Of a stretch of 32,847 nt of DNA, positions 1-32,847 are shown one piece after another. A program made the translations under genes and the position numbers. Origin of the DNA: Candidatus Poribacteria bacterium. Lineage in GTDB: Bacteria; Poribacteria; WGA-4E; PCPOR2b. The notes under the pieces are model-generated. The model was not told the DNA's origin. It made no database searches and worked only from the letters and a program-made list of their open reading frames with translations. Position 1 is the stretch's first letter. Every line of letters starts with the position of its first letter. The stretch is from the NCBI GenBank assembly GCA_027296925.1, contig JAPUIP010000675.1:1-32847 (forward strand). The letters are read 5' to 3'.

Positions 1-2
1 TG

Positions 3-320
3 CCACCGAACGAATTCGGCGGTTGGAGGCAGTTGCTCATGAGGCTCCCCGATCCTTCGCTGCGCTCGAGGACAGGTTCTGAAGATCGGGGTATCTACTG
101 AGGCATTTCGTACCACAAAAGCCTTAACTTGATCCCTATGGGGGCTCAGGACAAGTACCCTAACGGGCATTCCATTGCCCGTTATGGAAACTTGTGCCGA
201 GCTTCGAGGTATCCCGAGCCCCTCAAAGTTCGGGACAGACGGCACAGGCGGGACAGGCGGGGCAAGCTTTTGAGGGGGCAACCGACCTGGCTCAGAATGA
301 CGGATAATGCTGCATTATCC
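3..320. repeat. Cluster of nested REP-like palindromic hairpins
   Basis: Inverted repeats: ccaccgaa/ttcggcgg (3-22), ccccgatc/gatcgggg (47-91), taacgggca/tgcccgtta (161-184, inside a longer imperfect stem 144-202), cccctcaaa/tttgagggg (219-277), ggataatgc/gcattatcc (302-320). No credible ORF. Confidence 0.6.
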
Positions 321-415
321 ATTATAAATGGTATTATATCACCGTTCCGGGGCAAAATCAACTCGCTCCCGCAGCCGATGATAGCCGCCGGTTTCAGCCG
401 CGTCATTGATGCTTC

Positions 416-456
416 AAAATAAAAAAGGTCATCAACGCCATTGACGTTGATGACCT
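416..456 (-). terminator. Rho-independent terminator of the giant surface protein gene
   Basis: Perfect 12-bp stem aggtcatcaacg/cgttgatgacct (426-456) followed on the minus strand by TTTTTATTTT, about 40 nt after the stop codon at 498. Confidence 0.85.
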
Positions 457-497
457 GAAGGAGTTTTCATTGACAATTGATGATTGCCAATTGTTGG

Positions 498-3400
498 TTA
501 CTTGAGAATGACCATCTTCCGAGTTGCGCTGAAATCTCCAGCTTCAATCCGGTAGAAGTATACACTACTTGCAATCCGCTCACCCATCTGGTTTCGACCA
601 TCCCAGTAGGCGGCTTTGTCGCGAGTGATGTACTCCGCAGATTTCTGGAATCCGAGATCCAGCGTACGGACCTTCTGTCCTTTGACGTTGTAGATGTGAA
701 TCTTCACGTGAGACTCATCTTTCAGCGCGAAAGGAATCCATGTCTCGGGATTGAAGGGGTTCGGGTAATTTTGCAGCAAGACGGATTTGGTGACAACCTT
801 CTTGGGAATTACGCGAACCAGATACCGTCCGGAAACGCCATCGAGTTTGATGCTGCCATCACGCTGGTGAAGTTGTGGATTACCAATCGTGAGAACGGCA
901 TCGCCGAGTGCAACCGGTTTGAGTGTGAAGGTCAAGACGCTACCTTTGCCGGAAACCGGGGTTTGCGCGGCGTTGGCAATCGTCAGCTTTTTACCTTCTT
1001 TTTCGGTTGAAATCTGCTTGGAGATGAAGAAGGTCTGCGATTGATTGCTCAGGAATTTGCCTTCAGCCGCATCGCTAGCGATGACGTGCTTCGGATCAAA
1101 TGCGAGATCAAATCCGTAGCCGGTCACGTTCGTACCATTCTTGAGGTGGACTTCGACCTCAATCTCTTCACCCAGTTCGATTTCGGAGGGAAGTCCAACG
1201 AGCTCGAAGGGGCTGTAGATCGCTTTTCCTGTCGGTGCGGCATTGGCTACACCTGCGTCTCCGGTTGGCGGAATTGCCGTCTTACCGAAGTTTTTCGCCA
1301 GGAGTTGGAAGTCATCGACATCGACCGCTCCGTCGCCATTGACATCGGCTGCATCGAGTGCTTCTGCCGATGTGAGTCCGAAATTGTTGGCGAACGCTGT
1401 CACATCGGTGACGGTGATCTGATTATCTTCCGTCCCTGATTCACCAGCGAGCAGGAAGTCAAACTCCTCACCGGAGTCCGCAAAATCGCCGTCGGCGTTG
1501 GCATCATCGTAGCCCTGAATCAGCACGCCGGTGATGTTTTTGCCGGGGACGATTTCAAGCGGTGTGGTGTGATGATTTTGTCCACGGAGATACGTCGCTG
1601 CTTTCGCCGTGAGGAAGTATTTCCCACTCGGCACGTTGGTCAGTTTGAAGCCACCATCGGTTCCAGTTTGCAACTGGATGCCGGGCGCTGTCGCATCTGT
1701 ATCTTCCGGGGACGTGTAACCAGAGTAGTGTCCAAGGCTACCCGGCTGCCGGAGTTCAAAGGTAATGTCCTCTTGATGGTTTGTACGACCTTCTAGCAGG
1801 ACGTTACCTGAGATCGCCGAGGCTGGATTCGCGATTGTCCGAACGTGAACCGAATTCCCATCATGCGGTATATGCACGCCACCCGCATCATCAATCAGGC
1901 GGGTTTGTCGGCTATCGTCATAAGAGAAGGTCACGTCGGTATTACCCGCAGCTTTTGTCTTGAACGTAACGGTGATGAACGTATCTGTTGCTGCAAAAGC
2001 TGTGGCATTCGGTTGTGTCGAAACGGCGATGAAGTCTGCTTGACCGTTCGTGTTACTGCCGCTGTTTTGGACAATGGTAACGCCCCAGGAGTTCGGTCCA
2101 ATATTGGCCGAACCTGTCAACGCCTGGTCGATACGGAAATTCACACCCGACAGAATCTGTGTACTGAAAGGTGGATCGACGGAGATGGTTTTGGTGCTGC
2201 CGTTATAATCGGCAATCGTTGCACGTTCACCCTTCGCCGTACCACTGGTGACGACGACCTGATAGGTGTTGTAGGCGTCGTCTGTTGCTGACGATAGCCC
2301 AGAGGCAATTAGTGTCGTTCCAGAAGTCGAACCCGCGGAGGTCGTGACTGTGTTTGTAATGGGTTCAGCGAGTTTGCTCAGGGGCTGCGTTTCAGACGCT
2401 AGCTCCAACGTCGTGGTGTTGAAGTTGAGATGGAGACTCGCGTTTTGAACCGCCTGGGCGTTCGTGTCGATTTGAATATCGATATCAAAGTAATCGCCTA
2501 CTTCGTGGAAGCTTCCCGGCGAAACAAGCGAAATGGTGTAGTTCGTAATCGTAACCGTTCCCAGGCTGACGCTGAAGGTTTCAGGAACATCGATGCGATA
2601 GGTGGCTGCTGAGCCGGTTGCGTTGGAAAATGCTGGGGATACGGTCAACTGCTTCGTTCCGTCGTAAGCCGTAATGGTGCGACTGACTCCCCTGTTTGTA
2701 CCACTTGTGATGACCAACCGCGCCCCAACGTATAGATTGGCTGTATCGGTCAGGTTGGAATCTGTAATTTGTGTGGTAGAACCAGAGGTTGTCGTGCCAC
2801 TGAGGACGGGGCTATTCGCCGCAGCAATTCCGGTATTGTAAGCGTCGTTCGTTGTACCGGTGCTCGTATCCAGCACAGCGTAAACATAGTAGGTGCCATC
2901 AGGAATGACAACCTTGTAGGACGTAACTGTCGTTGCACTTACCGCTGAGCTCGCCGCAGGACTGAAGGTGATTGTCTGCGTTGAAGCGACATAGTCGGTA
3001 ATGGTGTGAGCAGATGACAGCGTGCCTGCCGTGAAGAGTAACCGACGACCAATATAGTAGTCGTTCCCAACGCTGGCTGACAACGGCGAATCCGCGCTGG
3101 TGTCAATCAGGGTGGTTGTGCTACCACCGGTCGGCGCTGTTGTTGAGGTCAGGACGATGTCGTCCCAGATGACGGAGTTTGTACCGGTTTGCGCCCCGGT
3201 GCTATCCGTGTTGAGCGCGATATCTCTCTCGATGATCCCTGCCGGCGCGTTCGCGGTTCCGAGCGTGTCGTCGAGATCTCCGAGCGTCTTTGTATTGGTC
3301 GTATCGAAGTAGACATCCACATTGATGGGGACGTTGCTGTTATCATCCCACTCTTCGATCCAGTTGATGGTATAGCTGATCGTGGTTAGATCTGATCCAG

Positions 3401-6400
3401 CGGGAGTGGTCACCACAAGTGATGAACCTCTCTCTGGAACGAGTCCGCCTGACTGATAACCGGCTTCGTAATTACCATCGCTATCGGCGTCAATGAGCGC
3501 GTAGACGTAGTAGGTTTGGTTGTCAAACAGGGGATCGCTGAGGTCGCCGGCGAGATCGAACAGGAATCGATCCGATGGACCATCGGCGTCTTCCTGAACC
3601 GCCGTCGCGGTGAACTTCGTATAACCCTTTGCCGTTGCAACTTGGTCGGTCGTCAATGTGCCGCCGACGCCGGATTGGTTGCGCAGGTCTGTCGTGCTAT
3701 AGAAGAGATTGACTATTGCCGATTGATCATAATCCACATCGGTCCACTCAACGGTGTAGAATTTGTTGGTTGCCGTTGTGGACGTGGTGGAAGCGGGGCT
3801 ATCAACCTGAATGTTGCTGCTGTGAGAAATCGTGACGTTAGTCGCCGCTTTCTTAAACGCCTTATCGGTACTTGCGTCGGTCAGAATCACCCAGGCCGCA
3901 TAATCACCCGCAGCCGTTGTGGAAATGACAGTGGAGTCGTAGTAATTCCAGCCGGAGTAACCACTTGTTTGCACTTCGGGAAGCGCATCATTTCCAGTCA
4001 GCTGGCTCGTCAAGACCAGTGCGCCGGAGGAATCAAGGGCTTTCACCTCGGTCGCGTTCGTTTCGATTTCTGCGGCGGAGTCATAGTCCGATGGATTCGC
4101 GGACACCGTACTGTCTAGTGCGTAGAAGATGCTGACGACTGCCGCATCATCCCAATCGGTAGAGTTCCACGTAATGGTGATCGGGTCCGGCGTCGTCGCT
4201 GTCTGACCAGAGTCTGCAGTTGCTGTGACCGTGATATCGTTAGTGTAGAAGAAGGGACTATGCACAACCGTCACTTTGCCGGGGGCTGTGGCGACTTCGT
4301 CATATATGGCGCCGTTTGGATCATCGGCAACGGCATAGATGAAGTATGCAGCTTCCGGTACTGGATTTGCACCCGATGTACCGAAGCCTGTCGTCAGATC
4401 CCAACCCAGGCTAGCGACTGCCGAAGCATCCAGATCTGTACCGACCTGCACAGCTCTTGTCGCCGAATCTGTCAGGGATACAGCCAAAACGACTGCTGCC
4501 GGCGTCGTAAACTGGGTTTGCGAGACGTAGACATCGATATTTCCTGTCGTCGTTGCCCCGTCCCAATCGGTCCATGCCAGCGTGTAGGTTGTGTGACTGG
4601 TGATCACGGCGGGGTCGGTGCTTGCTGTATCTGCCGTTGCACCCGTGTCTGCAGGCGCGGTAAAATTGATCCCTTTCAATACAACCGCTGCGCTGACATC
4701 AAAAGAGGTCGTTGGCCCGTTATGGTTGAGCGCATAGACATAGTAGGTCGCTCCCGCATCGGTTGCGAGCGCGGAGGTATCCCAGACAAAAGTACCATTG
4801 TTTGAATCTGTGCTCGCAGGCACTGTGGTAATCCGGGTTGTCTTGTTACCATCCAACACATCAGAGACCGAAGTGTAAGTGCCATTCGTTGAGTACCGCA
4901 ACTCAACCGTTGCGCTCGAGTCGGCATCATCCGTCCAGTCGATGTTAAAGGAGGTGAAGACTTTATCGCTTCCCGACGTGGGTGCATCGCTATTTGACGC
5001 TATGAAGACAACCTTGCTGACATTGATGGTGTAGTCCGACACAATCACGTACTCATTGATGTCGGGCTGAGCCGCCGCGGGGGCCAAATAGATATAGTAT
5101 TTGCCTGTCGGAGAATTCCCCAGCGCTGGACTATCCGTACCATTCCATACCGCGGTTGTACTACCCGCCTGAGCTGCTGCTGTAAAGTTCACATGCGCAG
5201 AAGCGGTCGTACCATCCAGATTGTCCTCGTCCGAAATGGTTCCGGAGGTATCCGCGTAGAAGTCATAGGTCTGATTATCTGGCGTGGTTGACGAAATGGC
5301 ATTCGTTGTGAAGGTGGTAATGCCCCGTGCGCCCTGTGGGACCGGCGACGCAAATATCGTCGTATCAAACCAGTCTCCGGAGTTGCCGGTGGCGTTGACC
5401 ACGCTGTCTGCCAGCGTGATGTCCACGGTGCCGCTGTTGGTCAAGTTACAGTCGCGAACCGCAACCCATTCGAAGTCGAGCGTACCTGTACTGGTGTTGA
5501 CCAGGTTGAAAGACGAGCCCGTTGTTCCACTGGCAAGCAGCAGGCGTTCACCCGTCAAATTGACACCGGAGAGGGTTAACTGATCCGCGTTGGTCACTGT
5601 GGTGCCGGCGCCAACGAGAATGGTAATATCTCCGCCGTTGGTACCGCTGATGATCTCTGAATTGATATTCATACCACCATTGAGTGTCAAAGTCGCCGCG
5701 GTTGCAGCAAAGTTATCTATTGTCAGGATGACCCCTTGAACAGTGAGCAATCCGCCGATACTAAAGGTCTGACCGTTGTCAATCGTGAATGTGACAGCCG
5801 TATCAACGGTTACCGGACCGTTAAAGATAACGTTCTGGTTTTGTGCGCTCACATTTGCTTGCGTCACGACCGTCACACCTGAATTTGCTGTGAGTACGGT
5901 GTTGGCAAGCGCAACAGCGGCTCTTAAGGTGACATTTCCTGTGCCGTTGAGGGTCAGCGCCATCGAGGCGGCATCGTCGATGATACCCAGCGCAGAGCCG
6001 CCGGAACCAGTCGTAATGGTCATCGGAGCGGCATCAATGTCTAACGTTGCGGTTGCATCTAAGTCAATCACACCGCCGGAGCTGTTGTCGATGCTGTTGG
6101 CGGTTGCGTTGTCAAACAGGATTGTGGCGGCGCCGGTTGCTTCCAGTTCGCCGTTGAGGCCAATAACCACATTCCCCGTGAAGGTCTGGGCCACAGCAAC
6201 CGTCGTCAATTTACCGTTCAATGTCGTGAGACCGACTTGAACGTCAAGGGCGGCCGTTGTTGCCGCGCTACCGCCGGTGTTGACTGTGAAGGTTCCTGTA
6301 TTGAGTGTCACCGCCGTTGTCGCGAAGGTGCAGACTGCGCCAGAGTTAGCGACGACAATCGAGTCTGCGGTTAAGGTAACATTTGCCACATTGATGGTTT

Positions 6401-9260
6401 GAGCTGCGGTGCCGTCAAATGTTAGTGTCGCAGCACCACCACCGTTCGGAGAAAAGACAGAACTCGCATCGGCGACAGTGAGGTTACCGCCAATATTGAT
6501 TGCCCCTGTCGTTGTGGTGAGGGTGCCAATGCCACCACTACTGTCGATGCTTAACGCGCCGCTGAGGTCCAGTGGAACTCCCGTGACATCAACGGTCGCA
6601 TTGCCAGCAGCACCGGTTGCATTTATTGTGAGCGAGGCAGCACTAATACCGCCCCCCACTGCAGAGGCTGTTAGCGCTGCATCCGTACCAGCATTAACAC
6701 CGCTCGTCAATGTAATTGCACCAGAAGCGTTGATAGTTCCCGTCGCCGCTACATCTTGTGCAATGCTTGGAGGGGCCGCATTAGCGCCACCACCACCAGT
6801 CATTGTGATGGTCCCGGCTGTAATTGCGCCTGCCTCTGTAATTGAACAAGCAACTGCGGCAGCGGCGCTTGTGACAACAGAGATATTTCCACCGCCCAGG
6901 ATGTCGTTACCATTCATATCCAGTGAACAGGCGGTCGCAGCAGGACCGCTATCCATGTCGAGGAGCGTCGTGACGGTTAAATCGCCGGTCATTGAAATCG
7001 TTTGCGCGCCGGTGACGTCGGAGAGATCAACTGTCACAGCGGTCAAAGCCGGAAACGAGAGGGTCAAATCTTGGCCAGCGGCGGCGATTAGATCAAGGAT
7101 ACCCAGGCTAATCGTTCCTGTGCCGCCAGTAAACACGGGGTCTCCACCATTGTCCGTGAAGGTCAGTGTATCCGTGCTTCTCATGGTTAAATTGTTGTTA
7201 GTGATAATCAGTGACGGTACGCCGGTCGTCGCTGCGGTGGAGGTAATATTCATATCCGCATTGACCACGAAATGACTGACCGCAGTCAGTGTTGCGGCGC
7301 CATCTGCAGCGGTAACCGTTACCTGTCCACTTGCGGTGATGCCGTTGTTGGTATTTGGGTTGGGTACACTTGAACCGCTCCCTGATGTCAACGAGGCCAC
7401 ACCTGTGGTAGCCGTATCACCGGTGAGTGTGATTTGGTCAACAACCATGCCACCGCCACCACTCTGTGTGATCGTGGCATTTCCACCCGCGCCATCGGCA
7501 TCGACTGTTATGTCCGCGCCGCCTAAAAGATTATAGGTGCCCAGGGCGAGTGTCGCACTCCCGGTCGCATCGGCTTCAACATTGACGGTGCCGGTGCTGG
7601 ATACGGTCAGATCCCCACCCATTGTGAGCAGATGAGGGCTGCCGCCTGCATTCGTAATATCCAAAGTTCCCACGATTGCCGGACTTGTGGTGGTCACCCC
7701 CGAAGCATGGGTATTTGTCACCAGTACCGTTGCCGCGGTGAGGTTAATGCCTTTCGACGGATCAACGTCGACCGTTTGCGCCACGGTGCCCCCGAAGGTA
7801 ACATTGCCGGTTGGTGCAAAAATCGACAGAGAGCCTGTTACGGTCATATCGCCGTTAATCGTGACAGCATTCGCTGCCGCGGTAAACGTTGGCGAGCTGT
7901 TTGTACCGCCATCTGTGAAGGTGAGATCGACACAGGTGAGGGCAGCGGCGAGAATCAGTTGGGGGACGCCTGAAGCCGAACCCGTTGTCTCAATCACCAC
8001 ATCTCCGGGCGTGACGCCACCAAATACACCGCTGGTGGTTATGGTTGCATTTCCGGTGCTCGCCCCCGCTCGGATGAGAGAGTCAACCGCATCGAGCGTC
8101 GCGGCGCCTGCACTCATATCCAGATGAGCGTTGGTCGCGTTCGAGCTTTCAACGGTGAGCGTACTCGTAATATTGAGATTATCACCCGCACCCTGCGTCG
8201 TAAGTGTGCTATTCACGGTCAGATTCTGCATGGTAACCGCACCACCATCGAATTGGACAGTGCCGCTCGCTCCCGTGTTATTCACAACAATTGACGCCGA
8301 TGCGAGATTCACGCCGGGCGCCGCCTCAAGGTCGATAAGCTGGGTGCCGGTGCCGTCGAAGGTGATGGTGCCTGTTGGGGCAAAGGTAATACTAGCGGCG
8401 CCCGCCGGTATCACAAAATCATCGCCGATGAAAATCGGACCGCTTGAGGTGAGTGCGGGGTTGCCACCGGCATCGGCAAACGTCAGGGTTCCTGACAGAT
8501 CCAGTGTGTTGGAAAGCATTTCAAGTGTCGGAATGCCAGTACCGGCGGTCGATGAGATGGTTAAAGCCGTGCCCACGAAATCGCTGTTGCAAGTAAGCTT
8601 CGCAGCGCCTGCGTTCGCCGTCACATCGATTGTCGATGCGCCGGTGGCCGTCAGCGTCCCGGAGGCCGTCGCTGTCGCGCTTCCCGTTACTGTACCGTTT
8701 GCATCAATCGTGAGGGTGCTCACGCTCACAATGCCAACATTGCTGAGGGTGGCGGATCCGACGGCGGCCGCAAGTGTTTGAACTGTCAGCGGGGATCCAC
8801 CGAGCAAGGAGTTTCCGCTAAGGCTGACAGTGACATTGCCGGTGGCGCCACCACCGGCGGTCTGTATCGTCGTGCCGGTTGTGCCCGAAAGCGTGACGTC
8901 ACCGGAGAAGGTGAGGTTGACGTTTGCTGTCGCATGACCGGTGACTGTGAGGTTTTTGATATTCATCGATGGCAGTTGCACGGTTGCCGTTGCACCCGCG
9001 CTCGTGACCGTCACGTTCGCGTCAGTGGGGATATTGGTCAACGGGTAACCGTTACCCGACGTTTCGTTGAATGTTGCGGTTTCGCCAGCGACCGGCGGCG
9101 CTGTATCGCCAACCCAGTTCACTGCGTCGCTCCAGTCTCCTGACGAACCGCCACCGTCCCAGGTGCCATCAGCCGCGAAACTCGATATGGTAAAAGCTGT
9201 CATCATGCCGAAGGCAAGAACAGCTACTAGAAATCCTCTGAAAAAGCTTGATGTATTCAT
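498..9260 (-). CDS. Giant secreted surface/adhesin-like protein (~2920 aa): signal peptide, beta-helix region, Ig-like repeats, cohesin, carboxypeptidase-regulatory-like domain, dockerin, second cohesin, FlgD-Ig/T9SS-like C-terminal domain
   Basis: ATG at 9260 follows GAGGAGG and starts a Sec signal (MNTSSFFRGFLVAVLAFGMMTAFTISSFA). WDGGGSSGDWSDAVNW cap, T/A/G/S/N-rich beta-strand repeats, recurring YYVYA Ig-like units, dockerin-like DVNGDGAVDVDDFQLLAKNFG, cohesin-like GEEIEVEVHL...GYGFDLAFDP, C-terminal QNYPNPFNPETWIPF...YFYRIEAG. An in-frame ATG at 9353 is an alternative start. Confidence 0.9.
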   Translation of the reverse strand: MNTSSFFRGFLVAVLAFGMMTAFTISSFAADGTWDGGGSSGDWSDAVNWVGDTAPPVAGETATFNETSGNGYPLTNIPTDANVTVTSAGATATVQLPSMNIKNLTVTGHATANVNLTFSGDVTLSGTTGTTIQTAGGGATGNVTVSLSGNSLLGGSPLTVQTLAAAVGSATLSNVGIVSVSTLTIDANGTVTGSATATASGTLTATGASTIDVTANAGAAKLTCNSDFVGTALTISSTAGTGIPTLEMLSNTLDLSGTLTFADAGGNPALTSSGPIFIGDDFVIPAGAASITFAPTGTITFDGTGTQLIDLEAAPGVNLASASIVVNNTGASGTVQFDGGAVTMQNLTVNSTLTTQGAGDNLNITSTLTVESSNATNAHLDMSAGAATLDAVDSLIRAGASTGNATITTSGVFGGVTPGDVVIETTGSASGVPQLILAAALTCVDLTFTDGGTNSSPTFTAAANAVTINGDMTVTGSLSIFAPTGNVTFGGTVAQTVDVDPSKGINLTAATVLVTNTHASGVTTTSPAIVGTLDITNAGGSPHLLTMGGDLTVSSTGTVNVEADATGSATLALGTYNLLGGADITVDADGAGGNATITQSGGGGMVVDQITLTGDTATTGVASLTSGSGSSVPNPNTNNGITASGQVTVTAADGAATLTAVSHFVVNADMNITSTAATTGVPSLIITNNNLTMRSTDTLTFTDNGGDPVFTGGTGTISLGILDLIAAAGQDLTLSFPALTAVTVDLSDVTGAQTISMTGDLTVTTLLDMDSGPAATACSLDMNGNDILGGGNISVVTSAAAAVACSITEAGAITAGTITMTGGGGANAAPPSIAQDVAATGTINASGAITLTSGVNAGTDAALTASAVGGGISAASLTINATGAAGNATVDVTGVPLDLSGALSIDSSGGIGTLTTTTGAINIGGNLTVADASSVFSPNGGGAATLTFDGTAAQTINVANVTLTADSIVVANSGAVCTFATTAVTLNTGTFTVNTGGSAATTAALDVQVGLTTLNGKLTTVAVAQTFTGNVVIGLNGELEATGAATILFDNATANSIDNSSGGVIDLDATATLDIDAAPMTITTGSGGSALGIIDDAASMALTLNGTGNVTLRAAVALANTVLTANSGVTVVTQANVSAQNQNVIFNGPVTVDTAVTFTIDNGQTFSIGGLLTVQGVILTIDNFAATAATLTLNGGMNINSEIISGTNGGDITILVGAGTTVTNADQLTLSGVNLTGERLLLASGTTGSSFNLVNTSTGTLDFEWVAVRDCNLTNSGTVDITLADSVVNATGNSGDWFDTTIFASPVPQGARGITTFTTNAISSTTPDNQTYDFYADTSGTISDEDNLDGTTASAHVNFTAAAQAGSTTAVWNGTDSPALGNSPTGKYYIYLAPAAAQPDINEYVIVSDYTINVSKVVFIASNSDAPTSGSDKVFTSFNIDWTDDADSSATVELRYSTNGTYTSVSDVLDGNKTTRITTVPASTDSNNGTFVWDTSALATDAGATYYVYALNHNGPTTSFDVSAAVVLKGINFTAPADTGATADTASTDPAVITSHTTYTLAWTDWDGATTTGNIDVYVSQTQFTTPAAVVLAVSLTDSATRAVQVGTDLDASAVASLGWDLTTGFGTSGANPVPEAAYFIYAVADDPNGAIYDEVATAPGKVTVVHSPFFYTNDITVTATADSGQTATTPDPITITWNSTDWDDAAVVSIFYALDSTVSANPSDYDSAAEIETNATEVKALDSSGALVLTSQLTGNDALPEVQTSGYSGWNYYDSTVISTTAAGDYAAWVILTDASTDKAFKKAATNVTISHSSNIQVDSPASTTSTTATNKFYTVEWTDVDYDQSAIVNLFYSTTDLRNQSGVGGTLTTDQVATAKGYTKFTATAVQEDADGPSDRFLFDLAGDLSDPLFDNQTYYVYALIDADSDGNYEAGYQSGGLVPERGSSLVVTTPAGSDLTTISYTINWIEEWDDNSNVPINVDVYFDTTNTKTLGDLDDTLGTANAPAGIIERDIALNTDSTGAQTGTNSVIWDDIVLTSTTAPTGGSTTTLIDTSADSPLSASVGNDYYIGRRLLFTAGTLSSAHTITDYVASTQTITFSPAASSAVSATTVTSYKVVIPDGTYYVYAVLDTSTGTTNDAYNTGIAAANSPVLSGTTTSGSTTQITDSNLTDTANLYVGARLVITSGTNRGVSRTITAYDGTKQLTVSPAFSNATGSAATYRIDVPETFSVSLGTVTITNYTISLVSPGSFHEVGDYFDIDIQIDTNAQAVQNASLHLNFNTTTLELASETQPLSKLAEPITNTVTTSAGSTSGTTLIASGLSSATDDAYNTYQVVVTSGTAKGERATIADYNGSTKTISVDPPFSTQILSGVNFRIDQALTGSANIGPNSWGVTIVQNSGSNTNGQADFIAVSTQPNATAFAATDTFITVTFKTKAAGNTDVTFSYDDSRQTRLIDDAGGVHIPHDGNSVHVRTIANPASAISGNVLLEGRTNHQEDITFELRQPGSLGHYSGYTSPEDTDATAPGIQLQTGTDGGFKLTNVPSGKYFLTAKAATYLRGQNHHTTPLEIVPGKNITGVLIQGYDDANADGDFADSGEEFDFLLAGESGTEDNQITVTDVTAFANNFGLTSAEALDAADVNGDGAVDVDDFQLLAKNFGKTAIPPTGDAGVANAAPTGKAIYSPFELVGLPSEIELGEEIEVEVHLKNGTNVTGYGFDLAFDPKHVIASDAAEGKFLSNQSQTFFISKQISTEKEGKKLTIANAAQTPVSGKGSVLTFTLKPVALGDAVLTIGNPQLHQRDGSIKLDGVSGRYLVRVIPKKVVTKSVLLQNYPNPFNPETWIPFALKDESHVKIHIYNVKGQKVRTLDLGFQKSAEYITRDKAAYWDGRNQMGERIASSVYFYRIEAGDFSATRKMVILK

Positions 9261-9576
9261 TTTTTCCTCCTCTGTTTGTTTTCGTCTGTTTTGAAGTTTA
9301 CCCCGTCGGGTTTGTATATTGTTTGAGTCTGTTTTGTGTTTGGATGCGTCCATTTGAATCTCCTATAATTTGTTAGTCTATGTGTCATTCTCACGGTGCC
9401 GGGGGGAGATGGGGGACTTGTTGGCTAGGTATCTATCGGAAGCCGTTTCGGGAAACTTTAGGACTTTTTTGAATCAGATTGTCTCGTCCCTGGGATTTCG
9501 CAAACACACGCTGATGCAACGCCCTGTCCGGGATTGACTCGGAGGCCCGTCAGTATCCAGGCAGGTCAGGCATCAA

Positions 9577-9593
9577 AGCAATATGTATGCCAA
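9577..9593 (-). promoter_or_regulatory. Sigma54 (-24/-12) promoter candidate for the giant surface protein gene
   Basis: Minus strand TTGGCATACATATTGCT: exact GG-N10-GC spacing, near consensus TGGCAC-N5-TTGCW, intergenic and oriented towards the gene. Confidence 0.7.
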
Positions 9594-9706
9594 GACCCCT
9601 AGCACCTAGGGTGAAGGCCTGATCTTCTGCTTTAGCGAGGCCTGAGCTTCGTCTTCAGGCATAGCCTGCATTGTATAGGGGCAAGGATGTATTGCCCCCT
9701 CAGGTC

Positions 9707-9771
9707 GGAAGAGTGCTGATATGTCACACTGTTATGTTGGAAGAGTGCTGATATGTCACATTATTATGACA
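9707..9771. repeat. 22-bp perfect direct repeat (period 32 bp) ending in a TGTCA-N8-TGACA palindrome; candidate enhancer-binding-protein site
   Basis: ggaagagtgctgatatgtcaca at 9707-9728 and 9739-9760; TGTCA 9754-9758 and TGACA 9767-9771; about 115-180 bp upstream of the sigma54 motif. Confidence 0.65.
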
Positions 9772-9866
9772 AATCCGTGTTGGAGAAACCAAGGCAGCGA
9801 AAAAAGTTCGTAGAGGAGGGAGTTCAAAAATCCGGTGTCAAGTATGGCCAATCCACACACTGCGGG

Positions 9867-12800
9867 CTACCGGCGAATACCCATCTTCCAGAAGTGGGTT
9901 TTCGTCACAGTGTTACGCCGTGCGGTTGTGTAGCAGAAGTACACTCCGTTGGCGAGAGGAGTCTGCAAATCGTCCGCGAGATTCCAGCGATAGATGCGAG
10001 CCAATCGATCGGAAATTGCCTGAAATTCGTCATCGTTTATCGTTTTAACAAGCTCGCCTCTGACATTGTAAACCCGCACGGTTAAGATGGCAGGGCTATC
10101 GATTTGACATTCGAGTGTAATTTCGCCAACGGTCGCGGGGTTGGGATAGGTATGCAGGCGCAGGAAGGTCAGTGGTTTGATAGGCGCAGCCAGGAGTTGA
10201 TCAAAACGGAGCGTTTTTACACGCTGTCCCGAATTGCCAGCGAGATCAGTTCCGCGCGCGATGATAACAACTGTATTGCCGATGGGCTTGGGCAAGATGT
10301 GGGTGCCCGTCCATTTCATGACATCGGTCGACTCCAGGCCAACCGGCTGCTGGCTGACAAGTAAAGTTGGATCTGTGCGCAGCTTTTCCGATGCGGTGAT
10401 GGTAATGGTGAGGAAGTCCGGCTGAATCGGATTCGGCAGGGCAAAGACCTGAAAGGTTGGGGGAGTTCGATCCGGCGGCTTCCTGACGATCACTTCAAGT
10501 GAGCCAGTATCGCTATTTCCATTTGGATCGGTTGCCGTCAAGGCAATTAATTCCGAGCCGAGAAAATTTTTCGTCTGGGGTTTGAGGCTCAGCCGGACAA
10601 CCCGCGTGACGAGACCGATTTTGATTAAAATTTTGTCGCTGGCTTTCGCCGTCCAGGCGATCTCTGCATCGGGTGTATCTTCGTCTGTCACAAATTCATC
10701 CAGATGCATCCCCAGTACCTCACCATCCGACAAATAAACCGGCTGGAACGAGACTACCGGGCGTTTCGTCGTAGAAAATGGCGTGCGAACTTCAACGACG
10801 GTTGTGCCTTCTGCCCGGTTTTGCTGCGGGTCCGTGACAGTGAAGGTGATGGTTTCACTGCCGACGAAGTTATCATGCGGGAGAATGTCCACAATATGGG
10901 AAGCCGCATTGATCTCAACCGTCAGATTCAACGTCTCCGATACCGTCCAGGTCAATTGATTCAGCGGCGTGTCCGGATCGGCTACAAATTCATCGAGATC
11001 TAGCTCTCGATCCGGAACGCCATCAATAAAGATCACGTGGGGGAGTTCGGCGATTACCGGCGGTTCGCCGTTCGGATTTGTGGTTTTGACGGTGACACGG
11101 ATGGTTTGACTTCCGCTGAGTCCATCTGCATCTGTCGCTGTAAAGGTGATTTCTTCCGTGCCAACGAAATCGGGGACGGCGGTGAAGGTGACCTGCCGGG
11201 TGTCTGGGGCAATTGACACCTGAATCTGCGCGTTACCGATGAACGCCCACCGAATTTGGTTGATAGGGGTGTCTTCATCGGTGACGTGGTCATCGAGGTC
11301 AATCGAGTTATCGCGTCCCCCTTGCACAAAGCCCACATCCGGAATCCCAGCGACAACGGGTGGTTTTTTGCCCGGCGGTCTCTCGGTCACGGTGACACGA
11401 ATGGTTTGGCTGTCGCTGAGTCCGTCCATATCGGTGGCGGTGAAGGTCGTCTCTTCCGTGCCAACGAAGTCGGTGGCGGTGAACGTGACTCGCCGGGTAT
11501 TGGAATCAATGACTACCTGGATCTGGCTGTTTCCGGCGACTGTCCACTGGATCTGGTCGATGGGCGTATCGGCATCGGTGACGTGGTCATCGAGGTCAAT
11601 TGTGTTATCGCGCTCGCCTTGCACAAAGCTCACAGCCGGGATTCCTGCGACAACCGGAGGGGTTTTGCCCGGCGGTCTTTCGATTACGGTGACGCGGATA
11701 GTTTGGCTATCGCTAAGCCCATCGGTATCGGTCGCGGTAAAAGTGATCTCCTCAGTGCCGAGGAAATCGGCGGTGGCAAACGTGACCCGCCGGGTGGCGG
11801 ACTTAATATTCACATCGATATTGGTATTGCCGGTGGCCTGCCACTGAATCTGATCGATAGGGGTGTCTTCATCGGACACATAGTCATCGAGAAGGATCGA
11901 GCGATCCACCTCGCCTTTCACAAAGTCCACGTTCGGAATGCCAGCGACGACCGGCGGTTTTGGCGGTGGCCTAATCTCTCCGATGACATTGACAGTGTAC
12001 GTCCCGCTTCCAGTATTTCCCTCGGGGTCGGTGGCGGTAAAAGTAAGACGGTGTGTGCCAGCCGACCCGGCTGGCGCGTCAATCGTTACAACGCGCGTCT
12101 CCGGATCTATGACCACACCGAGTGGCGCGACTTCGCCCACACTCCACGTGATTTCTTCGTCTGGCGTATCGCCATCCTCGACATGCTCATCCAGATCTAG
12201 GGCCCCATCCTGGTCCCCTTCATCGAGGGTCAGTTCTCCAGCGAGGGACACCACGGGGCGGAAGACGGCTGTTACGGCTGTATCTGCGCTCGCAGACAGT
12301 CCCGCTTTATTGGTGGCTGTGAACGTCACAGTCTCTATCCCACCCGGCCAATTCGGTTGAGGCGCAAACAGCACGCGGCGATCCGCTTCGATGGTTACCT
12401 GCAAGTGCGTCTCATCAAAGCCGGAAGCTGTCCATTCGATAGCTGAATCCGGCGTTGTCGCGTCCGTTACGAAGTCATCGAGATCGAAGCCTTCGGTGAC
12501 TTCACCGTGACGCACCTGAATCTCCGATGGAAAATCGCGAAGCTCCGGTGGGCTGGGAGCAAGCACGCTGATGTGAACCTGCGTACTCGTACGATTCGAC
12601 TGCGGATCAATTGCCGTGAAGGTGACTTCCTCGGAAACAATCGCCTCGGCAAAGAACGTTGCAATCCGGTCGCTATCGATCGTGATCTGAACCACTTCAT
12701 TACCGCTGAACTCCCATTCAATCTGATCCGGGGTGCTATCGAAATCGAATACATATTCTTTCAGATCTCTTGTTTCTGGTAGTCCAAAATTCAGAACGAT

Positions 12801-14351
12801 CGGCGGAATATCGGCAATCACGGGTGGAGCGCTAGGGTCAATCAAGATTACCTGAATTTTATCTGCGCTCGCCTGGCGGTCCGGGTTCGTCGCCATGAAG
12901 GTAACCGATTCCCTCCCTGTCCAACCGCCCTCGCTACGGAAGGTAACCTGATGCGTTTCTGGATCGATGCCGACCTGTACCTCAACATTGCCTTTCGTCG
13001 TCCAGGTCAGATCCGCCGGCTCGAAGTTAAAATCGAACACGAAGTCATCCAGATCAAACACCGGTGGCCGCATCAGCACGCCGTCGTTCGTGGCGATGAC
13101 ATTGGCAAAAGGGAAAAGGATTGTGAGCGTGGAGAAGTCAATCATCGGCCCATCAAAAGTGGGCGCGATGTCGATCGCCAGTTCAGACACATCGCTGTTA
13201 CCATCGGCATCCGTCGCTCTCAGTTCAACGGTCGTTCGTGCCGGCGTTTGTGCTGCCGCAATGAATAGTATGGTCTGGTCTTCGCGGCGGATGACTTCGA
13301 CGCCGGCGAATGGCGTGCCCCGAGTGATTACCCACTGAATCTCAGAAGCGGGTGAATCCAAGTCCGAAACAAATCCGTTCAGATTGACCTCGCGGGTTTC
13401 ATTAACCCGCAAAAATATCGGACCCTCGGATCGGATAATCGGTGGCGAAACCACTTGAACTTCGAGTCTCCGACTTGTTGCGTTGCCCTCCGGATCGCGA
13501 GCGGTAAATGTAATGGTCTCTTTGCCGATCCAGTCCTCCACAGCACGAAAGGCGACGATATGGGTCGTCGGGTTGATGTTCACAATGACATTTGCATTTC
13601 CCGAGGCCTCCCAACTGAGTTGTTCCGGTGTATTGTTTGTATCTTGAACATGGAGATCCAGATCCAGCGACTCATGAACTTTTCCCACCGGAAATCGAAT
13701 AATCCTGGGAAAAGTATCGAGAATAACCGGGCCGCCAACGACTGAAATCGTCGCCGGAGTCATGTTGACGAACGGCCGGGGTGGGAGCGACCCAATTTTT
13801 ACTTCAGTGACGCGAGATTGAGACTTGTCATTGTCAAATGTGATCTGTGTGAAACCGGTCGTTTTAATCGCGCGAAAACGCATCAGCCCAACCACGCCAG
13901 GTGCCTTCAGCCCCGGCTCGACACCTTGAATGAGCCCTTGCGCGAAATCAATCTGGAATTTTCGGAAGAAGCGATTGCCGGGGTCTCCGTGTGTATCACT
14001 TTCAAAGATGTTCCACCCATCCGGCACCGCATCCCCCCTACCAACCGGCTGAACGCCACGGAGACTAAAATTTGCGTCAACCAGTTCGAGGAATTGCGAT
14101 TGTTGGTTTTGAAATGGAACGTTTTCGGTTGTGTCCACACCATCGAATGACAGGTAGATCGACACTGCGGTGACATTCTGGCCTTGCGGATCGACGAAGA
14201 TTTCCACCTCAAATTCATCGTTCAGGCTGACCGAAAATTTACTGGCTTTCGTTGCCGCGCTTCGCAGCACAACCGTAGCTGCGTCAGCTTGATTCAGCCA
14301 GATGATAACGAAAAGACATGCAAACGCAATGTACCGGGGCACTCTCGACAT
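9867..14351 (-). CDS. Large secreted protein: N-terminal cohesin-like domain, 11 cadherin/tandem-95-like Ig repeats, one further Ig-like domain and a FlgD-Ig/T9SS-like C-terminal domain
   Basis: Signal peptide (MSRVPRYIAFACLFVIIWLNQADA); cohesin-like NDEFEVEIFVD...AVSIYLSFD; 11 units of about 100 aa with P-x-I...DLDDxVxDxD...W...E-x-ITFTATDxxG; C-terminal YPNP...RVYNVRGELVK...W...LANGVYF. Confidence 0.88.
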   Translation of the reverse strand: MSRVPRYIAFACLFVIIWLNQADAATVVLRSAATKASKFSVSLNDEFEVEIFVDPQGQNVTAVSIYLSFDGVDTTENVPFQNQQSQFLELVDANFSLRGVQPVGRGDAVPDGWNIFESDTHGDPGNRFFRKFQIDFAQGLIQGVEPGLKAPGVVGLMRFRAIKTTGFTQITFDNDKSQSRVTEVKIGSLPPRPFVNMTPATISVVGGPVILDTFPRIIRFPVGKVHESLDLDLHVQDTNNTPEQLSWEASGNANVIVNINPTTHIVAFRAVEDWIGKETITFTARDPEGNATSRRLEVQVVSPPIIRSEGPIFLRVNETREVNLNGFVSDLDSPASEIQWVITRGTPFAGVEVIRREDQTILFIAAAQTPARTTVELRATDADGNSDVSELAIDIAPTFDGPMIDFSTLTILFPFANVIATNDGVLMRPPVFDLDDFVFDFNFEPADLTWTTKGNVEVQVGIDPETHQVTFRSEGGWTGRESVTFMATNPDRQASADKIQVILIDPSAPPVIADIPPIVLNFGLPETRDLKEYVFDFDSTPDQIEWEFSGNEVVQITIDSDRIATFFAEAIVSEEVTFTAIDPQSNRTSTQVHISVLAPSPPELRDFPSEIQVRHGEVTEGFDLDDFVTDATTPDSAIEWTASGFDETHLQVTIEADRRVLFAPQPNWPGGIETVTFTATNKAGLSASADTAVTAVFRPVVSLAGELTLDEGDQDGALDLDEHVEDGDTPDEEITWSVGEVAPLGVVIDPETRVVTIDAPAGSAGTHRLTFTATDPEGNTGSGTYTVNVIGEIRPPPKPPVVAGIPNVDFVKGEVDRSILLDDYVSDEDTPIDQIQWQATGNTNIDVNIKSATRRVTFATADFLGTEEITFTATDTDGLSDSQTIRVTVIERPPGKTPPVVAGIPAVSFVQGERDNTIDLDDHVTDADTPIDQIQWTVAGNSQIQVVIDSNTRRVTFTATDFVGTEETTFTATDMDGLSDSQTIRVTVTERPPGKKPPVVAGIPDVGFVQGGRDNSIDLDDHVTDEDTPINQIRWAFIGNAQIQVSIAPDTRQVTFTAVPDFVGTEEITFTATDADGLSGSQTIRVTVKTTNPNGEPPVIAELPHVIFIDGVPDRELDLDEFVADPDTPLNQLTWTVSETLNLTVEINAASHIVDILPHDNFVGSETITFTVTDPQQNRAEGTTVVEVRTPFSTTKRPVVSFQPVYLSDGEVLGMHLDEFVTDEDTPDAEIAWTAKASDKILIKIGLVTRVVRLSLKPQTKNFLGSELIALTATDPNGNSDTGSLEVIVRKPPDRTPPTFQVFALPNPIQPDFLTITITASEKLRTDPTLLVSQQPVGLESTDVMKWTGTHILPKPIGNTVVIIARGTDLAGNSGQRVKTLRFDQLLAAPIKPLTFLRLHTYPNPATVGEITLECQIDSPAILTVRVYNVRGELVKTINDDEFQAISDRLARIYRWNLADDLQTPLANGVYFCYTTARRNTVTKTHFWKMGIRR
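11064..11957 (-). repeat. Three highly similar ~297-bp intragenic tandem repeats (cadherin-like units 7-9)
   Basis: PPVVAGIP...DTPIxQIxW...GTEExTFTATDxDGLSxSQTIRVTV occurs three times, with unit starts near 11957, 11660 and 11363. Confidence 0.85.
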
Positions 14352-14426
14352 TCTCCTTCATGCTGACCCAATTTTGCAGGACCCTTGAAAAATCAGAAAG
14401 ATGATTTACACGCGGCTCCCCCGTGC

Positions 14427-14450
14427 TTTGCCAAGTATCATGTTGGCAAA
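14427..14450. promoter_or_regulatory. Palindromic operator candidate TTTGCCAA-N8-TTGGCAAA between divergent genes
   Basis: Perfect 8-bp inverted repeat in the gap between the 1494-aa gene and the CPBP gene. Confidence 0.45.
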
Positions 14451-14542
14451 TTAGAAACTTGAGAAACCTTTCCCACATGTGCCTATGCCGGAAACTCTTT
14501 CTCTTCGTCAGGCAGAATTGCACAACAACGGCTCAACTGCTG

Positions 14543-14571
14543 TTGAAAGCCTCCGCGAGATGTGCTATACT
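14543..14571 (+). promoter_or_regulatory. Sigma70-type promoter for the CPBP-nnr unit
   Basis: TTGAAA-17 bp-TATACT with an extended -10 TG, about 50 bp upstream of the GTG at 14620. Confidence 0.65.
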
Positions 14572-14619
14572 AACCGCGTATCTGACGAATCGGGTGCGAT
14601 CGAAAAGCGAGGAAAGCCT

Positions 14620-15348
14620 GTGCTAGATTGGCTCCAGGAACAGAAAAGGAAGTATCTACATGGATGGGATCGGCGCCCCACAATCATTTTGCTCGGTTCG
14701 TCTGTGCTGCTGACGGTGCATCGGTTTGGCAGCCGAAGAAAATTCTTCCATACATATTTGGCGAAATACTTCGTCAATTACCCACTCCGGAAGATCTTTC
14801 CATATTACTACTGGTTCTGGACAAGTGCAATCACACTCATCCTGTTGCCGGCCCTTGTTGTGAAATTTGGTGTCAGGGATCAGATTCGTGATTACGGCTT
14901 CCGCTTGACGCATGGAAAGCTGGGATGGGGATTTGTCCTTGGGGGGTGGATACTCATGAGCCCTCTGATGCTTCTGGCGTTACAGCTTTTTCCCGCGTTC
15001 CAGCATAAATATCCACTTAGCAAAGTTGCTGCCACCAGTTGGCAGGTTTTTATTCTGTATCAGATTTCTTATGGAATCTATATGTTGTCCTGGGAGTTCT
15101 TCTTTCGGGGCTTTATGCTTTTCGGACTGGAGAAGCCGTTTGGCAACTATAGCATCCTCATTCAAACCATTCCGTTCGCTCTGATGCACTACAGCAAACC
15201 ATTTGTGGAAGCGACGGGGTCGATCGCCGGCGGGATACTGCTGGGCATTGTCGCCCTTGAGACACGGTCCTTTATCTATGGCGCAGTGATTCACTGGCTG
15301 GTCGCCCTGACGATGGATGTTTTGGCAATCATGTGGCGCTCTGGATAA
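14620..15348 (+). CDS. CPBP family intramembrane glutamic endopeptidase (type II CAAX protease/Abi)
   Basis: Multi-TM protein with WEFFFRG, FALMH and a downstream HW motif. Start moved to GTG 14620 (GAGG upstream) because the longer ORF contains the promoter. Confidence 0.85.
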   Translation: MLDWLQEQKRKYLHGWDRRPTIILLGSSVLLTVHRFGSRRKFFHTYLAKYFVNYPLRKIFPYYYWFWTSAITLILLPALVVKFGVRDQIRDYGFRLTHGKLGWGFVLGGWILMSPLMLLALQLFPAFQHKYPLSKVAATSWQVFILYQISYGIYMLSWEFFFRGFMLFGLEKPFGNYSILIQTIPFALMHYSKPFVEATGSIAGGILLGIVALETRSFIYGAVIHWLVALTMDVLAIMWRSG

Positions 15349-15369
15349 GCACCGAATTTGGGGGGAATG

Positions 15370-16932
15370 ATGAAAGTTGTTACAGCACAACAGATGCGTC
15401 AAATCGATCAACACACCATCGAGGACATCGGCATCGCCGGCGTCGTACTGATGGAGAACGCGGGAAGTGCGGTCGTCCGAGCCATCCGCAGGCGTTTTCC
15501 TGACTGTCAACACGTTGGCGTTGTTGTCGGCAAGGGAAACAATGGCGGCGATGGATTGGTCATTGCTAGACAACTTGCGCTCACGGGACAGTCTGTTCAG
15601 GTCTTCCTCGTTTCTCCGCCGGATCGTTTTACTGGCGACGCTTTAACCAATCTGCAAATTGCGCAAAACCTCAATCTCCCCATCGTGCAGATCTTGTCAG
15701 AATCCGATCTCGAGCGGTTGAAAAGCCAGATTGTGTCATGTGATCTGATTATCGATGCAATCTTTGGCACCGGTTTGCGTGGCGCGGTGCGCGGGTACAT
15801 TGGTGACGTCATTGAATGCCTCAACGACACCACGTGTCCGATTGTAGCGGTCGATCTCCCCTCTGGGCTGGAAGCTGACACCGGTATGGCAGAAGGAGCG
15901 TGTATTCAATCCACCTACACCGTCACCATGGGGCTTCCCAAGCGAGGGTTGCTCATCCATCCGGGGGCGGCACTGACAGGACAACTCGAAGTTGCCGAGA
16001 TCGGTTTTCCACCGAGCGTCATCGATGCCCAAGATATCCAGGTAAACTGGACACAGCCGGCGGATGCAGCGCGATGGCTGCCACCGCGTTATACGTACTC
16101 CCATAAAGGCACGTATGGGCGCGTTTTTGTCGTGGCGGGGTCAACCGGAATGACGGGAGCAGCGGCTTTAGCCAGCGAAGCCGCCCTGCGTGTAGGGGCG
16201 GGGCTGGTCACGCTTGGTACCCCGAAAAGCCTCAATGCCATCCTGGAGATTAAGCTGACCGAGGTGACGACATTGCCCTTACCCGAAACGGCGGAAGGCT
16301 CATTGGCGTTGGACGCAAAATCGGGGATTCTTGAATTTATCGAGCGAACGTCGTCCATCCTCGCGATTGGTCCCGGACTTTCACAGCATCCGGAGACGGT
16401 CGAACTCATCCACAGCTTTCTCCGCGAAAATGACTGTCCAATGGTGATTGATGCGGATGGGTTGAACGCGCTCTCACAATCGAAAGAGCTCCTTCCGTCG
16501 CTGCCGCCCCAAACCGTGCTCACGCCCCATCCGGGTGAAATGACGCGACTCATCGGCGGGACGACCGCCGAAGTGGAACGCGATCGGATCGGGGTTGCCC
16601 AGCGGTTCGCCCAGGAATATGGCGTCATGCTTGTCCTCAAAGGTGCGCCGACCGTGATTGCGGGTGGGAATGGAGAGGTATGGATTAACTCAACCGGAAA
16701 CCCTGGCATGGCAACCGGCGGCATGGGCGACGTACTGACGGGCATGATTGCGGGTCTGATGGCGCAGGAGATGCCGAGTTATGAAGCCGCCGTTCTAGGT
16801 GTATACCTTCACGGACTTGCCGGGGACATCGCCGCTGAATCCGTCGGGCAGCATGGGCTGATGGCGGGAGATGTGCTGGATGCCGTCCCGGAAGCAATTG
16901 AAACGTGCGGTCGGAAACGGGATACGAGATAG
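15370..16932 (+). CDS. nnr: Bifunctional NAD(P)H-hydrate epimerase/dehydratase (YjeF/Nnr)
   Basis: GKGNNGGDG and DAIFGTG (YjeF_N); HKGTYG, GPGL, DADGLN, TPHPGE and GGMGDVL (carbohydrate-kinase-like dehydratase domain). Confidence 0.95.
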   Translation: MKVVTAQQMRQIDQHTIEDIGIAGVVLMENAGSAVVRAIRRRFPDCQHVGVVVGKGNNGGDGLVIARQLALTGQSVQVFLVSPPDRFTGDALTNLQIAQNLNLPIVQILSESDLERLKSQIVSCDLIIDAIFGTGLRGAVRGYIGDVIECLNDTTCPIVAVDLPSGLEADTGMAEGACIQSTYTVTMGLPKRGLLIHPGAALTGQLEVAEIGFPPSVIDAQDIQVNWTQPADAARWLPPRYTYSHKGTYGRVFVVAGSTGMTGAAALASEAALRVGAGLVTLGTPKSLNAILEIKLTEVTTLPLPETAEGSLALDAKSGILEFIERTSSILAIGPGLSQHPETVELIHSFLRENDCPMVIDADGLNALSQSKELLPSLPPQTVLTPHPGEMTRLIGGTTAEVERDRIGVAQRFAQEYGVMLVLKGAPTVIAGGNGEVWINSTGNPGMATGGMGDVLTGMIAGLMAQEMPSYEAAVLGVYLHGLAGDIAAESVGQHGLMAGDVLDAVPEAIETCGRKRDTR

Positions 16933-17010
16933 AACATACTCTGAATGGCACTTTTTCGATTTCACAACAGCCTGGCACATGATGATTACCCAATGAGGGG
17001 GATTCGCCCG

Positions 17011-17247
17011 ATGTCAATCAAACAACAGATCACTCAAGAACTGGACGGTTTAAAAGAAGCAGAGCTCATAAAGGTCGCCAAATACGTGGCGTTTCTAAAA
17101 CTTCGGCATCGAGCCAAGACTATGCCATCGGTTGACGAAAAACAGTTAGCTACCCTCTACGCTGAATTTGCTGAAGAAGATGTTGCCCTTGCTGAAGGAG
17201 GAATGGTGCATTACGCTGAAGCGCTGGCTAAAGAGGATACGCAATGA
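17011..17247 (+). CDS. Small hypothetical protein, antitoxin-like (DUF2281-like N-terminus, acidic C-terminus)
   Basis: 78 aa from ATG 17011 with GAGGGG upstream; MSIKQQITQELDGLKEAELIKVAKYVAFLK helical hairpin; EFAEEDVALAE acidic tail; stop overlaps the next ATG (ATGA). Confidence 0.6.
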   Translation: MSIKQQITQELDGLKEAELIKVAKYVAFLKLRHRAKTMPSVDEKQLATLYAEFAEEDVALAEGGMVHYAEALAKEDTQ

Positions 17248-17285
17248 CTGTCAAACGAGGCGAAATTGGGTTGCGCAAAATGTGA
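17244..17285 (+). pseudogene. Probable 5' stub of a PemK/MazF toxin gene
   Basis: ATGA-coupled 13-residue ORF MTVKRGEIGLRKM* with SD AAGAGGA; KRGEI matches the usual MazF/PemK N-terminus. Confidence 0.5.
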
Positions 17286-17338
17286 ACCTATGAATCCCAT
17301 GTATTGCAGTTTACCCCCTCTCAAGAAAGGACAAACTT

Positions 17339-18286
17339 ATGAAAATCTTGACCTCGCGTTTGAGCGAGGAACAACTGGATGTCGTCCGCGAAATCGCTCC
17401 AAATGCCAATCTCGTTTCCGTAACAACACCTGAGGATGTGCTACGAGAAATCGAAGACACGGATGTCCTTTTTGGTACCAGAACGACGCCTGAAATGATT
17501 GGGCGTGCCAAAAGCCTCCGTTGGATTCAGGTCGGCGGTGTTGGTGTTGAGGGGATGATGTTCCCCGAATTGGTCAACAGCGATATTATATTGACAAACG
17601 GGCGCGGCACAACCGCAATCAACATCGCTGAGCATGTGATAGGGCTGATCCTCACCTTTACGCGAACAATTAATATCAACATCAAACGTCAGATGGAGAA
17701 GGTGTGGGAAAGCCGCGCGAATCTCCCGGTCATCGAAATTGCCGGGGAAACGATTGGCATCCTCGGTTTGGGAAGTATCGGTCTACAGGTCGCCAAACGC
17801 GCGAATGCTTTCGATATGCGCATCCTCTCTGTCGATCCGACACAGACAGAGAAACCGGATTACGTCGAATCGCTCTGGAAAGTGGATCGCCTCCACGATA
17901 TGTTACGACAATCCGATTTTGTCGCTATCTGTTGCCCGCTGACGCTGCAGACTGAGGGCATCATGGGTGCCGATGAATTCCGCGTGATGAAGTCAACGGC
18001 ATTCGTGATCAACATCGCCAGAGGTCGGATCGTCGATCAAGCCGCATTGGTTGAAGCCTTGCGCGCGAAAGAGATCGCCGGCGCTGGGCTGGATGCCACG
18101 CATCCGGAACCGCTTCCACAGGATAACCCGCTGTGGGAGATGGATAACGTGATCATCACGCCACATCACGCCGGTCAATCCCCAAAAGCACCGAGACGTG
18201 TCTTTGAGCTTTTCTGTGAGAATCTCAAGCGTTTTGTGGCGGGCGAGCCGCTGATTAACCTGGTGGATAAAACAAGAGGGTACTAA
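17339..18286 (+). CDS. D-2-hydroxyacid dehydrogenase family protein
   Basis: GLGSIG Rossmann motif, INIARG, AGLDA..EPL, ITPH. Confidence 0.92.
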   Translation: MKILTSRLSEEQLDVVREIAPNANLVSVTTPEDVLREIEDTDVLFGTRTTPEMIGRAKSLRWIQVGGVGVEGMMFPELVNSDIILTNGRGTTAINIAEHVIGLILTFTRTININIKRQMEKVWESRANLPVIEIAGETIGILGLGSIGLQVAKRANAFDMRILSVDPTQTEKPDYVESLWKVDRLHDMLRQSDFVAICCPLTLQTEGIMGADEFRVMKSTAFVINIARGRIVDQAALVEALRAKEIAGAGLDATHPEPLPQDNPLWEMDNVIITPHHAGQSPKAPRRVFELFCENLKRFVAGEPLINLVDKTRGY

Positions 18287-18360
18287 AATACATCCTGTAT
18301 CATACCCGACCTACGTTAATTCAGAACAATTCTAGAAAAACCAATGATCAGGAGGATCTT

Positions 18361-19143
18361 ATGGACCTTGCATTAACAGGAAAGGTCGCCGTCATCACCG
18401 GCGGCAGTGAAGGTATTGGTAAGGGAATCGCCCTGCGGCTATCCGAAGAAGGGGTAAAGGTCGCCATCTGTGCGCGACGCGATGACGTATTGCAGCAGGC
18501 GGCACAGGAAATTCGTGACAAGACCGGCAACGATGTGCTTGCCGTCTCCGCTGATGTGACGAAAGCGGAAACGCTCGAAAACTTCATCAACCAAACCGCT
18601 GAACGCTTCGGCCGGATCGATATTCTGATCAACAACGCGGGACGTTCCGCGGGTGGGAATTTTGAATCGCTAACGGATGAGGCGTGGTATGAAGACCTCG
18701 ACCTCAAGCTGATGGGAGCGGTGCGCTGTTCGCGGTTAGCAATCCCACACATGCGCGCCGGCGGCGGTGGCCGTATCATCAATATCACCCACCCGGGTGG
18801 CAAACAGCCGGGCGCAGGCTCCTGTCCAACCTCCGTCAGCCGAGCGGCGGGAATCGCTATGACCAAAGCCCTTTCCAAAGAACTACTCCCCGACAAGATT
18901 CTTGTCAACACGGTTTGCCTGACCTCAATCAAGAGCGCGCAAGGTGAACGTGCCTGGAAAGCGGAAGGTTCTCCCGGCACGCTTGAGGAGTATTGGGAGG
19001 CGCGTGGAGGCGAGCACCCACTTGGGCGTTTGGGTGAACCCACCGAAGTCGGAGATCTCGTTGCATTCCTCGTTTCGGATCGCGCGTCGTACATTACGGG
19101 GACTGCGATCAACATCGATGGGGGATTGTCGGCGGTTGTCTAA
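18361..19143 (+). CDS. SDR family oxidoreductase (atypical active site)
   Basis: TGGSEGIG, NNAG and YITG...IDGG; the YxxxK position reads TSVSR; SD AGGAGG. Confidence 0.92.
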   Translation: MDLALTGKVAVITGGSEGIGKGIALRLSEEGVKVAICARRDDVLQQAAQEIRDKTGNDVLAVSADVTKAETLENFINQTAERFGRIDILINNAGRSAGGNFESLTDEAWYEDLDLKLMGAVRCSRLAIPHMRAGGGGRIINITHPGGKQPGAGSCPTSVSRAAGIAMTKALSKELLPDKILVNTVCLTSIKSAQGERAWKAEGSPGTLEEYWEARGGEHPLGRLGEPTEVGDLVAFLVSDRASYITGTAINIDGGLSAVV

Positions 19144-19176
19144 ACCTGAAATGCAGTTTTGAAATTACAGCAATAG

Positions 19177-19215
19177 AAAAGGGATGGTTCAAAATGGGCC
19201 ATCCCAATTTTTTTT
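19177..19215. terminator. Intrinsic terminator between convergent genes
   Basis: Stem gggatggttc/gggccatccc (with G-U pairs), A4 before it and a T8 tract after it. Confidence 0.65.
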
Positions 19216-19243
19216 GACACAACATCTTCCACATCATTGCTGT

Positions 19244-21205
19244 TCACTTATCAACGACATATTTCAACATAATCCCGAGATCTCCAACAATCAAGCCGTT
19301 CCCGGCGTCTGTCATATAAATCGAATTCAGATTGTAGTGGGTTCCGCTCCTTTGCGGACGCCAGTTCTCTCCACCATCGACAGTGCGAAGCACCGTGCCT
19401 CCGCTACCCACAACCCACCCTTCGTTCGAGTTGAGGAAGAACACGTCATTCAGGGAACTGTCTACATAACTTTTTTGAAGTATCCATGTTTTCCCTCCAT
19501 CAGTGGTCTGGGCGATAAGACCTGCAATCCCAACGAGCCAGCCGTTGTCGCGGTCTGTAAAGTATACATCTAACAGCCATATCTCGCCCAGATGCGCTTG
19601 CGTTTCCCACGTATTTCCACCATCCTTTGTATGCAGGACGATTCCGCCGTCGCCGGCGATCCAGCCGGTTTGGGCATCGATAAAGTGGAGCCCGAAAAGG
19701 TCCCTATTCACGCCGCTCTGTTGGCGTTTCCACGTTTTGCCACCATCGGTGGTGTGCAGAATCTCCCCGCTGTTGCCGATGACCCACCCCCGCTGTTCAT
19801 CGATAAAGAAGATACCGAGTAGGTCCTTCTTCGTATCTGATCTTTGCTGTGACCATGTTCTGCCGCCGTTAATGGTATGAACAATTGTTCCCCATTCCGC
19901 AACCGCCCAGCCGACCCTGTCGTTGATGAAATATGTTGAACCGAAACACTCCATCGTTCCGCTGTCCTGCGACTGCCAGTGTCGTCCGCCATCGCTCGTA
20001 TTGAGAATCGCCCCGCGATCGCCAACCGCATATCCAACCTGATCGTTAATAAAATGGAGGTCCGAAAGTAAATAGCTCGGCGTCGATTGGAGCGCCCATC
20101 TCCGCCCGCCGTCTGTTGTATGCCAGATTGCCCCAAACTCACCGACCGCCCAGCCCTGCCGATCATCGACAAAGTGAACCCCGAGTAGGACGGGATCACC
20201 GCCAGGGAGTCGCGTCGGCCCCCCACGTTGATGCTGCCACGTCTTCCCACCATCTCGGGTGTGCAAGATGGCGCCCATGTCGCCAACGATCCAGCCGGTT
20301 CTGACATCGGTGAAATGGAGATCGGACAGGAGGAAGGTGTGCAACGGTTCATCTCCGGTCTTGACCTGTTGCCCATAGATCCGTTCGTGTCGCCTGTTTG
20401 AGCCCTGAGTCACATATTTCCAGGTTTTTCCGCCGTTGCTTGTCGTAAGGATGGTGCGTCTATTGCCCACGATCCATCCATGTTTCTCATCCACAAGATA
20501 GACATCGGACAACTCGTAGCGGATGTTCGTCTTCTGACGTTCCCAAGTCTCCCCGCTGTCGCTCGTGTGATAAGCGTTGCCCTCATAGCTGACCGCCCAA
20601 CCTTTCTGGGAATTGAGGAAATAGACGCCTCGCAGTGAATTCTTGCCGAGCCCTTCGGCGCGATTGACCCACGTTTTCCCACCATCGTGCGTGTGCAACG
20701 CGGTGCCGTAATCGCCAACCACCCATCCCTCTTGCGCGGATACAAAGTGGAGATCGAACAGGTCATCGGGCGTATCAGTGATTTGTCGTTCCCATGTCTC
20801 CCCGCCGTTTTCCGTGTGCAAAATCACGCCATTGTCGCCGGCAATCCAGCCCATCTGCCGGTCAACAAACTGAACGCCCCGCAGCGGGTAATGCGTGCCA
20901 CTCTTTTGGGGATGCCATGTTGCGCCGCCATCGGTTGTGTGGGCAATCACGCTGTCGAACTCCTCTCCTAATGAACTTCCCTCATTATTTCCGACCGCCC
21001 AGCCTGTTTTCTCATCGATGAAGAATACATCATAAAACCGCGTTTCCCAGTCCGCACGCCGAACAACTTCCCAATGGCCGAACTTCGGCTTCTGCTCTGT
21101 TGTGCATCCAACCACTACACCAATGAGCAGAAACATGAGGTGGATTGCGCACTGCAGATTGCGGAAAAAACTCGTCGATTCGTTGATCTGCTGCTTCATT
21201 TTCAC
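19244..21205 (-). CDS. YCF48-related BNR/Asp-box repeat lipoprotein (14 blades, probably two 7-bladed beta-propellers)
   Basis: Lipobox-like LLIGVVVGC; 13 full GWxVGxxGxILxTxDGGxTW repeats plus a terminal partial one. Exact start is uncertain. Confidence 0.88.
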   Translation of the reverse strand: MKMKQQINESTSFFRNLQCAIHLMFLLIGVVVGCTTEQKPKFGHWEVVRRADWETRFYDVFFIDEKTGWAVGNNEGSSLGEEFDSVIAHTTDGGATWHPQKSGTHYPLRGVQFVDRQMGWIAGDNGVILHTENGGETWERQITDTPDDLFDLHFVSAQEGWVVGDYGTALHTHDGGKTWVNRAEGLGKNSLRGVYFLNSQKGWAVSYEGNAYHTSDSGETWERQKTNIRYELSDVYLVDEKHGWIVGNRRTILTTSNGGKTWKYVTQGSNRRHERIYGQQVKTGDEPLHTFLLSDLHFTDVRTGWIVGDMGAILHTRDGGKTWQHQRGGPTRLPGGDPVLLGVHFVDDRQGWAVGEFGAIWHTTDGGRRWALQSTPSYLLSDLHFINDQVGYAVGDRGAILNTSDGGRHWQSQDSGTMECFGSTYFINDRVGWAVAEWGTIVHTINGGRTWSQQRSDTKKDLLGIFFIDEQRGWVIGNSGEILHTTDGGKTWKRQQSGVNRDLFGLHFIDAQTGWIAGDGGIVLHTKDGGNTWETQAHLGEIWLLDVYFTDRDNGWLVGIAGLIAQTTDGGKTWILQKSYVDSSLNDVFFLNSNEGWVVGSGGTVLRTVDGGENWRPQRSGTHYNLNSIYMTDAGNGLIVGDLGIMLKYVVDK

Positions 21206-21382
21206 CTGAACACATCCTTTGCAAAGTATTCTACGCTTTTACACTCCTGCGACGCCATACACGTATCATAGGTTTACTGGTGGCGAGTGGTTTTCGATCT
21301 CATGAAATGGCATCTATTCCGCTGCTGTCGCCTACGATGTTTGCCGGGAGTGCCTTGAAACTCACTACGGATTTTTTTGAGG

Positions 21383-21411
21383 TTGAAATCGGAGATTTCA
21401 TCTGTTACACT
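21383..21411 (+). promoter_or_regulatory. Sigma70-type promoter for the tonB unit, overlapped by palindrome TGAAATC-N3-GATTTCA
   Basis: TTGAAA(21383)-17 bp-TACACT(21406) with extended TG; perfect 7-bp inverted repeat at 21384-21400. Confidence 0.55.
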
Positions 21412-21456
21412 GAATGAAGGATTTATCATTGACTCTCCGGTGCCGTTGTTCCATGA

Positions 21457-22461
21457 ATGATGAGATTTTCAGACAGATACCTATCTACATATTTGCAGGA
21501 AAGAAGGCAGAGGCGCAGACAAAAGCTTAAACGCCAAAGGCAGATGGCGGTTGGTATCTCCACCGACACTGTACTTTTGAAATCCGTTCGGCTAAATGCC
21601 GAACAGCAAGGCGCGATTTCTGCGGTTCAGGCGAGATCTCACCCGGAACAGGGATTCCAGATCGTTACGCCAAAACGCCTTTCACTGTTGATTTCCCTTG
21701 GACTCCATTTGATCATGGGGTTAATTGCAACGCTATATATCGTTCAACTCACAAGCGTTGATGATGATGCGGTGATTGTCAATCTCCTCGATTCGAAAAA
21801 GCTTCGAGATCCGAAACGCCGGATTTCATCCCGAAAGGTCAAGCGGGTTAAGCGACCGCAATCCTCGCAGGTGCAACCGCCGCGATTGCAAAAACCGATC
21901 ACAACCGCCGTTAAAATTCCAACTGGAGATGCCAGGTATACGCTTCCCGCAAGTGACACCTCTGTTCCTATTCTTTCTACTCTTTCTGAGGATGGGGCGG
22001 GGATTGACGCAGCAAGGCTTGAAAGAAGGTTGCTTACAGGCGGACGTCGCGCCGAGATTCCTTCTGCCATTCCTAAGATCCAGCCATACCGATCTACATC
22101 AATCATTGACAAAATTGAGTCGGCGCCTTTGCCTCAGGAAGATTTCAAGCCAGAGCCGATTGAGCCTTTAACTGTGGAACTGAGCGATGTGACGCAGCCG
22201 CCTCGTTTCCTCCATAAGGTTGCACCCAAATACCCCGATCTCGCCCGTCGTGCCCAGAAAGAGGGCGTTGTATGGCTCGAAGCCTCAATTGGTGTTGATG
22301 GTCTCGTCAAAGATACGAAAGTGATTCAGGGAGTCGGATTCGGCTGTGATGAGGCCGCAATTCGAGCGTTGAAGGCTTCACGTTTTTCCCCAGCCAAGCA
22401 GGGAGAGCAGGCGGTGATTGTGCGGATACAGATTCCGTATCGTTTCAAATTGGAGGATTAG
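21457..22461 (+). CDS. tonB: Energy transducer TonB family protein
   Basis: TM anchor with SLGLH, Pro/Lys/Arg-rich linker, TonB_C domain PKYPDLARRAQKEGVV...GFGCDEAAIRA...FSPAKQ...IPYRFKL. Confidence 0.88.
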   Translation: MMRFSDRYLSTYLQERRQRRRQKLKRQRQMAVGISTDTVLLKSVRLNAEQQGAISAVQARSHPEQGFQIVTPKRLSLLISLGLHLIMGLIATLYIVQLTSVDDDAVIVNLLDSKKLRDPKRRISSRKVKRVKRPQSSQVQPPRLQKPITTAVKIPTGDARYTLPASDTSVPILSTLSEDGAGIDAARLERRLLTGGRRAEIPSAIPKIQPYRSTSIIDKIESAPLPQEDFKPEPIEPLTVELSDVTQPPRFLHKVAPKYPDLARRAQKEGVVWLEASIGVDGLVKDTKVIQGVGFGCDEAAIRALKASRFSPAKQGEQAVIVRIQIPYRFKLED

Positions 22462-22495
22462 GGGCAGACTTGCATTTGCCGATAAGGAGGAAGGG

Positions 22496-23950
22496 ATGCC
22501 AAACGCAATACAAGATCAACCCCAACGGGTAATTCAAAATCGATTATCTGCGATCCAGCGTCGCATGCAAATCAATTGCTTTTTCCAGAATTTGGCGCGT
22601 TACAGTTTCTGGGGGCTCTGCATCGGTGCGATAGTCCTCATCGCTAACCGATTTTTTCCCTTCCCGATGCCGATCGGTTTTGCATTTTCCCTGCCGCTTG
22701 TGATTGCAATTGCTATAGCGGCGAGCTTGAGCTTGTTTCGAAAAACTGACCTCCTTGCCATCGCACGTCTCGTGGACCAGCGCTTGCATCTGAAGGAACG
22801 CTTGAGCACCGCTCTTGAAGCAATTTACCGAGAATTATCGAGCGATTTCGCCATTTTGCAGATTCGCGATGCCGCAAAAGTCGCCGAAAAAATCACCCCG
22901 TCCACTGCCATCTCTTACACTCGGCCATCGATGCTAAAATGGCTTCCCATCCCCGTTTTGCTGGTTGGGCTTTCGTTTTTTGCCCCGCGTATGTATGAGG
23001 TTCCCCCGCCGCCAACAGCGGCTGAACGCGCAGCCATTAATGATGCCGCAGCAAGGCTTGAAGGAGACCTCCGCAATATCGACGATGCTAAACTTACTGA
23101 GCAGATTCAGGATACCGTTAAAGCGCTACGAGACAAACGTATTGATGTGCAAGCGGCACAGAGTCGGCTTCGTGATCTACGCGACGAAATTCGTGCGAAA
23201 GAAAGCCAGATCGCCGGTGACGACGTGGATCGAGCCGTCGAAGCCATTTCTAAAATGGGTGAAACCTCCAAATTTCTCATTGGCACGGATGCCGGGGAGA
23301 TCGCCTCGGAGCTCGAGAAAATCGCTGATCAGATGGATGGACTCACCGCAGCACAGCAGGCAGAATTGGATGCTTTGCTCCGTAAGCTTGCCGAACAGCT
23401 TGCCGGCAATCCGGCGGCTAAGAGCCTTACAAACCAACTGAAGGGAATCGAGACGCAAGCACTGAGTCCTGAAATGCTGAAGAAAATCGTGGATTCACTC
23501 CGAACCGTCAATCAGCAAAAGAAAGAGATTGCCCAGTTGGAACAGATTTTGGAGGAAATTCAAGCGAGTCGAAAGAACATCGGCTTAGCTGGGCTCGAAA
23601 TGCCCCGTAAGACGGGAGGGGTGGCAAGTCGTGACGGCGGGCCAGGTGAAGAATCTGAGACGGGAGAAGCACAAGGAACGCAGGTTGGAGATGAAACTTC
23701 TGAGAATTTTGACACGCAAACCGAAGATCTGCGGTTGACGGGCGTGGCATCTGATTCGTCAGAGTTTTCCTCAGTCGCTACACAAGATAACCCAAGTGGT
23801 GAAAACGAACCCACTTATCTGCAATATCGAGAAGTTTACCTCAGCGCAAAACAGGCTTATACGGAAGCCATCGAAAGGGATCAGATTCCCGTGCGGTATC
23901 AGCAGCAGGTGAAGGCGTATTTGGAGGCAATCGCCAACCCTACACCATGA
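22496..23950 (+). CDS. Hypothetical membrane-anchored coiled-coil protein (DUF4175-like)
   Basis: ATG 22496 after AAGGAGG; three N-terminal TM segments, ERLSTALE, long coiled coil, acidic linker, C-terminal IPVRYQQQVKAYL. Confidence 0.75.
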   Translation: MPNAIQDQPQRVIQNRLSAIQRRMQINCFFQNLARYSFWGLCIGAIVLIANRFFPFPMPIGFAFSLPLVIAIAIAASLSLFRKTDLLAIARLVDQRLHLKERLSTALEAIYRELSSDFAILQIRDAAKVAEKITPSTAISYTRPSMLKWLPIPVLLVGLSFFAPRMYEVPPPPTAAERAAINDAAARLEGDLRNIDDAKLTEQIQDTVKALRDKRIDVQAAQSRLRDLRDEIRAKESQIAGDDVDRAVEAISKMGETSKFLIGTDAGEIASELEKIADQMDGLTAAQQAELDALLRKLAEQLAGNPAAKSLTNQLKGIETQALSPEMLKKIVDSLRTVNQQKKEIAQLEQILEEIQASRKNIGLAGLEMPRKTGGVASRDGGPGEESETGEAQGTQVGDETSENFDTQTEDLRLTGVASDSSEFSSVATQDNPSGENEPTYLQYREVYLSAKQAYTEAIERDQIPVRYQQQVKAYLEAIANPTP

Positions 23951-23991
23951 AATTCAGTCGGACGGATTTCTGAAGCTGAAAGGGTTGAATG

Positions 23992-24032
23992 CAAAAAGCC
24001 GGGAACGCAAAAGGTGCGTTCCCGGCTTTTTG
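23992..24032. terminator. Strong bidirectional intrinsic terminator
   Basis: Perfect 18-bp inverted repeat caaaaagccgggaacgca-aaagg-tgcgttcccggctttttg between convergent operons. Confidence 0.9.
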
Positions 24033-24069
24033 ACTAAATCGGACGACAGTAGCGTCAGCATCGCCAAAG

Positions 24070-24243
24070 TCATGCTCGGAGCTTTCGATAAAGATAGATG
24101 ACTGCAAACCCAATCGCACCGAGCAAGAGAAGTGTCATGGCAAGCTGAAATGCCCAGGCGAAAACTGGAACGACAATCTTCAGCGCGAGCAACACCAGCC
24201 CGAGTATCAGTGCTAAGATGACCAGACTTCGAAGTAGTCTCAA
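24070..24243 (-). CDS. Small two-TM membrane protein (57 aa) missing from the ORF track; PspG-like topology
   Basis: TTG start 9 nt after AGGAG; MRLLRSLVILALILGLVLLALKIVVPVFAWAFQLAMTLLLLGAIGFAVIYLYRKLRA*; sits between pspA and the terminator. Confidence 0.8.
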   Translation of the reverse strand: MRLLRSLVILALILGLVLLALKIVVPVFAWAFQLAMTLLLLGAIGFAVIYLYRKLRA

Positions 24244-24286
24244 TTAGGTTGACTCCTATGAATTCAGTATTCACAAATTCTCAGCC

Positions 24287-24946
24287 CTAATCTTTTAATC
24301 GGGCTTTGAGCTTGGCGAGTTCTTCCTCGAGTTCGTCGTTGCGATTCAGTTCGTCGAACTCCTGATCCAAACCGAGTTGACGCATTTCGCTCAGCGCTGC
24401 GGCATTCGCCTCGGCATCAAGGACACGGTCTTCAATACGATTAAAAGCACTTACTGCGCTAGAATCAGAAATTCCTGACACTGTTTGATGAATTGCTCGT
24501 TCCGCCTCTGCCCTCTTTTGACGAGCAATGAGCAAGGCACGCTTGTTTCTGGCTTCTTCGATCTTTGCCTCTAAAGTTGACAGCCCATCTTTGAGTACAG
24601 AGACACTCTCTTTCTGAGCCTCGAACTGTTCGCGGAATCTTTCCGCCAGATCAGCAAAGGACCGCTTCCGGCGAAGAGCTTCCTTTGCGCGCACATCGTC
24701 GCCATTCTGGATAAACACGATGGCACGCTTTTCCCACTTCTCAGCACTTTCCAAGTTTTCCCGGGACTGCGCTTCAAATTTATTCTGGTCTCGAATCGCC
24801 GCAGCAACCTGAATTTTTGCCTCCTTGAGTTCGTGCTGCATGTCCTCCAAGAGTTGATTCAGGATTCTCTCCGGATCCTCAACCCGATCGAGCAAGTCGT
24901 TGATATTCGATTTGAGGATTCGTCTGATTTTCTCAAAGATCGGCAT
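24287..24946 (-). CDS. pspA: PspA/IM30 family protein (bacterial ESCRT-III-like)
   Basis: MPIFEKIRRILKSNINDLLDRVEDPE amphipathic N-terminus, WEKRA...GDDVRAKEAL, AFNRIEDRV, C-terminal LEEELAKLK. Confidence 0.93.
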   Translation of the reverse strand: MPIFEKIRRILKSNINDLLDRVEDPERILNQLLEDMQHELKEAKIQVAAAIRDQNKFEAQSRENLESAEKWEKRAIVFIQNGDDVRAKEALRRKRSFADLAERFREQFEAQKESVSVLKDGLSTLEAKIEEARNKRALLIARQKRAEAERAIHQTVSGISDSSAVSAFNRIEDRVLDAEANAAALSEMRQLGLDQEFDELNRNDELEEELAKLKARLKD

Positions 24947-24977
24947 TGGTGATCACTCCCTTATAATTTCCAGCGGT

Positions 24978-25538
24978 TTATACAGTATACCTTCCGAGGG
25001 TCTCCTCATCGAGATCCTCTAACCCGCCTTTAGAGGGCTGTTTTTCTGCATTCTTTAGCTCGGTTTCAGGAAACCCAGTTTCTTGAATTATCTGCTCTGC
25101 GACATAAATCGGTGCCTCAAATCTCAATGCAAGGGCAATTGCGTCGCTGGAGCGGGCATCAATCTCTAGCGTTTTGCCATTCGCTTGTAAATTGATTTGT
25201 CCAAGATAGGTTGAATCGGTCAGGGAATGCACAAAGACTGTCTCAACTGTGGCACCAAGATTTTCGATGATATTTTTCATCAGATCATGCGTCATTGGAC
25301 GCGGTGGCGGCGGTTCGCCCTTGAGTTTCCACTGAATCGCGGTAGCCTCTCCAGGTCCAATCCATATTGGTACAATATATTTCGGATCACCAGCTTTCTC
25401 TTTCAAAAAGAGAATCGGTGTGCCAGTACTGGCATCAACAGAGATAAACGCCACGTCAACCTCGATCATGTTCTGTTCTCTGGTCTGATGGCGGTCATCG
25501 GCTTCAGCGGCCTTTTTGATCTTCTTTGGATCTTTCAT
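24978..25538 (-). CDS. Bifunctional nuclease family protein (DUF151/DNase-RNase)
   Basis: PILFLKE...VPIWIGPGEATAI...PRPMTHDLM...IDARSSDAIALALR; start set at ATG 25538 after AAGGAG. Confidence 0.92.
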   Translation of the reverse strand: MKDPKKIKKAAEADDRHQTREQNMIEVDVAFISVDASTGTPILFLKEKAGDPKYIVPIWIGPGEATAIQWKLKGEPPPPRPMTHDLMKNIIENLGATVETVFVHSLTDSTYLGQINLQANGKTLEIDARSSDAIALALRFEAPIYVAEQIIQETGFPETELKNAEKQPSKGGLEDLDEETLGRYTV

Positions 25539-25607
25539 CTGAGGACTCCTTATTGACTCACTTGGGATTTGAGTGTCAATTGGGTTCGCCGATGACACGA
25601 TGAATGC

Positions 25608-25624
25608 TACAAGAATGTTGCCAA
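25608..25624 (-). promoter_or_regulatory. Sigma54-like promoter (TTGTA -12 variant) for nuclease-pspA-small TM gene
   Basis: TTGGCAACATTCTTGTA, 70 bp upstream of ATG 25538; the same pattern recurs at 26241 and 28411. Confidence 0.6.
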
Positions 25625-25721
25625 TCATCTTGCTATCGACAAACCCAAATTGCTTCGGAAGTTTCCGTTAATAAATAACAAGCACCGACGTGCCACGGCT
25701 CCTGGACTTTACTAGGCCCAT

Positions 25722-26194
25722 CTATGATGCCTCGGTGCCAGTGGTTTCCGGGGACTTCGTTTCGGCAGTCAGATCTAAGCCATGAACGAGGTCACTCACA
25801 GTCTTGACGAGTTTCTGCGGCTCGACATCCGCAAAATTCAGAATCTCTTTCAACACTGGTACGGCTGCACCGGCACCCAGGATCGAGCGAAGGATCTTGC
25901 CGACTCCGCCGCCTGACGCGCCATTCCCCCCACCATTTCCACCGAGGTCAAGGACCCGTATACTTTCGATGCGTTCCGCAGGCTTCATCAATTGACCTGT
26001 GACTTCGGGGAGTGCCTGAATGAGTGACAATATCGCTTCATTGGTCAGGACTTTCTGATCGGCTGAGTTCTTCGCTTCGATCAGCGCCTCTTCACCCTCG
26101 GCCTTCGCTAGGCTTTATAAGTCACAATCAGGATGACCACCATCGCAGCAATTGCGCCGATGATCATTCCGAAAAGGTTTGTACTGGCACCCAT
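25722..26194 (-). pseudogene. Flotillin/YqiK-like SPFH gene with a large internal deletion and frameshift
   Basis: SD AAGGAGA and ATG 26194 encode only a TM anchor (MGASTNLFGMIIGAIAAMVVILIVTYKA*, stop 26108-26110). Another frame then gives a flotillin-like C-terminus LAKAEGEEALIEAKN...LIQALPEVTGQLMKPAERIESIRVLD. Directly downstream of a yqiJ-like gene. Confidence 0.78.
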
Positions 26195-26240
26195 TTCACA
26201 TCTCCTTCGTAAAAAGGATACGCGGATTAATAACCAATGG

Positions 26241-26257
26241 TACAATAGACTTGCCAA
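26241..26257 (-). promoter_or_regulatory. Sigma54-like promoter (TTGTA -12 variant) upstream of the flotillin gene
   Basis: TTGGCAAGTCTATTGTA, 47 bp upstream of ATG 26194. Confidence 0.6.
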
Positions 26258-26329
26258 CACAGGGTTTAATGGATTGGCATCCCTCCTTATTTCGGCCAGT
26301 TCTGGACAAAACGTGACTGACAGTCAGCC

Positions 26330-27031
26330 TCATGCATCGAAGGAACTATCCGCTTTTGTCACATCAAAGATTCGTGTCGTCGGATCGTAATCGATAAGGA
26401 TCACCGTGTCCCCTTTTAAGGGAATCTCCTCGCCCTCACGGATACGGCAACTGACGGTCAACTCGGGTCCATCGGGAACCTGGACACGCGCTGTCCCAAA
26501 GGTTGTTGTGACCCTGCCGCTAATTACCCGACCCGTTAGCCCGATCAGATCATAATTGGTGGTGGCACGTTCACTTTCGGGAAATAGCTTTGAAATTCCC
26601 AGGGCAAGGTAACGTGTTCCAAAAATACTACATAGAAACGCGGCAGCGAAAGGGATCCAGAGTACGGCTCGCGGGGAGTTAGGATCGATATTCAAAAAGT
26701 CATTAACAATCAAGCCCGAAATTCCCCAGATTGAAAAGAGAGCCATCAGGATAATCGTAAATGGAACTTTGCCAACGTTCAAAATTCCTAACACGCTGGA
26801 AACAAAGCCACCTCCCCCGGAACTGCTCTCCGCATCAACCTCAGCATCCGCGTCCACATCAACGTCAGCATCAACGTCCATATCGACATCAGTGTCCACA
26901 TCGACATCCCCACTCCCAAAATCTAAGCCGCCCATAACGAGTTGAAGAATGGCAAAGAGAAAAACGAAGGCAATCGGCGCTGTAAACCAAACATTGTACC
27001 AGGCAAAGATGTAATCAAAAAAACCGCCCAT
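26330..27031 (-). CDS. YqiJ/NfeD-like membrane protein with C-terminal OB fold (DUF1449-like)
   Basis: N-terminal TM, DVDVD acidic linker, LNVGKVPFTIIL TM pair, DLIGLTGRV...KGDTVILIDYD OB fold; SD GGAGGG; upstream of the flotillin remnant. Confidence 0.85.
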   Translation of the reverse strand: MGGFFDYIFAWYNVWFTAPIAFVFLFAILQLVMGGLDFGSGDVDVDTDVDMDVDADVDVDADAEVDAESSSGGGGFVSSVLGILNVGKVPFTIILMALFSIWGISGLIVNDFLNIDPNSPRAVLWIPFAAAFLCSIFGTRYLALGISKLFPESERATTNYDLIGLTGRVISGRVTTTFGTARVQVPDGPELTVSCRIREGEEIPLKGDTVILIDYDPTTRIFDVTKADSSFDA

Positions 27032-27048
27032 ATCGACTTCCCTCCAGC

Positions 27049-27264
27049 CTAGTCAAGCCGTTGCACTTTGTACAGATGGGTTTGGGGTTCATAATCCCAA
27101 AGGACCACCCTTTCCCCCTGCTTTACACTTCCGCCCTCCACGTCAACACTGCAATATATCGTCCTGCGGAAAGGGCGGCCTTCAATCTGTGCGATGCCAA
27201 AATCGGTGTTGACTTCACGACTTGTGATCTTTGCAACGGCGCCGACGAGATCTGAACGGCGCAA
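27049..27264 (-). pseudogene. C-terminal OB-fold fragment of a second NfeD/YqiJ-like gene
   Basis: SDLVGAVAKITS..VNTDFGIAQI...KQGERVVLWDYEP aligns by eye with the C-terminus of 26330..27031; no SD or TM region; overlaps the PH gene out of frame. Confidence 0.68.
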
Positions 27265-27634
27265 TTTGCGAAAAAATCAACTCAAGCGCGCGTTGAGCTT
27301 CGCGGCGGTTGATATTGTTGATTAGATACTTATCGCCATTGACTTGAATCTCAAGGTAAGCTTGCCCAAATACACGGTGTTTGAAACTTCGGTCAAGTTT
27401 GGCGGACTTGATCTGAGAAAATGGGAGATTACACCGAATGTTGATGTAGGAAGCACTGAGGCTACCCATCTGGCGCTCATCCAACACCAACACCCGGTCG
27501 GAAGTGATAATGATGAAGTCGGGACTCAGGAGTTCGGATCTCCCAAGCATGCACAATTGAACTTGCTCATTCGCAGTCAGTTGGGCTTGAACTGTTTCTT
27601 GAACTCAAGATGGCAGGCGATGAAACTCAGCCAC
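27215..27634 (-). pseudogene. Bacterial PH-domain protein gene with an in-frame TGA at codon 10 and an aberrant 3' end
   Basis: GTG 27634, 6 nt after the upstream pspA-paralogue stop, reads VAEFHRLPS*VQETVQAQLTANEQVQLCMLGR...IIITSDRVLVLD (bPH-like). TGA at 27605-27607; the tail APFRSRRRRCKDHKS is out-of-frame NfeD sequence. Confidence 0.62.
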
Positions 27635-27640
27635 CTTACA

Positions 27641-28339
27641 TCACCCCGTTGAAGTTGAGCTTTCTGAATCCTCAGCCGCGACTTTTGCTTTCAACGCCGC
27701 AAGATCTGCCTCAACCGTCTCTTTACGCTCAAGCTCGTGAAATTTCTGCTCAAGGTCATCGCCTTGCGTCAACTCAGCTAACGCCTCCGCATGAGCTTCC
27801 AGATCACGGACACGCTCTATCATCCGGTCGTAGGCATCGAATGTACTTGTATCAATCACCACATCCGCCGGTGGCGATGAGCTCACAGCCGGCCGAGACG
27901 ATTCCACACTTTCAGTCACAACGAATTTTGCGGTGCGATAGCGCATCGAATCTAGCTGAGTTTCCAACGTCTTCAAACTTGACTTGAGCGAATCGATTGT
28001 TTCCTGCTGTGTTGCAGTCTGCTCTCGATATTGGTCAGCTCTCTTGATATGCTCACATTTGCGGGCGAGCGCCCGGCGAGCGAGCTCTTCTTCCCCTTTT
28101 TTCAGGGCGAAAACCGCTTTTTCTTCCCACCTTTGCGCTTCCCTGCCATGTTCGTCAATCTCGCGCTCTAGCAGCTTGAGGTCGGTGATTGCACCCGCGA
28201 TGAGAGATTTGACATTACGGATGTTCTGGCGCATCTCTTCGAGCATCAGGCCGCGCGTTTTGCGCGTATCTTCCGCCTTTGTGAGAAGGTCGCTCACATG
28301 CGATCTGATAATGAGCTTGGCTCGGTTTAGTGTTTGCAT
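27641..28339 (-). CDS. Second, divergent PspA/IM30 family protein
   Basis: ATG 28339 after AAGGAGAG; WEEKAVFALKKGEEELARRAL, TFDAYDRMIERV, VEADLAALK. The longer ORF-track start runs into tmRNA and is rejected. Confidence 0.9.
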   Translation of the reverse strand: MQTLNRAKLIIRSHVSDLLTKAEDTRKTRGLMLEEMRQNIRNVKSLIAGAITDLKLLEREIDEHGREAQRWEEKAVFALKKGEEELARRALARKCEHIKRADQYREQTATQQETIDSLKSSLKTLETQLDSMRYRTAKFVVTESVESSRPAVSSSPPADVVIDTSTFDAYDRMIERVRDLEAHAEALAELTQGDDLEQKFHELERKETVEADLAALKAKVAAEDSESSTSTG

Positions 28340-28410
28340 TGTTCTGTCTCTCCTTGTAACTTTGATCTGAATCAAATGGGTAATAGGCCCAAACGAACAT
28401 GTGAAAAAGT

Positions 28411-28426
28411 TACAAGGATTTTGCCA
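28411..28426 (-). promoter_or_regulatory. Sigma54-like promoter (TTGTA -12 variant) upstream of the second pspA
   Basis: TGGCAAAATCCTTGTA, 72 bp upstream of ATG 28339. Confidence 0.6.
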
Positions 28427-28501
28427 TTTGGGAAGGTTGAGCCAGAGGGAGCGTATGTAATGTGCAGCGGCCGGGGGGAGAAATACAAATTGTAAAAATA
28501 A

Positions 28502-28855
28502 TGGAGGTGGCGGGAATTGAACCCGCGTCCAAGAGCATTTCAACAAAGGCTACTACATGCTTGTCACAAGTTTTAAGTTTCGCCCACAAGACTCCCTTAT
28601 GCCAGATTCGCTGTGGACTATCTCAAGTGAAGTCTCGCGGCCTGTCCCTTGAGAACAAACAGACCACATAGCCCGTTTTTTGTCGCCCGACTAATCCGAC
28701 GGGCCGCAAATTAGTCAGACGAGCTGCTCTTAAGCAGCTAGTGCTAATTCTTCGTAATCAGCAATTATGATTTTTCCGCCTGTTTAACGAGGCCTGCGGA
28801 GACCTCGGCATGCAACCTTTATCTCATCTACTCCTGTCGAAACCTTTTCACCCCC
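28502..28855 (-). ncRNA. ssrA: tmRNA; tag peptide (A)ADYEELALAA
   Basis: 5' GGGGGTG pairs with 3' CACCTCC-A with a G3-U wobble; T-arm GCGGGTTCAATTCCCGC; tag ORF 28762-28730 after ATAATT; adjacent to smpB; CCA not encoded. Confidence 0.96.
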
Positions 28856-28961
28856 AAATGTAAGGACGAAAAATCTATACAGAAGATTCTTGCTTTCTCA
28901 GGTATTGACGTTTCCATTCTACAGATCAGAAAGATGCGTAGCAACCGCCTCACTATTGCTG

Positions 28962-29426
28962 CTACCTCAGATATGATCGAATCGCGCGTTGATCTGCCGC
29001 TTTCCTGAGATCGTCGCGCTTATCATACGCCTGTTTGCCGCGTGCGACGGCGATTTCGACTTTTACTTTGCCGTCGCTGAAGTAGGCTTTCGTTGGGACA
29101 ATTGTCATGCCATCAGAGCGGGTTGTCGCTTCGATTTTCCGAATTTCCCTACGATTCAGCAGCAACTTCCGTTTTCGCTTTGGCTCATGGTTCTCGCGAT
29201 TCCCGTGCTCGTACGGACCAATATGCGCATCGATCAAAAAAACTTCGCCATTCTCGACACGCGCGTAGCTATCTGTCAGATTGAGTCTGCCAGTGCGGAT
29301 CGCCTTGACTTCTGTCCCTTGAAGAACAAGCCCAGCTTCGTAACGATCCAGCAGGTGATAATCATATCGCGCTTTCTTATTGATGGCAGCCGTTTTGGTC
29401 TGTGCAGCAGGCTTGGCACCTTTCAT
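28962..29426 (-). CDS. smpB: SsrA-binding protein SmpB
   Basis: NKKARYDY...EAGLVLQGTEVKAIR...RKRKLLL...GKQAYDKR. Confidence 0.97.
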   Translation of the reverse strand: MKGAKPAAQTKTAAINKKARYDYHLLDRYEAGLVLQGTEVKAIRTGRLNLTDSYARVENGEVFLIDAHIGPYEHGNRENHEPKRKRKLLLNRREIRKIEATTRSDGMTIVPTKAYFSDGKVKVEIAVARGKQAYDKRDDLRKAADQRAIRSYLR

Positions 29427-29435
29427 AGCGGATGA

Positions 29436-29464
29436 ATTATAGCACAAACGCGAAAGTGACGCAA
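29436..29464 (-). promoter_or_regulatory. Sigma70 promoter of smpB (leaderless or near-leaderless transcript)
   Basis: TTGCGT-17 bp-TATAAT with extended TG; only 9 nt between the -10 box and the ATG, and no SD. Confidence 0.7.
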
Positions 29465-29519
29465 GAGCAAAAACCGGTCAATCCTAAATCGGTATTAGAG
29501 GGGTACCCGGGGAACCGAC

Positions 29520-30500
29520 TCATTCCAAACGCCCCGTCACATGGGCCAAGCCGTCACCCACGTGAACAGGGTGAACGCGCCGCAGCATGATGACTACGCC
29601 GGCTCGCTCGGTCGTGATTTCCGCCACGACTTCACCGAAGGGATCGACAACGGTGCCCAAGCGTTGGCCGGCGTTAACTTCATCCAGCAAGGCCACATCG
29701 GCTCGGAAGTAGCCGGCGGCCGGTGTCGAAATGACGGTGTCCATATTGCCGTCCCCGATCAGGTAATGCGTCATGAGCCGTGGCTGGGGCTCACCATCGA
29801 GCATATTGAGGTGCTTCATCACGTTGAGTACACCGGTAGTAAAGCAACTCACATCGTCCAGGCGGGCATAGCCGCCGCCGCGAGCTTCAGTGTAAAGTGA
29901 TGGTACACTCAGGTCTGTGGCGGCACTCAGACTCCGGCCGGGTGGCACCGGCGGTGGATGCGCCCATAACACCGGCGCACCAAACGCTTTGGCCGCGGCC
30001 TGCGAACGTTTCCCCAACTCATCATCGCTGTGAATGTAGCCAATGAGCGTCGGAATCTTGGCGGTCATCCCACCACTGTGCAGATCGATGAAAAAATCAG
30101 CCGGTTTCAGCAGCTTTTCGGTGATAAAGTAAGCGATACGTTGGGTGATTGTGCCATGAGCGTCACCCGGAAAGACACGAGCTAGATTCAACCCGTCGAT
30201 GGGGCTGTTGCGAGTGGCAGCTTCATAGGCCGGCACGTTACAGACCGGCACCATCACCAAGGTACCCTGCAACCTCTCAGGCTCTATCTGCTGAAACACC
30301 CGAGGAATCGTTTCGACGCCTTCATACTCATTGCCGTGCACAGCGGCGGTGACAACCAGCGTCGGGCCAGCCGTTCTGCCGGTCACATAGAGAAAAGGCA
30401 AATGGCAAACGCCCCCATCCAGTTGAGTGGCAACCTCTAGCCAGCCCGTCTCTTTGCGCTGGCGCGGCAGTTGCCCAATGTCTAAATGACGAAAATGCAT
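29520..30500 (-). CDS. Succinylglutamate desuccinylase/aspartoacylase (peptidase M14-like) family protein
   Basis: AAVHGNE, RNSPIDGLNLARVFPG and IDLHSG metal/substrate motifs; C-terminal biotinyl-like barrel. Confidence 0.9.
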   Translation of the reverse strand: MHFRHLDIGQLPRQRKETGWLEVATQLDGGVCHLPFLYVTGRTAGPTLVVTAAVHGNEYEGVETIPRVFQQIEPERLQGTLVMVPVCNVPAYEAATRNSPIDGLNLARVFPGDAHGTITQRIAYFITEKLLKPADFFIDLHSGGMTAKIPTLIGYIHSDDELGKRSQAAAKAFGAPVLWAHPPPVPPGRSLSAATDLSVPSLYTEARGGGYARLDDVSCFTTGVLNVMKHLNMLDGEPQPRLMTHYLIGDGNMDTVISTPAAGYFRADVALLDEVNAGQRLGTVVDPFGEVVAEITTERAGVVIMLRRVHPVHVGDGLAHVTGRLE

Positions 30501-30513
30501 GTTCCTTTCCTCT

Positions 30514-32205
30514 CTAATCGAACTGTATCATCTCCACTGAAAACCACAGGGCCAAACTCCCCGTTCGATCATCATAGCCACTCATCGCTTCTCGAATGAT
30601 GTACTCATGTTCAGTTTCGAGTGCGCCCGTCCCCGTACATCCATCAACCACATCGCCCGTTTCAGTAATCTTAGCTTTAGCCGCATTCCATAAAGACTCT
30701 AGGAATGGGATATACGATTGATCCAACAAGCCCAATTTAATACCTCTGGCAACCCCATAACCGATCATACAAGTGCTCGTGAGTTCTTGATAACTACCCG
30801 GCAATGTGATGATCTGGTTGTAACACCCCGATAGATTCTGGTAATGTAACAACCCACTCAGCAATTTCTCATACATCAGAAATATATCAGAATATAAAGG
30901 ATAAGATTGTGGCAGATAAGTCAATGTTTCTGCAAGGCCTAAAACAGCGAATCCATTTCCTCTGCCCCAATAAAACGGCGTTTCTCTGTCATGCCAATAT
31001 AATCCGGACGTCTGCTGTGTATTCATGTTCACGATGAAATGGGTCAGGATGTCCAGATAGCGCCGCTCTTCCGTCAACGCATAACTCCGCCCCATCATTG
31101 ATCCGAGCATGAACATATCCTCCGTTCTCCATTTCGGATCAGCAGGCGCGGGAGGATTTGAGAAGTCTGAATCAAACCGATCTGTGAGATCTAAGAGATA
31201 CTTTTTGTATCGCTGATCTTGAGTCACTCGAAACAGATCGTCCGCCCATACCGCTCCGGCAAGCGAAGCAGAACCGGGCCTGTCGCCAAAACTGGTCGAG
31301 GGATTATCAACATACGAATCGACAAGCTGATAAATATCATCAGGCACCGGCCGAGAGAGATATTCCGCCAATCGAATTCTGCCACTCACACCGACACCTT
31401 GAACGTAATTAATCGGAGAATCTAGCCGATAACCAAATTGCGATGCTAGCGCCTCACTCACCTCAACAGCGGTTCGATCCGTCCGTTTATGGATTGCCGC
31501 TACGGCGTGACTCGATGGGAAACCATCCGTGCCTCTCAAATTTTGGACTTTACGCAATAACGCAACTGTTTCTGATATAACTTGACTGCTTGCTCCCGTT
31601 ATTCTGACTCCGGGTATTGCGCCAAGATTGGAAATATGCTTCCGACCTAATGCGCCGATTAAGCTATCATCGGAAACACGACTCACTGTATCGACATCAT
31701 TTATGAAAGAAGGAGAAGCCTCATTCGATTCAATCTCCAATGATTCTCCAAGAGATAACTCAATCACGAAGTCAGGGGCTTGGTAGGATATCCACCTCCA
31801 GATGTATCTGCTCTCAGGGATTTCATCATCAAAAAAGTAGTTTCCAGCAGGAGGAAATCCATGCGTCAATTTCTGCTGAAGTTGAGGCGGCTTCTGATCG
31901 CCTACATATGAGTCATAGTTCAAACAAGGAATATAACTCATTGATAAGGCATTGACATCGTTGAAGTTACCAGCAATCGTTTCAATCGCATCCAGCATTA
32001 ATTGAACGTCACCATCAGTACCGTGAATTCCTCCGATAATCAATATTCGAGTACAGTCGCCAGAAAAATCATAAGCGTTCCTATTAAGGATGACGGGGAT
32101 CTGGTATCCCGCTTTCGTTATCCCACAATAACTCATATCTGACGAATCTAAGCTAAGCCTGATCAGGTTCAGTATTTTTGATTCCAATAATTTACTCAAA
32201 GACAT
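30514..32205 (-). CDS. Fusion of a degenerate M14-like domain and a GH88/GH105 unsaturated uronyl hydrolase
   Basis: N-terminal ILIIGGIHG...YIPCLNYD...PESR...PDFVIEL; C-terminal EDMFM, GLYWH, YWGRGNGF, ELTSTCM; SD GAGGAG. Confidence 0.8.
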   Translation of the reverse strand: MSLSKLLESKILNLIRLSLDSSDMSYCGITKAGYQIPVILNRNAYDFSGDCTRILIIGGIHGTDGDVQLMLDAIETIAGNFNDVNALSMSYIPCLNYDSYVGDQKPPQLQQKLTHGFPPAGNYFFDDEIPESRYIWRWISYQAPDFVIELSLGESLEIESNEASPSFINDVDTVSRVSDDSLIGALGRKHISNLGAIPGVRITGASSQVISETVALLRKVQNLRGTDGFPSSHAVAAIHKRTDRTAVEVSEALASQFGYRLDSPINYVQGVGVSGRIRLAEYLSRPVPDDIYQLVDSYVDNPSTSFGDRPGSASLAGAVWADDLFRVTQDQRYKKYLLDLTDRFDSDFSNPPAPADPKWRTEDMFMLGSMMGRSYALTEERRYLDILTHFIVNMNTQQTSGLYWHDRETPFYWGRGNGFAVLGLAETLTYLPQSYPLYSDIFLMYEKLLSGLLHYQNLSGCYNQIITLPGSYQELTSTCMIGYGVARGIKLGLLDQSYIPFLESLWNAAKAKITETGDVVDGCTGTGALETEHEYIIREAMSGYDDRTGSLALWFSVEMIQFD

Positions 32206-32311
32206 ACAAACTCCTCAGTCAAAGTTCGAGCGACTCCCTACTGCTTCGGCCATGCTCACATCGGGACTGACCGATCTGTCTGGGCGACCCGGTCCAATAC
32301 CTGCCGTTCGC

Positions 32312-32708
32312 TTAATGGTGCAGGTGCAAGGTCTTCTCCACACTTTCCGCGAGTCCTTTCATGTAACCATCGCAAATATCTTGGCGAGTTTCCAGCCGGC
32401 GTCATCTTCCAAATTGACGCCGTGGTCGGGCCGCATGGGACCTTCAAAGCCGACCTCATAATACGTCTTCATGGCTTCAAACATGTCGGTTGGGCCATCA
32501 TCGTGCATGACTTCCTGGAACTTGGGGACGGCTCCCTCGACATCCCTGAAGTGGGCGAAGAAGATCTTTCCCCTCTTGCCAAAGTGACGAATCGCCGTCG
32601 GTATATCCTCACCCATTCGGCAAAGCATCCTTGACAGAAATTGAGCCCAATCTTGTCAGTTGTCGGTACGAGGTTAATCAGGCGGTCGAATGCTTCGACA
32701 CTTCTTAG
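32312..32708 (-). pseudogene. uxuA: Mannonate dehydratase C-terminal remnant with two frameshifts
   Basis: RSVEAFDRLINLVP...GLNFCQGCFAE / MGEDIPTAIRHFG...IFFAHFRDVEG...MRPDH...KIFA / GYMKGLAESVEK; single-base losses near 32616 and 32369; N-terminal part absent. Confidence 0.82.
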
Positions 32709-32744
32709 TAGGAATAAAGCCCCAGAGCTTTCGTTCTCCCGGGT

Positions 32745-32846
32745 CTAACGCGGCTCGTCACTCACCGGCCCTGCCGCCGTGCGCTCCCATATCTCGGCGA
32801 ACCGCTCGGAACCATCATCGTCCCAGTCGTATAAGTCAACCGGCTG
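32745..32846 (-). CDS. 3' end of a gene cut by the window edge (possibly enolase superfamily)
   Basis: Open frame ...QPVDLYDWDDDGSERFAEIWERTAAGPVSDEPR* followed by an imperfect hairpin at about 32714-32743. Family assignment is a weak recollection only. Confidence 0.4.
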   Translation of the reverse strand, partial: QPVDLYDWDDDGSERFAEIWERTAAGPVSDEPR

Positions 32847-32847
32847 A

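Follow-up and report, generated by a model that had tools for sequence, protein, structure and literature searches.

In Escherichia coli, pspA of the pspF-pspABCDE system has a sigma-54 promoter, transcription from which requires an enhancer-binding activator, and control by PspF is described in Enterobacteriaceae only (Popp et al., 2022; PMC9239133). In the pspA-ydjGHI operon of Bacillus subtilis, a SPFH protein is encoded together with PspA and is needed, according to the title of the report, for the connection of PspA with the membrane (Scholz et al., 2021; PMC8581546). Ravi et al. (2024; PMC11237479) describe pspA operons that also encode band-7/flotillin and YqiJ/YuaF membrane proteins, as well as abbreviated flotillin-YqiJ operons free of PspA, a form also met in the poribacterial family f2, and in the Acidobacteriota network of Popp et al. 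(2022) PspA is linked with Band 7/FloT and NfeD. The latter survey further notes that, in Haloferax volcanii, pspA is followed by the gene for a membrane protein with a bPH_4 domain. Operons that combine PspA, flotillin and YqiJ/NfeD are already published (PMC11237479; PMC9239133).

The cluster that we describe here belongs to this same class and lies in a 32,847-nucleotide stretch of DNA (the window) from a Candidatus Poribacteria metagenome-assembled genome of 907 contigs (about 6.39 Mb, 91% complete). Our survey of open reading frames, Pfam matches and tblastn alignments to intact relatives bears out the preliminary description of eight co-oriented genes or gene remnants in the order given below, all on the minus strand, between tmRNA and a strong terminator, a hairpin that was equalled by none of 200 shuffled sequences. 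The features follow in their order of transcription.

28962..29447, minus strand: smpB, the conserved upstream neighbour (context; PF01668, E=7e-57)
28499..28855, minus strand: tmRNA (ssrA) with tag ADYEELALAA (Rfam RF00023, 198 bits; ARAGORN)
28411..28426, minus strand: sigma-54-type -24/-12-like element TGGCAAAATCCTTGTA, 71 nt 5' of the pspA2 ATG (motif scan)
28351..28418, minus strand: perfect inverted repeat of 13 nt, which overlaps the -12-like element with the 5' arm and covers the pspA2 Shine-Dalgarno sequence with the 3' arm (repeat search)
27641..28339, minus strand: pspA2, divergent PspA/IM30 paralogue, 232 aa, intact (PF04012, E=1e-33)
27215..27634 (homology 27269-27637), minus strand: bPH, damaged (bPH_3, E=4.8e-5; tblastn; alignment)
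27049..27267, minus strand: nfeD2 remnant, about 72 C-terminal codons (soluble domain), in a frame different from that of bPH (tblastn)
26330..27031, minus strand: yqiJ-like gene for an NfeD-family membrane protein, 233 aa, intact and full length (PF21001, E=1.9e-12)
26241..26256, minus strand: looser -24/-12-like match TGGCAAGTCTATTGTA, 46 nt 5' of the flotillin ATG (motif scan)
26108..26194, minus strand: N-terminal stub of the flotillin pseudogene, with membrane anchor and 28 codons, then TAG (ORF list, sequence)
25722..26108, minus strand: C-terminal remnant of the flotillin pseudogene, in another frame (tblastn; PF15975, E=7e-12)
25608..25623, minus strand: sigma-54-type -24/-12-like element TGGCAACATTCTTGTA, 69 nt 5' of the BFN ATG (motif scan)
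24978..25538, minus strand: BFN/DUF151 domain protein, 186 aa, intact (PF02577, E=6e-37)
24287..24946, minus strand: pspA1, PspA/IM30, 219 aa, intact (PF04012, E=1.2e-47)
24070..24243, minus strand: 'mini', 57-aa two-TM protein with conserved C-terminus LYRKLRA (ORF, custom HMM)
23992..24032, no strand assigned: strong intrinsic terminator hairpin between convergent genes (dG -43.4 kcal/mol, z -6.0)

Compared with the operons of Ravi et al. (2024), the cluster lacks the CesT/Tir-like (YjfI) chaperone and the giant AAA+ ATPase, and it adds two PspA paralogues flanking its ends, a soluble PH protein, the BFN/DUF151 protein, the two-TM protein of 57 aa and, in some loci, a second NfeD; nuclease, DUF151, bPH and Poribacteria are not mentioned in the main text or in one supplement of that article. 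What is specific to the phylum is the addition of bPH, BFN and mini-TM as partners and of a pair of PspA paralogues that flanks the cluster. The Acidobacteriota network, as described, has HTH regulators in the operon and no BFN, whereas the poribacterial cluster has no regulator gene and a sigma-54-type element instead. B. subtilis relies on other partners (YdjG, YdjH) and a single PspA, and the SPFH protein of the window is a pseudogene. With E. coli our locus shares the sigma-54 theme, since the window carries two sigma-54-like elements and the genome encodes rpoN; in contrast to E. coli, its cluster has neither pspB nor pspC. For two of the psp genes that the preliminary description had reported as missing from the window, a search of the genome gave a matching result: no PspC was found in the 91%-complete assembly, and nothing exceeded the family cut-off for a PspF equivalog.

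The two PspA paralogues are only 32% identical to each other. PspA1 shares 67-84% identity with its orthologs in the same family, and PspA2 71-76% with most of its orthologs there and 59% with that of locus L051. The YqiJ-like protein aligns over residues 1-230 with orthologs of 226-244 aa. The predicted structure of a bPH ortholog (pLDDT 91; top Foldseek matches all PH domains) confirmed the PH fold at the level of the model. In the window, bPH carries an in-frame TGA at 27605-27607 where relatives have Arg, and its 3' end and stop codon are gone through the same deletion that truncated nfeD2, so that its frame continues into nfeD2 sequence. What is left of nfeD2, a gene of the NfeD/YqiJ family with a full-length product of 222-239 aa, corresponds to residues 144-215 of the 222-aa NfeD of L039 (tblastn); the N-terminal two thirds are missing. 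The gene is intact in L039, L055, L056, L155 and L156. From the flotillin gene, which is also frameshifted, an internal stretch of about 445 codons with the SPFH domain and the coiled coil has been deleted; its N-terminal stub was matched by eye to the flotillin N-termini of relatives, and its C-terminal remnant represents residues 477-604 of a 609-aa flotillin. No other gene with a flotillin domain was found in the genome.

One might suspect that these broken genes are artefacts of a fragmented assembly of 907 contigs and that the real organism possesses an intact cluster. The bPH stop codon fits this suspicion, as each of the DNA runs with coverage there, the three runs X1, X2 and X3, has G at plus-strand position 27607 and hence the codon CGA; furthermore, no listed contig spans the bPH/nfeD2 junction, and a close strain in run X3 appears to carry an intact flotillin. 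However, an identical 220-nt contig from a different study (run X19) spans the flotillin junction with zero mismatches, and the strain in run X3, which is about 95% identical, continues into flotillin sequence at position 26109. The flotillin deletion in the window is therefore real. Losses of a similar kind are also seen in relatives whose genomes were closed with long reads, and we consider an artefactual origin of the lesions very unlikely.

Relatives retain the same cluster 3' of smpB-ssrA; pspA2 is preceded by tmRNA in 12 of 18 related loci, and the upstream SmpB was also found at L057, L060 and L067. The gene-neighbourhood survey that the preliminary description had proposed uncovered an intact version, L155, in which all eight genes are present as pspA2-bPH-nfeD2-yqiJ-flotillin-BFN-pspA1-mini. 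Nor are the genes unlinked in relatives: among the PspA1-anchored loci, BFN immediately precedes pspA1 in 18/18 and mini is present in 17/18 (absent from L051). The family layout consists of a pspA2-bPH-nfeD-yqiJ unit and a BFN-pspA1-mini unit, each behind the same sigma-54-type -24/-12 element, with flotillin between them. Flotillin is intact in 10 of the 19 same-family loci that possess both PspAs, absent from eight, and present as remnants in one, the window. The NfeD/flotillin middle has been lost by several distinct routes, which left different relatives with the C-terminal stub of YqiJ, with its N-terminal stub or with a stub of nfeD2, while pspA2, BFN, pspA1 and the 57-aa gene persist. 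The cluster or portions of it recur in each poribacterial family sampled, and it is retained while the outer flanks vary between families; among 20 BFN-anchored loci from eight families, bPH is found in 14, NfeD/YqiJ in 12, flotillin and mini in seven each, and PspA beside BFN in three. The mini protein, represented by 25 ORFs in families f1, f3, f4, f7 and f8 (custom HMM), had no family match in Pfam, NCBIfam or Atlas.

The start codon of BFN (ATG) is supported by ortholog alignment. Its product matches TM0160/BFN (DUF151; PDB 1sj5, 1vjl; E=2e-18, residues 21-155), and the conserved motifs of the family are present. The preliminary description proposed a 'nuclease arm'; on such a reading BFN would be a true working part of the system, co-produced with PspA1, and under membrane stress it would either target nucleic acid or serve as a partner of PspA. 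The arrangement of the genes lends this idea some appeal: BFN heads the BFN-pspA1-mini unit with a short gap to pspA1, of 31 nt in the window and of 27-29 nt in L037 and L067, sits immediately downstream of the cluster-specific -24/-12-like element, and in most families of the phylum has a flotillin or PspA gene beside it even though the outer flanks differ. Yet BFN is also an ordinary gene of the phylum, present in 99 of 101 poribacterial genomes, generally as a single copy with the family-wide motifs retained, and it stands alone in L066, L071 and L072. Elsewhere, the TM0160/BFN family mostly adjoins genes for MiaB-like radical-SAM proteins or AdoHcy hydrolase, and the flotillin-BFN-pspA position was seen only in Poribacteria. 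Of the 80 metagenome BFN loci outside Poribacteria (close relatives excluded), 79 showed no neighbouring gene for PspA, flotillin, NfeD or bPH; the commonest upstream neighbour there encodes a MiaB-like methylthiotransferase (11 of 17 scanned). Because BFN adjoins MiaB-like genes rather than PspA outside the phylum, the nuclease arm is unproven, and we view a genuine role of BFN in the system as a tentative proposition.

The near-identical pair TGGCAA-N5-CTTGTA before pspA2 and BFN is newly described here and, judged by its sequence, is of the sigma-54 type. In its specific form, TGGCAANNTNCTTGTA, the element has only two matches in the 6.39-Mb genome, both inside the cluster, and the pattern TGGCA-N6-TTGYW occurs five times in the window against 0.27 expected. 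It is conserved 5' of pspA2 in 15/19 family loci and 5' of BFN in 20/21, and in each of four other genomes of the family two of three genome-wide matches fall in the cluster. The match before flotillin, TGGCAAGTCTATTGTA, had no counterpart at that position in the relatives compared. Instead of a sigma-54 promoter, the motif might belong to an RNA leader in which the ribosome-binding site of pspA2 is masked, or be the operator of another regulator. A 13-nt perfect inverted repeat joins it to the pspA2 Shine-Dalgarno sequence and may form a sequestering leader hairpin; the fold has a z of -2.66 (0/200 shuffles equally good), and its 10-bp core pairs in 10/10 sequences, where eight cells differ from the most frequent pair, each through a change on one side only that gives a G-U wobble. 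The -12 part of the element in the window's family moreover reads GT and not the canonical GC, and the pspA2 copy of the motif overlaps the repeat, which would not be transcribed from such a promoter; both points count against the sigma-54 reading. On the other hand, no corresponding hairpin accompanies the motif at BFN (z -0.26), the TGGCA and the GG-N10-G spacing are conserved more than an anti-Shine-Dalgarno function would require, and the repeat core contains no compensatory double change. Canonical TTGCA is present in L073 and L051, and the genome encodes rpoN along with 38 Sigma54_activat matches. We consequently find a function of the motif other than as a promoter conceivable, although the sigma-54 reading is the one we favour.

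It could also be argued that there is no integrated system, and that ssrA, the PspA paralogues, the NfeD-flotillin pair and BFN are independent housekeeping or stress genes that are neighbours by descent. The modules do occur in nearly every combination: the largest family, f2, has bPH-yqiJ-flotillin-BFN without PspA, mini or the motif, g6 and f4 lack both PspA and flotillin, and f3 lacks both bPH and NfeD. The modules can therefore work apart; the middle genes are repeatedly lost while the remainder is kept, and as smpB-ssrA is equally part of the synteny, conserved order in this phylum need not imply a common function. Nevertheless, a rare promoter-like element whose only two copies in the genome both fall in the cluster, the short gaps or overlaps (pspA2/bPH; bPH/yqiJ in f2; BFN/pspA1) and the recurrence of PspA-flotillin-NfeD linkage in unrelated phyla according to two surveys (PMC11237479; PMC9239133) make mere neighbourhood by descent unlikely in our judgment. 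The locus is probably a partly eroded local copy of a poribacterial cluster downstream of smpB-ssrA, and a member of the published PspA, flotillin and NfeD/YqiJ membrane-maintenance class. Gene identities, lesions, conservation and the common promoter-like motif are observed here, while a dependence on sigma-54, induction by stress and every physical contact between the parts are inferred. The lineage-specific membrane-remodelling system of the preliminary description is thus supported in part, by the linkage among relatives, the intact L155 and the shared rare element of the pspA2 and BFN-pspA1-mini units; its core combination, however, is not new, flotillin and one NfeD are pseudogenes here, and its PspA heteropolymer, PH-domain adaptor and nuclease arm are hypothetical. 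Against our reading we count the GT at -12, the overlap of the pspA2 repeat, the separate modules of f2, the smpB-ssrA synteny and the failure to find a PspF equivalog or PspC.

Our data lend themselves to the following model. Membrane stress would lead an enhancer-binding protein to activate both sigma-54 units, whereupon the two ESCRT-III-like PspA paralogues would coat and seal the inner membrane. The YqiJ/NfeD and 57-aa membrane proteins and the soluble PH protein might serve as anchors or adaptors, and a flotillin/NfeD scaffold, where present, would mark the site. Contigs from RNA libraries are confined to yqiJ and the flotillin junction, where their depth of 2-3 possibly reflects DNA carry-over. 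In this genome two deletions have inactivated flotillin and nfeD2. If the system still operates at all, it must therefore do so with pspA2, yqiJ, BFN, pspA1 and mini, joined by bPH in those cells that have the CGA codon in place of TGA.

Between the tmRNA gene and a strong terminator hairpin, this poribacterial contig carries a gene cluster that is real and conserved, and that constitutes a variant of the published PspA-flotillin-YqiJ kind, not a new system. The preliminary description had placed eight items in this interval and read them as a composite membrane-stress system. Their order is confirmed by ORF calls, Pfam, Rfam and tblastn searches and the fold of the hairpin; of the proposed system, the conserved cluster stands, its novelty does not, and the copy in the window is eroded, with flotillin and nfeD2 being pseudogenes and bPH being doubtful in this genome. 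All genes from the tmRNA to the terminator lie on the minus strand, and smpB is located directly upstream of the tmRNA. The features are as follows.

Features of the cluster and its borders
28499-28855, minus: tmRNA (Rfam, 198 bits; ARAGORN)
27641-28339, minus: pspA2 (PF04012, E=1e-33)
27215-27634, minus: bPH (bPH_3, E=4.8e-5)
27049-27267, minus: remnant of nfeD (nfeD2; tblastn to NfeD2 of locus L039)
26330-27031, minus: yqiJ-like gene (PF21001, E=1.9e-12)
26108-26194 and 25722-26108, minus: flotillin pieces (PF15975, E=7e-12)
24978-25538, minus: BFN/DUF151 gene (PF02577, E=6e-37; TM0160, E=2e-18)
24287-24946, minus: pspA1 (PF04012, E=1.2e-47)
24070-24243, minus: gene for a 57-aa two-TM protein, here called mini (no known family)
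23992-24032, strand not given: terminator hairpin (dG -43.4 kcal/mol, z -6.0)

The window corresponds to contig C640 of a metagenome-assembled genome of 6.39 Mb (907 contigs, 91% complete). Loci whose PspA1 is 59-84% identical to that of the window belong to Candidatus Poribacteria, and the public runs containing the window stretch are labeled as marine, sediment and hydrothermal-vent metagenomes. The tmRNA tag reads ADYEELALAA in the window and in L039; most members of the family have ADEELALAA, and L051 has ADEDFELALAA.

PspA and Vipp1 are bacterial relatives of ESCRT-III. Both PspA proteins of the cluster are full-length PspA/IM30 family members by their PF04012 matches (162.8 bits for pspA1 and 117.3 bits for pspA2, cut-off 33.9; profile positions 2/3-217 of 220), and they may form ESCRT-III-like polymers on membranes. 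The yqiJ-like product aligns over its full length to its orthologs and possesses the NfeD/YqiJ build of a multi-TM YqiJ_N part and a C-terminal soluble domain (PF21001, 47.8 bits). At 26829-26908 (minus strand), a repeat with a 12-nt period gives rise to an acidic D-V-D-x tract in the loop that follows its first TM helix, and the length of this tract differs between orthologs. The bPH_3 match of the window's bPH is close to the cut-off (24.2 bits against 23). The structural model of an ortholog (pLDDT 91), in which a helix at the N-terminus is followed by seven strands and then by a long helix at the C-terminus, predicts a PH fold, that is, a seven-stranded sandwich with a closing C-terminal helix; all Foldseek matches listed for it are PH-domain entries by title, including the bacterial 3dcx and 3hsa. 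The PspAA domain combines three helices with a sheet of four strands (Ravi et al., 2024, PMC11237479), and an assignment of bPH to it was rejected in view of the seven-stranded model. The mini protein, which has a pair of hydrophobic helices and terminates in a conserved LYRKLRA, recurs in families f1, f3, f4, f7 and f8 in searches with a purpose-built HMM; it matched no Pfam or NCBIfam family (Loki-CTERM stayed sub-threshold at E=0.004), and its best Atlas score of 0.84 is too low.

Lesions in the window copy were mapped by tblastn with intact orthologs and checked against contigs of public runs. The C-terminal flotillin remnant (26108->25725) aligns to residues 477-604 of a 609-aa ortholog, and a membrane-anchor stub (26194-26111) is placed in another frame and ends with TAG; about 445 codons, comprising the SPFH domain and the coiled coil, are missing. 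These last 128 residues are the sole flotillin-domain match in the genome. No Band_7 match is present at the cluster locus, four other Band_7 proteins are encoded elsewhere in the genome, and the bacterial flotillin build of anchor, SPFH/Band_7, coiled coil and Flot domain in one frame is absent from the window; flotillin orthologs of 602-797 aa carry both Band_7 and Flot domains. The deletion is real and recent, since a 220-nt contig from X19, an RNA library of another study, matches 25997-26216 with zero differences and so bridges its junction, and since a contig of an approximately 95% identical strain in DNA run X3 diverges from the window at 26109 and continues, in the gene's frame and as read by eye, with flotillin coiled-coil sequence. 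In nfeD2, residues 144-215 of a 222-aa NfeD remain (tblastn), so that the NfeD/YqiJ build is lost. Its homology begins at 27267, right beside the end of the bPH homology (27637->27269), and the two differ in frame; a single deletion has therefore taken away two thirds of nfeD2 along with the spacer and the stop codon of bPH. None of the contigs listed from the public runs bridges this junction. Within bPH, an in-frame TGA (27605-27607, minus) replaces an Arg codon of the relatives (tblastn, alignment). Position 27607 is a G on the plus strand in all three covering DNA runs, which yields CGA (Arg), and this stop is consequently a minority variant or a MAG/assembly error. Recoding of TGA was rejected, as the three runs read CGA and pspA2 itself terminates with TGA. 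In practical terms, flotillin and nfeD2 of this genome should not be annotated as functional.

Our comparison comprised 41 loci, namely the window, 18 loci anchored on PspA1, 20 anchored on BFN (eight poribacterial families) and two more, classified by BLAST and purpose-built HMMs with Pfam spot checks. The linkage expected from the preliminary description is indeed found in relatives, and the cluster is conserved in Poribacteria. Locus L155 retains all eight genes intact, in the order pspA2 (242 aa), bPH (126), nfeD2 (235), yqiJ (244), flotillin (653), BFN (163), pspA1 (220) and mini (57), and nine loci (L037, L040, L043, L044, L046-L050) display a seven-gene form without nfeD2. Among 19 same-family loci with both PspAs, flotillin is intact in ten, absent from eight and present as remnants in one, the window. 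Six flotillin-less loci (L038, L042, L045, L053, L054 and L039, the last with nfeD2 retained) have kept a C-terminal stub of YqiJ, L156 has an N-terminal stub, and L051 has no leftover at all; these differing leftovers make several independent losses of flotillin likely. BFN lies immediately 5' of pspA1 in 18/18 PspA1-anchored loci. Beyond these forms, the following arrangements occur.

Cluster composition in poribacterial families and genera
f2 (7 of 9 loci): bPH-yqiJ-flotillin-BFN; PspA and mini absent
genus g6: bPH-nfeD2-BFN-mini
f4: nfeD2-BFN-mini (L068, L069); BFN-bPH (L070)
f3, genus g11 (L067): pspA2-BFN-pspA1-mini
f7: pspA2-bPH-BFN-pspA1-mini
f8: pspA2'-bPH-pspA-BFN-pspA1-mini
L066, L071, L072: BFN alone

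The outer flanks of the cluster vary among families, and smpB and/or tmRNA are retained upstream of it in f1, f2 and f3. In a quick-search PspA tree, used only for this split and with the '_par' rows L026, L029 and L036 disregarded, genes in the pspA1 and pspA2 positions separate (SH-aLRT 99), and the unlinked PspA paralogues of the genome group with pspA1. In this phylum the same cluster occurs naturally as a series of forms in which flotillin, NfeD, bPH and PspA are present or missing, which shows the dispensable parts: the flotillin/NfeD middle has been lost repeatedly, and the PspA ends persist in the family of the window.

The published class combining PspA, a band-7/flotillin protein and YqiJ/YuaF (Ravi et al., 2024, PMC11237479) is represented by the nine seven-gene loci and by L155, whereas the window holds the flotillin part only as remnants; abbreviated flotillin-YqiJ operons are also known from the same study. 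The CesT/Tir-like chaperone that Ravi et al. (2024) describe as paired with PspA and a giant AAA+ ATPase is absent between tmRNA and terminator, where every ORF is assigned. In Acidobacteriota, PspA is found alongside Band 7/FloT and NfeD, and in Haloferax a bPH_4 protein adjoins pspA (Popp et al., 2022, PMC9239133). DUF151, nuclease and Poribacteria are unmentioned in the main texts and the supplements examined for these two studies; the web application of Ravi et al. and the data that Popp et al. deposited externally may contain such neighbourhoods. Our literature search found no paper combining bifunctional nuclease/DUF151 with PspA, and none of the matches listed when Poribacteria was combined with PspA, flotillin or phage shock contains the phylum's name. 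An anti-phage reading was dropped, since PADLOC returned no defence-family match for nine proteins drawn from the locus and its orthologs.

The BFN gene matches its profile strongly (PF02577, 126.4 bits; cut-off 27) and retains the family motifs RP-x-THDL and D-x-RPSD; nuclease activity has been reported for the plant BBD proteins (PMC7249048). BFN is present in 99/101 poribacterial genomes, mostly as a single copy. Scanning metagenomes with an alignment of BFN retained 80 loci, of which L075 (57% identity) alone has the flotillin-BFN-PspA arrangement; in the other 79 (35-47% identity, many on short contigs), HMMs detected no PspA, bPH, NfeD, flotillin or mini. Among 17 upstream neighbours of BFN scanned outside Poribacteria, 11 are MiaB-like (UPF0004 and Radical_SAM, mostly also TRAM) and four are AdoHcy hydrolases. 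Given its near-universal presence in the phylum and its other neighbours elsewhere, BFN is an ordinary gene of wide distribution, and its association with PspA and flotillin is a peculiarity of Poribacteria. The MiaB/RimO-like or AdoHcy hydrolase neighbours (L078-L132) hint at an RNA-modification or methyl-cycle context of the BFN family. A complex prediction for PspA1 and BFN from alignments of the two scored 0.01 against a mark of 0.32, which speaks neither for nor against binding. Tandem BFN duplicates occur in L051 and in several f2 genomes (L057, G028/G042/G048 and others). Locus L072 of family f5 holds a second BFN paralogue (7003-7569, minus), which is divergent (27% identity); its N-terminal twin-arginine-like signal (RRDFL...) would put the DUF151 domain outside the cytoplasm.

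An alignment of the tmRNA-pspA2 spacer from ten genomes contains the invariant block GGCAA-AT-CTTGTA. The window contains five matches to the motif TGGCA-N6-TTGYW, where 0.27 would be expected (0/100 shuffles reach five), and three of these matches are located within the cluster on the minus strand.

Motif matches within the cluster
28411-28426, minus: -24/-12-like element, 71 nt before the pspA2 ATG
25608-25623, minus: -24/-12-like element, 69 nt before the BFN ATG
26241-26256, minus: looser match, before the flotillin stub

The last of these has no counterpart in relatives and was not counted as a promoter. The specific form TGGCAANNTNCTTGTA has only two copies in the 6.39-Mb genome, those before pspA2 and BFN, and in each of four other family genomes two of three motif matches fall within the cluster. 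The element precedes pspA2 in 15/19 and BFN in 20/21 family loci; L155 has it with one mismatch before pspA2, and f7 carries a canonical TTGCA version 5' of pspA2. The motif scan did not find it in the PspA-less families or in L067 and L074, and matches from a relaxed scan of the PspA-less families lay solely inside the mini ORF (L068, L069) and were discarded.

The conserved element, TGGCAA-N5-CTTGTA, has a GG-N10-GT spacing, in keeping with GG-N10-G[C/T], the spacing of sigma-54 promoters, and the genome encodes rpoN and 38 Sigma54_activat matches. The same stretch may alternatively form a hairpin for translational control in the pspA2 leader: at 28351-28418 (minus) lies a perfect 13-nt inverted repeat (z -2.66) in which the -12-like part pairs with the pspA2 Shine-Dalgarno sequence. 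Such a structure would be at odds with transcription that starts downstream of the motif. In 10/10 sequences its 10-bp core is paired, the eight departures from the commonest pair all being one-sided changes to G-U wobble with zero compensatory ones; the BFN copy of the motif, however, lacks the hairpin. Sigma-54 promoters are the more likely reading of the elements, and this cluster-specific pair looks like a means to place pspA2 and BFN-pspA1-mini under one control. E. coli psp depends on sigma-54 and PspF, and PspF control had been described solely in Enterobacteriaceae (Popp et al., 2022, PMC9239133). The present cluster departs from the classical regulon (pspF-pspABCDE) in its lack of the PspF activator and PspC sensor: the absence of pspC and pspF from the window, stated in the preliminary description, extends to the 91%-complete genome, in which neither PspC nor a PspF equivalog above cut-off (best TIGR02974 match 301.7 bits vs 443.55) was found.

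Both yqiJ and the flotillin remnant are followed by weak hairpins that resemble terminators (26329-26315 and 25694-25681, respectively), and the gaps measure 6 nt for pspA2-bPH, 17 nt for nfeD2'-yqiJ, 31 nt for BFN-pspA1 and 43 nt for pspA1-mini. These positions fit three putative transcription units, pspA2-bPH-nfeD2'-yqiJ, flotillin' and BFN-pspA1-mini. Contigs from X19 cover 25997-26216 and 26658-26932 at a depth of 2-2.7, together with diverged tmRNA pieces; this coverage is too thin for claims on expression or operon structure, and the uncovered parts are uninformative.

Three results are the most useful additions: L155 as a reference with all eight genes intact, the recurrent loss of flotillin and NfeD, and the cluster-specific pair of sigma-54-type elements, which provides a testable handle on regulation and ties the DUF151 gene to pspA1. 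That BFN/DUF151, the soluble PH protein and the 57-aa protein are components of a sigma-54-controlled PspA regulon in Poribacteria is a tentative idea that we consider rather unlikely. If true, DUF151 would have a role in membrane-stress handling, for instance in coupling damage to RNA/DNA processing or in PspA1 chaperoning, and sigma-54/activator control of PspA would reach far past the enterobacteria. These questions bear on the recruitment and regulation of PspA/Vipp1 beyond a few model species.

Elsewhere in the window, a 2951-aa ORF (498-9353, minus) has no Pfam match at E<=1e-6; a canonical sigma-54-like sequence, TGGCATACATATTGCT, is located 224 nt upstream of it (9577-9592, minus), and a 1494-aa Big_9/PKD/HYR surface-type protein (9867-14351) adjoins it. 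The gene for a 510-aa protein (22418-23950, plus) converges on the cluster and shares its terminator; the protein has no Pfam or PADLOC family, its N-terminal segments are hydrophobic, and its C-terminal part is long, charged and coiled-coil-like. A 653-aa BNR-repeat protein (19244-21205, minus) strongly matches the YCF48 family of photosystem II assembly factors (PF14870, E=4e-83), although the lineage is presumably non-photosynthetic.

Follow-up and report, generated by a model that had tools for sequence, protein, structure and literature searches.

How sigma-54 controls PspA is understood in Enterobacteria, and such control has been predicted for a few other lineages. The locus described here raises the question of whether the same kind of control reaches Candidatus Poribacteria, the phylum of both this genome and the relatives compared with it, and, as the initial annotation had proposed, one far from Proteobacteria. 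In the 32,847-nt stretch of DNA that was analysed (hereafter the window), the pattern TGGCAA-N5-TTGTA occurs three times, always on the minus strand; the copies are termed P1, P2, and P3 (Table 1). We consider it probable, from sequence comparison, that P1 and P3 serve a Psp-type membrane-stress locus as sigma-54 (RpoN) promoters; for P2 this is less sure. The pattern exceeds its background frequency: dinucleotide shuffles of the window contained a mean of 0.02 matches, and none of 100 shuffles reached three. The entire 6,394,611-base assembly holds 5 matches, compared with 1 for the reversed control pattern, and 3 of the 5 are clustered within 2.8 kb, in the Psp locus. The remaining two lie on contigs C413, where the match looks coding, and C663, where no SD-like sequence follows downstream.

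The sequences and coordinates first given for the three sites proved exact. As read on the minus strand, P3 is TTGGCAACATTCTTGTA (25624-25608) and P2 is TTGGCAAGTCTATTGTA (26257-26241). Each site lies on the coding strand of the gene downstream and is intergenic when the starts shared by orthologs are taken; longer ORFs covering P1 and P3 exist, but orthologs do not support them. Between the end of the motif and the A of the start codon lie 71 nt for P1 (ATG 28339), 46 nt for P2 (ATG 26194), and 69 nt for P3 (ATG 25538), in line with the 47-72 bp originally claimed, and AAGGAG is found 8-11 nt before each of the three start codons. In all three sites and in their orthologs, GG is followed after 10 nt by G, inside TGGCA and TTG blocks. 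What the paralogous sites have in common is limited to the two blocks and the distance between them, and the 5-nt spacer varies. The C at -12 (GC doublet) of sigma-54 promoters is replaced by T in all three sites, and reading the sequence confirmed GT for GC. The site near 9577, said to carry the canonical GC, indeed does so (TGGCATACATATTGC, 9578-9592, minus strand).

Table 1. Features of the Psp-type locus, in window coordinates and in the direction of the minus strand.
Feature	Coordinates	Strand	Basis or remark
tmRNA gene	28499..28855	-	Rfam RF00023, 198.3 bits
P1, putative sigma-54-type promoter core TGGCAAAATCCTTGTA	28411..28426	-	GG at -24, GT at -12
pspA1, PspA/IM30 family, 232 aa	27641..28339	-	Pfam PF04012, E 1e-33
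Bacterial PH-domain (bPH) gene, 113 aa	27215..27556	-	Pfam bPH_3, 24.2 bits vs cut-off 23
71-aa ORF, apparent C-terminal remnant of a second NfeD/YqiJ-like gene	27049..27264	-	resemblance by eye
YqiJ/NfeD-like membrane protein gene, 233 aa	26330..27031	-	Pfam YqiJ_N, E 1.9e-12
Terminator-like hairpin	26315..26329	-	directly after YqiJ stop, ~58 nt upstream of P2
P2, putative sigma-54-type core TGGCAAGTCTATTGTA	26241..26256	-	weakest of the three sites
Flotillin remnant, N-terminal part	26108..26194	-	28 codons, then stop
Flotillin remnant, C-terminal 102-aa ORF	25722..26030	-	Pfam Flot, E 7.4e-12
Terminator-like hairpin	25681..25694	-	after flotillin remnant, ~57 nt upstream of P3
P3, putative sigma-54-type core TGGCAACATTCTTGTA	25608..25623	-	window match, ortholog conservation
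Bifunctional-nuclease-domain (BFN) gene, 186 aa	24978..25538	-	Pfam BFN_dom, E 4.3e-37
pspA2, PspA/IM30 family, 219 aa	24287..24946	-	Pfam PF04012, E 1.2e-47
Small hydrophobic 57-aa gene	24070..24243	-	no Pfam match

The three sites would head three transcription units, namely pspA1-bPH-NfeD/YqiJ behind P1, the flotillin remnant behind P2, and BFN-pspA2-57-aa membrane protein behind P3. pspA1 and pspA2 thus place a PspA-family effector gene behind P1 and P3, respectively. The bPH product measures 122-139 aa in relatives, whose gene order supports the assignment. The 71-aa ORF has no Pfam match; by eye, it looks like the C-terminal part of the YqiJ-like genes found in tandem in two relatives, G001 and G006. 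The flotillin gene is broken: its C-terminal ORF covers profile positions 48-120 of 124 in a frame that differs from that of the N-terminal part, and orthologs encode 638 aa in G004 and 653 aa in G006. The start of the BFN gene was chosen by ortholog comparison, and the 57-aa gene comes after pspA2 in all 8 relatives' loci listed. P2 and P3 are preceded by terminator-like hairpins, which come from a consensus scan only, with 7 hairpins in the region compared with 5.2 expected. Two RNA runs contained 7-8% of the sampled words. The tmRNA is deeply covered in them, and low-depth metatranscriptome contigs fall on 25272-25304, 25292-25512, 25753-25929, 25997-26216, and 26658-26932; these contigs carry no start or strand information and may include DNA carry-over.

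We compared orthologous loci in the relatives. All 23 orthologous loci of P1, drawn from two families (PspA1 identity 56-80%), retain it as YGGCAA-N5-TTGTA, at 55-78 nt from the start codon in 22 of the 23, and the flanks diverge on either side while the motif stays. It is also present in a distant locus with 51% PspA1 identity (L089). P3 is exact in 11 of 14 loci. At the P3 position G002 reads TGGCAATATACTTGCA, with the canonical TTGCA, an interchange of T and C as expected for a -12 element. The two loci of family f3 have no P3 site, and the BFN-pspA2 unit of this family has a sigma-70-like TTGACA site instead (by eye). Further conserved blocks surround P3, among them GGnTTGTCGATG, some 10 nt upstream of its core, and a TTGA-N3-TCAA palindrome in the leader. 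Among other paralogs, a third, PspA3, is preceded by TGGCAA-N5-TTGCA in 15 of 15 loci, and a fourth by a sigma-70-like TTGGCA-N17-TATAAT in 11 of 12 loci (by eye). By genus, psp promoters of the TGGCAA type occur in g1-g5, g7, and g11 and were not seen in g6. Since the orthologs are related, these counts do not represent independent events.

P2 behaves differently. It is perfect in the present genome only; the homologous place reads CGGTAAGTCTACTGTA in G006, and in G004, the genome examined from genus g5, there is a 37-nt gap and no site. A search for closer relatives of P2, in which 80 stretches were fetched of at least 119 metagenome 16-mer matches, returned chance matches, none of the 80 being similar to window positions 25501-27100 (blastn, E 1e-5). 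Conservation at orthologous positions therefore holds for P1 and P3 and fails for P2. This bears on whether the sites are functionless, either as chance matches or as relics of a duplicated promoter-like segment. The restriction of P2 to one genome and its place before a broken gene, which we counted against the promoter reading of this site, fit such an origin, as does the finding that the degenerate pattern reaches only about twice the control counts in the relatives' genomes. It is nevertheless very unlikely as an account of the set: three sites stand in the window where 0.02 are expected, and P1 and P3 are unchanged beside diverging flanks, P1 even across two families.

We then asked whether the genome encodes the machinery that such promoters need. 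The search for rpoN proposed earlier was positive: a full-length gene on contig C903 encodes 567 aa, including region I and the RpoN box, and its DNA-binding domain scores 199 bits; rpoN was found in 41 of 41 relatives. PF00158, the profile of sigma-54 activators, has 38 matches in the genome, 30 of them strong. Of 57 TGGCA-N6-TTGN matches directly upstream of ORFs, 38 have C at -12, compared with 48 of 187 inside genes. On this genomic evidence, the host genome uses sigma-54 promoters. Its canonical promoters, TGGCA[T/C]-N5-TTGCT, are like the psp sites in their TGGCA and TTG blocks, spacing, and placement upstream of genes; the window site at 9578-9592 is an example of them. The psp sites differ from them in three positions, with A at position 6 of the -24 block (found in 1 of 38 likely canonical sites), T for C at -12, and A for the usual T at -11.

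These departures could mean that the motif is the binding site of another protein, such as a locus-specific regulator, another sigma factor, or an RpoN-like protein reduced to its DNA-binding domain (DBD). A candidate exists in C297, a 455-aa protein with Sigma54_DBD only, which could occupy -24-like elements. Proteins of this type occur in 24 of 41 genomes and in 23 of the 24 genomes with a pspA1 ortholog, G003 being the exception; G020 has the DBD-only protein and no pspA1, but a TGGCAA-type pspA3 promoter. The extra conserved blocks around P3 would also suit a dedicated regulator. We regard this explanation as quite improbable. The motif has neither dyad nor direct-repeat symmetry, it matches sigma-54 promoters in its conserved blocks and in their spacing, and canonical TTGCA takes the place of TTGTA in G002 and at all 15 PspA3 loci. 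The co-occurrence with the DBD-only protein is at the level of clades and not of independent events. G003 retains P1 and P3 without that protein, and because it has no second RpoN-like gene, the idea of promoters specific to an rpoN2 is weakened as well. The spacings of other sigma factors (sigma-70, ECF, and sigma-32) do not fit the motif, as judged by eye, and no sigma-70-like site was found in the three gaps (4 in the region in total, 4.1 expected).

A further alternative is that the motif acts in RNA, within a 5' leader transcribed from an upstream promoter, where it would pair with the ribosome-binding site and control translation. P1 offers some material for it. It contains a stretch, TCCTTGTAACTTT, whose reverse complement, AAAGTTACAAGGA, lies at the ribosome-binding site, and the 106-nt RNA, if transcribed, folds with -23.3 kcal/mol (z = -2.5; 3 of 200 shuffles fold as well). 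In an alignment of 25 orthologous leaders, a 10-bp version of the pairing holds in 94% of cells, and it is visible in L089 too. The tmRNA gene, which is highly expressed, has its 3' end 72 nt upstream of P1 on the same strand. However, the pairing shows no compensatory changes, and column shuffles pair equally (96.0% against 95.7%), so covariation lends it no support. The leaders of P2, P3, and PspA3 have no significant fold involving the motif (z = -1.15, -0.26, and -0.36), pairing leaves the invariant TGGCAA block unexplained, and the tmRNA is the only significant Rfam match in the region. An RNA-level explanation for all sites was rejected on these grounds and is highly improbable. At most, an RNA role would be an additional function of P1 in the silencing of read-through RNA, and it would leave the shared motif unexplained.

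Sigma-54 promoters, the preferred reading, would need an activator. E. coli PspF matches 30 places in the present genome at 36-49% identity, none of which stands out as its ortholog, and with the PspF equivalog TIGR02974 none of 30 matches reaches the cut-off (best 301.7 bits vs 443.55). C195 (327 aa) is the single activator with a PspF-like architecture, an AAA+ domain plus HTH and no sensor domain. Its orthologs are limited to G001 and G006, and it is therefore not co-distributed with the motif. The expectation of a PspF-like activator without a sensory domain was thus borne out in architecture by C195 alone, which does not travel with the sites. A short activator in G007, also considered, is located among sugar-nucleotide genes. 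Neither PspB (PF06667) nor PspC (PF04024) has a match in the present genome, which is 91% complete. The window contains no activator gene, beside the locus or elsewhere, and in the closed genomes G003 and G004 none of the listed activator genes is near it. As for enhancer sites (UAS), aligning 25 P1 regions and 12 P3 regions revealed no upstream block in common, and none before P1 recurs across genera; upstream of P1 there is room for only 72 nt before the tmRNA gene.

The size of the regulon was estimated from genome-wide counts. In the present genome, TGGCAA-N5-TTG[CT]A has 8 matches, and the four outside psp loci look coding or have no SD-like sequence downstream. Across the 41 genomes YGGCAA-N5-TTGTA has 4-26 matches each, compared with 2-16 for the control; with counts so close to the control there is no large regulon, and a wider regulon with the TGGCAA-N5-TTGTA signature was ruled out. 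Of the enrichment at envelope-stress genes that a genome scan was expected to show, the concentration of 3 of 5 matches in the Psp locus stands, and its extension to a wider regulon does not. The proposed sigma-54/PspF-like regulon is likewise upheld in part: geometry, rpoN, and about 30 activators agree with it, and a PspF equivalog and a wider regulon are lacking.

At these promoters, RNA polymerase carrying sigma-54 would contact the GG at -24 and, at -12/-13, the G of TTGTA, and would stay in a closed complex until an ATP-driven enhancer-binding activator opened it. The predicted transcription starts lie some 12 nt downstream from the T, near 28400 (P1), 26230 (P2), and 25597 (P3). With T rather than C at -12, the repressive sigma-54 lock is probably weaker, which may adjust the output, basal or induced, of a PspA circuit that limits itself. 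A more far-reaching combination, which we regard as rather doubtful, is that PspA feedback circuits require the T at -12, that the Poribacteria circuit does without PspF, PspB, and PspC, and that P1 has a dual use. If so, the T would have been kept or re-evolved in Proteobacteria and Poribacteria and selected for loosening the sigma-54 lock, and the Poribacteria circuit would run via an unrecognised activator. The -12 half of P1 would then be an anti-Shine-Dalgarno arm that silences read-through RNA from the tmRNA gene, and only stress-initiated sigma-54 transcripts, begun downstream of the arm, would be translated.

What is probably the same promoter class, with its rare GT departure, precedes two Poribacteria PspA operons, and its GC version precedes a third. 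This suggests that PspA and sigma-54 became linked earlier, or on more occasions, than the PspF story implies, and that there is a reason for the odd base at -12. The finding is also of use in annotating the transcription units of an uncultured phylum and marks Poribacteria as a phylum in which a psp activator can be sought.

Relevant descriptions from other phyla differ in their regulators. PspA beside band-7/flotillin proteins, with NfeD as a partner, has been described (PMC9239133, PMC11237479); the neighbourhoods as presented there have HTH regulators or none, with no GT sigma-54 promoters in those accounts. According to PMC9239133, PspF is described only in Enterobacteriaceae. In Desulfovibrio vulgaris, comparative genomics predicted a sigma-54 phage-shock regulon comprising the activator DVU2989, which lacks the N-terminal domain, and DVU2988-2986 (PMC4641369). 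It likewise represents a sigma-54-linked psp operon outside Enterobacteria, but a sensor-less activator is assigned to that operon (PMC4641369), whereas none can be assigned to the Poribacteria locus. The main text of PMC11237479 contains neither 'Poribacteria' nor 'bifunctional nuclease'. A literature search combining Poribacteria and sigma-54 found nothing relevant.

The closest comparison is with E. coli, whose pspA and pspG promoters are proven, PspF-dependent sigma-54 promoters. In NC_000913.3 the pspA promoter reads TTGGCACGCAAATTGTATTAACAG, and the pspG promoter of E. coli reads TGGCATGATTCTTGTAAT. The TTGTA that the initial annotation gave for -12 of pspA is correct, and pspG has it too. 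C at -12 is conserved in 96% of sigma-54 promoters (PMC4551910), and its absence here counts against the sigma-54 reading. GT, however, has been published as a signature of psp promoters in Proteobacteria (PMC3041696), which bears out the comparison with published psp promoters suggested at the outset. In gene content the systems diverge: unlike E. coli psp, the Poribacteria locus has no PspF equivalog, PspB, PspC, or divergent activator gene beside pspA, and the upstream neighbour of pspA1 is the tmRNA gene. The gene partners differ as well (bPH, NfeD/YqiJ, flotillin, BFN, and the 57-aa membrane protein), and PspA1 and PspA2 are only 29% and 27% identical, respectively, to E. coli PspA. Position 6 is A in the Poribacteria sites and C or T in the E. 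coli psp promoters. The regulon is very small in both, with two promoters in E. coli (PMC3041696) and three or four in the present genome. In both, -24/-12 promoters stand before a PspA-family gene. The Poribacteria sites share GG-N10-GT and TTGTA with E. coli pspA (TGGCACGCAAATTGTA) and pspG (TGGCATGATTCTTGTA), and the cores of P3 and pspG agree at all but 2 of 16 positions. Most likely, therefore, a known control scheme is extended here to a new phylum, the mechanism itself being the one already familiar from these systems.

The three TGGCAA-N5-TTGTA strings that the initial annotation had singled out are present exactly as described, on the minus strand, ahead of pspA1 (P1), a flotillin remnant (P2) and a bifunctional-nuclease-domain (BFN) gene followed by pspA2 (P3). 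Dinucleotide shuffles of the window gave an expectation of 0.02 matches against the three observed, and 0 of 100 shuffles reached three. The window, contig C640, belongs to a 6.39-Mb assembly (907 contigs, 52% G+C), in which the motif has five matches genome-wide compared with one for the reversed control pattern; the match in contig C413 lies in a stretch that looks coding, and that in contig C663 has no ribosome-binding site downstream. The motif-to-ATG gaps are 71 nt for P1, 46 nt for P2 and 69 nt for P3, and AAGGAG stands 8-11 nt upstream of all three ATGs.

Features of the psp locus (window coordinates) and related elements on other contigs of the same genome
Feature	Coordinates	Strand	Remark
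smpB	28962-29447	minus	
tmRNA	28499-28855	minus	Rfam, 198 bits
P1 core	28426-28411	minus	between tmRNA and pspA1
pspA1	27641-28339	minus	
Bacterial PH-domain gene	27215-27556	minus	
NfeD-like fragment	27049-27264	minus	71 aa
YqiJ/NfeD gene	26330-27031	minus	
Terminator-like hairpin		minus	between YqiJ/NfeD gene and P2
P2 core	26257-26241	minus	ahead of flotillin remnant
Flotillin remnant, N-terminal	26108-26194	minus	28 codons, then stop
Flotillin remnant, C-terminal	25722-26030	minus	out-of-frame 102-aa ORF
Second terminator-like hairpin		minus	between flotillin remnant and P3
P3 core	25624-25608	minus	ahead of BFN gene
BFN gene	24978-25538	minus	
pspA2	24287-24946	minus	
Hydrophobic gene	24070-24243	minus	57 aa
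PspA3-type promoter	C63:18549-18564		TGGCAAATCCCTTGCA, sigma-54 type with GC
PspA4-type promoter	C191:6784-6818		TTGGCA-N17-TATAAT, sigma-70 type
RpoN-like protein, DNA-binding domain only	C297:1598-2965 (L096)		455 aa; sigma-54 DNA-binding domain, 92 bits

Each site contains GG, 10 nt and G, the two blocks and fixed spacing of the -24/-12 class, from which it deviates only by the missing C at -12. The rpoN search proposed by the initial annotation returned a full-length gene (567 aa) with region I and the RpoN box visible; rpoN was found in 41/41 relatives searched, and the sigma-54 activator domain (PF00158) has 38 matches in the genome, 30 of them strong. The base at -12 of TGGCA-N6-TTGN was counted on a crude ORF map. 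Just upstream of ORFs (n = 57) the counts are C 38, T 8, A 8 and G 3, compared with C 48, T 36, A 62 and G 41 within same-strand genes (n = 187); the genome therefore clearly uses canonical sigma-54 promoters. The gene starts of this map are over-extended, which is why its "start zone" class takes in two of the three psp sites. The canonical form is TGGCA[T/C]-N5-TTGCT, with T 21, C 15, A 1 and G 1 at position 6 (n = 38) and T at position 16 in 21/38. The psp sites stand apart from these as a separate subclass: position 6 is A, and T and A occupy -12 and -11, respectively. P1 and P3 are very likely sigma-54 promoters, and P2 is a perfect motif copy of uncertain standing.

Of 40 relatives searched, 23 have orthologs of pspA1 (56-80% PspA1 identity), and YGGCAA-N5-TTGTA lies upstream in 23/23 of these loci (TGGCAA 16, CGGCAA 7). 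The distance to the start codon is 55-78 nt in 22 of them; in the exception, L048, an insertion intervenes and the distance is about 427 nt. A more distant locus (L089, 51% identity) carries CGGCAACTTTCTTGTA. In a 25-sequence alignment from the tmRNA 3' end to the ribosome-binding site, the sole conserved block is AA-YGGCAA-N-AT-Y-CTTGTA. P3 is exact in 11 of the 14 loci examined, the window included; genome G002 has TGGCAATATACTTGCA, with canonical GC, and two loci of family f3 have a sigma-70-like TTGACA element instead, as judged by eye. No exact counterpart of P2 was found among the relatives' homologous places examined: G006 has CGGTAAGTCTACTGTA there, and in G004 (genus g5) the YqiJ-flotillin gap is only 37 nt.

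Other short sequences were noted around these sites and elsewhere. Conserved across genera are GGTTTGTCGATAG just upstream of the P3 core (about 25633-25646, minus), CATCGGCG at the predicted P3 start (about 25587-25594, minus) and a TTGA-N3-TCAA palindrome in the P3 leader (about 25569-25579, minus), all of which may be regulator sites. In genus g5 (L035-L047, L080), CACGTTTCA, absent from the window, occurs in tandem two or three times directly ahead of P1 (about 10-60 nt) and may represent a genus-specific regulator site. CGGCAAGGCTTTTGTA recurs at several places in the genus g11 genomes G032, G029 and G038, where pattern counts are 13-26 versus 6-7 for the control, and may mark a repeated element. 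Within smpB, TGGCATGACAATTGT (29098-29112, minus) has sigma-54-like geometry and precedes the 5' end of tmRNA by about 240 nt; G003 and G001 retain it as part of a coding sequence, and a promoter role is unlikely.

The window's flotillin gene (25722-26194) is disrupted; its orthologs are 638 aa in G004 and 653 aa in G006. This form is probably real and not a mis-assembly, because a 220-nt RNA-library contig spans 25997-26216, including the N-terminal remnant, with zero mismatches. Low-depth contigs from two metatranscriptome runs cover small stretches of the locus and carry no start or strand information. The module of NfeD/YqiJ and flotillin genes that separates pspA1 from the BFN gene is variably deleted among relatives (L066 and L068 included): it is absent, fragmentary or present as two tandem YqiJ genes plus flotillin, and the two pspA genes lie about 0.7 to 5 kb apart. 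In the flotillin leader (26203-26218, minus), a local hairpin, TCCTT-tttacg-AAGGA, would extend over the ribosome-binding site; G006 retains it, and G004 has a variant form.

The P1 motif could alternatively act in RNA, by pairing with the pspA1 ribosome-binding site. A potential 13-bp stem (28345-28418, minus) joins TCCTTGTAACTTT, which overlaps the P1 -12 element, to its complement AAAGTTACAAGGA at that site, and the 106-nt P1 RNA, if transcribed, would fold at -23.3 kcal/mol (z = -2.5). Over 25 leaders, 94% of cells keep a 10-bp form of this stem paired, but with no compensatory change or covariation, and shuffles equal the observed value. Given this lack of covariation and the weak folds of the P2, P3 and PspA3 leaders (z = -1.15, -0.26 and -0.36), RNA pairing cannot explain the common motif; P1 might have a second role through the stem, silencing tmRNA read-through. 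Transcripts started by sigma-54 near 28400 would lack the 5' arm.

The genome encodes two further PspA paralogs. TGGCAA-N5-TTGCA precedes the PspA3 type in 15/15 loci; together with the TTGTA of P1 and P3, this places 3/4 PspA paralogs behind sigma-54-type cores with a common TGGCAA, T and C alternating at -12. The PspA4 type has TTGGCA-N17-TATAAT in 11/12 loci (by eye); in this genome a CesT_Tir-like gene and a gene for an M55 peptidase follow it.

A less likely alternative is that a factor other than sigma-54 itself occupies the psp sites: the second RpoN-like protein, on contig C297, has an RpoN-box-like ARRTVTYYR and no Pfam match to activator-interacting or core-binding domains. A second, weaker sigma-54 DNA-binding-domain match (86-101 bits) occurs in 24/41 genomes, the domain make-up being known from the window's genome alone; G003, genus g6 and families f2 and f4 lack it. 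Such proteins co-occur with the psp promoters at clade level, yet G003 keeps P1 and P3 without one.

The PspF-like regulon that the initial annotation had envisaged is supported only in part: rpoN and activators are present, but the PspF equivalog, PspB and PspC were not found. None of 30 matches attained the cut-off of the PspF equivalog profile TIGR02974 (best 301.7 versus 443.55 bits), PspB and PspC had no match in this 91% complete genome, no activator gene lies within the window, and no shared enhancer block was recognised upstream of P1 or P3 in the alignments. The search that the annotation had proposed for a PspF-like activator lacking a sensory domain turned up C195:1310-2290, which encodes a 327-aa protein made up of an AAA+ and an HTH_8 domain, as in PspF. 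However, G001 and G006 alone have orthologs of it (68-71% identity), and the motif extends beyond these to genus g5, G003 and genus g11. A further activator lacking a classical sensor domain, with a 43-aa SHOCT-like N-terminus, is cut by a contig end (C465:3-470).

According to PMC9239133, descriptions of PspF are confined to Enterobacteriaceae, and a sigma-54 phage-shock regulon has been predicted in Desulfovibrio vulgaris (PMC4641369). A search for "Poribacteria" with "sigma-54" returned nothing relevant, and we found no description of the GT signature in Poribacteria. According to PMC4551910, 96% of sigma-54 promoters conserve C at -12, and this base restrains basal transcription. The TTGTA that the initial annotation gave for E. 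coli pspA proved correct in NC_000913.3, a parallel already published for Proteobacteria: both PspF-dependent promoters, pspA (TGGCACGCAAATTGTA) and pspG (TGGCATGATTCTTGTA), carry TTGTA as P1, P2 and P3 do, and P3 differs from the pspG core at 2/16 positions. That GT recurs in such different phyla is the finding of greatest interest here.
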